Assembly: GCA_039917235.1 (NCBI GenBank)
Contig: JBDSJW010000481.1
Span: 1-39,884 of the forward strand
Length of the DNA stretch: 39,884 bases
Direction of reading: 5' to 3'
DNA from: Candidatus Kapaibacterium sp.
Lineage (GTDB): Bacteria > Bacteroidota > Ignavibacteria > OLB7
Numbering within the stretch: the first letter of the stretch is position 1; every line of letters begins with the position of its first letter. Shown here piece after piece: positions 1 through 39,884 of this stretch. The notes under the pieces are model-generated. The model was not told where the DNA came from and did no database searches. It saw nothing but the letters and a program-made list of their open reading frames with translations. A program made the position numbers and the translations under genes.

Positions 1-1175
1 CATCCGGCGGCAACTCCCCGCTGACACTGACAGCATCCTATACCGATTACCGCTTCCGCCTCTTCAGCAATTTCACGTTCTTCAAGGAACACCCGGAAAG
101 CGGCGACGAGATTGAGCAGACCGACAGCCGCTCCATCCTGGCGCTGAAGGCGGAGAACGACATCATCTACCTGCTTGGCTCCATCCCAATGCGCACCCGC
201 TTCGGCATCGATCTCCGCAACGATGATATCATGGTTGGACTGTTCCACGACTCCGCGCGCGTCAGGCTGGAAACCACCAGCGATGCAGCGATCGCCCAGC
301 GCCAGTTGGGGCCGTACGCCGAGCAGGAGATCATCCTCCCGTGGGCACAGTTCCTTTTCGGCCTCCGCGCCGACTATTTCAGCTTCGATGTTGAGAACCG
401 GCTCAGGCAGGGAACGCAGCCGGAGGGAATCGCCCAGAAACTCCTCCTCTCCCCCAAGGCAAGCGTTGCCGTGCCGATCAATGATGACGCCGCGCTCTTC
501 CTGAATTCCGGCTTTGGATTTCACTCCAACGATGCCCGGGACGTTGTGCGCGAGCAGGGAAACCGGACGCTCCCGCGGGCATTGGGCGCCGAGGTCGGCT
601 TCCGCTACGGCGGCCCGAACGATCTGATTTCAGGCTCCGCGGCGGCCTGGATGCTGAACCTGGAGAGCGAGTTTGTCTATATCGGCGATGAGGGTTCCAC
701 CGAGGCAAGCGGGCGAACGCATCGCGAGGGGATCGATCTTGAGCTTCGCATCAACCCGGTCCGCTGGCTTGCCCTTGGCGCCGACGCAACCATCTCCAGA
801 GGCCGTTCGGTGGATGATGCCGAAGGGAAGAATTATATCCCGCTGGCGCCGAATCTTACCATATCCGGCAACGCTCTTTTCCATCTGGACAACTTCTCCG
901 CCGCCACCCGCCTCCGGCTGGTTGGCGACCGCCCAGCAAATGCCGACAACTCGGTCCGCGCGAAGGGATACGGCATTGTCGATCTCTCCGCATCCTACAA
1001 GCTGGGAATGGCGGAGCTGTTCGTGAACGTGGAAAACCTCCTCAACGCCGAATGGAACGAGGCGCAGTTCGATACCGAAAGCCGTCTGCGTAGCGAAGCC
1101 GCCCCCGTCGATGAACTCCATTTCACGGCCGGAACGCCCAGATCGATACGGAGTGGAGTTGCTGTAAGATTTTAA
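1..1175 (+). CDS. TonB-dependent receptor-type outer-membrane beta-barrel, C-terminal portion (5' end outside the window)
   Basis: Frame 3 is open from base 3 to the TAA at 1173-1175; the track ORF 189..1175 only begins at the first Met. Alternating beta-strand pattern, ...FVNVENLLNAEWNEAQF... near the end, and a C-terminal ...SGVAVRF aromatic terminus typical of TonB-dependent transporter barrels. Confidence 0.7.
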   Translation, partial: SGGNSPLTLTASYTDYRFRLFSNFTFFKEHPESGDEIEQTDSRSILALKAENDIIYLLGSIPMRTRFGIDLRNDDIMVGLFHDSARVRLETTSDAAIAQRQLGPYAEQEIILPWAQFLFGLRADYFSFDVENRLRQGTQPEGIAQKLLLSPKASVAVPINDDAALFLNSGFGFHSNDARDVVREQGNRTLPRALGAEVGFRYGGPNDLISGSAAAWMLNLESEFVYIGDEGSTEASGRTHREGIDLELRINPVRWLALGADATISRGRSVDDAEGKNYIPLAPNLTISGNALFHLDNFSAATRLRLVGDRPANADNSVRAKGYGIVDLSASYKLGMAELFVNVENLLNAEWNEAQFDTESRLRSEAAPVDELHFTAGTPRSIRSGVAVRF

Positions 1176-1351
1176 CAGACTGTTGAACAGCGTCATCTGC
1201 TGCGTCCGGGGACGTTTCAAACGTCCCCCGACATTCACCGTTCGCTCACTGAGGCGTCCAGAAGGACGCCTCATTCGCTCAGGTTCGGCCGCCTTGCATC
1301 TGATCGTCCTTGAACAGTCTGACTGCCGGAAGTAATTCAACAGTCTGTTAA
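1172..1351. repeat. ~180-bp intergenic element bounded by perfect 16-bp inverted repeats, with two internal GC-rich hairpins (MITE/REP-like)
   Basis: TTAACAGACTGTTGAA at 1172-1187 is the exact reverse complement of TTCAACAGTCTGTTAA at 1336-1351. Inside lie the palindrome GGGGACGTTTCAAACGTCCCC (1208-1228), the hairpin GAGGCGTCC-AGAA-GGACGCCTC (1251-1272), and a third partial copy TGAACAGTCTG at 1311-1321. Confidence 0.6.
1208..1234. repeat. 27-nt palindromic REP-like unit, copy A
   Basis: GGGGACGTTTCAAACGTCCCCCGACAT is a 10-bp perfect stem around one central base plus a CGACAT tail. The same 27-mer with only the central base changed (C to G) recurs at 8593-8619. Confidence 0.8.
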
Positions 1352-1774
1352 TCGATCGCAACCTCAATCCCGCACGAACAACCACCCCTCCTCACCGGCA
1401 ATAGAAGAACAGAGCGGGCCGGGAGAGGATGCTGTTTCAGGAGCGCGCCACGCGCAATGAACGCCATCGAACTCCGCGGGAATCGAACAAGGCACAAAAC
1501 CACGCGACTATTAGCTACATTGGGGGTCAATTTTATCCGACTATCGGGCCGATAAGCCTGCCGGTTCGCATGCGCGATCCGCTGATTCAGCCTGATGAGA
1601 GCCGGAGATCCCGCGTCGAAACCAGAGTTATCCGGATGAATTCAGCTTGGGAAGAAAAAAAGCACGAGGTGGTTGATACGCGGCGGCATCCCTCCGATCG
1701 CATACATCGCCTGACCATGAGTATTCCCTCGCGGGCCGGCGCCGCCAACAGTCATCCGTGCTGATATACATCAC

Positions 1775-4700
1775 ATGATCCTCCTTCACATTGGCCTTGC
1801 TGACGGCCTTCTTTATCTCTGGAGCGAATCCTCCACCCCGATCCCTCCCCCCTCCCGGGCGGATGCGGACCGGCGTTCCCTGCCCGATCGCTATCCGTAT
1901 GATGGCGGAGCGGCGGGCCTGCGCGCGGCCTGCGCGGCGATGCGACTGCCACAGTCCGTCGCGGAGAGGAAGCCCGCGGAGATCAGCATTCACCTCCCGT
2001 CGTTTGCCGGAACGCCGGTGGCATCAAGCCCGCTCATCGCCGATCCCCCGCTGTCGCGTGCCAAGCAATCGATACGACCGTTTACCATTACCGCCCTTGG
2101 GCTGCTTCCCGATGAAGTAGTTGCGCTGATGGAATCCACAATGGATACCGGCGCGCCGCCGATCGCCGGTATCATCGCCGGATCGACCTTGAAGTTCTGG
2201 GCGGAGGTATTCCGCATGGCGGTCCGGCTTGCCGTGCGCGGGCAGTTCCTGCCGGGGGTTCTTTTCGACGGCACCAATTACCAGGCGTGCTGGGAGCCGG
2301 TGCTGGTCGGCACGGCACAGCGTCGCGCGGCCGCGCTGGCGGGACGCATGCCGGACGCATGCCGTGCCCTGGCCGTGGCGGGAGAAGCGGCACCGGATTC
2401 CTCGGCGCAATCGCTCCTCTACGAATTCCTCTGTATCGCCATCGATGCCCTTGTGCTCCAGTCGGTGGTCCCGGCCGAAACGGAGGAGCGGATTATTCCA
2501 ACGCGCCGGCGCGGGGTGGCCTCACGTCGCGCGCAGGCCGCCCCCCCCAGCATCGATGAACAGTGGCTTCATGCGCTCTCATCCCCCTCGGGGGAAATCA
2601 GCGGCAGCACGGCGGAACTTGAGGATCTGGCCTCCCGCATCCTGACGTGGAAATATCCTCTGCTCTCGGCGCAGACGGGGCCGTTCCGCCTCTGTTTCCG
2701 GCTGGAGGAACCGTTCGAGATGGAGTCCGCCGACAGCGGCAAAAGCGCCGAGCCGTGGACCGTCCGCTATCTCCTGCAATCGACCGCCGACCCCAGCCTG
2801 CTTGTCGATGTTGCCAGCATCTGGAGCCCCGGCGGGGAGCATTCCGCGCTCCCCGCGAACATTGGCTCCAACGCACGGGCGCATCTGCTGACCGCGCTTG
2901 GTCGGGCATCCAAACTGCTCCCCGATATCGAGGCAAGCCTCCGAACACCCGCCCCCGACGGCTATCACCTTGATGCAACGGGTGCATATCGCTTCCTTCA
3001 GGAACATGCGTGGCTGCTGGAACAGGCGGGATTTGGTGTGCTGCTGCCGGCATGGTGGACCCGCAAGGGAACCAAGCGACGGCTGGTGGCGCGCGCCGCC
3101 GTGCGGAGCCCGAAGCTGACGGCAAGGGCCGGACTTACGCTGGATGCTCTGGCAACGGTAAACTGGGAGATCGCGATGGGAGATACGCGGCTCTCGATCG
3201 AAGAGCTGCGACGGCTTGCACGGCTGAAAGCACCGCTGATACGGATGCGTGGCGAGTGGGTGGAGCTGGACCCGGCGGAGATCGAGGCGGTGATCGCGTA
3301 CTGGAAGAAGGGGAAGACGAGCGAGGTGATGCCGATCCGCGATGTTGTGCGGATGGCACTGGGCGCCGTCCCCGGCCCCGGAGGAATGGAGCTTGGCGGA
3401 GTGGATGCAACCGGCGCGGTGGAGGAACTGCTGGAACGGCTCGGCGGGAGCAAAGGCCCGGGGGCAATCCCGGTGCCGGCGGGCTTTCATGGAACGCTTC
3501 GCCCCTATCAGGAACAGGGCTTCGCGTGGCTTGCCTTCCTCCGATCGCTCGGCCTTGGCGCATGCCTGGCCGATGACATGGGCCTCGGAAAGACGATTCA
3601 GACCCTTGCGCTCCTTGAACGCGACTGGGAGAAAGGGAGCGAGGGCCCAACGCTCCTGGTATGCCCCACATCGGTTATGGGGAACTGGCGCCGCGAGGCG
3701 GAACGGTTCACCCCAGGGCTGCCGGTGATGATGCACCACGGGGTGGCCCGCAGCAGGGGCGCCGCCTTTACCCGCGAGGCCAGACAAAACGCGCTTGTGG
3801 TAACCAGCTACCCGCTCCTCCACCGCGATGCCGAGGTGCTTGGCAGGATGTCCTGGAGCGGCATCATTCTGGACGAGGCGCAGAACATCAAGAACCCGGA
3901 GACCAGGCAGGCACGGGCCGCGCGGGCGCTTATCGGTAATTATCGTATCGCGCTCACCGGCACGCCGGTGGAAAATCATGTGGGGGATCTCTGGTCGATC
4001 ATGGAATTTCTCAACCCCGGATTTCTCGGCACGCGCGCGGCGTTCAAACGGGCGTTCTTCCTCCCCATTCAGTCCGGGGGCGATCCCGCCGCCGCCGAGC
4101 GGCTTAAGCGCCTCACCGGCCCGTTTATCCTCCGCCGCCTGAAAACCGATCGATCGATTATCACCGACCTCCCGGAGAAACAGGAGATGAAAGTCTTCTG
4201 CACGCTCACGCGGGAACAGGCATCGCTCTATCAGGCAGTGGTGGATGAAATGACCGGAAGCCTGGATGATGCCGAGGGGATTCAGCGGAAGGGGATGGTG
4301 CTGGCCGGAATCGTGAAGCTGAAACAGGTCTGCAACCACCCGGCGCAGTTCCTTGGCGATAATTCCACGATCGCCGGCCGATCCGGGAAACTGGACCGGC
4401 TGACGGAGATGCTGGAGGAGGCGCTGGCGGAGGGGGATCGCGCGCTGGTCTTTACGCAGTTCGCGGAGATGGGGGGCATCATCAAACGCCATCTCCAGGA
4501 GACATTTGGCGTGGAGGCACTCTTCCTTCATGGCGCCACGCCGACAAAACAGCGCGACCGGATGGTGGAACGCTTTCAGGCCGAACACTCCGCCCCTCCC
4601 ATCTTTATTCTCTCGCTGAAAGCCGGCGGAAGCGGGTTGAACCTGACGGCGGCCGCCCATGTGTTCCATTTCGATCGGTGGTGGAATCCGGCGGTGGAAA

Positions 4701-4927
4701 ATCAGGCCACCGACCGCGCATTCCGCATCGGGCAGCAGCGGAATGTACAGGTGCATAAATTTCTCTGCGCCGGAACCGTGGAGGAGAAGATCGATGAGAT
4801 GATCGAACAGAAGCAGAAGATAGCCTCAACGATCGTGGGCGGCGGCGGCGAGGCGTGGCTTACAACGCTCTCCACCGCCGAGCTGAAGGCGGTCCTCGCA
4901 CTACGCGCCGATGCGCTGGGAGAATAA
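1775..4927 (+). CDS. SNF2/SWI2-family DEAD-like helicase (bacterial type with a long N-terminal SNF2-associated region)
   Basis: 1050-aa ORF. Motif I LADDMGLGKT, motif II DEAQNIKN, motif III LTGTPVENHVGDLW, and helicase-C motifs SLKAGGSGLNLTAAAHVFHFDRWWNPAVENQATDRAFRIGQ. The N-terminus MILLHIGL...LYLWSE resembles the usual start of bacterial SNF2 proteins. Confidence 0.95.
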   Translation: MILLHIGLADGLLYLWSESSTPIPPPSRADADRRSLPDRYPYDGGAAGLRAACAAMRLPQSVAERKPAEISIHLPSFAGTPVASSPLIADPPLSRAKQSIRPFTITALGLLPDEVVALMESTMDTGAPPIAGIIAGSTLKFWAEVFRMAVRLAVRGQFLPGVLFDGTNYQACWEPVLVGTAQRRAAALAGRMPDACRALAVAGEAAPDSSAQSLLYEFLCIAIDALVLQSVVPAETEERIIPTRRRGVASRRAQAAPPSIDEQWLHALSSPSGEISGSTAELEDLASRILTWKYPLLSAQTGPFRLCFRLEEPFEMESADSGKSAEPWTVRYLLQSTADPSLLVDVASIWSPGGEHSALPANIGSNARAHLLTALGRASKLLPDIEASLRTPAPDGYHLDATGAYRFLQEHAWLLEQAGFGVLLPAWWTRKGTKRRLVARAAVRSPKLTARAGLTLDALATVNWEIAMGDTRLSIEELRRLARLKAPLIRMRGEWVELDPAEIEAVIAYWKKGKTSEVMPIRDVVRMALGAVPGPGGMELGGVDATGAVEELLERLGGSKGPGAIPVPAGFHGTLRPYQEQGFAWLAFLRSLGLGACLADDMGLGKTIQTLALLERDWEKGSEGPTLLVCPTSVMGNWRREAERFTPGLPVMMHHGVARSRGAAFTREARQNALVVTSYPLLHRDAEVLGRMSWSGIILDEAQNIKNPETRQARAARALIGNYRIALTGTPVENHVGDLWSIMEFLNPGFLGTRAAFKRAFFLPIQSGGDPAAAERLKRLTGPFILRRLKTDRSIITDLPEKQEMKVFCTLTREQASLYQAVVDEMTGSLDDAEGIQRKGMVLAGIVKLKQVCNHPAQFLGDNSTIAGRSGKLDRLTEMLEEALAEGDRALVFTQFAEMGGIIKRHLQETFGVEALFLHGATPTKQRDRMVERFQAEHSAPPIFILSLKAGGSGLNLTAAAHVFHFDRWWNPAVENQATDRAFRIGQQRNVQVHKFLCAGTVEEKIDEMIEQKQKIASTIVGGGGEAWLTTLSTAELKAVLALRADALGE

Positions 4928-4931
4928 TATC

Positions 4932-5804
4932 ATGAAGGATTTCAACAACTGGCGTTTCAAACCATCGCGGCACCGTGAACCCGGCGGGGGGATCAAATCC
5001 CGATCGCAGCGGGGAGCGTTCGGCACAAGCTGGTGGGCAAAGCGCTGGATCAGCGTTCTTGAACGGTTCGATCTCGGCCCGCGCCTGGCCCGCGGTCGCG
5101 CCTACGCCCGGGGAGGCCGCGTCCTCTCGATCGCGATAGAAAAAGGGATCGTCACCGCAAAAGTGCAGGGGTCGCATGCCTACAACGTGTGGATCGAGGT
5201 GAAGACCCTTTCGCCGGAGCAGTGGGATACGCTGGCGAAGGCGCTCTCGGAACAGGCGATCTTCGCGGCCCAGCTCCTGGCGGGCGAGATGCCTGATGAT
5301 ATCGAGACGGTGTTCCATGATACCGGCATCCCCCTCTTCCCCGCCAATGTGCGCGATCTGGAAACCGACTGCACATGCCCTGACTGGTCCAACCCCTGCA
5401 AGCATATCGCGGCGGTCTACTATCTGCTCGGCGAGGAATTCGACCGCGACCCATTCCTGATCTTCAAGCTCCGTGGAATGGAACGGGAGGAGCTGATAAC
5501 AAGGCTGGCACCGGCCGGGGAAACCGGCACCAGCGCGGAGGACCAGCCGGCCATGCCGCCGGAACCGCTTCGTGCCGATCCATCGCTCTTCTGGGGAACC
5601 GATTCCTATGCCGATCCCGAACCCGCCGAGCTGAGAACGCCTCCCGTTTCGGCGGCGCTGGTGCGGCAGCTTGGAGCGTTTCCGTTCTGGCGGGGAAAGG
5701 AAGCGCTGGAGGAGAGCCTGGTGAAAGTCTATGAGCGGGTGGGAACGATGCTGCGCGATCCCCAGGATGGCGCAACGGAAGCGGAAATCATATCAGAGGA
5801 TTAA
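4932..5804 (+). CDS. SWIM zinc-finger domain protein, partner of the SNF2 helicase
   Basis: CxC-x(n)-CxH signature CTCPDWSNPCKH. ATG at 4932 lies 4 nt after the helicase TAA and is preceded by GGGAGAA (4918-4924). The track start at 4911 lacks a ribosome-binding site and overlaps the helicase. Confidence 0.9.
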   Translation: MKDFNNWRFKPSRHREPGGGIKSRSQRGAFGTSWWAKRWISVLERFDLGPRLARGRAYARGGRVLSIAIEKGIVTAKVQGSHAYNVWIEVKTLSPEQWDTLAKALSEQAIFAAQLLAGEMPDDIETVFHDTGIPLFPANVRDLETDCTCPDWSNPCKHIAAVYYLLGEEFDRDPFLIFKLRGMEREELITRLAPAGETGTSAEDQPAMPPEPLRADPSLFWGTDSYADPEPAELRTPPVSAALVRQLGAFPFWRGKEALEESLVKVYERVGTMLRDPQDGATEAEIISED

Positions 5805-5886
5805 ATTCCGGGGGATGTGTGATGAACTGGCACGGAACGTGCATTGGTTTACCGCTGAAATCTCTATTAACAAACGGAACATATCA

Positions 5887-6447
5887 ATGACTCTGAAATC
5901 CACACTTCTCCTTGCCGCGGCCGTGATGATTACCTTCTCCGCCTGCAAGGATAACGATGCTGAATATGTGGCGCTGGATCACGACTGGGACGCCGCCGAT
6001 AGCGCCTACCTGGTTGATTATACCGCCGTCAACACCTCCTATACGCAGCTTGAAAAGGATATCCAGGCCGCCAACGCCGCGGGGGATACAGCCGCGGCCG
6101 CTCGCTATGCCGCCGCGCAGCAGAAGATCGCGGCAAACAGGAAGGCACTTGCCGATATGGACGCAAAGCGCGCCCAGGCCCGCACCGCCCGCGATGCCGC
6201 CCGTACCGCGAAGAACAAGGCCGCGTACGACAGCGCCCGCAGCGCCATCGATTATAACGCCTGGAAGGCTGATCTGGACCGGATGAAGGCCGAGCAGAAT
6301 GAGCTCCAGGGAACGATCAAGATCGGAAGCAAAACGGTTGGCGCGGTGGATGTCAATACCAAGGACCCCCACAAGCCGCTGGTACGCGTCGAGCCGGGAA
6401 AGAACGATAACAAGCCCCTGATCGAGAGGAACAAGAACCCGAAATAA
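5887..6447 (+). CDS. Ala-rich coiled-coil lipoprotein (hypothetical)
   Basis: Internal ATG at 5887 gives MTLKSTLLLAAAVMITFSAC-KDN, a signal peptide plus lipobox Cys. The rest is Ala/Lys/Asp-rich and helical-looking. The upstream part of track ORF 5731..6447 has no signal-like sequence. Confidence 0.7.
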   Translation: MTLKSTLLLAAAVMITFSACKDNDAEYVALDHDWDAADSAYLVDYTAVNTSYTQLEKDIQAANAAGDTAAAARYAAAQQKIAANRKALADMDAKRAQARTARDAARTAKNKAAYDSARSAIDYNAWKADLDRMKAEQNELQGTIKIGSKTVGAVDVNTKDPHKPLVRVEPGKNDNKPLIERNKNPK

Positions 6448-6464
6448 TTCGGGATAGACGGTCG

Positions 6465-6500
6465 GGTGGTAGGGGCGATTCGTGAATTGCCCCTACCACC
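6465..6500. terminator. 12-bp GC-rich hairpin between convergent genes (possible bidirectional terminator; no clear U-tract)
   Basis: GGTGGTAGGGGC (6465-6476), a 12-nt loop, then GCCCCTACCACC (6489-6500). It sits between the stop at 6447 (+) and the stop at 6493 (-), and the right arm overlaps the minus-strand stop codon. Confidence 0.4.
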
Positions 6501-8505
6501 TCGTACTCAGCGTGGCGCTTAACAGAAACTCGTTATAATTGCTCGTCGATACCACAAAGCTCCGATAGACATTCCGCTGCGCGCTTACCTCGAACACCCC
6601 GAAATCCCACAGTCCAACCGAACTGGTAATAAAGAATCCGACGTTATCATCGGTCCCTCCCTGCTTCGAAATGTTGAAGCCGGCCGTGTTGTTCCAGATA
6701 TCGAACGCGGTATATGATGCCCCGAGATCGACCGATAGAAGCGTGTTGGCGCTATCCCCCGCCGCCTGTAGCGATGACGATGTCACGCCGACGCTGAGCG
6801 ATAATGGGAACGCGAAGTTCACAAACTGATTGGCCCCGATCGTCGTGACGCCGTAATCGCTTATCCCCTGGTAGGAATTGCTGTTCTGCCGCGAAAAATT
6901 CACCGTGGTCCCGCCGTTAACCCCAAACACCTTGTAGTTATACCCCGCCGTGGCGGAGAGAAGCGATGTCGTGTTGTTGATATCGACCAGGTTGAGCGTG
7001 TCGGAGGCATCGCGATAGCGCTGCTCGTATGGGGAATATTGAAGGCGGAGATAGGGGTATTTCGAGAAGTTCAGCCCAAGCCCAACGCCGTACGAGAAGA
7101 TCGTCGTCTGCGAGGTCTTGAACGTCGGGAAGACATTGTCCATGTCACGCTTCACAAACACCGTCGCGGTGATCTGACGACGGAGGAATTTCTGCTCCAG
7201 GTTGGCATCCCAGCGGAGATTATCGTTTCTGAGCGATGGCACACCGAGTGAGAAATACGCCGGCCCAACCTTCCTGAGCGATGCCGTCAGCCGCGTATCG
7301 GTCTCCGGCAGCCTGATGATCGACCGCAACGCATACGCATAATCGACAACGCTGGAGATATTCGGGTCCACGGAGTTCCGCACAAAGTCCGGGATCTCGC
7401 TGCTCTGAAATCTCGCCGCCTCCTGATCCCCCGTCAGAAGCGATCCCGATCCCTCCGCCTGAAGGAGAAAATGATCCTCGAAGAGCGGAACATTGATATC
7501 CATCCCCAGAACGTAATTCGCTTTCGGCGTAACCGGCAGGCCGTTGCTGTCCAGCGGCAGCGAGCTTTTATCATCCTTCGCGTAGACGCCGGTGACGATG
7601 AAATGCCCGCCATCCTTCTTTCCATACCCGAGCCGGGCCGCGAAGAGCGTTCTGGTATATGATGGATTATTCAGCACCGTGTCGATCGACCCCGGCTGGA
7701 ATGAGCGCGGCAGAAGGATTGAGCGCTGCGTTTTTCCGGCCGCCGCCGCCACGTAGAACATGCCGGGATTCCACTCCACGTTCGCCCCGGTCACCGGAAC
7801 ATCGTTCAGCGTCAGGGGCGTATAATTCGGATAGGTGACGCCGACGGAGAGGGCGGGAAAATTGGCGAAGAACTTCTCCGATGCCGAGACCAGCCCAAGT
7901 TTGTCAAGCTGGCTCATGCTCTCGGAAAGCGCCTTGTCCTTGATCTTCTCGATATCGGCGTACTCCTTCAAATGATCAAGCTCGCGCAGCTTCTCCTCGC
8001 CGATACCCCCCAGCGAATCGCGCAGGCGCTCCACCCCGCCGGCCGCGTCCTGCAATCGCTTCAGCTCCTCGATCTCGCTCACCTTCTCGTAGGCGCGCTG
8101 AAGGATCTCCCCCTCCAGCTTGTGATAATCCAGATCGAAGCTGATGCTGTTCATGTTCTGGCGGTAGATGCTCTGCTCCGTGGAGAGGACAAGGTTAACC
8201 GTAAATGGGACATTGTAGAAGCTGAGCGTGGGGCTTAGTTCCATCCGCACGAAATCCGCTGGCGTCTCCTGATATGTCCCCTGCCGGTTCGCGGTCTGCG
8301 CGTACATCCTGGCGCTGCCGGAGAAGAGAAACGGCGATTGGGCCGGGGCTGGAACCGGCGTGGGGCTTACGGCGCTCCCTGAGTCAATCGGCGGAGCCGG
8401 CTGCGCGGATGCCCCGGCGGATGCAAACGCCGCGATCATCGAAACCAGCAACGATTGAAAAAGCACGCGCCGGTATCCGCCATTCGAAACAACCCTGACC
8501 GCCAT
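6493..8505 (-). CDS. Outer-membrane beta-barrel protein with an N-proximal coiled-coil segment (hypothetical)
   Basis: ATG at 8505 follows GGAAAGG and gives MAVRVVSNGGYRRVLFQSLLVSMIAAFASAGASAQP, a signal peptide. The charged heptad-like stretch LEGEILQRAYEKVSEIEELKRLQ...KIKDKALSESMSQLDKL is followed by ~450 aa of alternating amphipathic strands ending ...LSATLSTRW, an aromatic terminus. Confidence 0.75.
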   Translation of the reverse strand: MAVRVVSNGGYRRVLFQSLLVSMIAAFASAGASAQPAPPIDSGSAVSPTPVPAPAQSPFLFSGSARMYAQTANRQGTYQETPADFVRMELSPTLSFYNVPFTVNLVLSTEQSIYRQNMNSISFDLDYHKLEGEILQRAYEKVSEIEELKRLQDAAGGVERLRDSLGGIGEEKLRELDHLKEYADIEKIKDKALSESMSQLDKLGLVSASEKFFANFPALSVGVTYPNYTPLTLNDVPVTGANVEWNPGMFYVAAAAGKTQRSILLPRSFQPGSIDTVLNNPSYTRTLFAARLGYGKKDGGHFIVTGVYAKDDKSSLPLDSNGLPVTPKANYVLGMDINVPLFEDHFLLQAEGSGSLLTGDQEAARFQSSEIPDFVRNSVDPNISSVVDYAYALRSIIRLPETDTRLTASLRKVGPAYFSLGVPSLRNDNLRWDANLEQKFLRRQITATVFVKRDMDNVFPTFKTSQTTIFSYGVGLGLNFSKYPYLRLQYSPYEQRYRDASDTLNLVDINNTTSLLSATAGYNYKVFGVNGGTTVNFSRQNSNSYQGISDYGVTTIGANQFVNFAFPLSLSVGVTSSSLQAAGDSANTLLSVDLGASYTAFDIWNNTAGFNISKQGGTDDNVGFFITSSVGLWDFGVFEVSAQRNVYRSFVVSTSNYNEFLLSATLSTRW

Positions 8506-8592
8506 GAGCAAACACCTTTCCCAGCAGGGATATTGATTGATCTTGTTCAATGCATAACCGGAACGTTTCACCAGCGCCGGAGAAAGTTGTAC

Positions 8593-8619
8593 GGGGACGT
8601 TTGAAACGTCCCCCGACAT
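8593..8619. repeat. 27-nt palindromic REP-like unit, copy B
   Basis: GGGGACGTTTGAAACGTCCCCCGACAT matches 1208-1234 at 26 of 27 positions. It lies in the 138-nt gap between the 1450-aa gene stop (8644) and the barrel gene start (8505). Confidence 0.8.
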
Positions 8620-8643
8620 CCGACATCACACAACATCCACGCG

Positions 8644-11600
8644 TTACAGCAGGATCGTATCGGCATAGACCAGCCGCTCGATGGAATCCTTGGTGGTATA
8701 GATCGCCATGCCGTCCTTGTCGGTCTTTCCATCCTTCAGCATGTTCGCCTCGCGCTCATTTGCAAGGCTTACCGTCGCAACGTCAGCATCGGCGTAGAGG
8801 CGTTCGTATTCCCGGATCGCCAGGCGGTACGGTTTTCCGCCAAGCTGCTTCGGCTTTTCGGGAAGGTTGACCTGCGCCATCCAGACCATCTTCGACTCGT
8901 ACTGCTGGAACGGGGCAAGCTCGATATCGGTAAGCTCCTTGGAAACCGGCGCCCAGCCCATCTCCCCCACCACATCGTAATCGATCCCCGGAACCGGCGC
9001 CTCCACCGTCACGGTCAGCCGCCGGCTGTAGCCGACGTTCTTGTAGGTCTTCTTATCGGCCGGGTTGAATCCCTCCGACTTGCTGAACTGGTTGATGCCG
9101 TGAACGCCGGAAACCATCACCCTGATCGCCTTGTCGGAATCGAACGTGACAGCGGCCACGCGATCCGGGGCAAGCTGCGCGAAGTCCGTCATCACCACGC
9201 GGGAGAGATGCGCGTCGGTGATCGAGTTGGGCTGGTAGCGGGCCAGCGCCAGCCGGACGAACGGGTAGTACGACTGGCCGGCATCCACCACGATATCGCA
9301 GAACCAGAGTTGCCGATCCTCATCGAATTCCACCACATGCGGCGCCACTGAAACCACCGGATACGGCTTTCCCGCCACATTGCGAAGCTCATCCAGGCTC
9401 AACCCGCTCACCTCGCCATTATCGGGATTGGTGGAGATCGGAAAATCGGAGGCGGACGGGGTGGACTTCGTGTAATCCGAGCCCCAGACCGGGTCCATGC
9501 CCCACTGCGTTACATACGGCTTCATCAGATCGCTCTTCGTATCGCTGATGCTGTCGTAGATACCGCCGCCGCCGCGGAGTACCACCCCCAGCATCTCCCC
9601 CTCGCCAGTGGAATACCACGGGCGATCCATATAGACGCGCAGGCCGCCACCACATCGCCGGCTGACAATGTCGTTGCCGATCTTCTGCGGCGGATCCCAT
9701 CCGAACGTCGGGATAACGTAGAGGACTTTCGGGGCGTCCGGGCGGGCGGAGCTGCGGATATTCACCGTGAACTCATCCCCCTCGCGCGTCAGGTTCTTCG
9801 GATCATCGGTGATAAGCGTCGGAAAATACTCGCGGAACCGCGTGGTGCCGAGTATATGATAGCGCACCATCCTGTGCTTGGTATCGCCGAACTCGTGACG
9901 GAAATCCTTCTGGTCCAGCGTGATCCATTTCTTATCGGCGGGATCGCCGGTGGCCGGATAGGCTATCGGGATCGGGAGCTTATCGGGATAGAACTCCTCG
10001 ATCTTCGCCTCGAACACATGCGCGCTCCCCTTGATGATCTGGTACTGGCCGGGATGGCTTGCCTCGTGCTCCCCGTCGCGCGGGACCGGCTCGGTCAGGT
10101 AATCCACCGGCTCATCCCAGGCGGCAAAGAGATCGATCTTTCCGGTGCTCCTCACCGAAAGCTGGAACAGCCCCTTCAGATCCACATAGGTATCGCCGAT
10201 CAGGTTCTTGATCCCCTCCAGCTTCTTGATCGTCGGCTTGCAGAGGGGCTGCTGCACGGCATGGACCAGCGTCATGGTGCGAAACGGCGTCATCATCCAG
10301 TGAAGGCCGGTGGCCGCGTCCTGCATCAACTCGCCGAACTTCGGAGCCCCCTTCATCCACTGGGCAAGCCCCATCTGCTTCACGTCGCCGATATCCAGAT
10401 AGCTGCTGTACTGCACCGTCAGCTTCTCCCCCTTCCCCAGATAGACATCCAGGACGCGCTCGGATGGGTCCCACTTTGTCACCCCGGCGTGCGGCTTTGC
10501 ATCGCAGTAATCAGGGTCGTCGATGATCTCGCTCACCCGCAGGAGAAACGATTCCTTCAACGGCCATTCGCCGCTGAAGGGGATCTTCAGCGTGCCGAAC
10601 TTCTCCGATGAGCCGTTGTTGGGAAGCCCGCGGAACGCAACCCCGCGCGAAAACGGATCGGGGAGATACGGAAGCGCGACCTTTGCCTCGTGATGGATCA
10701 GATACTGCCCCGCCTCCGCCGCCGGAGCGTCGGGGTTGAGGGGGTTGATAATGTAGTTCTCCGGGTGCGGCGCCCACTCCGGCTTCGATGCCTCCATGTC
10801 CCCCTTCAGAATGGGATACGGAGGATGCGCCTTCACATCCGGCGGCGTCACAAGGATGATCTGGTTCGGATACGGCACCGGCGTGGGAGACCCGGTGTTG
10901 ATATCGATGATCTCGCGATCGAAGAACGTCCCCATCTCCTTCTTGGAGATGTTGTACGCCCTGGCAATCCCCGACGGCCCCGATTTAATCTCCTCGTCGA
11001 ACATCGAATGCGTCTCCGCCATCAACTGCGATGTCTTCGGCGGGACGATATGCCGGCTGGTCTCCTTGTCGTACTCAAGCCCGGTGAGCGTATTCAGCGC
11101 CGAGGTGTACGTGGCCGTGTTCTTGTCGTAGTTGCTCCGGATCACCACATGCTCCACCGATTCCCCCTCGAACTTCAGCCAGCGGAGAATCACCGCCGGC
11201 GGCGGAACCGGCTCGAACCGGGAGTAGAGAACCTGGTCGGTCACCTGCGTCTCATCGGTAGAGGAGAGCGGCTCGCTGTTGCCGGCCAGATCGACGGCGC
11301 GGGCGCGGAACCTGTAGACCTTGCCGAACCGGAGCATCGGAAGCGTTTCGGACGTGGCCCTGAAGCTCGTCTTCAGGTTGATCCCCGGCGGCAGCATCCC
11401 TCCCGATGGATCATCGGTCACATTCTCCCCCTGCGCCGCCTTCGGCGATCCGTCCGGCTTGTAGGTGTCCGGGGCGATCGTCTTCCCCGGCCGCTTTGCC
11501 ACAAGGCTCCATCCCTTCCAGCGGAAGAGCATTTCATGAAGATAGAGATCGCTGGAACCGCCATCCTTGGAGGATGTCGAGGCCCCCTTCACATATCCCT

Positions 11601-12996
11601 CCTCATCATTGATCTCGATCTTCTTCACGCCGTCCGCCGTCATCGTATAGACTCCGTCGCGACGGCAGAGGGAGAGCCATTTGCCGTCGAACACATCCAC
11701 GCGGTAACCGCGGAGGAGATCATCGGCGTAGAAATCATCGATCGGCCCGGCGGCATTGGCGGCCACGTTCCGCTTGCCGAAATCGTGGAAGAGCTGCGCC
11801 AGGAAGACCGCGCGGTTGAATTTCAGCACGCCGATTCCGCCGGAGCGGAGCGCGGGAAGCGCCGCCTCGTTCGGGGAGGAGTAGGCGCGGCTTTTCGGAT
11901 CGACCAGGCGATAGAGATTGCCGGCGAAATCGACAGCCTTCATCGCGCTGCCGTCAACATCGATCTGCACAACGTCGAACGGGCTTTTCGTCTGCGGGTC
12001 GTGCCGGTCATTGGCCCCTTCAAGCTTCAGCATCCCATCGCGCAGATCGCTTCCGGCTCTCGGCCGCGGGCGGAACGATCCATCCGGCGTCAGCACGGTC
12101 CAGGGACGGATGGCGTTTGCATCGGAGAAGCCCTGGCCGCCGGCCTTGAACTTCACACGGATCTTGTTGAACGCAACGGCGGGCTTCGGTATCACCACCT
12201 CGATCACAATCCCCAGCCGCCGCTCCAGTTCCGGGTAATCGGAGAGGGACGCGAGTATCTGATGGAAGTCGATATCGGGAACGGCGATGCGGTGCGGAAC
12301 CAGCGCCACGTTCGGCTTTTCGAGATAGCTGGTGGTGGTCTCCGGGCGATCGTAGAAACGCGCCGCCTGCTGGAAGGAGAACTGCTGGAGCGATGTAAAC
12401 CCGTAGTCGGAGAACCTGCGAGCGTCCAGCACCTTGTCCCGCTTGAGGAACAGATCGGGATTGGGCGGATGCTTTACCAGAACCGCGAGCGACTGGTCCG
12501 GGCGATAGTTGATATAGCCGAACGTATTGCGGATGTTATGGAGCGTGTCGTCGGTATCGATGTTCGGATGGCTGTTCGGCGATGACGAGCCGATTGCCGC
12601 GTACGTATCCTTCAGAAACGAGAGGACGCCGCGAGCCGGATAGGAACGGAGCTGCCGGTTCTGATAATCGGGATAGTTGTACGGCTTTACCGACGTGCTT
12701 GCCTTGAAGATGCTCTTCCAGAGCCCGGGATCGCCGTAGACATCCCCCGTTGTGGAATTCTTCTTCACCCGCTCGGCCGGAATCGGGAGCGGGCTGGAAT
12801 CGATCTCCACAAAGAAATCGAGCGATTTGAGCTTCCCCGGCCAGTGCCCATTGGCAGCGTTCCAGAAGTCGGGGAACTCATCGAGACGTTTCGGGCTCCC
12901 CGGCGTCAGACGGGGGGAAATGTAGATCGAGAGTTTGAGCTTGTCCCCTTCCACGCCGTGCGGCAGCGCTGTCCAGAGTAGTTTCTGACTTGCCAT
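8644..12996 (-). CDS. Giant hypothetical protein, 1450 aa, no recognisable signal peptide or catalytic motif
   Basis: Uninterrupted 4.35-kb ORF with balanced K/D/E/N/Y/F-containing composition, whereas the antisense frames are Arg/Pro/His-rich. The ATG at 12996 is preceded by AGGGAAG and lies 33 nt after the upstream gene stop. N-terminus MASQKLLWTALPHGVEGDKLKLSIYISPRL has no hydrophobic leader. Confidence 0.9.
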   Translation of the reverse strand: MASQKLLWTALPHGVEGDKLKLSIYISPRLTPGSPKRLDEFPDFWNAANGHWPGKLKSLDFFVEIDSSPLPIPAERVKKNSTTGDVYGDPGLWKSIFKASTSVKPYNYPDYQNRQLRSYPARGVLSFLKDTYAAIGSSSPNSHPNIDTDDTLHNIRNTFGYINYRPDQSLAVLVKHPPNPDLFLKRDKVLDARRFSDYGFTSLQQFSFQQAARFYDRPETTTSYLEKPNVALVPHRIAVPDIDFHQILASLSDYPELERRLGIVIEVVIPKPAVAFNKIRVKFKAGGQGFSDANAIRPWTVLTPDGSFRPRPRAGSDLRDGMLKLEGANDRHDPQTKSPFDVVQIDVDGSAMKAVDFAGNLYRLVDPKSRAYSSPNEAALPALRSGGIGVLKFNRAVFLAQLFHDFGKRNVAANAAGPIDDFYADDLLRGYRVDVFDGKWLSLCRRDGVYTMTADGVKKIEINDEEGYVKGASTSSKDGGSSDLYLHEMLFRWKGWSLVAKRPGKTIAPDTYKPDGSPKAAQGENVTDDPSGGMLPPGINLKTSFRATSETLPMLRFGKVYRFRARAVDLAGNSEPLSSTDETQVTDQVLYSRFEPVPPPAVILRWLKFEGESVEHVVIRSNYDKNTATYTSALNTLTGLEYDKETSRHIVPPKTSQLMAETHSMFDEEIKSGPSGIARAYNISKKEMGTFFDREIIDINTGSPTPVPYPNQIILVTPPDVKAHPPYPILKGDMEASKPEWAPHPENYIINPLNPDAPAAEAGQYLIHHEAKVALPYLPDPFSRGVAFRGLPNNGSSEKFGTLKIPFSGEWPLKESFLLRVSEIIDDPDYCDAKPHAGVTKWDPSERVLDVYLGKGEKLTVQYSSYLDIGDVKQMGLAQWMKGAPKFGELMQDAATGLHWMMTPFRTMTLVHAVQQPLCKPTIKKLEGIKNLIGDTYVDLKGLFQLSVRSTGKIDLFAAWDEPVDYLTEPVPRDGEHEASHPGQYQIIKGSAHVFEAKIEEFYPDKLPIPIAYPATGDPADKKWITLDQKDFRHEFGDTKHRMVRYHILGTTRFREYFPTLITDDPKNLTREGDEFTVNIRSSARPDAPKVLYVIPTFGWDPPQKIGNDIVSRRCGGGLRVYMDRPWYSTGEGEMLGVVLRGGGGIYDSISDTKSDLMKPYVTQWGMDPVWGSDYTKSTPSASDFPISTNPDNGEVSGLSLDELRNVAGKPYPVVSVAPHVVEFDEDRQLWFCDIVVDAGQSYYPFVRLALARYQPNSITDAHLSRVVMTDFAQLAPDRVAAVTFDSDKAIRVMVSGVHGINQFSKSEGFNPADKKTYKNVGYSRRLTVTVEAPVPGIDYDVVGEMGWAPVSKELTDIELAPFQQYESKMVWMAQVNLPEKPKQLGGKPYRLAIREYERLYADADVATVSLANEREANMLKDGKTDKDGMAIYTTKDSIERLVYADTILL

Positions 12997-13029
12997 GACA
13001 TCTTCCCTGATAATCCTGATCTGCTTCTG

Positions 13030-16000
13030 TTATGCAAACGCGCGGCAGTATTCCAGCCACGGATCCATGCTTGTCCCGCTTGCGTCGGTATACGGCCCCA
13101 TCAACTGCTCGAACGATGGATCTCCCTTCGATCCGGAGAACTTCCGCTCGCACTCGATATCCACGCTCGCGCTGAAGAAGAGGACATGCACCTCGATCGT
13201 CAGCACCGCCTTCCCAACGCATTTGCCGGAGCTGAACTCGTATGTCAGGCTCAGCTCAAGCTCAAGCGACGCGGAGATCAGCCCGAGCACATCCACCTCG
13301 CCACCAAGGTTGAAGAACCCGGTCAGCGAGCAGTTGTCCTCCCCCCCCTCCTTCACCATCTTGAAGTAGATGCCGGCCATCACATGGACGCCGCCGCTTG
13401 CCACGCCGAAATCGATCGAGATGCTTGCGCCGAACTCGAACGACGCCTCCAGGATGTGAATCCCCGCCGGCGTAAGAACCACGCCGAAGAACCCGCCGCC
13501 GCCGAAGAGCGATACCGTCAGCAGGAACGGCTCATCGCGCGTGCAGAAGTTGAAGCGGACGCTGAGCGGATCGCCGATGAAGGGGATGGTAAACCCGGCC
13601 CCAAGGCTCATATTCTGAAGGCTGAACATGCCGACCGAGATATTCGGCAGCGCAAGCGAGAAGCTGGCATCGATGCCATTCTCCGTGATACTCAGCGCCG
13701 GAGGATCGCTGAAGCCATCCAGCGGTATCAGCTTCTTCAGCGTCTCGATAAAGCTCAGCGGCCCCACAAACTCGATATTGCTCAGCACCACATTCACATC
13801 GGCCTTCTTGCCGGAGCTTGCGAAGAACTGGAGCTTCTCGAAATGCAGCCGCATAAAGCTGAGCGGCGCTATCAGATCGATGATGAAATCCTCAAGCGAG
13901 CAGATGATCTGGAACGATGGAACGCTGTTCCCCTCGGTCTTGGCGCGCACTTCCGCCGCTATCACAAACCCATCGGCGCGGTTCGGGATAAAGAGCGGCT
14001 TGCCAGCCACAAAGCCCCACTCCTTGATCAGCGGGCGCCATTCGAACTTCACCTTCATCTCCTTCGCCATCTCGATGGCGTCGGCGAAGCTCTTGATCTT
14101 CTGCACAAAATCGGCGACGTCCTTCAGCGTGTTGGTGAACTGCGCCAGCCGCGCCAGCGCCTCGTTCTTCAGCGCCGCGTCGATCCCCGGCGTCTTCGGG
14201 ATGTTCGTCGCCATGCTCTGAAGATGCCCGACAAACGTGCTCAGGTCCCCCGGAAGAGCGCCGGCATTGAACGATGTGATATGGCCGATGATGCTGTCGA
14301 TATCCCCCTTCAGCGTGTTCGCCGCCGAGGAGAGGGCGCCGGGAAGCGCCTCCAGCGTCCCCTTGAACGCCTCCACATCCTTCATAAACGCTTCCACCGT
14401 GTTCAGCGCCTCGGTCACGAACTTCGGCATCAGATCCAGCTTGTCGGCACCGAGCGACTGGATGATGGAGAAGAGATCGATGCAGCCGAAGATTTTCGCG
14501 TTCAACCCGCCGAAGAAATCGGCAGGATCGAAATTCCCCACGGTCATATTGTCCACCGATCCAGCCACCGGCCCAAGCTTGCGCGAGAGGCCGGAGATCG
14601 ACATGTTCGGCTTGACCAGGCCGCCGGAGCGGTCCCCCTTTTTGTCGAAGCTCAGGTCGATCCCGCTGCTCGCCATCTTCAGGAACACCTCGCCGACGTT
14701 CGCGCCATCGAACCCGCTCTTCAGATATTCGGTGTGATATTCCACATCCCCCTTGCCGTCGTTCCCCACAAGATGCTTGATGGCGGGGATCAGCAGCTTC
14801 GATTTCTTGACCACCGGGAAGAACCGCGGGGCCATGTAGGAGAGATTGGAATAGACCGTGGGATCGGATGGGACGCGGGCGTTGAAGGTGATGGTATCCA
14901 CCTCATACACCGTATCCCCCAGCTTCTTGCTGGCGGCAAAGGCGACCTTCTGGCCGTTGAACGGCCGCTCCCGCCGCTCCACCGGATATGCCGGCGACAC
15001 CCCGTTGCCGTTGAACTGCTTGGCGATGCTCAGCATCGTCGTATTGGAATCCTGATCGGTGAGCTCCTTGCCGATAAACTGAAGCGGCATGGTGATCTCC
15101 GAGTTCTGCCCGTTGAGATCCTCCAGCACCAGATGGAACTGAAAATCCTTCCCCCCGACCCGCGGCCAGAAGGAGGACTGCAACATCGCGTCGGGGAAAT
15201 CGCTGTTCTCCGGCGGGTCAAGGTTCGGCGTGACAAGCGTGGTGATCTGCACCCGCTTGAACGGCATCTGAAGATCGAACGATTCGCCGTTCTCCTTCAC
15301 GCCTGACCCGCCGAAAAGCTTCTCCGGCTCCCGCACCACGATAAACATCCGCTGCCGCAGATACGCCACCTTCACCGATGAATTATCGGGATGCGGCTGG
15401 AACTTCCGCTCCGTCACCTTGATCAGCGATGCCCTGTGCCCGAACGGAAAGAGAAAACCGGCGTAGACAACGCGGACGTAATTATCGCGTCCCATCGTCC
15501 CGCGATGCCGCCACTCCTCCACCGAAAGCCCCAGCGGCAGCTTGTCCCATGCGCCGCGCGTGTCCATCCATGCGCCAAGCGATGTCAGCATCAGCCGCTC
15601 CACCTTGATCGGCGTCGGCTCGTACTCGGCGCGCAGGATATGGAGATGGAAGTTGGCCGAGAGATGGACGATGTTGTGCCGGTCAAACCCGTCAAGCGAC
15701 ATCCTAAAGGGAACGTTGGCGTGCGGCGGCCAGTGCTGCGTATCGGCCGGATCAAACGCACCGGTGGTATCCAACCCGTTTACCGGCGGCTGGCCCACCC
15801 ACGGCCGTGCCCAGACCGCACGGATCGTCCGCAATGCCGATGTGGAGTCGGTTTCATCAGCCGCCCCCTTGGTTCCGCGCACGGCCAGCCGCGTATGCCA
15901 CAGCTCCGAACGCCCGGTCATCGGCGAGACCACCGGCTTGGTGGCGTGCGCCCAGGCGGAAAGCGCGTGCGGCGAGATGATCAGCCGGTACGGCGATTCG

Positions 16001-18234
16001 ATCGCGGTCTCGTTGGGAGATGGGTTCTTCAGATCCGGCTTTGTGGCAACAAGGTAGAGCCCCGCCAGCGTGGCGTTGATGGCCTTCTCATCCACCGCCA
16101 CAAACTTCGAGATGCCGGAGGTCTTGCCGAGCTGCTGCGTATGCTTCTCGTAGATATACTTCTCGGCAACCGTCGCGTTCCCCTTGAGAGGCCGTCCGCC
16201 AAGATTTCCCGGCTTGATGGTGAGGCTCTTGGTGGTAATAGTCGGGGAGTGCGGGATGATGGTGCCGCCAAGCGTTCCGGCCTTGTAGACTCCCTTCCCC
16301 GGCTCCGCGTTCAACTGGAAGATGGTGTTGATATCGATCACCGTCATCCCCGTGTCCAGCGTCAGCAGCCCCCAGTTGATCGTCTTCGGCGGAAGCGCCG
16401 CGGGGACAACGCTCAGATCGTATTCACCGAGCTTCCCAAGGATCGCCTCAAGCGAATACGGGATCGACGTGGTCCCGGCCGGCACCTTGAAGACCAGCCG
16501 GCTTTTCCCCGCGAACCGCGACTGCACCGGCGGCCGCTTCGGCGTCTCTCCGCCGGTTGCCGCGTCGGGATCGGGAGGGGTGTGCGGCGCGCCCCCTTTA
16601 TCGGGGGGAATCTTCACCGGGACGTGCGCGGTATCGTCAACCTCGAAAAACGCCTCCTCGGCAATGTTCTGCGGCTGGAAATGTGCCACGATATAGGCGG
16701 CGCCGCTTCCGCGCGTCAGCGAGGAGGTACTCCTGGCGATCCTTTCGGATGGAGCGCCCCCATCCGACCTCCTCTTTTCCAGCCCGCCAATGCCGGTGGA
16801 GAGCGAGAGGTTGATAAACTCGAATTCCAGGACGAGAAGATCCTGCGGGCGGATCATCGAGACGCGCATATTCTGCACGACCATCTTCACCGCGCCATCG
16901 CCATCCCCCGGATGGAAATGGACGTAATCGGTGGCGTCGCGCGCGGCGGCCGCCTCCATTCCTCCGGTCACAAACTTCATGCGGCGCCCCGGATCGGCGG
17001 CGACCGGCTGTGCGATCACCCCATCCCCCATCGGCGGCCCGAATGTGCTCAGCAACGCCGGAGCGCAATCCACGCGCCGCGCCTCGTTTCCGGCATGCTC
17101 AATCTCGAACCTCCCCCCCGAGCCGTCATCACCAACCAGCACGCTCCCGTTGGCGGTATGCAGCCAGACAGGATCGGCGCCGTAACGGGCAACCAGCGCG
17201 CTCCGTTCCTCGCCCCCCTCAAACATCATGGCGTAGCGCGGGCGGCGGAGCGGAAGCGAAAAATCATCGCCGCTCCCGCCGATCAGCGAGCCATGCGGAC
17301 GCACCATCACACCGGAGACATCACCGTTCCCCTCGGCCATCAGCGCGCTGGCCCGAGCGCCGTTGCGCCCCTCGCCGGTCTCCACATGAAGCAGATCGAA
17401 CGCGGAGCCATCGAACAGAACGCGCCAGGGATCGCCGGCGGCGGTGGCATGCTCCATCTCCCAGTTCTTATCCCGCCGCTCCATGACGATCAGCGACCGG
17501 AGCGGCATCCGCTGGTCGAGAAGGCTTTCGCTTTTAGGATCGGCAAGGGAGATGCTGGCGGCATCGGAGCGGACGTTCTCCCCCTGACCGTTCAGACGGG
17601 CAACGTCGGAGCCGGCAAGGCGGAGCGTCCAGTCGGGAAAGAATTCAGCATCGGCGGGGCCGTGCAGCGATAGGCCGGAGCCGGGACGGAACTGGCAGAG
17701 AGGCAGATCGGCCTTGATTGCGGAGCGCGCCGCAACCGCGCCGGCAAGCCAGCGCTCCAGCGGCAGCGTGGCGGAAAATCCTCCAAGTGCCAGATTGAGC
17801 TTCATCTTCCGGCCGAGCAGACCGGGATGGATCTCGCAGGAGAAATCGGCGGGAAGATCTGTTCCGGGATAGAGCGCGCCGGACATCTCCACGCGGATAT
17901 GCCCCCCTTCACGCTCCACCGCGATCGACGGCGAGCCGCCGAACCGCGCCGTATCGATCACCCAGCGCTCCTTTCCGCCAAGACGGAAGGCAATGCGGTT
18001 CCGATCGCCGGTGATATCGAACTCCCCCAGCATCGTGGGCGCCACCGCTTTCGCGGCGGGCGTTCTGATCGAAAGGGCCGCGCCGGCGCTGACCGAAAGG
18101 CCGAGCAACTGGCGGCGTGAAAGCCGGAGCCCCGCCGCATTGGCGGCAACGTCGTCCAGCAATCCTCCCGATCTGCGCAACCGTAGTGGACGCTCCGCTC
18201 GTAACGCGGCGATGTTCAATCGCAGTGGTCGCAT
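13030..18234 (-). CDS. Giant hypothetical exported protein, 1734 aa, with a twin-arginine (Tat)-type leader and a Gly-rich hydrophobic beta-strand C-terminal module
   Basis: Uninterrupted 5.2-kb ORF. The N-terminus contains ...LRLSRRQLLGLSVSAGAALSIRTPAAKA-VAPT, i.e. an S-R-R-x-L-L motif, a mildly hydrophobic h-region and an AxA site. The C-terminus reads ...FLLTVSLFGGGGFFGVVLTPAGIHILEASFEFGASISIDFGVASGGVHVMAGIYFKM.... Confidence 0.9.
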   Translation of the reverse strand: MRPLRLNIAALRAERPLRLRRSGGLLDDVAANAAGLRLSRRQLLGLSVSAGAALSIRTPAAKAVAPTMLGEFDITGDRNRIAFRLGGKERWVIDTARFGGSPSIAVEREGGHIRVEMSGALYPGTDLPADFSCEIHPGLLGRKMKLNLALGGFSATLPLERWLAGAVAARSAIKADLPLCQFRPGSGLSLHGPADAEFFPDWTLRLAGSDVARLNGQGENVRSDAASISLADPKSESLLDQRMPLRSLIVMERRDKNWEMEHATAAGDPWRVLFDGSAFDLLHVETGEGRNGARASALMAEGNGDVSGVMVRPHGSLIGGSGDDFSLPLRRPRYAMMFEGGEERSALVARYGADPVWLHTANGSVLVGDDGSGGRFEIEHAGNEARRVDCAPALLSTFGPPMGDGVIAQPVAADPGRRMKFVTGGMEAAAARDATDYVHFHPGDGDGAVKMVVQNMRVSMIRPQDLLVLEFEFINLSLSTGIGGLEKRRSDGGAPSERIARSTSSLTRGSGAAYIVAHFQPQNIAEEAFFEVDDTAHVPVKIPPDKGGAPHTPPDPDAATGGETPKRPPVQSRFAGKSRLVFKVPAGTTSIPYSLEAILGKLGEYDLSVVPAALPPKTINWGLLTLDTGMTVIDINTIFQLNAEPGKGVYKAGTLGGTIIPHSPTITTKSLTIKPGNLGGRPLKGNATVAEKYIYEKHTQQLGKTSGISKFVAVDEKAINATLAGLYLVATKPDLKNPSPNETAIESPYRLIISPHALSAWAHATKPVVSPMTGRSELWHTRLAVRGTKGAADETDSTSALRTIRAVWARPWVGQPPVNGLDTTGAFDPADTQHWPPHANVPFRMSLDGFDRHNIVHLSANFHLHILRAEYEPTPIKVERLMLTSLGAWMDTRGAWDKLPLGLSVEEWRHRGTMGRDNYVRVVYAGFLFPFGHRASLIKVTERKFQPHPDNSSVKVAYLRQRMFIVVREPEKLFGGSGVKENGESFDLQMPFKRVQITTLVTPNLDPPENSDFPDAMLQSSFWPRVGGKDFQFHLVLEDLNGQNSEITMPLQFIGKELTDQDSNTTMLSIAKQFNGNGVSPAYPVERRERPFNGQKVAFAASKKLGDTVYEVDTITFNARVPSDPTVYSNLSYMAPRFFPVVKKSKLLIPAIKHLVGNDGKGDVEYHTEYLKSGFDGANVGEVFLKMASSGIDLSFDKKGDRSGGLVKPNMSISGLSRKLGPVAGSVDNMTVGNFDPADFFGGLNAKIFGCIDLFSIIQSLGADKLDLMPKFVTEALNTVEAFMKDVEAFKGTLEALPGALSSAANTLKGDIDSIIGHITSFNAGALPGDLSTFVGHLQSMATNIPKTPGIDAALKNEALARLAQFTNTLKDVADFVQKIKSFADAIEMAKEMKVKFEWRPLIKEWGFVAGKPLFIPNRADGFVIAAEVRAKTEGNSVPSFQIICSLEDFIIDLIAPLSFMRLHFEKLQFFASSGKKADVNVVLSNIEFVGPLSFIETLKKLIPLDGFSDPPALSITENGIDASFSLALPNISVGMFSLQNMSLGAGFTIPFIGDPLSVRFNFCTRDEPFLLTVSLFGGGGFFGVVLTPAGIHILEASFEFGASISIDFGVASGGVHVMAGIYFKMVKEGGEDNCSLTGFFNLGGEVDVLGLISASLELELSLTYEFSSGKCVGKAVLTIEVHVLFFSASVDIECERKFSGSKGDPSFEQLMGPYTDASGTSMDPWLEYCRAFA

Positions 18235-18492
18235 GATAATTTCCGTCTGCTAGTAGAGATAAATTCGATTCGATCCGTCTCCAGCTACATCTGCTTCGTT
18301 AACCTGGGTTCCCGGCGGAACTGTGGGCTGGCGTGCAGCGATTCTCAGAGCGTATGATGTACAAGGCGCGTGACAATCTGCCCGGAAGGGGACCGGCCTT
18401 CCCGACGAAGGCCATTCGATAACAAACTTGTGAAGGCGTGGCGTCCATGGACCCATCGCATACCGCCGTGGCTATTTCCCCGATCCATCCCG

Positions 18493-19563
18493 CTACTGCC
18501 CATCGCACGAGTGGAGCAGCTCCTTCAGAATCGCCGGGGGAATTGTCGGCTTCAGGCCGACGATCAGCGAATCGATATTCCCGCGCACAATCCCGAAATC
18601 CGTCGCCTTCTCCGTCAGGCCGATAAGCGATACGCCGCGATCAAAGTTCTTCAGCATCGTGGGGGTCAGAATCTTCTTTCCATGAAATGCCGAATCGATA
18701 AAGACCCTGTTCTTCAACCCGCCGGACAACGGATCGAAATCAGTTCCGCCGTCGGCGTCCAGCTTCCGTGGCTGATAGGCAAACCACCAGATCTCGCTCT
18801 CACCAAGCGGGAAATCGCCATCGGACGCGCTCACCTTCCATGCGTATTTCCGCCCGGTCGTAAATGGGCGGGAGCTGATGGGAAACTGAAAAACCGTTGG
18901 CGTGATGGAAGGGCGGTCGAACCACGCCGGGTTGGACTGCATCGCATCAAACGGAGTCTGGCGGCCGACTATCTCCACGATCTTCAATCGATAGCGGATC
19001 TGCTGTCCGCGCTTCAGCGGCGACGGCGGCATCCAACTGAAGACCGGGAGCTTGTCCTCCACGATTGATTCATCAGACGGCGATATCAGCACCGGCGGCG
19101 TGGCCTGCTGAACCTCCGCGTTCTTGCAATCCCGGCCGATCACATCCCCATCGTTGCAATCGCGGCGCACCTCCACGCAGATCTCATACGATCCGGTCGG
19201 CGCGCTTCCGGTCCTTATAAAAACATCCTTATACTTGTTGTCAAAGTAGTGAGCATCGATCGGCTGGATCTCCGCGCCGGTAACCATATGGGTTCCGGGC
19301 GCAAGGACAAACCGCGTGGTCGTGGCCTCCACAAGAACCTTGTCCAGGTTCGTCTCGCGGAGACGACCGAACAGGCAGATCGTGATGGGGGCCTGGGTGT
19401 TGTTGACCAGACGGATACGCCAGAGATCGGCGATCTTCAACTGATTTGGAGGAGGCTGGAAGAGGGTGACCTGAACCTGGGACTGGGCGCGGAGGCCGGC
19501 GGGGATAATCGCTGCAAGCACGGCGAAGGCCGCAAGCAGGATAACGGTACGTGCTGATCTCAT
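18493..19563 (-). CDS. Secreted/periplasmic beta-sandwich-like protein (hypothetical), first gene of the cassette
   Basis: ATG at 19563 is preceded by GGGGGAAG and gives MRSARTVILLAAFAVLAAIIPAGLRAQS, a Sec signal. The track start at 19593 is a TTG inside a palindrome. The middle region PPVLISPSDESIVEDKLPVFSWMPP...YRLKIVEI...GRKYAWKVSA...SEIWWF looks like an Ig/FN3-like module. Confidence 0.85.
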   Translation of the reverse strand: MRSARTVILLAAFAVLAAIIPAGLRAQSQVQVTLFQPPPNQLKIADLWRIRLVNNTQAPITICLFGRLRETNLDKVLVEATTTRFVLAPGTHMVTGAEIQPIDAHYFDNKYKDVFIRTGSAPTGSYEICVEVRRDCNDGDVIGRDCKNAEVQQATPPVLISPSDESIVEDKLPVFSWMPPSPLKRGQQIRYRLKIVEIVGRQTPFDAMQSNPAWFDRPSITPTVFQFPISSRPFTTGRKYAWKVSASDGDFPLGESEIWWFAYQPRKLDADGGTDFDPLSGGLKNRVFIDSAFHGKKILTPTMLKNFDRGVSLIGLTEKATDFGIVRGNIDSLIVGLKPTIPPAILKELLHSCDGQ

Positions 19564-19578
19564 CACTTCCCCCAATGA

Positions 19579-19593
19579 TTGATACGTTATCAA
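19579..19593. promoter_or_regulatory. 6-3-6 palindrome TTGATAacgTATCAA (minus-strand reading) just upstream of the cassette's first gene; candidate operator
   Basis: The plus strand reads TTGATACGTTATCAA at 19579-19593. The arms TTGATA and TATCAA are exact inverted repeats, 16-30 nt upstream of the ATG at 19563. Confidence 0.25.
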
Positions 19594-19866
19594 AAACCGA
19601 TGTGCAAGTTTCCCCCGCGCCGAAGAGGAATCGATAAAATACCGATCCGCGCGACGAGCGGCAGAAGCTCGCTGAAAACATTCCTGGGGGAATTGGCCGA
19701 GCGATCGGCCACGAGCATGTTACGAAGAAGTTGGGTCTCCATCAAGAGAAAGCCTCGATTCGCAACAATTCCCGGCACTTTTGCCCACGCTTAACATTGC
19801 GGCGCGGCGTAATCGCTCTATGAGCGAAGAACGGAAACATTCAAAAATGGTTAGCAGGATAGCCAT

Positions 19867-20535
19867 ATGAACATACTGGTCACCGGCGGAACCGGATTCA
19901 CCGGAACAGGCGTGGTCCCCGCCCTGCTCCGGGCCGGACATTCCCTTACCATCCTCTGCCGACCCGGCTCGGAGCGAAAACTCCCTGGCAGCGAGCGCAT
20001 CACGCCGGTCACCGGAAGCCCGCTCAACGCCGATGATGTAGCGCGCGCGCTCCGTGGTTGCGACGCGGTGGTGCATCTTGTCGGCGTCCGGCGCGAGGAG
20101 ACCAGAAAAACGGGGCTGGGCTATGAGGAGGTGGATGTGGAATCGGCGCGAATCATGGCGCGCGCGATGTCCGCGGCCGGTGTAAAGCGGATTATCCTTC
20201 TGAGCGCCGGGGCAATCGGCAACAGCAGATATGTACAATGCAAGGCGCTGGCGGAACGCGCGGTGATCGACGCAAAGCTGGACTGGACGATCTACCGTCC
20301 CTCCTTCATCCTCGGCCCCGGACAGCAGTGGCCGATCCTCCTGGAACCGCTCCTTGCCGTTGCCTCCCTCCTCCCCGGCCACCTCGGCGATGTGGCGCGC
20401 CGCGCGCGAAGCGTGCGACGGGAGGAACTTGCCGCGAGCATGGTACGGGCGCTGGAGAACCGGTCATCAATCGGGGAGATTTATGACGTTTCGCGGATCA
20501 GGGCAACGGGGGGAATGCGCGGGGAAGTGGTATAG
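19867..20535 (+). CDS. NAD(P)H-binding atypical short-chain dehydrogenase/epimerase-family protein
   Basis: N-terminal Rossmann motif MNILVTGGTGFTGTGVV, 222 aa, with AGGA 9 nt upstream of the ATG. Confidence 0.85.
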   Translation: MNILVTGGTGFTGTGVVPALLRAGHSLTILCRPGSERKLPGSERITPVTGSPLNADDVARALRGCDAVVHLVGVRREETRKTGLGYEEVDVESARIMARAMSAAGVKRIILLSAGAIGNSRYVQCKALAERAVIDAKLDWTIYRPSFILGPGQQWPILLEPLLAVASLLPGHLGDVARRARSVRREELAASMVRALENRSSIGEIYDVSRIRATGGMRGEVV

Positions 20536-20608
20536 AAGGAGTTGAACCGACGGAGGCAGGGATGGGACAACAGATCGGCAACGTGCATGATGAGAGGACT
20601 GCGTCTTT

Positions 20609-20920
20609 TCACGTGTGGTATAGATCACCCATGCCGCTGACGAGAATCACGAACAGTACGTAAGGAACTATCCAGAGCGTTGCAATAGCCAGCGCGATAT
20701 TAATCAAAACGGAATGCCGCATGCCACGGTGGATGCCAAGCCCATACGTGATAATGCCGACAACCAGAACAGCGGCCTCTGTCCACGCCAGATACCCCAT
20801 AACCGCATTCGGAACATCGGAATACAGGATGAGCAAATAACCAATCACGAAAGCAATCAGCGGCAGAAGCGCAACGGCTCTGTACGGAACATATGATCGT
20901 GCTGGCATCACATTCGCCAT
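20609..20920 (-). CDS. Small integral membrane protein (hypothetical, ~3 TM segments)
   Basis: 103-aa ORF with three hydrophobic stretches (AVALLPLIAFVIGYLLILY, AAVLVVGIITYGLGI, INIALAIATLWIVPYVLFVILV). Composition looks coding and its GC is lower than the neighbours. Confidence 0.5.
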   Translation of the reverse strand: MANVMPARSYVPYRAVALLPLIAFVIGYLLILYSDVPNAVMGYLAWTEAAVLVVGIITYGLGIHRGMRHSVLINIALAIATLWIVPYVLFVILVSGMGDLYHT

Positions 20921-21212
20921 CTGAATTCAATTACCACGACTTGTTGTCGTAATGAAGACGGGGCCGGAAGCTCCCCCCGATCACCACGGAGCAGAAATCA
21001 TACTAAGCGATAAGAACGGAGCACCATCCCGAGCACCACCCAAACAGGAATGCCGCAGATCACCGGCTTGCATGAACGATTTAGAACTTATCTTTGTTCC
21101 TGCTAAATGATGCCCGGAATGAGTCCCGTGTTCCGTAGGCACTGTTTTGCGAGAGTTGACCACTCCTCCCTCGTGGTGGCGTTATGCCGCCATCGGGATA
21201 GGGTCTTTCCCC

Positions 21213-21243
21213 CCGGATCCACTTTCGGCCACGAACGGACGTC
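21213..21243 (+). promoter_or_regulatory. Candidate ECF-type autoregulatory promoter (CCACTTT-like -35, CGTC -10)
   Basis: CCgGATCCACTTTCGgCC, then CGTC at 21240-21243 (17 nt after the CAC), about 55 nt upstream of the sigma-factor ATG at 21298. It shares 16 of 18 positions plus the downstream CGTC with 33510-33541. Confidence 0.3.
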
Positions 21244-21297
21244 CTGACCTGCTACGGACGAACGTGGACTCTCGACGCATACCCGTTATCACACATT

Positions 21298-21906
21298 ATG
21301 AACGATCAGCATCTACGAAACTTCACAGATATCCAGCTTCTGGAATGCATTGCCGCCCGTAACACCGCGGCCGTATCGGTTCTGTACGATCGATTTTCCA
21401 AGCTGATGTATGGCATCATCCTCGCCGTGGTCCGCGACACCGACGATGCCGAGGATATCCTTCAGGAAGTGTTCATGCAGATCTGGAAGAATGCCTCCAC
21501 CTACCAGCCGGCGCTCGGCTCGCCGAAAACCTGGATGGCGCGGCTGGCCCACAACCGGGCAATCGATCTTCTCAGATCGAAGCGATACCGTCAGCGGAAA
21601 TCCGAGGTGGCCGGCCTGGACAGCGGGAACATGGATGCCACCCCTCCCGCCGAATATGTCGATAACAATACATGGCGGCAGACGGTCCACAACGAGCAGT
21701 CAGGCTATATTTCCCGGGCGATGGCGCGGCTGCCGCATGAGCAGCGTAACCTTATCGACATGGCGTTTCTTCAGGGCTACACGCATCAGGAGATCGCCAC
21801 GGCCACCAATATCCCACTCGGCACGGTCAAGACACGGATTCGGAGCGGAATGCAGGAGCTCCGATCATATCTTTCGGGGACATACGTCGAAGTCCCCGGC
21901 GCCTGA
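21298..21906 (+). CDS. ECF-subfamily RNA polymerase sigma-70 factor
   Basis: Region 2 DAEDILQEVFMQIWKNASTY...WMARLAHNRAIDLLR. Region 4.2 helix-turn-helix LPHEQRNLIDMAFLQGYTHQEIATATNIPLGTVKTRIRSGMQELR. Confidence 0.93.
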   Translation: MNDQHLRNFTDIQLLECIAARNTAAVSVLYDRFSKLMYGIILAVVRDTDDAEDILQEVFMQIWKNASTYQPALGSPKTWMARLAHNRAIDLLRSKRYRQRKSEVAGLDSGNMDATPPAEYVDNNTWRQTVHNEQSGYISRAMARLPHEQRNLIDMAFLQGYTHQEIATATNIPLGTVKTRIRSGMQELRSYLSGTYVEVPGA

Positions 21907-22133
21907 CGGCGGAACGGCAGCCGTGTGTGGATGATCGTTGCTGAACAGGCCCGGCAGTTGAAGAACTCCAGACATATACCACGATTTCCCGGAACCGGCA
22001 TCAGCCGGAATACAACGCGCGCGATGTCGCTCGATCACGGCCGATGCAAACCGGAATCGGCTTAATTACGTATTCATACCAAGGCGCAGGTGGGAGATTC
22101 CCACACTTCCCCCCGATTGCAGTTATCAAACTC

Positions 22134-22748
22134 ATGAACACGAACGGCAACAACACTCCTGAGAACCCGGCGGATCAGCCGGAGTTATACGCCCTGAATG
22201 CTCTCTCTCCACTGGAGGCGGCGGCATTTGAGGCGCGGGTTATCAATGGGGACGTGGACGCGGAGGAGCTTGAGAATCATATGCAGACAGTGCTCGCCCT
22301 CTGCGAGGAGATGGCGGCGGTGATGCCCGCTCCCCGACGCGCGCTGAAGGATGCGGTGATGGCGGCGATCGACCCGGCGCCGGCGGCCGAAGGGTTGAAG
22401 CCGGGAGAGCAGATTTTTGTGATGGCCGATGAAGGGGAATGGCAGAGCCCGGGGCTTCCGGGACTTTCGATGAAGATTCTCTATCACGATGACGCGCGCA
22501 AGCGCACCAGTGTGCTGGTTCGTCTGGCTCCCGGCGCAGCGTATCCCGCGCACCGCCATATGGGGCTGGAGGAATGTCTGGTGCTGGAAGGCGATCTTTA
22601 TGTGGATGGTCACTCGCTCAGGGCCGGCGATTACACGGCATCGATGACCGATAAGATCCATATTGACACGCACAGCGAACATGGCTGCCTGCTCCTTTTG
22701 AACACTCCGCTGGATGATGAATTTCTGGAAGAAGGCTACGGCGCGTAG
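22134..22748 (+). CDS. Soluble anti-sigma factor with a ChrR-like C-terminal cupin domain
   Basis: The N-terminus ...ELYALNALSPLEAAAFEARV... resembles RskA-type anti-sigma N-domains. The C-terminus ...VLVRLAPGAAYPAHRHMGLEECLVLEGDLYVDGHSLRAGDY... is a cupin. I saw no TM segment and no HxxxCxxC. An alternative ATG at 22044 adds 30 non-descript residues. Confidence 0.85.
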   Translation: MNTNGNNTPENPADQPELYALNALSPLEAAAFEARVINGDVDAEELENHMQTVLALCEEMAAVMPAPRRALKDAVMAAIDPAPAAEGLKPGEQIFVMADEGEWQSPGLPGLSMKILYHDDARKRTSVLVRLAPGAAYPAHRHMGLEECLVLEGDLYVDGHSLRAGDYTASMTDKIHIDTHSEHGCLLLLNTPLDDEFLEEGYGA

Positions 22749-22780
22749 ACGGTTCCGATGATGATGATATGGAAAATGAT

Positions 22781-22812
22781 AAAGGGCGATCGTAATGATC
22801 GCCCTTTTTTTT
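22781..22812 (+). terminator. Rho-independent terminator (A-tract upstream, so possibly bidirectional)
   Basis: AAA-GGGCGATC-GTAAT-GATCGCCC-TTTTTTTT: an 8-bp GC-rich stem, a 5-nt loop and an 8-T run, 33 nt after the anti-sigma stop. Confidence 0.85.
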
Positions 22813-22940
22813 GACGGGAATATCGTGAACACAATCCACGGCGCAGTCACGAATCGTGATGAGAACTCACAATCCACAACCTAAAGACCCGAATTCCAGC
22901 ACATAATTCCGGGTTCGATCTTCCGGCATTAGAAAGCGTT

Positions 22941-24014
22941 TCAAACCACCACCGCCGGCATTTCCAGAAATCGCCCGTATCGCTCCGCCGCTTCCGCCAG
23001 CGCGCGACGTTCGGCGGGATTCAGCTCGCGGAACGGATCAGGCATCACCGCAACTTCCCCCTTCTTCACAACCCGCTTCCACGTCCCGACGATCTGACCG
23101 CCGATGACGATCATATTGTTGAAGAGGATATTTCCGCGCGAGTCAAGCCGGTTGGCATGCGATGGATTGAACACCGCATCCCGATTTTTATATCCGACGA
23201 TATATTCATCGTAATTCGGCAGCAGTTGTGCCGTACCGACGATATCCGTTGCCGCATGTTCCGACGCGGAAAACCAGAACGTCTCCCCGTCGATGATTTC
23301 ATGCGCAAATTCATGTTCAATCATGGCGATGCTTCTTCGCGCATCGGTCAGCGTCAGGCCGGACCACCAGGAATAATCGCGATCGGTGGCGGGGCCGTGG
23401 CTTCTGAAATAGCGGCGCGCAAATTCAGCAAGCGCGGCATCCCCTTCCAGCATCGCGCCGGATGGAACCCATTCCTCCAGCAGCGCCAATGACGATTTTC
23501 CGCCGCAACGCGTTGCATAGCAGATCACGCCGTCGGCAAGGGCGCGCTGCGGTATCAGCGTCCCGCGCAATCCGCTGGAGTCAATTCCGGCGCGCGTCAG
23601 GGCTTCGCCAAGCTCCGGTCGCGTAAGAAGGTTTCCGCCGGCAAGCGCATCCGAGATAATGTTGTTTGATTTCTCGTAAATATCCTCGGTCAGTCCAAGT
23701 TTGTGGGATCGCGCGGTGTTATTGATCAGGCTTCGTATTCTCGGGGCCATCAGCCGGAGCATCCAGCGGATATCCTCCGGCGGGAGAAAATGCACGGTCC
23801 CGCGCATAAACGATGTCTTGATACATTCCTTTTCCGCAATCGCCCGCTCGATATCCGTCACCGTTGCATCAGGCAGACGGAGCCCGAGCGCCCAGAGCGA
23901 TCCATGATGATCCTGCGCCTGAACGGCGCCAAGCCATCGGACAATATCGCCCGGTTTCTTCAGCGTTTGATGCGTAATCCGTTGCGTATGCAGCCGCCGC
24001 GCGGGGAAATTCAT
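22941..24014 (-). CDS. AlkZ/YcaQ-like winged-helix (HTH_42) DNA glycosylase family protein
   Basis: 357 aa. The N-terminus ...RRLHTQRITHQTLKKPGDIVRWLGAVQAQDHHGSLWALGLRL matches the family's characteristic start, including a Q-x-Q motif. Confidence 0.8.
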   Translation of the reverse strand: MNFPARRLHTQRITHQTLKKPGDIVRWLGAVQAQDHHGSLWALGLRLPDATVTDIERAIAEKECIKTSFMRGTVHFLPPEDIRWMLRLMAPRIRSLINNTARSHKLGLTEDIYEKSNNIISDALAGGNLLTRPELGEALTRAGIDSSGLRGTLIPQRALADGVICYATRCGGKSSLALLEEWVPSGAMLEGDAALAEFARRYFRSHGPATDRDYSWWSGLTLTDARRSIAMIEHEFAHEIIDGETFWFSASEHAATDIVGTAQLLPNYDEYIVGYKNRDAVFNPSHANRLDSRGNILFNNMIVIGGQIVGTWKRVVKKGEVAVMPDPFRELNPAERRALAEAAERYGRFLEMPAVVV

Positions 24015-24236
24015 AATGCCGGAAATGTTAGCATGATTATTTCATTAATAATCTTCCGTGATCGTTCCGAACATATAACTCGCTGTGTGAAACGTTCGGA
24101 TAATAGTGATGCCACGCTTATATTTTCGCAAAGGAAATAAGCGCGGCATCGAGAATTGCTGGTTTGTACGCGACCGATCAGATGTCGCCACATTATTGAA
24201 ATGTGTTCGGCGATACAACGGGCACGCCGGATTATA

Positions 24237-24914
24237 TCACGACTCGGCGACGGTGTTGCCAAGCTTTTCGGCGAGAATTTTCGCCTGTTCCCTTGCCATG
24301 TTGTGGGCATTCTGGAGATTCTGTGCGCCAAGGTCGCGCAGCTCCGCCATGGCCGGATTTACATCAGCCATGGTCAGCTCGCTCTCGATAATCGTCACAT
24401 CCAGGCGCCAGAGATCCTCGAAGATCCGTCGCAGCCATCCCGTTGCATGATCCCATCCATCGCGAGGAGTGCCGGGGCCGTAGCCGCCGCCACGGGCGAT
24501 AATAAAATAAGCGGGGCGTCCGGCGATCGTTTTACTTGACAGGGGGGAGAGTGCCGAGAAGCGGGGCTCGGTCAGAAGCACATCCACCCATGCCTTGACA
24601 TGCTGCGAAACGCCAAGATTATAGAAAGGGAGCGCGAGAATATAGGCATCGGCCTGCTCCAGCTCATCCGCCAGTTCAGTAGCCAGCGCAATTGCATCCT
24701 TCTGCTCCGCCGTCTGATATTCTTCCGGAGTGTATGAGGCAAAGACGCTCGTTGCCCACACCGTTGAAGGAAGCGGCGTCAGACCAAGTTCCCTGCGGAT
24801 AACGGTTGTGCCATCGAGAGCAGCGACGAGCTCGGATTCCAGGGTTGTGGCGACCGCGCGGGTAACCGATCCCTCCGCACGGATGCTGGAATCGAGACGA
24901 AAAATCGTACTCAT
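24237..24914 (-). CDS. azoR: FMN-dependent NADH-azoreductase / flavodoxin-like quinone reductase
   Basis: 225 aa. MSTIFRLDSSIRAEGSVTRAV... and ...ILALPFYNLGVSQHVKAWVD... parallel E. coli AzoR (MSKVLVLKSSI..., APMYNFNISTQLKNYFD). Confidence 0.85.
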   Translation of the reverse strand: MSTIFRLDSSIRAEGSVTRAVATTLESELVAALDGTTVIRRELGLTPLPSTVWATSVFASYTPEEYQTAEQKDAIALATELADELEQADAYILALPFYNLGVSQHVKAWVDVLLTEPRFSALSPLSSKTIAGRPAYFIIARGGGYGPGTPRDGWDHATGWLRRIFEDLWRLDVTIIESELTMADVNPAMAELRDLGAQNLQNAHNMAREQAKILAEKLGNTVAES

Positions 24915-24996
24915 GAATTGAACTCCTGTAAGGGTTAGGGGTAGTAATCATCAGAGTCACTGATGATTAGAGAGAAGAGAAAAGTGATCCGAAAAA

Positions 24997-25206
24997 TTTG
25001 GCAATCATATACTTGGCACACACGAGGCTATCCATGCTATCCTTAGTATGTCATCCTGAGCGGAACGCGAAGGATCTCGCCGGTGAAGCGGGAAGTGCTG
25101 GCCCGCAGTCGTACCTATGGCTGAATCTGCGAGATCCTTCACCTATGGTTCAGGATGACAATGGGCTTTTTTGTTTATCATGTGGCTCAAGTATATGATT
25201 GCCAAA
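24997..25206. repeat. ~210-bp nested inverted-repeat element (MITE-like or structured RNA)
   Basis: Outer perfect 19-bp inverted repeat: TTTGGCAATCATATACTTG (24997-25015) and CAAGTATATGATTGCCAAA (25188-25206). Inner arms: GTCATCCTGA (25050-25059) plus GAAGGATCTCGC (25069-25080), pairing with GCGAGATCCTTC (25129-25140) plus TCAGGATGAC (25150-25159). GGGCTTTTTTG follows at 25163-25173. Confidence 0.7.
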
Positions 25207-25294
25207 AATTTCCAGGGAAATACTCTCAAAGAACGACCACGCATGGCAAATACATTATTGCTTTTACATGCTCCAACGGAATTGTGCGTGCATG

Positions 25295-25786
25295 TTATTC
25301 CAGCACCGCGATAAATTCTCCGGCCGGAATATCACGATGGAAGCAATATCCATTCTGGTCCAGCGCATTTTCAATTTCCACCCAGCAGCCATCGAAGCCG
25401 AGAAGCAATCGCGTCCAGATCTCGATATCATTCCCCCCCATCACCATATATCCATGGCCAAGCGCAACAGAGCGCAATTGCAGGCCGAGCGCGGGATTGA
25501 TCTCATTGATGGAATTCAGAATCCACCGAATGGTGGACCCTCTCAGTGGAAATGGCAGGCCGTTTCCCTTCTCTATCCACAGATCCTCGAATTTCCCCCA
25601 GGAAATTGAAATGGGATCGGCGGAGTCGAAAAAGAGCCGTATCGGAAGATCATCCCATCGACTCCACTCCTCATCATCGAGCAGAGTTTCGGCGGTTTCA
25701 TATGCCGTCAACGGTTTACCGATACAATCGGCAAAATGCAGCCGGATAATGGCGAGCTTTTCCTCAAGCGTTTCAACCGCCGCCAT
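25295..25786 (-). CDS. Hypothetical cytoplasmic protein, 163 aa, Trp/acidic-rich
   Basis: ATG-initiated ORF 34 nt downstream of the smc stop on the same strand. Composition is plausible for coding (MAAVETLEEKLAIIRLHFADC...EEWSRWDDLPIRLFFDSADPISISWGKFEDLWIEKG...). GC is visibly lower than smc. No motif recognised. Confidence 0.65.
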   Translation of the reverse strand: MAAVETLEEKLAIIRLHFADCIGKPLTAYETAETLLDDEEWSRWDDLPIRLFFDSADPISISWGKFEDLWIEKGNGLPFPLRGSTIRWILNSINEINPALGLQLRSVALGHGYMVMGGNDIEIWTRLLLGFDGCWVEIENALDQNGYCFHRDIPAGEFIAVLE

Positions 25787-25820
25787 GAATTACGCCGCCA
25801 CCGCGGTTGTCCCGGTCTCT

Positions 25821-28800
25821 TCATTGCGCGGGGGGGGCGCTCCGTTTGGCGCTTTCAGTAAAGCGGACCGAAACGATTTTCGAAACGCCATCCTCCTCCT
25901 GCGTCACGCCGTACATCGTGTCAGCGGCCGACATTGTGCGCTTGTTGTGCGTGACAATGATAAACTGCGTCTCCTTGGAGAAGCGCCGGACAAGCTGGAC
26001 AAAGCGGTCGATATTTGCGTCGTCCAGCGGCGCGTCCACCTCATCCAGAATGCAGAACGGCGACGGCTTCACCAGGTAGATGGCGAACAGAAGCGCGATT
26101 GCCGTCAGCGTTTTTTCTCCCCCCGAAAGGAGATCGATGGTGTGAGGGCGTTTGCCACGCGGCTTTGCGATAATCTCCACCTGCGCCTCCAGCGGGTCCC
26201 CCTCCTCGATTTTCAGATCCGCCTCATCCCCCTCGGCAAAAAGGGATGTGAAGATATCCACGAAGTTCTTCCTGATCTCCTCGAACGTCTCCATGAACTT
26301 CGTCTGCGCCGTCGTGTTGATCTCATCGATCGTCTCCAGCAGCGTCTTCTCGGCGTTTCGGAGATCATCGCTCTGCCCTTTCAGGAACGCAAAGCGCTCG
26401 CTCTCCTCCTTCCATTCCTCGTATGCCAGAAGGTTGACCGTGCCGAGCATCTTGATCCGTCCCTTGATCTGACGAAGCTCCTCGCGGAGCGCCCCCATCA
26501 GCACCTCGGTCTCATCGCTCGAATAATCCTTGATCTCCAGTTCCACCTCCAGCTCCTCGCGGCCGCGCTGGACCATCGCCTCGGCGCGGAGGCGAAGCTC
26601 GCTGATCTTGATCTCCAGCTCGTGCGTCTGCCCGATCGCCGACTCATATCCCTTCCGTTCCTCGCGCAGCGTCTCGGAATGCTTTACGATCTCCTCGCGT
26701 TTGGCGGCCTGCTGCTTCACGATCTGGTCGCGCCTGATCGTCGCCTCCGAAAGCTCCGCCTTGAAGCTTTCGAGCTGATCGCCCCCCTCGTTCATGGAGG
26801 CTTCCAGCACTTCCAGCTCCTCCTGCGCCCGCTCCCGCTCCACGCGCCGGTTCTCGATCATCCGCTCGGCGTTCTCGCGGTCGCGCCTGATCCTCTCAAG
26901 CTCCACCTTCGCGCTCCGCTCCTCGTTGCGGAAGGAGGCAAGCGAAAGCTGCACCTCGTTCAGGAGTTTGGCGCGCTCGGCAAACCCCGCCTCCACCCGT
27001 TCCAGTTCAACCGCCAGATCGCGCGCGGCCCGCTCTGACTGTTCCTGTTCGGCGCGAAGCTCCGCGCGGCGTGGCTCGGTCCCTTCCAGCAATCCTCCAA
27101 GGCGATGCAGTTCCTCCTCGAATTTTTCCCGCTCGATTGCGTGCTCCTCCAGCAGATCCTCCGCGTACTCCAGCTCGTAATCGACCTGCGCGCGGCGTTT
27201 TTCCACCTGTCCAAGCTCCTGCTGCGCCTTACGGATTCCATCGGAGAGGAGGCCGAGGTTGATCTCGTTATGCTGGCCGGTGACGCGGGCAATCCGTTCC
27301 TCAAGTTCCGCCAGCCCCGCGCGAAGCTCATCAGCCTCGCGGGTCAGCCGTTCAATCTGCTCGCGTTTGCCGATCGTATTTCCCTCGTTCTTCATCTGGC
27401 CGCCGCCGCGGATCACGCCGCCGGCGCGGACCAGCAGGCCATCCAGCGTCACCGCGGTTTCGGCCGCACCGCTGGAGACCACGCCGGTTGCATCCTCCAG
27501 CGTCTCGACAATCAGCGTATGGTTCAGCAGCGTCCGGCGGAGCGCGTCATGCTCCGGCGCCGACGTGCAGAGATCCCCCGCCCAGCCGATCACATTCGGC
27601 CCGTCGATCGTGGCGGGGGATGGCGCGCTGGCGATCCGGTCCAGGCAGACGAAGGTGACTTTCCCCTTCCGGTTGGATGCGAGCGAGTGCATGCCCCGCT
27701 TGGCATCCTCCAGCGTGGGGACAATCAGGTAGTGGGCGGCGCTGCCGAGCGCCGCGGCAACGGCCAGGCGGAAACGCTCATCGGTGGCAAGCGCCTCGGA
27801 GACGGTGATCCGCTCGACGGGGCTCCAGTCCGGCTGGGCAACCAGGAAGCGCACGGACTCATCCTGATCGACAAGGCTGGAGAGAAATTCTATTTTCGAC
27901 TGGCGCGTGTTGATGCCGTTATGAAGATCCTGCGTCCTGCTCCGAAGCTCATCGATCTCCGCGCGAAGCTGCGCCTTCCCCTCCTGTCCCGCCTCGAACT
28001 CCTGCTGCGCGCGGTCCAGCCGGATCTGCGCCGCCGCCTGCTCCGCCTCGATCTCCATCTGAAGCTCCTCCGCCCGCTGCCGGTCGCTCCGCGCCTCCTC
28101 ATCCTCATCATCGAACTGCGAAAGGCGGCCGGAGATATTCTCCATTCGCGCGCGGGTCCGCTCCTCCTCGCCACGCAGCTCGGCAATCCGGTTGATGGCG
28201 GCAATCACCCGCTCCTGCGATCCCTTTGCCTGCCGGCGAAGTTCGTTGACCTCCCCTTCGGCGGAGGAGACCTCGGAGCGCATCGTTTCAAGATCGAACT
28301 CCGCCCCTTCCACCTGCTCCCTGATCCTGATAAGCGCTTCCTCGATTTCCTTCCGGTCGTGCGCCAGCGCCTCGATTCCCCCCTCGGCCTCCATCCTGTC
28401 GCGCTCCGCCCGCTCGATCACGGCGTTCAGCGACCGGCGGCGTTCCTCCGCCACGGCGCGCCGCTGCTCCACCTGCGCAATCCGTCCGCTGATGGCGTTT
28501 ACATCCTTCTGCGCCTCGCCGAGCGCCGCCTCAATCTCCTTGTGCTCCGCCTCCAGCTCCAGCAGCAGCTCCTCCTCCTCGGCAAGCTGCGTATCCAGCG
28601 CCTCCTTTTTTGAGCGCGCCTCCACCAGCCGCACCTCCAGCGGGGAAATCCTGCCGACCGTGGCGCTGTATTCCCGTTCAAGGATTTCCACTTCCAGCCG
28701 CTTCCGCTCCTCATCCAGCTTCGCGAACTCCTCCGCCTTCTTCGCCTGCCGTTCCAGCGAGGAGACCTTCTTGCCGACCTCCTTGATGATATCGTTCACG

Positions 28801-29369
28801 CGGACAAGATCCTGCTGCGTGGAGTCCAGCTTCCGAAGCGCCTCGCGGCGGCGGACCTTGTATTTGGTGACGCCGGCGGCCTCCTCGAAGAGCTTCCGGC
28901 GCTCATCGGCTCGATCGGAAAGGATTGTTTCGATCATCTTCAGCTCGATTACCGAGTAGGCGTTTGCCCCCATGCCGGTATCCATGAAGAGATCGACGAT
29001 ATCGCGAAGGCGGCACTGGGTCTTGTTGAGGAGATATTCGGAATCGCCGTTGCGGAAAAGCCGGCGGGTGATCGTCACCTCGCTGTATTCGGTGGGGAGA
29101 ATTCCCTTTGTGTTTTCGATGGTCAGGGAGACCTCCGCCATGCCGAGCGGGCGGCGTTTGCCGGCGCCGTTGAAGATCACGTTCTCCATCTTGTCGGAGC
29201 GGAGCACCGAGGCCTTCTGCTCGCCGATCGACCATCGGAGCGCATCGATCACATTGCTTTTGCCGCAGCCGTTCGGGCCGACGACGGCGGTGATGCCGTC
29301 ATCGAATTTGAGAACGGTTTTATGGGCGAACGACTTGAAACCGATGATTTCGAGCTTGCTGAGATACAT
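25821..29369 (-). CDS. smc: Chromosome segregation protein SMC
   Basis: 1182 aa. N-terminal MYLSKLEIIGFKSF...VVGPNGCGKSNVIDALRW (Walker A), long E/R/L-rich coiled coils, a central hinge, C-terminal signature LSGGEKTLTAIALLFAI, and Walker B FCILDEVDAPLD. Confidence 0.97.
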   Translation of the reverse strand: MYLSKLEIIGFKSFAHKTVLKFDDGITAVVGPNGCGKSNVIDALRWSIGEQKASVLRSDKMENVIFNGAGKRRPLGMAEVSLTIENTKGILPTEYSEVTITRRLFRNGDSEYLLNKTQCRLRDIVDLFMDTGMGANAYSVIELKMIETILSDRADERRKLFEEAAGVTKYKVRRREALRKLDSTQQDLVRVNDIIKEVGKKVSSLERQAKKAEEFAKLDEERKRLEVEILEREYSATVGRISPLEVRLVEARSKKEALDTQLAEEEELLLELEAEHKEIEAALGEAQKDVNAISGRIAQVEQRRAVAEERRRSLNAVIERAERDRMEAEGGIEALAHDRKEIEEALIRIREQVEGAEFDLETMRSEVSSAEGEVNELRRQAKGSQERVIAAINRIAELRGEEERTRARMENISGRLSQFDDEDEEARSDRQRAEELQMEIEAEQAAAQIRLDRAQQEFEAGQEGKAQLRAEIDELRSRTQDLHNGINTRQSKIEFLSSLVDQDESVRFLVAQPDWSPVERITVSEALATDERFRLAVAAALGSAAHYLIVPTLEDAKRGMHSLASNRKGKVTFVCLDRIASAPSPATIDGPNVIGWAGDLCTSAPEHDALRRTLLNHTLIVETLEDATGVVSSGAAETAVTLDGLLVRAGGVIRGGGQMKNEGNTIGKREQIERLTREADELRAGLAELEERIARVTGQHNEINLGLLSDGIRKAQQELGQVEKRRAQVDYELEYAEDLLEEHAIEREKFEEELHRLGGLLEGTEPRRAELRAEQEQSERAARDLAVELERVEAGFAERAKLLNEVQLSLASFRNEERSAKVELERIRRDRENAERMIENRRVERERAQEELEVLEASMNEGGDQLESFKAELSEATIRRDQIVKQQAAKREEIVKHSETLREERKGYESAIGQTHELEIKISELRLRAEAMVQRGREELEVELEIKDYSSDETEVLMGALREELRQIKGRIKMLGTVNLLAYEEWKEESERFAFLKGQSDDLRNAEKTLLETIDEINTTAQTKFMETFEEIRKNFVDIFTSLFAEGDEADLKIEEGDPLEAQVEIIAKPRGKRPHTIDLLSGGEKTLTAIALLFAIYLVKPSPFCILDEVDAPLDDANIDRFVQLVRRFSKETQFIIVTHNKRTMSAADTMYGVTQEEDGVSKIVSVRFTESAKRSAPPAQ

Positions 29370-29829
29370 CTATGATACTTGAATGAAGGATTACCCATCC
29401 ACCGGCGCGCATCGGCCTGCCGGCCTGGCACCGATTCCGTCCGGAAGGTTCGCGAGAGGTACGGTTGAATCGGGTCAAGTTACGATAAAGAGCGTATCGG
29501 ACCATGACGGAACGGCGGGGAAAACGCGCAAAACGGGAGGAAAATCGGCAGCGGCGGATTGCGGGGCAGTGTGGGCATCCATGAATCGCGGAGCCGGGGC
29601 GTGATCCACGGGGGAGCGCGGACGGGGGAGCTTGCCATCAGCAACCGGAGGATTCAGAATGCAATGTCATCCATATCGCTCAATTCACCGCCATTCCCCC
29701 TGATATCGTCACAAAATGAACTCCCGGCCCTGCTTTTTGGAGCGATTATCCGCTGGCACGCTCATTGAGGAAGAGAGATTACGATCCCTTATGATGATGG
29801 CCCGATCACTATAACTTACCCCGATTCTC

Positions 29830-30033
29830 ATGGATACGAACCGATATATAGCCTATCTGAATGATGTCATCGATCTGGACTCCGGGCTTTCCCGGCACCC
29901 TGACGGCTCCGTCAATGTCAAGGATGTTTACGGAAACAGCCATCGCCTGACGCCCGATCTTGTGAAGCAGCTTGACACGAGCATGCAGACCAGCATCAGG
30001 ACATGTCCGGAATGCGATAGCGGGTGGCGATAG
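29830..30033 (+). CDS. Possible small protein (67 aa) with a C-terminal CPEC motif; weakly supported
   Basis: ATG ORF in an otherwise gene-poor 1.07-kb gap. Its composition is not Arg/Pro-skewed (MDTNRYIAYLNDVIDLDSG...IRTCPECDSGWR). No obvious ribosome-binding site and no recognisable family. Confidence 0.3.
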   Translation: MDTNRYIAYLNDVIDLDSGLSRHPDGSVNVKDVYGNSHRLTPDLVKQLDTSMQTSIRTCPECDSGWR

Positions 30034-30443
30034 ATGGCGGATTGTAAACGAAATGCGGGAAAATGATTCTCTTTCACCGGTTTTGGCGGGGAATCATTTC
30101 TCCGCATTTCGCGTGTTCGGCGGATAATCATCCGCGCAACCGGAGGGGATCATCGATCGGGAAATCCCGCGAATGATGGTGTTCAACGGCCTTATAACCG
30201 AATAAGGGCTCCCCGCCACCACGCGGAAAACCCTTATTGAAACCTTCTCTACGGCCCCCCAATTCCAAACCCCGGAGCTCTACAACGGTCTTCGATCTGA
30301 TTCCAACGGACCTGAAGCAATCAGATCGTATGCGATATGAGCTGGACACTCATATCAATTATGTATCAAAGCGTATGCCGAACTGAGCCAATCGCCCGAT
30401 GAACGTGGAAGCCGTATGAGATAAGAGATTCACGGCGGGATTA

Positions 30444-31844
30444 TCATCCTCTCCGGCTTCCCCTCATCTTTCTGAGAATCACGCCGTATTGCGCCGCCGC
30501 TCCCTCCATGAACTCCTCCAGCTTACTTTCCAGCTTCGGCGAGAGCTTTTTTCCGGCCATCCGTTCATCGATAAACGCGCCGGCAAGTTTGAAGAACCAG
30601 GGGTAATATCGGGATGTGCTGTAGGTAACCCCTTTGGACCGGAGGTACTTGATATGCGCCGGCAGCCGCCGCTCCACGGTATCGAAATCCCCTTCGAGAA
30701 AGCAGAGCGCCGTGTGGAGCATCCGGCACTCCACCTCATACTGAAGATAGAATCCTTTCTGATTGAGAATGATCGCGTCCTCCAGATGCACGCGCGCCTC
30801 GCCGAACCGGCCGGCCATCACCAGGAGCTTGGCCCATATCAGAGCGATATCCTTGGAGCGCCCGCCGCCATGCACCACCAGGTTTGCGCCGGTCCCGAAA
30901 TATTCCGTCAGCAGCTCCTCGGCCCGTTTGTAATCCCCGTTGATGGTGCAGAGCTGGATAAACTTGAAGGTGTGATACTCCTCCCCCGCCAGCACGTCGG
31001 GATAACGCTGGTACAGTTCGCGGTAGAGGTGGAGGGGAGTGGCAAGATCGGTGTGATAGAAATAATGCTCCTCCGCGATCTGGCAGCGGATCTGCACCAT
31101 CTCCTCGCGACTGATCGACTCCGGATAGCGCTCGCAGAGATCGGCGGCGGCGGCAAGGCATTCCATCCGCCGTTCGGGGTTCCGTTTAAGCTGACCGTAG
31201 TAGACGATCCATGATTTCAACTGCCGGAACCGTGGGACGGGGCCGGTCGTTTCCGTGATGCGCGCGTCGTTGCGGCGGAGCCGTTTCTCCAGCGCCAGCC
31301 GCGCACCATCCCCCTTCCGTTGCGAGGCCTCGATCCAGACCTCCATGCCGATCATCGACGCCTCGATCAGAATTGCGGCGTCCGGCGAGGGATCGAATCG
31401 CCTGTAGAGGCGCGCGATCCTGCGGGCGAGCCGTGGGGAATAATCGCTGTTGAACCGGAGATGGAGCACACGGAACGCCTCGCGATAGAACCACTCCATC
31501 TCCCCGCGTTTTCCGGAGGCCACGCATTCCTTTTCCAGCCGGCGAAGTTCATGAAGAAAGAGATCGTGAACGTTCCGATCCGAAAGGTGCTCTAGCAGCT
31601 TCGCCCGATCATCCCCGACCCGTTCGTCAAGGATGCCGCGGAGGAGCCGGGAGCATGTCTTGTCGAACATCGATCCGCTCATCCCGAGCAGGGCGATTGC
31701 CTCGGGCTTCGTCCACTCCGGCGAGCCGCGCCTGGCAAGGAGAAGCTCCAGCACATCGCGCTCACGCGGGCTTGCGGTCAGTCGGTTCAGACGCTCCACG
31801 TCGGCCGGCTTTAACGTACTGAGATATCGGAAGAGATAATTCAT
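30444..31844 (-). CDS. TPR-like helical-repeat protein, possible regulator (hypothetical)
   Basis: ATG at 31844 gives MNYLFRYLSTLKPADVERLNRL.... The C-terminal two thirds are repeated helix-pair-like segments. Track start 32003 would leave only 30 nt to the divergent gene, so a shorter start is preferred; 31925 is another ATG option. Confidence 0.7.
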   Translation of the reverse strand: MNYLFRYLSTLKPADVERLNRLTASPRERDVLELLLARRGSPEWTKPEAIALLGMSGSMFDKTCSRLLRGILDERVGDDRAKLLEHLSDRNVHDLFLHELRRLEKECVASGKRGEMEWFYREAFRVLHLRFNSDYSPRLARRIARLYRRFDPSPDAAILIEASMIGMEVWIEASQRKGDGARLALEKRLRRNDARITETTGPVPRFRQLKSWIVYYGQLKRNPERRMECLAAAADLCERYPESISREEMVQIRCQIAEEHYFYHTDLATPLHLYRELYQRYPDVLAGEEYHTFKFIQLCTINGDYKRAEELLTEYFGTGANLVVHGGGRSKDIALIWAKLLVMAGRFGEARVHLEDAIILNQKGFYLQYEVECRMLHTALCFLEGDFDTVERRLPAHIKYLRSKGVTYSTSRYYPWFFKLAGAFIDERMAGKKLSPKLESKLEEFMEGAAAQYGVILRKMRGSRRG

Positions 31845-32033
31845 GCTGCTGGCAATGTACGAAGAGAGATGGCGATGCCGTTCGCAGGGAGTACAGTTGA
31901 ACCTCCACGCCCCACCACCGGGCATGCGAGTAAGAATATCCTGAATCCTGGTTTTTCCCGGCACCGGCGCGGGCTGAAGTTTGATGCCGGACAGTGGGAA
32001 CATCCCTTCATCAACAATCAGGAGAACGCATCG

Positions 32034-32507
32034 ATGAGATATCCCGTGGCTCTCTTTCTCGTCCTTTTCTGCGGCATGATGATCGCCGCGTGTGGTAGCG
32101 ATCCGGCCAGCTCGACAAACACCACCCCAAATGGATCGATCAGCGCGAAGGTATCCGGCGCAAGCTGGGCCGCAACCAACGTGCAGTCCACCTGGCAGAG
32201 CAATGTCCTCTCGCTCGGCGGCTCGCAGATTCAGGGGAGCGGCAATCAGCAGATCAATATCACCGGGCTTATCTCGAAGACCGGCACATATCAGCTTAAC
32301 CCGTTTGCCGGGCTAAATGCCTCCTATACCGAGGCAACAACATCGGGAGGGGTATCGGCGAAAATCTTCTCGGTAACCAGCGGCACGCTCGTGGTGGGGA
32401 CGCTCAGCGCAACCGGCGCATCCGGCACATTTTCCTTTGAGGCGAAGGAGAGCCAGGGGACCGGAACGCGGTCGATTACCGAGGGGAAATTTGATGTGAA
32501 GTTCTGA
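32034..32507 (+). CDS. Small lipoprotein, beta-rich (recalls DUF6252-type Bacteroidota lipoproteins)
   Basis: AGGAGA lies 8 nt upstream of the ATG at 32034. MRYPVALFLVLFCGMMIAAC-GSD carries a lipobox. The pattern ...GTFSFEAK...ITEGKFDVKF is typical of that family as I recall it. Confidence 0.8.
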   Translation: MRYPVALFLVLFCGMMIAACGSDPASSTNTTPNGSISAKVSGASWAATNVQSTWQSNVLSLGGSQIQGSGNQQINITGLISKTGTYQLNPFAGLNASYTEATTSGGVSAKIFSVTSGTLVVGTLSATGASGTFSFEAKESQGTGTRSITEGKFDVKF

Positions 32508-32632
32508 TGCTGATGGCGACATGCCCGGACCCTTCAACAACGGTCAGATGCGGGGCGGCTGCAACGAAACCATCCGCGGCGTCCTTCCGAACGCCGCGGA
32601 TGATGCTGATCAGAGGCCCGGTAAGCCCATGA

Positions 32633-33400
32633 TCAACCTCTGGGAACTGCTTCGGCGACAAGATCCTTTTTCTTCTGCTGCATAGTCAGATAAACGACCA
32701 GGCTGATGATCGCGACAAGGAAAATGCCGCTGATCAACGTCGTGCTCAATCCCAGACCGCCATCGGCCCGGGGTTGCGTAAGCAGATCGCCCATGGATGC
32801 TCCAAGGGGGCGAGTCAGGATATAGGCGAGCCAGAACGCCAGGACGGCGTTCAGCTTGAAGTAGCGGTAGGCAAGGAATATCAGCACGATCACCCCTCCG
32901 AACAGGAGGGCCGACAGCGGATAGCCCAGGCCGAGGCTCTCTCCTATCAGATCTCCCGCCGACGTGCCCAGCGCAAATGTGAACAGGATCGCCGCCCAAT
33001 AAAACAATTCCCGCCTAGTTGTATAGATGGTATGGACCGACAGCGTCTTCTCGCTTGCATACCACAGCGCGAACACCACAATCAGGGCGGAACCGAACAG
33101 TATGGTCGTGGTCGTCAGACTGATGCCGAGATTATCGACCAGATTATCCGAAATAAGCGTCCCCACAACGCTGATGAAGACAACCACAGCCCAGTATACC
33201 GGCGGCAGATATCGTCTGGCTCTAAGCTGAATGATAAGGACGATCAGCAACAGCCCGCCCATCACATAGGAGGTGATGGTCAACCCGAGGTTCAGCGTTA
33301 CGGACAGATAGTCTCCGGCGGTTTCCCCCACCGTGGTCGCCAGAATTTTTAAGATCCAGAAGACCAGGGTGACCTCCGGGACCTTGTTCAACATTTTCAT
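32633..33400 (-). CDS. Polytopic inner-membrane protein (resembles the COG4705-type uncharacterised membrane-anchored family)
   Basis: 255 aa. MKMLNKVPEVTLVFWILKILATTVGETAGDYLS... is followed by about 7 hydrophobic segments. Confidence 0.85.
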   Translation of the reverse strand: MKMLNKVPEVTLVFWILKILATTVGETAGDYLSVTLNLGLTITSYVMGGLLLIVLIIQLRARRYLPPVYWAVVVFISVVGTLISDNLVDNLGISLTTTTILFGSALIVVFALWYASEKTLSVHTIYTTRRELFYWAAILFTFALGTSAGDLIGESLGLGYPLSALLFGGVIVLIFLAYRYFKLNAVLAFWLAYILTRPLGASMGDLLTQPRADGGLGLSTTLISGIFLVAIISLVVYLTMQQKKKDLVAEAVPRG

Positions 33401-33509
33401 ACTGTTCCCAATCTATATTAATATATCTCCGTACACTCCGGCCAATAGCTGACTGAGCAGCATTCTTCGTGCCGACTTTCACCTCCGGTCCTCCAAGCTG
33501 AGTCGCTCA

Positions 33510-33541
33510 CCCGATCCACTTTCGCCCGCATGTGACCCGTC
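33510..33541 (+). promoter_or_regulatory. Second copy of the CC-N-GATCCACTTTCG-N-CC ... CGTC motif, upstream of the T9SS cargo gene (candidate ECF-dependent promoter)
   Basis: CCcGATCCACTTTCGcCC, then CGTC at 33538-33541 (18 nt after the CAC), about 155 nt upstream of the ATG at 33696 on the same strand. Confidence 0.25.
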
Positions 33542-33695
33542 AGTTGTATATTCCGTTTCCGGTACGCTCCGGGCCGCGAACATGCACTTCGGATTGCATC
33601 CTCTCCGCGCGACGCTTGATCCCCCCCGCCCCTGGGTGATTCGGATCGGCATTCCTTTCCGCGGAAGGCTCCAGACACCAATCAATGGCAGGACG

Positions 33696-36600
33696 ATGGT
33701 TCGACCGCGTTACTCCCTTCCCCTACTCATCTTCCTCCTCTCGCCGCTGTTCCTTTACGCGCAGAAGGAGAAGATGATCTGGTGTTTCGGCGATCTGACG
33801 GGGCTCGATTTTAACTCCGGCGCCCCGGTTCCGTTCGTCGGCAGCAAGCTCTCCACGCATGAGGGATCGGCAAGCGTCGCGGACCGCCATACCGGCGGGC
33901 TCCTTTTCTACACCGACGGAATGACGGTATGGAACAGGAACCACAAGGTGATGCCGAACGGGATCGGCCTGAAGGGATATTTCAGCACAACGCAATCGGC
34001 GCTGATTGTCCCCGCGCCCGGCGATACCACCAAATACTACGTGTTCACGGCGGCTCCACGGGAGGATCAGTACACCAACGGCGTACAGTATTCCGTGGTG
34101 GACATGACAAAGGATGGCGGGCAGGGGGATGTCATCATCAAGAACGTCCTGCTGCTGGCGCCGGCCACCGAACGTCTCTGCGCGGTGACCCATTGCAACG
34201 GCCGCGATTACTGGGTGATCACTCACGGCTGGGATAACGATATTTTCTTTGCCTACCAGGTCACGCGCCGCGGGATTGCCCCGCCGGTCGTCTCACGCGC
34301 CGGATCGTACGAGGGGGCGCCGGACTGGCTTTCGGGCGTCGGATATCTGAAGGCATCCCCCGATGGGAAGCTTCTTGCGCGCGCCATCTACGGACAGAAA
34401 TCGGTGGAGCTCTGCCAGTTCGATAACAGCAGCGGCTATGTCTCCCTTGCCATCACCATCCCGCTCGATCCCGGGCTGCTGAACTCACCGTACGGCGTCA
34501 GCTTCTCCCCCAACAGCACCAAACTCTACGTCACGGAGGCGGCGCTCTATCAGTACGATGTCTCCGCCTATTCCTACACGGAGATCAGCGCGTCCAAAAA
34601 GCTGATCTCCCCGACAAATCTCCTCGGCGCAATCCAGATGGCGCCCGACGGAAAGCTCTACATCGCCAACTCCACAAGCGGCTACCTGGACGATATCGAC
34701 AGCCCCGATTCCGCCGGAGCAAAATGCCTCTTCAACAGCGGCGCCGTCACCTTTCCGGTCGGCAGGTCGGAATCCGGCCTGCCGAACATGATCGATGCCG
34801 ACAGCGGCCGAGTGGAGTCCTATGTTGTTGGCGATGCAACGATCTGCCATGGCGAAAACGCACAGCTCTGGGCCACCGGCGGGACCACCTACGCATGGTT
34901 TCCCACAACATTCCTGAGCTGCCCCACCTGTCCAAACCCGATCGCCACGCCCGACAGCACAACCTCCTACACCGTCAGGATCATGAATCCCGGCCGCTGC
35001 CCGATCATCGACACGGTCCGCGTAACGGTGCGGAACAAGGTGCGGCTGAACGTCGGTTCCACCGCCCCCATCTGCCGGGGCGATTCGCTCCATCTGGTGG
35101 CAACCGGATCGGTCAACTACCGCTGGTCGCCGGCGATCGGCCTGAGCTGCACTACCTGCGCCAACCCGCTGGCATTCCCGTCGATCCCCACCACCTATAA
35201 AGTGGTCGGCACCAACGCCGAGGGATGCCGCGATTCCGCCACCGTCACGGTGCAGCCGGTGGACCGTCCCGTTGCCGAGGCGGGGGCATCCAGCGTGATC
35301 TGCAAGGGAGACGCCGTGCAACTTGCCGCCCAGCCGAACGGATTATCCTACGCATGGAGCCCGGCCGAGGGATTGAGCTGCACCAACTGCCAGCGACCAC
35401 TTGCCACCCCGGAGAAGACAACGGTCTATTATCTCACCGTCTCCAACTCCGTCGGCTGCACGGCGATCGATTCGGTGCAGATCACGGTGATCGATACCGC
35501 GCGCCCCGCCAACGCCGGCCCCGACGTCACGATCTGCCCCGGCGAGCGGATTCAACTGCATGGCTCCGGCGGAATATCGTACTTCTGGAGCCCGGCCGAT
35601 GAGCTGAGTTGCGTTAACTGCCCCGATCCGGTGGCATCGCCGCTGACGACAACAACCTACCGTCTCCTCACGCGCAATCCCAGCCGCTGCCCCGGCATCG
35701 ATTCCAGCGCCGACTCGATCACCGTCTTTGTTCGTCCGCCGGCGAACGTCACGCTCTCCCCCGCCCCGACGATCTGCGACGGAGATAGCGCCGCGCTCTC
35801 CGCATCCGGCGGAATCTCCTACCGCTGGGAGCCATCAAACGGCCTGAGCTGCGCCGATTGCCCCACGCCGATGGCCGCCCCTCAGGTGACCACGCTCTAC
35901 ACCGTCTCCATCACCGACTCCAACGGATGCCGCGCAAGCGACACCATCCGCGTCACCGTCCGCCCAGGCTCCACGGCCGATGCCGGCCCCGACGGATCGA
36001 TCTGCATCGGAGATGCCGCGCCGCTGAGCGGATCGGACGGCGTTGCATGGGACTGGACCCCCTCCACGGGATTGAGCTGCACTGATTGCCGCAATCCGAT
36101 CGCATCGCCGGGGATCACAACGGTATATCATCTTACAGTCGCAAACGCCGAAGGCTGCCGCGGAACCGACTCAGTAACGGTATTCGTCAGCGCGTCGAAA
36201 GCGGTCGATGCGGGGCCTGATGTCACGATCTGCCCGGGCGGAAGTGCAACGCTGAAAGCAACCGGAGGAACGATCTTCCGATGGACTCCCGCCGCCGGGT
36301 TAAGCTGTACCGATTGCCCCGATCCGGTTGCGGCCCCGACAATCTCCACGACCTATTATGTCCAGGCAATCGGGCCGGGCGATTGCCCGTTTATCGACTC
36401 CGTCACGGTCACGGTGTTCAACGCGGCGGCGGTCGATGCCGGCCCGGATATTACGATCTGCTCGGGCGGAAGCGATACGCTCAGGGCATCGGACGGCAAC
36501 GCGTGGCAATGGTCCCCATCCACCGGGTTAAGCTGCACCGATTGCCGCGCCTCCGTTGCCGCCCCCGATTCCACAATAACATATCACGTCACGATCCTGG

Positions 36601-37586
36601 GGGGGAACGGCTGCACCGCGTCCGACAGCGTGACCGTAAGCGTTGTGCGGCAGTTGACGGTAAACGCGGGACCGGATGCCACGATCTGCCCGGGAGATTC
36701 CATCGGCCTCCATGCCACCGGCGGAGCATCATATCACTGGAGCCCATCAGTCGGCCTGAGCTGCGCCGACTGCGCCGACCCTATCGCCAGGCCCGACTCC
36801 ACAACCATCTACACCGTGACCACATCCTCCGGCACCTGCTCGTCGATCGACAGCATCACGGTAACGGTGACGGACGGAAAGCCGCTCCACGCAAGGATTG
36901 CGCGCGACCTTCACGTCAGACCGGGGGAATCGCTGACGGTGCCGGTGATGGTCGATAACGCGGCGGCGATACGGGCCGGGGATACGGTAGTGTTCGATTT
37001 TGGCTACGCGAAAAACATGTTCCGGGTGGATAGTCTCATGACCGGCGGAACGATCCTGAACGGATGGCGGCGTGAGATGATTGCCGACAGCATCGGCCGG
37101 CTGGCGATACGGTTTATCGCGCCGCCGGGGGGGAAGAATCAGGGGGATCTGCCGTTGCTCCGGCTGGAGATTCATGCGTATGTGGGCGATTCGGTCGGCG
37201 GGGAACTCCCGTTCAGCATCGATATCGGATCGCGCCCCTGCATGCTGGTCACCACCGAAACGGGCCGCATCTCGCTCGACTCTATCTGCGGGCTTCATCT
37301 CCGGCTGATTGAGCAGCTTGTCGGCGAATACGCCCTCCGCAGAAACGCCCCCAACCCGTTCAACCCCGCGACGACGATCGAGTTCTCGCTCGGCCTGGAT
37401 GGCCCGACCCGTCTTGAAGTTCTGAACGGAGCGGGGGAACGGGTCGCCCTGCTCGTGGAGGGTTATATGATGCCGGGACGCTATTCGGTGATGTGGGATG
37501 CCGCGTCGATGCCATCCGGCATCTACTTCTACCGGCTGGTATCGGGAGACTGGAGTAGGATCGAGAGGATGATGCTGGTGCGATAG
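33696..37586 (+). CDS. Large T9SS-secreted surface protein: N-terminal propeller-like domain, nine Cys-rich Ig-like repeats, a cohesin-like module and a Por-type C-terminal sorting domain
   Basis: ATG at 33696 gives the signal peptide MVRPRYSLPLLIFLLSPLFLYAQ. The C-terminus ...NAPNPFNPATTIEFSL...PSGIYFYRLVSGDWSRIERMMLVR is the T9SS CTD signature. Confidence 0.92.
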   Translation: MVRPRYSLPLLIFLLSPLFLYAQKEKMIWCFGDLTGLDFNSGAPVPFVGSKLSTHEGSASVADRHTGGLLFYTDGMTVWNRNHKVMPNGIGLKGYFSTTQSALIVPAPGDTTKYYVFTAAPREDQYTNGVQYSVVDMTKDGGQGDVIIKNVLLLAPATERLCAVTHCNGRDYWVITHGWDNDIFFAYQVTRRGIAPPVVSRAGSYEGAPDWLSGVGYLKASPDGKLLARAIYGQKSVELCQFDNSSGYVSLAITIPLDPGLLNSPYGVSFSPNSTKLYVTEAALYQYDVSAYSYTEISASKKLISPTNLLGAIQMAPDGKLYIANSTSGYLDDIDSPDSAGAKCLFNSGAVTFPVGRSESGLPNMIDADSGRVESYVVGDATICHGENAQLWATGGTTYAWFPTTFLSCPTCPNPIATPDSTTSYTVRIMNPGRCPIIDTVRVTVRNKVRLNVGSTAPICRGDSLHLVATGSVNYRWSPAIGLSCTTCANPLAFPSIPTTYKVVGTNAEGCRDSATVTVQPVDRPVAEAGASSVICKGDAVQLAAQPNGLSYAWSPAEGLSCTNCQRPLATPEKTTVYYLTVSNSVGCTAIDSVQITVIDTARPANAGPDVTICPGERIQLHGSGGISYFWSPADELSCVNCPDPVASPLTTTTYRLLTRNPSRCPGIDSSADSITVFVRPPANVTLSPAPTICDGDSAALSASGGISYRWEPSNGLSCADCPTPMAAPQVTTLYTVSITDSNGCRASDTIRVTVRPGSTADAGPDGSICIGDAAPLSGSDGVAWDWTPSTGLSCTDCRNPIASPGITTVYHLTVANAEGCRGTDSVTVFVSASKAVDAGPDVTICPGGSATLKATGGTIFRWTPAAGLSCTDCPDPVAAPTISTTYYVQAIGPGDCPFIDSVTVTVFNAAAVDAGPDITICSGGSDTLRASDGNAWQWSPSTGLSCTDCRASVAAPDSTITYHVTILGGNGCTASDSVTVSVVRQLTVNAGPDATICPGDSIGLHATGGASYHWSPSVGLSCADCADPIARPDSTTIYTVTTSSGTCSSIDSITVTVTDGKPLHARIARDLHVRPGESLTVPVMVDNAAAIRAGDTVVFDFGYAKNMFRVDSLMTGGTILNGWRREMIADSIGRLAIRFIAPPGGKNQGDLPLLRLEIHAYVGDSVGGELPFSIDIGSRPCMLVTTETGRISLDSICGLHLRLIEQLVGEYALRRNAPNPFNPATTIEFSLGLDGPTRLEVLNGAGERVALLVEGYMMPGRYSVMWDAASMPSGIYFYRLVSGDWSRIERMMLVR
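34831..36875 (+). repeat. Nine tandem ~75-aa coding repeats, each with four conserved cysteines
   Basis: The consensus IC-x-G(D/G)S-x-L-x-A-x-GG-x-x-Y-x-W-x-P-x-x-GLSC-x-x-C-x-x-P-x-A-x-P-x-x-TT-x-Y-x-V...GC...D(S/T)V-x-V-x-V recurs 9 times (ICHGEN, ICRGDS, ICKGDA, ICPGER, ICDGDS, ICIGDA, ICPGGS, ICSGGS, ICPGDS). DNA-level similarity is also visible, e.g. GGNTTRAGCTGYACNGATTGCC. Confidence 0.9.
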
Positions 37587-37593
37587 CAGTCTC

Positions 37594-38973
37594 CTACCCG
37601 CCTGCCCGCGCACGCCGAAGCAGATCGATCACCGCCGGGCTCCCCTGGTCCGCATCGGGAACCTGGGCACCGGCGGCAATCAGCCGCTGCACGATACCGG
37701 GATAATTTCCATCGGCATTGCCGCGATTCATTGAACCATGCAGCGCCCAGTCCAGCGGCGTTCCCTGGTATTCGGAGCAGCGCGCCTCCAGCGGCGCATG
37801 GTACGCAAGAAGCATCGCGACCGCATCCTCCCGACCATGCCACGCCGCCTGATGAAGCGCCGTGGCCCCCGCATCCCCCGTTGTCGCGATATCAAATCCC
37901 GCGTCCAGCATCAGCCGAAGCGCCGTCACGTTATTGTTGATGGCCGCGTCAATCAACGGCGCGCAATCCTCCGCCGGCAGCGATCCTATCAGAGTGGGAT
38001 GCTCGGCAAGAATTTCTCTCACCTTTGATTCCTCCCCCAGAACAGACGCCCCCAGCAGTTGATCCACAACGCTTAACGCGGTATCAGCGCCCCGCTCGCG
38101 CAGCAGTTCCATCGCCTCCCGGTTTCCAAATCTCACGGCAAGAGCAAACGGGGTAAGCCCGCGCGCGTTGGGAAGATTCGGATCGGCGCCATGATCGAGC
38201 AGCATCTCCACGGTCGCGCGTCGGCGGCCGTTGCGAACGGCGCGATGCAGTGGCGTCTCGGCGATCTGGTAGCTGGTCACATTTGGATCGGCGCCATGCT
38301 CCAGCAGCCACCGCGCTCCCTCGGTGGCGCTCTCCTTCACCCCCTCGCGATAGCCCAGAAGGAAATAGAGCGGCGTATTATTCCACGGCATTCCGCGAAC
38401 GCTAAGATCAGCGCCGTAATGCAATAACGTCTCCAGACATTCACGATGGTTTTCCTCCGCCGCGTGATAGATCGATTCTCCATCGTTCGGATTGGCGCCG
38501 GCGGAGAGGAGCGCCTCGGCAATCGACGGATCGTTGACGACGCCCGTTGCGCCGTAGAGCGCCGACTGCGGCGAATCGGGATAATGCTCCTCGATGTACG
38601 ATGTGTTGGGATCAGCACCGGCGGCAAGCAGCAAACGCACAACCCCGGCACGATCGGAAGCCGCCTGACCGGATATATTGGCGCCTCGGGAAAAGCTTGC
38701 GTAGAGAATAGGCTCCCATCCCCTCGGCCCTCCCTTCAGTGTGGCGAGCGAAGGATTATTCCGCAGCATCAAAGCCACCGCATCGGAACTCCCCGCGGCG
38801 GCGGCGGAATAAATATCCGCGACCGGCAACGAGGGGTCATCGGCAAGCAGACGTTCCGCGTTCGTGATCTCTCCGCTGAGCATCGCCTCAATAAACTGGT
38901 TGATGATGGATTCGGTCGGCATGGGCTCTACCTGCTGGATATATGGAGAATGGAATAATCGATCAGCAAACAT
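37594..38973 (-). CDS. Ankyrin-repeat protein (about 10 ANK repeats)
   Basis: Repeated ...TPLH-x-A...G...-x-V-x-LL-x-x-GADPN... units, e.g. TPLHRAVRNGRRRATVEMLLDHGADPNLPNARGLTPFALAVRFGNREAMELLRERGAD. 38973 is the first ATG, the track start 38997 is a TTG, and 38922 (MPTESIINQ...) is an alternative ATG. Confidence 0.9.
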   Translation of the reverse strand: MFADRLFHSPYIQQVEPMPTESIINQFIEAMLSGEITNAERLLADDPSLPVADIYSAAAAGSSDAVALMLRNNPSLATLKGGPRGWEPILYASFSRGANISGQAASDRAGVVRLLLAAGADPNTSYIEEHYPDSPQSALYGATGVVNDPSIAEALLSAGANPNDGESIYHAAEENHRECLETLLHYGADLSVRGMPWNNTPLYFLLGYREGVKESATEGARWLLEHGADPNVTSYQIAETPLHRAVRNGRRRATVEMLLDHGADPNLPNARGLTPFALAVRFGNREAMELLRERGADTALSVVDQLLGASVLGEESKVREILAEHPTLIGSLPAEDCAPLIDAAINNNVTALRLMLDAGFDIATTGDAGATALHQAAWHGREDAVAMLLAYHAPLEARCSEYQGTPLDWALHGSMNRGNADGNYPGIVQRLIAAGAQVPDADQGSPAVIDLLRRARAGG

Positions 38974-39113
38974 AAATCGTCCAGCGGTTTTCGGCAATGT
39001 GGCGGCGTAAAGGCAGACGAAACACTATGGCAAAGCGGATGTGACGTGGAGATATTCCGAAGAGTGCCTCCACGCCACGATCGATATAGCGCCGTCACTA
39101 CCAATCCGAACAA

Positions 39114-39884
39114 TCAATTCGCCCCAAATCCATTCTGCGGCATGTACACCTGCTCCTCGAATTCCGCGATCTTCCGGACATCGGCCGCCTCCGTGGTTTT
39201 TCCAACCCGCAGATACGCATGCGCCAGAAGCCCGGCCAGAGCAGCGCGAACCTGCGACCGCTCGCCTTTATCGGAGATCTGCCACCAGACGCGCTGTTCA
39301 TAGCAGCGATGGAGGTTTGCAATCACCCGCACCGGCGTCTTCGCGGAATCGGAAATCGCCCTGGCGATCAGGCTCTGTATGCGGGAGCGGAACAGCATCA
39401 TCGCGCTGTCGCCGCTATGGCGGTCGATTCCCATGCGGTCAGCCTGATGATTAACCTTATTCACAAGCCCCCCCATCACCAGCGAATCGCCAAAATTAAA
39501 AACCGACATTTTCGCGTAATACTCCGGCATGATGCAGACGCTCACCTTCCCCTTATCCTTCGGAAATCCACGATCCGCCAGTGTGTGCCGAAGTTCCTCG
39601 ACAATATCCGATGCCATATTTGTGGTAACCAGATAAAGCCCGGCTTTTACCAGCAACCCTCCGGCGATGCCATCCAGCTTACCGAAATGATTCAGAATTG
39701 CCTGCCTGATAAATTGTCCCTGATTAAAACAGCGCTGAAAATCCCCCGATGCAAATGCCTTGCGCGATCGAAGCACCTTGAGCGTGGCCTCCGCATTATC
39801 CCTGAACCCGATTAATTCCAGCAGACCGCGCGCCTGCGAAAATCCCAGCTCGACATAATATTGGATGGTATCAAGCCCCGCAAT
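39114..39884 (-). CDS. Hypothetical protein, C-terminal part (5' end outside the window)
   Basis: The minus-strand frame stays open from 39776 (a GTG in the track) to the window edge (...IAGLDTIQYYVELGFSQARGLLELIGFRDNAEATLK-VLRSRK...). Composition looks coding. No motif recognised. Confidence 0.65.
   Translation of the reverse strand: MAGLDTIQYYVELGFSQARGLLELIGFRDNAEATLKVLRSRKAFASGDFQRCFNQGQFIRQAILNHFGKLDGIAGGLLVKAGLYLVTTNMASDIVEELRHTLADRGFPKDKGKVSVCIMPEYYAKMSVFNFGDSLVMGGLVNKVNHQADRMGIDRHSGDSAMMLFRSRIQSLIARAISDSAKTPVRVIANLHRCYEQRVWWQISDKGERSQVRAALAGLLAHAYLRVGKTTEAADVRKIAEFEEQVYMPQNGFGAN

Follow-up and report, generated by a model that had tools for sequence, protein, structure and literature searches.

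The window analyzed here, a stretch of 39,884 nucleotides, carries four co-directional ORFs on the minus strand, namely g1 (18493-19563), g2 (13030-18234, encoding protein A), g3 (8644-12996, encoding protein B), and g4 (6493-8505), all of which were found where a first-pass annotation, made by eye, had placed them. The g1 ORF spans 18493-19593 with a TTG start, and its ATG at 19563 gives a protein of 356 aa; g2 and g3 encode proteins of 1734 and 1450 aa, respectively, whereas the g4 ORF (6493-8619) contains an ATG at 8505 giving 670 aa, a start that agrees with a 670-aa homolog (P0170) of 94% identity. The intergenic region between g1 and g2 (18235-18492, 258 nt) holds a short GGAAGG/CCTTCC hairpin near 18400, with a stem of about 6 bp rather than the 7 bp previously assigned to 18395-18413. 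An internal promoter may lie within this region; a scan of the spacer found no sigma-70-like site, promoters of the Bacteroidota/Chlorobiota type being outside the consensus of that scan. As had been claimed, g3 starts 33 nt past the g2 stop behind an AGGGAAG box, and the spacer between g3 and g4 contains a REP palindrome. The latter is a perfect 21-nt palindrome, GGGGACGTTTGAAACGTCCCC (8593-8613), with a second copy at 1208-1228; because two copies were observed and none was expected by chance, it is a repeated REP-like element, which could form a hairpin in the RNA or mark a site of processing. The operon likely ends at a terminator-like hairpin, CCCGAATTATTTCGGG (6438-6453, minus strand), which lies 40 nt 3' of the g4 stop, runs into a T-rich tail, and was detected by consensus scan only.

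None of the four proteins gave a match above noise in Pfam, NCBIfam, PHROGs, or PADLOC, or a PDB match by sequence or profile, which upholds the by-eye impression that no recognizable domain is present. A match to a characterized machine (TamB/AsmA, Tc toxins, or adhesins) had been named as evidence against an undescribed envelope system; profile searches with all four proteins and structure searches with g2 and g3 returned none, and that reading is not refuted on this point. Foldseek searches with the AlphaFold models of g2 and g3 gave generic resemblances only. Our main finding is this core pair of giant proteins without assigned function, for which no described family, fold, or system was matched.

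Architecture of the two giant proteins

Within the pair, the g2 product is the first partner, present here in its "long form". Its N-terminal motif RLNIAALR (residues 4-12) lies within a 37-residue extension that precedes a Tat-like segment, LSRRQLLGLSVSAGAALSIRTPAAKA followed by VA (18037-18123, minus strand; residues 38-66). The twin-arginine leader of the first-pass annotation is thus present as an RR motif, but at residues 38-64 and not at the extreme N terminus. The (S/T/N)RRxxLG motif and the weakly hydrophobic stretch behind it are kept in all 12 non-redundant long-form homologs, and the segment is absent as a clean deletion in L021, L027, and L032, which retain the N-terminal motif as well as the N-domain. 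Sequence comparison shows the Tat-like segment to have been inserted downstream of this conserved motif in some lineages only. Its Kyte-Doolittle value stays below 1.6, and such low hydrophobicity is typical of Tat, not Sec, signals; an AxA-like site (AKA|V) is present C-terminal to this stretch.

The N-domain that comes next (16375-18036, minus strand; approximately residues 67-620, from BLAST and HMM coordinates) occurs in long and intermediate forms only and lies outside the AlphaFold model of g2 (pLDDT 81.5, pTM 0.65). The model covers a beta-rich core (14425-16047, minus strand; approximately residues 730-1270), where conservation in the family is highest; its blocks were predicted with pLDDT mostly 85-97, and it had no specific neighbor in Foldseek. 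According to DSSP of the model, the core is followed by a five-helix bundle (14077-14400, minus strand; residues 1279-1386), which is of variable length (P0036-P0049 carry expansions of some 400 aa) and gave weak apolipoprotein-like and ApoLp-III-like matches in several members, and by a glycine-rich C-terminal beta domain (13135-14061, minus strand; residues 1392-1700). This domain closes with seven long strands (12-19 residues) that are hydrophobic on one side and polar on the other; their mean 180-degree hydrophobic moment is 1.58 as against 0.75 for the core strands. The only Foldseek neighbors of g2 are outer-membrane barrels, the best of them being PelB (E 1.2e-3), LptD, porins, EspP (prob 0.96, TMt 0.41), and FhaC, all of them weak (E 1e-3 to 0.1, TM 0.2-0.4), and in the model the C-terminal sheet looks barrel-like. 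Deinococcus SlpA is also among the weak matches.

These features invite comparison with type V secretion (autotransporters, TpsB/FhaC), in which a huge N-terminal body, a helical segment, and a C-terminal barrel-like domain are likewise combined and from which the EspP and FhaC barrels come. In addition, g2 has a conserved stretch N-terminal to its signal core, reminiscent of the extended signal peptides that large autotransporters carry. On the other hand, the targeting motif of g2 is twin-arginine, not Sec; Pfam autotransporter, POTRA, and ShlB matches are absent; the protein ends ...AFA after a short helix and not in an aromatic beta-signal; and the C-terminal domain is also conserved in Gram-positive and in signal-less proteobacterial homologs.

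The AlphaFold model of g3 (residues 241-1440; pLDDT 86, pTM 0.69) shows beta-sandwich domains packed into a compact array and is nearly all beta. The protein has no hydrophobic leader and no 19-residue Kyte-Doolittle window above 1.6, in line with the earlier claim that it lacks one. Its top Foldseek matches are A2ML1, alpha2-macroglobulin, E. coli ECAM, and complement C5 (E 3e-7 to 1e-5), the E value of 3e-7 going with a TM of only 0.08, and further high-probability matches include ICAM and insulin-receptor FnIII arrays. Proteins of the alpha2-macroglobulin/thioester superfamily (ECAM/YfhM, A2M, A2ML1, C3/C5) have a similar size (1400-1650 residues) and a similarly compact beta-sandwich arrangement, from which g3 might be taken for a divergent bacterial protease trap that protects the envelope with g2 as its partner. 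We consider this hardly credible. The best eight Foldseek matches have TM 0.06-0.10 and rmsd 37-52 Å, so that the likeness is one of domain class only. Sequence or profile similarity is absent, Pfam A2M families remaining unmatched even at E≤5 in 31 members; none of the five g3 cysteines lies within a CxEQ thioester motif; residues 241-1440 lack the large helical thioester domain; and g3 has neither a signal peptide nor a lipobox. The genomic partners differ as well, being PBP1c or the mag operon in that superfamily, whereas g3 always has g2 beside it and not a penicillin-binding protein.

A mobile gene pair and its lineage-specific companions

The pairing of A and B is strict. We surveyed 88 loci, of which about 70 have upstream DNA and the remainder end at a contig edge; in all of the approximately 70 testable loci, across at least 12 phyla, a g2 relative lies directly 5' of the g3 relative in the same orientation, and the two genes frequently abut or overlap. 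At least 577 of 185,579 GTDB species representatives carry g3, among them Proteobacteria, Actinomycetota, Bacillota, Chloroflexota, and Acidobacteriota. Counted as cluster representatives, relatives of g3 number 4252 at E≤1e-3, and 1983 of these reach E≤1e-30; at least 427 homologs passed a word filter. For g2, 49 homologs were found, none of them annotated. The Streptomyces (E 4e-141) and Phototrophicus (E 2e-87) relatives were confirmed as g3 orthologs, and in these comparisons identity between phyla is 30-40% across the full length. The pair is carried by plasmids of the Bacillus cereus group, Rhizobium, and Streptomyces and by the megaplasmid of Cupriavidus metallidurans CH34. It occurs without g1 and g4 in Gram-positives (Streptomyces, Nocardia, Paenibacillus, and Bacillus plasmids), Chloroflexota, and Proteobacteria, where both proteins lack an export signal, and outside the Chlorobiota/Rhodothermales loci it has no recurrent neighbor family. 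We conclude that g2 and g3 are a self-contained, horizontally spread two-gene unit.

Such a sporadic distribution in varied contexts, together with carriage on plasmids and a megaplasmid and the lack of a signal on either protein in most lineages, Gram-positive ones included, would also suit a cytoplasmic anti-phage or abortive-infection pair, in which B senses an infection cue and frees the C-terminal module of A to perforate the cell's own membrane, the version with Tat segment and outer-membrane partner being a derived, envelope-located variant. A few neighbors of the pair are indeed integrases, TIR proteins, RecD-like proteins, or toxin-antitoxin genes. However, the 114 immediate neighbors are functionally heterogeneous, with a Pfam mix that is mostly metabolic or housekeeping, and no PADLOC family was matched by more than one of them; there is no sign of defense islands. 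PADLOC was also silent on g1-g4 themselves, and nucleotide-binding, nuclease, protease, and other typical sensor or effector domains are absent. Tat export and an outer-membrane partner fit an intracellular sensor poorly, and we judge this explanation unlikely.

A surface or extracellular structure, such as an adhesin, a matrix, or an S-layer-like coat of Ig/FN3-like domains released by a non-classical route and anchored in this lineage by g4 and g1, seems less likely still. It would be consistent with the beta-sandwiches of g3 and their Foldseek matches to ICAM, FnIII arrays, and alpha2-macroglobulin, with a Laminin_G_3 insertion in the Phototrophicus g3 homolog, with a DUF346 fusion in one g2-like protein, and with the cysteine-poor composition of both giants. 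Against it, Sec, Tat, sortase, LPXTG, SLH, and T9SS signals are absent in most lineages, the pTM values of 0.65-0.69 indicate compact bodies and not beads-on-a-string fibers, adhesin-typical repeats are lacking, and surface adhesins seldom keep such a level of identity from phylum to phylum.

The two smaller proteins form a separate add-on module. The N terminus of g1, MRSARTVILLAAFAVLAAIIPAGLRA followed by QS, is Sec-like and leads into two small beta-rich domains and a tail. Its description as a periplasmic beta-sandwich protein holds for the signal; the beta-sandwich part is tenuous, since its sole basis is the only Pfam match of g1, a sub-threshold Ig domain (PF25788, E 0.004). The signal-like N terminus of g4 (MAVRVV...AFASAGASA, then QP) and its C-terminal ...LSTRW, with Trp as the last residue, likewise agree with the proposed coiled-coil-bearing barrel. 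The coiled coil itself, a helical stretch at 7891-8127 (minus strand; approximately residues 127-205), is weak, being based on a resemblance to GCN4/vimentin at E~1 (profile positions ~115-195). A beta region of about 415 aa extends from this stretch to the terminal Trp and gave a weak match to the outer-membrane barrel model TIGR04565 (E 0.013), and from such features g4 is probably an outer-membrane barrel protein. Its 47 homologs, all from Chlorobi, Ignavibacteria, or Bacteroidetes, have no Pfam match. OmpM/SlpA-type proteins share with g4 the predicted order of signal peptide, helical or coiled-coil stretch, long beta region, and aromatic end; g4 differs from them in lacking an SLH domain and any Pfam or PDB match and in that a g4-like N terminus is fused to g1-like domains in Ignavibacteria.

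In this lineage the four genes are functionally linked, since homologs of g1-g4 occur together in all nine examined loci of Chlorobiota/Kapaibacteriota and Rhodothermales/Balneolales, in the orders g1-g2-g3-g4 and g2-g3-g4-g1. Nevertheless, g1 and g4 are confined to the Chlorobiota/Kapaibacteriota, Rhodothermales, and Ignavibacteria group, and in Ignavibacteria a single protein, in which a g1-like domain is fused to a g4-like barrel, exists without g2 or g3 and serves other large proteins. The modularity of g1 and g4 is as directly observed as the pairing of A and B, the insertion of the Tat-like segment, and the fold classes. The earlier proposal of one four-gene envelope assembly is therefore partly supported: the predicted linkage across genomes holds for this group, whereas elsewhere the pair stands alone, and the notion of an indivisible system fails, because each half occurs without the other. 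Likewise, the locations assigned to the proteins (Tat, Sec, outer membrane) remain plausible, with the Tat segment limited to some lineages. The cassette is a conserved giant pair joined to a lineage-specific outer-membrane module.

A possible exported complex

Our preferred reading, which we offer as possible rather than probable, is that A and B form a membrane-active complex that folds in the cytoplasm and that this lineage exports by Tat and docks, through g1, at g4. The two giant beta-rich proteins, of families not described before, would fold and associate in the cytoplasm, as suggested by the fact that neither has an export signal in most lineages. Insertion of the RR segment into A would then hand the folded protein to the Tat pathway, with B carried along or staying attached to the N-terminal peptide of A. 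At the outer membrane, the exported complex may be docked or released by a platform made up of the g4 barrel, the coiled coil of which would lie in the periplasm, and of g1 as a periplasmic adaptor. The complex might insert into and act on a membrane via the C-terminal module of A, B being a scaffold or recognition body, and its role could be that of a pore-forming antagonistic or protective device.

According to PMC10924467, it is established that Tat exports heterodimers with a signal on one partner only, and folding and assembly before export are a general principle of such hitchhiking. Hydrogenase small/large subunits and DmsAB resemble the pair in having the RR motif on one partner and adjacent, closely spaced genes. 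They differ in that the cargo here would measure approximately 190 + 160 kDa and cofactor-binding motifs are absent, whereas the RR of g2 lies about 37 residues in, behind a conserved motif, and most family members have no RR. To our knowledge, a cargo of ~350 kDa would far exceed any Tat substrate.

A complex of this size need not be exported at all under a refined form of the earlier envelope proposal, in which the RR segment is uncleaved and anchors A in the inner membrane, so that the N-terminal peptide of A keeps B in the cytoplasm while the body of A spans the periplasm as far as g1 and the g4 barrel, forming a bridge or conduit to the outer membrane. The conservation of RLNLxALR with or without the RR segment, which would be hard to explain if the motif were simply removed with a signal peptide, argues for this bridge, as do the absence of a signal from g3 homologs in every lineage, the cytoplasmic-type FHA domain in one of them, and the co-occurrence of long-form A with g1 and g4 in this lineage group. 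We nonetheless regard it as rather unlikely. Most lineages, Gram-positives included, have the pair without a membrane segment; acidobacterial long forms of g2 have the RR segment and lack g1 and g4; the AxA-like site and the usually extracellular Laminin_G_3 domain in one B homolog do not fit; and Foldseek gave no likeness to TamB, AsmA, or Lpt-bridge folds beyond the weak LptD barrel matches. Several observations also speak against the preferred reading of an exported A-B complex: the barrel matches of the C-terminal domain of A are weak, this domain is present in Gram-positives, which have no outer membrane, and A does not terminate in an aromatic residue; the rare Laminin_G_3 and FHA fusions point in different directions, one usually to the outside and the other to the cytoplasm; and no invariant His, Cys, or Ser pattern pointing to an enzyme was found.

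Among known systems, Tc (ABC) and other signal-less giant toxin complexes differ from the pair in having three components against two here, and lysis or release genes are not linked to it; VRP1, TcA, SpvB, RHS/YD, and MidN/MidC matches are absent, as are Tc structures among the Foldseek matches of g2 and g3. The likeness lies in several giant signal-less proteins encoded by adjoining genes and in a distribution that is also sporadic, with frequent carriage on plasmids, Bacillus and Paenibacillus being among the hosts; Tc complexes probably assemble before release.

A four-gene cassette outside known families

The ORF listing and translations confirmed the four co-directional minus-strand genes described in the first-pass annotation. 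The first, g1 (18493-19563), encodes a 356-aa protein with a Sec-type leader; g2 (13030-18234) encodes a 1734-aa protein carrying LSRRQLLGLSVSAGAALSIRTPAAKA at residues 38-64; g3 (8644-12996), which starts 33 nt past the g2 stop with AGGGAAG ahead of it, encodes a 1450-aa protein without a hydrophobic leader; and g4 (6493-8505) encodes a 670-aa protein with a signal-like N terminus, a charged helical stretch, a long beta region, and a terminal Trp. A terminator-like hairpin lies 3' of g4. The closest relatives come from metagenome-assembled genomes of Chlorobi and Kapaibacteriota, in which g2, g3, and g4 have counterparts of 90-94% identity.

All four proteins had been called unassignable, and this description held: searches of Pfam, NCBIfam, PHROGs, and PADLOC returned nothing above noise, and PDB sequences were matched neither by g1-g4 singly nor by the family profiles of g2, g3, and g4. 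For g3, there was no Pfam match at E ≤ 1, no A2M Pfam match at E ≤ 5 in any of 31 members of its family, and no PDB match of the family profile at E ≤ 10. Weak Pfam matches (E ≤ 5) pooled over the 31 g3 relatives showed nothing recurrent, and those pooled over 27 g2 relatives were only of apolipoprotein and coiled-coil types, which fall in the helical region of g2 and are compositional. The homologues are named "hypothetical protein" by their sources in every case, and no account of either giant family was found in open-access literature text. The possibility that g2 and g3 are paralogues was ruled out (hhalign probability 0.1%). In both families, Arg, Asp, Glu, Gly, Pro, and Trp make up most of the invariant residues, among which no catalytic constellation is evident, and the cysteines are too poorly conserved for conserved pairs to indicate whether the location is extracytoplasmic. 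The two-giant core lies outside every family and system tested.

Distribution and linkage of the giant pair

The g2 and g3 products, hereafter proteins A and B, have homologues far beyond this lineage. Word-filtered searches gave 49 homologues of g2 and at least 427 of g3, and phmmer with g3 residues 241-1440 against 1.84 billion proteins retrieved 4252 representatives at 50% identity (E ≤ 1e-3), 1983 of them at E ≤ 1e-30. When one genome per GTDB species was scanned, at least 577 species proved to encode a g3 relative. Carriers include members of Kapaibacteriota, Chlorobiota, Rhodothermales, Balneolales, Acidobacteriota, Verrucomicrobiota, Myxococcota, Chloroflexota, and candidate division WS1; of the Alpha-, Beta-, and Gammaproteobacteria (Achromobacter, Bradyrhizobium, Phyllobacterium, Litoreibacter, and Thiothrix); and of Actinomycetota (Streptomyces, Nocardia, and Streptoalloteichus), together with Paenibacillus alvei. 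When HMMs of both families were run against six-frame ORFs of all fetched loci, the g3-family ORF was directly preceded on its own strand by a g2-family ORF, usually abutting or overlapping it, in every locus retaining upstream DNA, the sole exceptions to pairing being loci cut at a contig edge. Pairwise comparison confirmed that the downstream partner is orthologous both in Streptomyces (E 4e-141) and in Phototrophicus (E 2e-87). These data establish g2 and g3 as two new protein families that are strictly inherited as a pair across many phyla.

Clustering of flanking ORFs revealed no recurrent neighbour beyond g1 and g4, and the 114 immediate neighbours have heterogeneous functions and include a few integrases; the pair therefore stands as a self-contained accessory unit. 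It is also carried on plasmids of the Bacillus cereus group, Rhizobium, and Streptomyces and on the megaplasmid of Cupriavidus metallidurans CH34, and it appears to spread horizontally. On the conjugative megaplasmid pBwiPL1-1 of Bacillus wiedmannii (locus L089, 15420-22155), three more large hypothetical genes come after the pair, on the opposite strand, encoding 450 aa, 1114 aa, and, by record coordinates, ~1485 aa.

We consider this universal two-giant core a more important result than the lineage-specific envelope system. The g3 family, with ~2,000-4,000 clusters at 50% identity, occurs in at least 577 species and is always coupled to the second giant gene, and the giants yield confident AlphaFold models yet no convincing structural neighbour. 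Because some carriers are culturable and partly genetically tractable, including C. metallidurans CH34, Achromobacter insolitus, plasmid-bearing members of the B. cereus group, Streptomyces, and Bradyrhizobium, the function of the pair is directly testable. Even if the pair proved to be a disguised form of some known activity, a large annotation gap would be filled.

Predicted folds and comparison with known systems

The AF2 model of g3 residues 241-1440, built with 87 sequences (pLDDT 86, pTM 0.69), is nearly all beta; a small helical sub-region around residues 657-688 is conserved. Its Foldseek matches in the PDB were alpha2-macroglobulin, A2ML1, ECAM, and complement C5, at E 3e-7 to 1e-5, along with ICAM and insulin-receptor FnIII arrays, all with TM-scores of 0.06-0.14. 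Against the MG-domain array of alpha2-macroglobulin/TEP proteins (A2ML1, A2M, and ECAM), TM-scores were 0.06-0.10 and rmsd 37-52 Å, so that at the level of the model the likeness would be one of domain class only; we read g3 as a probable compact multi-beta-sandwich body and not as a member of these families. That g3 is a divergent alpha2-macroglobulin-type trap seems to us extremely unlikely. Its five cysteines (444, 831, 919, 1115, and 1233, in the contexts SLCRR, DYCDA, PLCKP, RRCGG, and WFCDI) do not lie in a CxEQ thioester motif; DSSP assigned no large helical (thioester) domain in residues 241-1440; and the N terminus, MASQKLLWTALPHG, has no leader, signal peptide, or lipobox.

The model of g2 residues 725-1734, built with 50 sequences (pLDDT 81.5, pTM 0.65), contains a well-predicted beta core, a five-helix bundle (residues 1279-1386) that differs in length among family members, and a glycine-rich beta domain. 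The latter ends in seven strands of 12-19 residues with one hydrophobic and one polar face, in which the 180-degree hydrophobic moment averages 1.58, compared with 0.75 in the core strands. The PDB neighbours of g2 in Foldseek were outer-membrane barrels only, all of them weak (PelB, LptD, porins, EspP, and FhaC), the EspP match having a probability of 0.96 and a TMt of 0.41; lipid-binding sheets (MTP, lipovitellin, and P47) were matched at low probability. Against BFVD, low-probability matches to tail fibres and porins were obtained, the best at E 1.7e-4 (probability 0.44, TM 0.10).

Despite these barrel matches, g2 was rejected as a type V autotransporter or two-partner secretion protein, since no Pfam autotransporter beta-domain, ShlB, or POTRA match was found. 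It differs from the type V systems in having an RR motif, not a Sec signal, and a C terminus (...YCRAFA) predicted to be helical, not an aromatic beta-signal; the EspP and FhaC barrels are weak fold matches only, and the C-terminal beta domain of g2 is present in Gram-positive bacteria too. Of the Lpt bridges, the LptD barrel alone was matched (E 0.009-0.14). TamB/AsmA-like proteins and Tc/ABC toxins had been named in the first-pass annotation among the characterised machines whose confident match would refute its proposal, and neither was found: the former gave no Pfam or NCBIfam match (AsmA or DUF490), and no TamB, YhdP, or AsmA structure was among the Foldseek matches; for the latter, no TcA (VRP1, TcdA/TcdB pore) or TcB/TcC (SpvB, MidN/MidC, RHS/YD cocoon) Pfam match was present in the window proteins or in the 27 g2 and 31 g3 relatives (E ≤ 5), and no Tc structure was among the Foldseek matches of either model. 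A phage-tail or contractile-injection identity was likewise discarded, with PHROG matches only at E 0.08-0.3, as was a phage origin of g3, for which tblastn gave 0 matches in 50,697 phage records and one in 2.9 million IMG/VR contigs. With respect to anti-phage defence, none of g1-g4 matched PADLOC-DB v2, which covers systems described up to 2023, at E ≤ 1, and defence-island context was not enriched, each PADLOC family matching one protein only among the 114 immediate neighbours; we regard a cytoplasmic abortive-infection role for the pair as distinctly unlikely.

Export, the add-on module, and the surrounding window

Protein A occurs in three architectures that differ in N-terminal content. 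Long forms, which occur in Acidobacteriota, WS1, and a few others besides this lineage group, begin with an RLNLxALR motif, followed by ~25 variable residues, (S/T/N)RRxxLG with a weakly hydrophobic stretch, and an N-domain of ~400 residues; the RR motif is conserved in all of them. In g2 itself, the features of a Tat substrate are present at residues 38-66 (LSRRQLLGLSVSAGAALSIRTPAAKA followed by VA), with the RR motif, a weakly hydrophobic h-region (Kyte-Doolittle <1.6), and an AxA-like site, at an unusual distance from the N terminus. Intermediate forms, in a Chloroflexota MAG, Bradyrhizobium, and an Actinomycetota MAG (L021, L027, and L032, respectively), retain the N-terminal motif and N-domain but have no RR and hydrophobic segment. 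The short forms, typical of most Proteobacteria, Actinomycetota, Bacillota, and Chloroflexota, start at profile position ~440 without a signal, and the proteobacterial ones often begin with a basic, low-complexity K/R/A/P-rich tail. In many short-form A proteins of Proteobacteria and Vicinamibacterales (e.g. L054, L068, and L036, within L022-L087), this strongly basic tail of 40-90 residues stands in place of the N-domain and Tat segment and might bind nucleic acid, polyphosphate, or membranes.

Comparison of the three forms identifies the Tat-like segment of A as an insertion. Most A proteins lack a signal, and protein B has one in no lineage; the family is therefore basically signal-less, and the signal acquired, where present, would belong to the folded-protein pathway (Tat). 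No tat genes lie within the 39.9-kb window. Tat is described as able to carry signal-less partners too (PMC10924467). A different arrangement, in which the pair is an envelope bridge and B is retained in the cytoplasm on the conserved N-terminal peptide of A, strikes us as rather unlikely, and non-classical release of the signal-less giants as a surface or structural complex as very unlikely. Rare domain fusions in the giant families offer conflicting hints on cellular location: a Laminin_G_3 insertion in the Phototrophicus g3 homologue (L004, 13436-18235), an FHA/YscD-type domain at the C terminus of another g3 homologue (P0129), and a g2-like protein (P0043) in which DUF346 repeats replace the front part and the C-terminal beta domain is kept.

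Among pair loci, g1 and g4 homologues were found only in Chlorobiota/Kapaibacteriota, in the order g1-g2-g3-g4, and in Rhodothermales/Balneolales, in the order g2-g3-g4-g1; that the linkage outlasts the change in gene order speaks for a functional tie of g1 and g4 to the pair. The g4 product is a candidate outer-membrane barrel, with a signal-like N terminus and a terminal ...LSTRW whose final W is conserved in the family; it had no Pfam or PDB match and only a weak match to TIGR04565 (E 0.013) among outer-membrane families. The g4 family numbers just 47 proteins, every one of them from Chlorobi, Ignavibacteria, or Bacteroidetes. In Ignavibacteria, a g4-like predicted barrel carries g1-like domains fused at its N terminus, other large Sec-signal proteins of the same operon open with that g1-like domain too, and relatives of g2 and g3 are absent, so g1 and g4 would constitute an outer-membrane platform of their own that serves varied large partners and that was probably recruited to the giant pair in this lineage. 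In two such loci (L091, 4296-10963, and L092, 2929-12601), several one-operon Sec-signal proteins share the N-terminal g1-like domain, QPPPxQ(L/F)...W..TL.N; they include a 1620-aa protein, two of ~100 aa, and the g4-like predicted barrel itself. The domain looks like an undescribed shared docking domain for an outer-membrane platform.

The proposal that the four genes form one envelope-spanning system thus stands in part, for this lineage only, because g1 and g4 are a separate lineage-restricted module and the giants a widespread, self-contained pair. What is established for this organism is a Tat-like insertion in A together with a dedicated, predicted outer-membrane module. We tentatively propose that A and B would form a complex folded in the cytoplasm; that in this lineage A would be exported through Tat, or anchored by the Tat-like segment, and then meet g1 and g4; that the helical bundle and two-faced long-strand sheet of A may be a membrane-active element; and that B may be a scaffold or recognition body. 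A pore-forming role is the weakest step of this proposal. A broader idea, which we hold to be doubtful, is that g2-g3 represents an unrecognised class of two-component machine, in which a macroglobulin/complement-like scaffold (B) and a partner with a latent barrel module (A) would assemble in the cytoplasm for membrane attack or remodelling, with an export route of its own (Tat insertion, barrel, and adaptor) in Chlorobiota/Kapaibacteriota/Rhodothermales. The lineage offers a natural experiment, in which a signal-less giant gained a Tat segment and an outer-membrane partner; if the export is real, it would probe how large a Tat cargo can be and bring to light a new docking or secretion module of the outer membrane.

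The window resembles an ordinary stretch of chromosome, with no break in GC content at the cassette and no tRNAs or Rfam matches; it also encodes a TonB-receptor fragment, SNF2 and SWIM proteins, an ECF sigma factor with a ChrR-like protein, AlkZ, and SMC. A perfect 21-nt palindrome, GGGGACGTTT[C/G]AAACGTCCCC, occurs in two copies (0 expected by chance), each just downstream of an ORF end, that of the TonB-receptor fragment (1208-1228) and that of g3 (8593-8613, in the g3-g4 spacer); it looks like a putative REP-like intergenic repeat family of the Candidatus Kapaibacterium genome. A 1050-aa SNF2-family helicase (DUF3670, SNF2, and Helicase_C), whose end overlaps a 297-aa SWIM zinc-finger protein, lies with it on the plus strand at 1775-5804, convergent with the cassette end. 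The ECF sigma factor and ChrR-like cupin anti-sigma factor (21298-22748, plus strand) are close to the cassette here, directly adjoin it in one related locus (L001, 21693-23199) and not in another (L007), and could be a cassette regulator or merely local synteny. At 33582-38997, a 1334-aa plus-strand protein with CHU_C-associated Ig_7 domains adjoins a 467-aa minus-strand protein with ankyrin repeats, which are uncommon in free-living bacteria.

Follow-up and report, generated by a model that had tools for sequence, protein, structure and literature searches.

The window analysed here, a stretch of 39,884 nucleotides from Candidatus Kapaibacterium sp. (contig JBDSJW010000481.1), carries the gene of a giant protein, A, which begins with an apparent twin-arginine (Tat) leader. 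Is this leader a working export signal or a segment that resembles one and does something else? We favour the first answer, at a probability of about 60%: judging from sequence comparison, residues 39–63 would be a working Tat signal gained by one clade within a large family of paired giant proteins that otherwise have no leader.

The gene and its leader

Gene A occupies positions 13030–18234 of the minus strand, as defined by its open reading frame and translation, and encodes 1734 aa, that is, a precursor of 187 kDa and a protein of 180 kDa after the predicted cut. We found 49 homologues of A and no sequence match in Pfam, NCBIfam, PADLOC, PHROGs or PDB; sequence and profile searches of the PDB with both A and the product of the downstream gene B gave zero matches, and a literature search did not find the family of A described.

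An in-frame stop 18 nt before the ATG at 18234 leaves no longer frame for the gene. TTG codons 6, 19 and 25, if used as starts, would each retain the RR motif, and only TTG43, GTG64 and ATG68 would remove it. In ten relatives the equivalent M-x-x-x-R-L-N-L begins with ATG, and a relative 93% identical differs over leader codons 1–63 by ten synonymous changes and a single non-synonymous one. The start-codon evidence together with these changes indicates that the leader is translated, and by the codon comparison its codons are under purifying selection. The sequence-only reading required a true start upstream of the RR motif, and this holds: no possible start precedes the ATG, and both the starts of relatives and the codon changes agree with it. 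A 63-nt block preceding the ATG was rejected as a candidate feature, being conserved in the 93% relative alone and absent from more distant relatives.

Residues 1–63 (18046–18234, minus strand) read MRPLRLNIAALRAERPLRLRRSGGLLDDVAANAAGLRL-SRRQLLGLSVSAGAALSIRTPAAKA followed by V64, in exact agreement with the first reading of these codons. Their n-region contains eight Arg, no Lys, two Asp and one Glu. Tat signals share the consensus (S/T)-R-R-x-F-L-K, with respect to which the twin-arginine motif of A, S39-R40-R41-Q42-L43-L44 (18103–18120, minus strand), has S at -1 and departs from it at +2, with L for F, and at +4, with G for K. Among the eight RR pairs of the protein, RRQLL alone matches the TatP default pattern, RR.[FGAVML][LITMVF] (PMC1182353). 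The h-region, residues 43–56 or LLGLSVSAGAALSI (18067–18108, minus strand), consists of the 14 uncharged residues that follow RR-Q and has a mean Kyte-Doolittle (KD) value of 1.86. It leads to R57 and P59, and A61 and A63 form an A-x-A, so that the c-region, residues 57–63 or RTPAAKA (18046–18066, minus strand), reads as a predicted signal-peptidase site A61-K62-A63 / V64, at which A would be cleaved after A63. The h-region had been described as weakly hydrophobic, and its best 10-residue KD mean is indeed 1.68, compared with means of 2.56 and 3.25 for the Sec leaders of two neighbouring genes, C and D. AF2 predicts residues 40–54 as a helix, with low confidence.

The position of the motif is less typical. 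TATFIND searches only the first 35 residues, and the RR of A, at residues 40–41 of a predicted leader of 63 aa, lies beyond them; in the family, the median position of RR is 39–40. The late position of RR in A speaks against export, as does a predicted leader of 63 residues, far above the average of 37 for Tat leaders (PMC1182353). The same can be said of L at +2, the lack of K at +4 and the curated Tat models, all sub-threshold for A: PF10518 gives 16.4 bits on the leader fragment (cut-off 22.7), and TIGR01409 matches neither the leader fragment nor, in a whole-genome scan (E≤1), A itself. On the leaders of homologues, TIGR01409 is passed by one (20.9 bits, cut-off 16.7) and approached by two (15.0–15.4 bits). 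The weak family matches of the leader fragments are all Tat-type (PF10518, TIGR01409, Rieske Tat signal, formate_TAT and MelC1), and residues 1–63 look like a genuine, family-wide Tat export signal.

Conservation of the twin-arginine leader

R40 and R41 are invariant in an alignment of 36 sequences (A2) whose identity goes down to 27%. An RR leader occurs in all 27 complete long-form genes of the reference genomes, two of them with SRRDIL (L040 and L042), and of 73 diverse cluster representatives with less than 50% mutual identity, 68 have RR; among the first-search homologues, 39 of 50 match [STN]RRx[FGAVMLW][LITMVF]. Loss of the RR motif from homologues had been named as the observation that would count against a Tat leader, and these counts show the opposite.

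The family consensus of the motif is [ST]RR[QEK][ALM]LGL. It is followed by an Ala/Gly-rich h-region with a median of 16 uncharged residues (stretches of 14–19) and a KD of ~1.6, and then by a c-region P-x-[LVMA]-[KR]-A-[VLI]-[GE], whose -2 position is basic. Around the cut site, a Pro at -5/-6 and an Ala at -1 are retained and -3 is often L or M. The n/h/c anatomy of the leader is thus kept across sequences less than 30% identical.

A second conserved motif ahead of the twin arginines

The 38 residues that precede the motif had been taken for an Arg-rich n-region. They do contain eight Arg, but they are not merely charged, as they hold a separate conserved motif, RLNLxALR, whose presence inside the supposed n-region is, by these comparisons, a novel feature of the family. 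This N-motif, residues 3–12 or PLRLNIAALR (18199–18228, minus strand), has the family consensus R-x-R-L-N-L-x-A-L-R; it lies 27 residues before RR and is as conserved as RR, with L in 93/105, N in 73/105, L in 89/105, L in 100/105 and R in 95/105 of the family sequences. Four long-form cluster representatives retain both the N-motif and the N-terminal beta-domain described below and are missing the RR/h-region. From this distribution, RLNLxALR goes with the beta-domain, independently of the signal. In the AF2 model residues 1–10 have a pLDDT of 81 and residue 6 forms a beta-bridge, and residues 22–66 fall below 50; the N-motif appears docked against the folded part of A, which is awkward for a leader whose N-terminus is cytoplasmic and later discarded. 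We also considered the N-motif as an ancestral strand into which signal and beta-domain had been inserted. An HMM built from 105 N-motifs scored the N-termini of short forms at ≤2.3 bits, below shuffled controls, and the idea was rejected at this sensitivity.

Domain architecture of protein A

After the leader comes an all-beta domain, residues ~70–470 (16825–18027, minus strand), modelled by AF2 with a pLDDT mostly above 90 and present only in long forms, in 441 cluster representatives. It matches no PDB fold (best E 0.018, TM 0.09). That short forms encode it as a separate upstream gene was rejected, since phmmer finds the domain solely fused in long A. The conserved core, residues ~471–1255 (14470–16824, minus strand), is common to long and short forms and carries the motifs ELWHTRL and GRDxYVRVVY.G.LFPFGHRASL.K.TERKF, and alignment A1 shows positions at which W, E, R, D or G never varies; AF2 models it as beta-rich, with pLDDT 80–96 over fragment residues 200–720. 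It is followed by a predicted bundle of five helices, residues ~1275–1388 (14071–14412, minus strand; fragment residues 741–854), and by long C-terminal beta-hairpins, residues ~1392–1699 (13138–14061, minus strand), with AF2 strands of 13–19 residues. This last region contains the hydrophobic PFLLTVSLFGGGGFFGVVLT, its hydropathy peak lies at residues 1569–1588, and no transmembrane helix falls within the last 50 residues of A. Its Foldseek matches to PelB, OmpT and the EspP barrel are weak (probability ≤0.98, E>1e-3, TM≤0.41), and neither searches of both AF2 models against PDB nor those of the core and C-terminal parts against BFVD gave a match at E≤1e-3 with a meaningful TM-score. The same C-terminal domain also occurs in leaderless proteins of Actinomycetota.

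Genomic context and origin of the leaders

Gene B (8644–12996, minus strand) starts 33 nt after the stop of A and encodes a leaderless protein of 1450 aa and 162 kDa. The sequence-only reading had singled it out as a candidate passenger of A, and it proved to be a near-obligate neighbour: in 71 of 75 loci the gene that directly follows A is a B homologue, three of the four exceptions being contig ends (71 of 72 informative loci). The B N-terminus, M..Q.I.WTA.P.G, has no hydrophobic segment and never a leader, and B matches no family and no PDB entry.

Next to it, gene C (6493–8619, minus strand) encodes an outer-membrane-barrel-like protein that probably starts at M39, has a Sec-type leader with its cut at ASA/QP and ends in ...LSTRW, and on the other side of A gene D (18493–19563, minus strand) encodes 356 aa with a strongly hydrophobic Sec leader. 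Apart from a weak Ig_Rha78A_N match in D, searches of Pfam, NCBIfam, PADLOC and PHROGs gave no family assignment for genes A–D. Homologues of C (17 loci) and D (19 loci) occur beside long RR forms only, and one or the other adjoins 19 of 28 long RR forms versus none of the 47 short forms. No conserved third gene was seen beside short forms, the other recurring clusters being shadow ORFs inside A and B. The same genome encodes a Tat system, with a TatC of 226 bits and, on another contig, two TatA/B genes. Its other Tat candidates carry [ST]RRTF[LM]K and measure 230–560 aa; A is three times longer than any of them.

The family of A, with at least 577 species, spans about ten phyla. A shorter form without leader makes up its bulk; of 47 short forms, 44 have no leader. 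That most members are leaderless implies that A and B are able to function as a pair in the cytoplasm; this majority, like the four long-form representatives without RR/h-region, is an observation that speaks against export. In the tree of the core, the long RR forms make a single clade (SH-aLRT 98). Short forms of Myxococcota carry a different RR leader and belong to a separate clade (SH-aLRT 100), one of them (L028) with a lipobox, LIGAC. The two separate clades point to two gains. On this phylogeny RR leaders have at least two origins in the family, and the predicted export is a derived feature of a single clade. Among 80 loci we saw no Sec-type leader. Repeated gains of RR leaders without Sec-type ones are consistent with a cargo that folds or assembles before export. 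The leaderless, shorter majority and the at least two apparent origins of RR leaders, with no Sec-type leader seen, are new observations for this family.

Alternative explanations

The RR/h-region might target A to Tat and then stay on as an uncleaved signal-anchor, as in Rieske Fe-S proteins. The conservation of the pre-RR motif, as strong as that of RR itself, would be easier to understand if the segment persisted in the mature protein, the uncharged stretches of 14–19 residues could span a membrane, homologues frequently have L or M in place of A at -3 of the predicted cut, and there are weak matches to the Rieske Tat-signal models UCR_Fe-S_N and QcrA_N. We nevertheless regard an anchor as rather unlikely: A has a textbook P-x-A-x-A/V c-region, of which the family retains the Pro at -5/-6 and the Ala at -1, its 14 uncharged residues ended by R57 are short for a stable membrane helix, and the contact of the N-motif with the folded part in the AF2 model would be impossible across a membrane. 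That same docked N-motif would fit a protein that is not exported at all, in which the RR and the hydrophobic stretch, although Tat-like, would link N-motif and beta-domain or form a loop between them that binds a membrane or a partner. The absence of the leader from 44 of 47 short forms and from four long-form representatives, the sub-threshold scores of the curated Tat models and a size bigger than that of any proven Tat cargo also favour a cytoplasmic A, and on RR proteins of the cytoplasm the TatP pattern alone has a false-positive rate of 15% (PMC1182353). Against this reading, RR is invariant and the whole n/h/c anatomy is kept at less than 30% identity; the low AF2 confidence of the segment is typical of leaders, Sec-exported and outer-membrane genes adjoin RR forms only, and Myxococcota have a second, independent RR leader, one copy of it with a lipobox. 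We consider a cytoplasmic A unlikely.

An ordinary Sec/SRP signal peptide or anchor with chance arginines, with A crossing unfolded, appears highly improbable. A tripartite n/h/c structure with A-x-A is also common in Sec signals, and the C-terminal 300 residues of A weakly resemble outer-membrane barrels, normally Sec cargo. However, the h-region is far less hydrophobic than the Sec leaders of C and D (1.68 versus 2.56 and 3.25), the basic residue of the c-region, a Sec-avoidance feature, is family-wide, the C-terminal domain recurs in Actinomycetota, which lack an outer membrane, in proteins without a leader, and the invariance of RR would be left unexplained.

A proposed model of export

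If residues 39–63 are a working Tat signal, A would fold in the cytoplasm, probably with its obligate partner B already attached. TatC would bind S-R-R-Q-L-L and TatB would clamp the weakly hydrophobic h-region, upon which the folded 180-kDa A (~342 kDa if B rides along) would cross the inner membrane and signal peptidase would cleave it after A-K-A63. In the periplasm A may work with the Sec-exported D and the outer-membrane barrel C. RLNLxALR would be a pre-export element docking on the beta-domain or the partner, outside the targeting code, in a way comparable to chaperone-binding leaders. What we observe are the sequence features and their conservation, the joint occurrence of the genes and the tat genes of the genome; we infer targeting, transport and cleavage, as well as the function of the N-motif and the co-export of B, a possible hitch-hiker on the Tat signal of A. 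A and B contain 10 and 5 Cys, respectively, and no CxxC, CxxCH, Fe-S spacing or haem motif was found in either, so cofactor insertion would not be the reason for the use of Tat. A bolder version, to which we grant a low probability, is that A and B are exported together via Tat as a pre-assembled, cofactor-less complex of ~342 kDa, over double the mass of the largest cargo known, with RLNLxALR as a built-in folding or assembly sensor that presents the signal only after docking on the finished beta-domain or on B; with C and D, the complex would form an undescribed envelope machine, built by one clade from an ancestrally cytoplasmic two-protein module.

Comparison with known systems

In the E. 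coli hitch-hikers HybO-HybC (hydrogenase 2), DmsA-DmsB, FdnG-FdnH and PaoA-PaoBC, a leaderless partner encoded by a neighbouring gene is exported already assembled (PMC10924467, PMC4273604). A and B are alike in that A bears an RR leader and B, leaderless, is adjacent in nearly all informative loci. In contrast, the known hitch-hikers are redox enzymes that have to fold in the cytoplasm for their cofactors to be inserted, whereas A and B have neither cofactor motif nor recognisable family, and their predicted joint mass of ~342 kDa compares with 142 kDa for FdnGH. In TorA-TorD, DmsA-DmsD, NapA-NapD and the vestigial NarG leader with NarJ, the leaders are long, and their extra conservation comes from the binding of cytoplasmic factors before export (PMC3712460, PMC8428690). 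RLNLxALR, also conserved beyond SRRxFLK, could by analogy act so. Unlike those systems, the cassette of A has no REMP-type chaperone gene, the motif stays with the beta-domain where RR/h-region is missing, and AF2 places it on A itself. Rieske signal-anchors (PF10399, UCR_Fe-S_N), in which RR and an unremoved helix anchor a folded domain, are weakly matched by the leaders of homologues; the leader of A differs by its canonical A-x-A and short h-region, and A has no Fe-S domain. Genome mining by Gallego-Parrilla et al. 2024 found Tat-dependent cofactor-less substrates and tail-anchored proteins (PMC10924467). Protein A was likewise found through its RR leader and context and has no cofactor motif, but those substrates are ordinary in size, and A has no C-terminal transmembrane helix.

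Significance

What size of folded cargo Tat can transport, and by what means leaks are avoided, is a mechanistic question to which the family of A could contribute. The working limit rests on FdnGH, about 142 kDa and 6.4 nm, among the largest Tat substrates known according to a 2026 review (PMC13186574). The expectation that A, as a Tat cargo, would lie at the upper extreme of size agrees with the masses, 180 kDa for the predicted mature A and 162 kDa for B. As the leader resembles a real Tat signal, A, perhaps with B, may exceed any known Tat cargo. It offers a natural candidate cargo of 180 kDa with a conserved RR leader, possibly with a 162-kDa passenger, in a family that has built-in controls, namely leaderless sister forms and a second, independent acquisition of RR. 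The Tat size limit would thereby become directly testable with native substrates and not engineered fusions. The analysis also draws attention to a widespread family of strictly paired giant proteins that have no known fold, family or function.

Results

Protein A, the 1734-residue product of the minus-strand gene at 13030–18234, opens with a leader of 63 codons (18046–18234), and re-reading residues 1–63 gave exactly the sequence from which the sequence-only reading had claimed a twin-arginine (Tat) leader. A stretch of 38 residues with eight Arg is followed by S39-R-R-Q-L-L, 14 uncharged Ala/Gly/Ser/Leu residues and R57-T-P-A-A-K-A63 before V64. With RR at residue 40 and 63 residues in all, the leader well exceeds the mean length of 37 residues, and RRQLL is the sole match among the eight RR pairs of A to the TatP default pattern (PMC1182353). 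An in-frame stop lies 18 nt before the ATG, which is therefore the first possible start; ATG stands at the equivalent M-x-x-x-R-L-N-L in 10 relatives, and any of the alternative TTG starts (6, 19 and 25) keeps the RR motif. Between A and a 93%-identical relative, the 63 leader codons differ by 10 synonymous changes and one non-synonymous change; the leader is therefore translated, and purifying selection acts on it. Immediately before the ATG, a block of ~63 nt (18235–18297, minus strand) has two differences from the 93% relative (L010), beyond which the upstream sequences are unalignable. This block, not conserved in relatives at 57–60% identity, may act as a promoter or 5'-UTR element or may just mark a recombination boundary.

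Conservation of the arginine pair had been named as a test of the Tat claim, and R40 and R41 proved invariant in the 36 aligned homologues that have the N-terminal region. A word-indexed search retrieved 49 homologues, down to 24% identity, and [STN]RRx[FGAVMLW][LITMVF] is found in 39 of 50 sequences, the remainder being truncated records or a shorter architecture. Scanning one genome per species revealed at least 577 loci of the family, of which we examined closely 75 of the best 80; among these, all 27 complete long forms carry the RR leader. An exhaustive HMMER search with residues 1–470 as query yielded 441 cluster representatives; 73 have a complete N-terminus, with RR in 68 and the full pattern in 67.

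The Arg-rich n-region of the sequence-only reading stands as to its composition, but not as a merely charged stretch, since a second conserved motif lies inside it. Residues 3–12, PLRLNIAALR, fit R-x-R-L-N-L-x-A-L-R (the N-motif), whose L, N, L, L and R positions are kept in 93, 73, 89, 100 and 95 of 105 sequences, a conservation that, judged from these sequences, equals that of RR. Four long-form representatives (P0140, P0156, P0170 and P0196) keep RLNLxALR and the N-terminal beta-domain, with neither an RR motif nor a hydrophobic stretch between them; the N-motif therefore accompanies the beta-domain rather than the signal. AF2 gives residues 1–10 a pLDDT of 81 and places residue 6 in a beta-bridge, for which the folded part of A must supply a partner strand. 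A motif HMM compared with shuffles detected, within its sensitivity, no N-motif in short forms. Our guess is that it might serve in pre-export docking or assembly sensing, a role that can be likened to that of chaperone-binding Tat leaders (PMC3712460).

The family has two architectures. Long forms (about 1630–1800 aa; N-motif, RR leader and beta-domain) occur in Kapaibacteriota/Chlorobiota, Ignavibacteria, Balneolales, Pyrinomonadaceae and Gemmatimonadales. Short forms (about 1150–1375 aa), to which all Actinomycetota members and some from diderms belong, start at the core without leader or hydrophobic N-terminus, and the beta-domain is never a separate gene beside them. In five actinobacterial short forms (L052, L055, L057, L068 and L075) the longest frames open with Lys/Ala/Thr/Pro-rich repeats (AKKATAKK...), with a recurring F-x-P-D-P-x-R-L between these and the core; these may be genuine tails of low complexity, or the frames may have been extended too far in DNA of high GC content. 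A maximum-likelihood core tree of 65 of the 75 loci (10 failed the core-start pattern or length filter) groups the long RR forms in one clade (SH-aLRT 98) with one short form nested inside. A separate clade (SH-aLRT 100) unites three Myxococcota short forms (L028, L033 and L064), in which a different RR leader adjoins the core directly. The L028 leader, VSRRGFLKIGTVAAAVTPGLIGAC, has a good lipobox, LIGAC, and the Cys contexts of L033 and L064 are atypical; all three are candidates for Tat-exported lipoproteins within the family.

Protein A matched nothing in Pfam, NCBIfam, PADLOC, PHROGs or PDB by sequence or profile, and we found no description of its family in the literature. AF2 models built with family alignments predict a confident all-beta domain (residues about 70–470), a confident beta-rich core (about 735–1255), a five-helix bundle (about 1275–1388) and long beta-hairpins (about 1392–1699; 13138–14061) with strands of 13–19 residues, including a very hydrophobic FGGGGFFG strand whose FGGGGFF is invariant. 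Foldseek gave no convincing structural relative; the C-terminal region bears a weak likeness to outer-membrane barrels (probability up to 0.98, E>1e-3, TM≤0.41). Its weak matches were porins, PelB, the EspP barrel and LptD, with low-probability ones to microsomal triglyceride transfer protein and botulinum-cluster P47. Leaderless Actinomycetota proteins also have this domain, which is therefore not an outer-membrane barrel as such; from the models, it might insert into membranes or bind lipids.

The leaderless 1450-aa protein noticed immediately downstream (B; 8644–12996, minus strand, starting 33 nt after A) is a regular companion, a homologue following A in 71 of 75 loci. Of the four others, three stop at contig ends and only L077 is a true exception: there, in the sole informative locus without B at that place, an unrelated 572-aa protein follows A (11360–13862). 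The N-terminus of B always reads M..Q.I.WTA.P.G without leader, beside long and short forms alike; B has no family or structure match, and Cys/His cofactor motifs are absent from both A and B. When the neighbouring ORFs were clustered all against all, only A and B proved universal. The families of an outer-membrane-barrel-like protein (C; 6493–8619, minus) and a Sec-leader protein (D; 18493–19563, minus) are confined to loci with long RR forms (for the two combined, 19 of 28 long versus 0 of 47 short loci), a link that, though confounded by phylogeny, places RR forms in an envelope context. In one long-form locus (L004/L047, 6141–9581), the D-like family member is a protein of 1146 aa, encoded immediately upstream of A, that has RCC1/WD40-like repeats. 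Genes for an ECF sigma factor, a ChrR-like cupin anti-sigma factor and an SMC protein lie by the cassette (21298–22748 and 25821–29369) and also adjoin it in a 57% relative (L002); this neighbourhood is local synteny among relatives, not part of the module.

Discussion

Sequence, conservation and context together suggest that A is exported by a functional, cleaved Tat signal, with a probability of roughly 0.6. The leader might instead be a look-alike loop in a cytoplasmic protein, which we consider unlikely. Several features speak against a Tat signal: RR lies late in an unusually long leader, PF10518 scores 16.4 bits on the leader fragment, below its cut-off of 22.7, and TIGR01409 has no match in A, not even when the whole genome was scanned at E≤1; it does recognise one homologue (20.9 bits, cut-off 16.7). 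The other Tat candidates of the genome also differ from A, reading [ST]RRTF[LM]K and being 230–560 aa long. In favour, tatC and two tatA/B genes are present in the genome. In the AlphaFold model, residues 22–66 have pLDDT below 50 with a helix at 40–54, as would be expected for a leader.

An uncleaved Tat signal-anchor is no more probable than such a loop. In the family, RR at about residue 39–40 is followed by ~16 uncharged residues (mean hydropathy ~1.6) and a c-region, P-x-[LVMA]-[KR]-A-[VLI]-[GE]. A basic residue in this region is a Sec-avoidance feature, and the h-region is as weakly hydrophobic as first described (best 10-residue window 1.68 versus 2.56 and 3.25 in the Sec leaders of the two neighbouring envelope genes); export of A by Sec is highly improbable.

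A cleaved Tat signal would make A an extreme cargo, as had been anticipated. The predicted masses are 180 kDa for mature A and 162 kDa for B, and FdnGH (142 kDa, about 6.4 nm) is among the largest known Tat substrates (2026 review, PMC13186574). That B is carried along with A, as the passenger first envisaged, is a tentative proposal and somewhat less likely than not.

On the core tree, Gemmatimonadota L027 adjoins Micromonosporaceae L022 (branch lengths 0.12–0.19) and Acidobacteriota are nested within actinobacterial clades; with phyla so mixed, the A–B module therefore moves horizontally. The two separate RR clades imply at least two gains of an RR leader, and none of 80 family loci showed a Sec-type leader; this is the pattern expected of a cargo that has to fold or assemble ahead of export.
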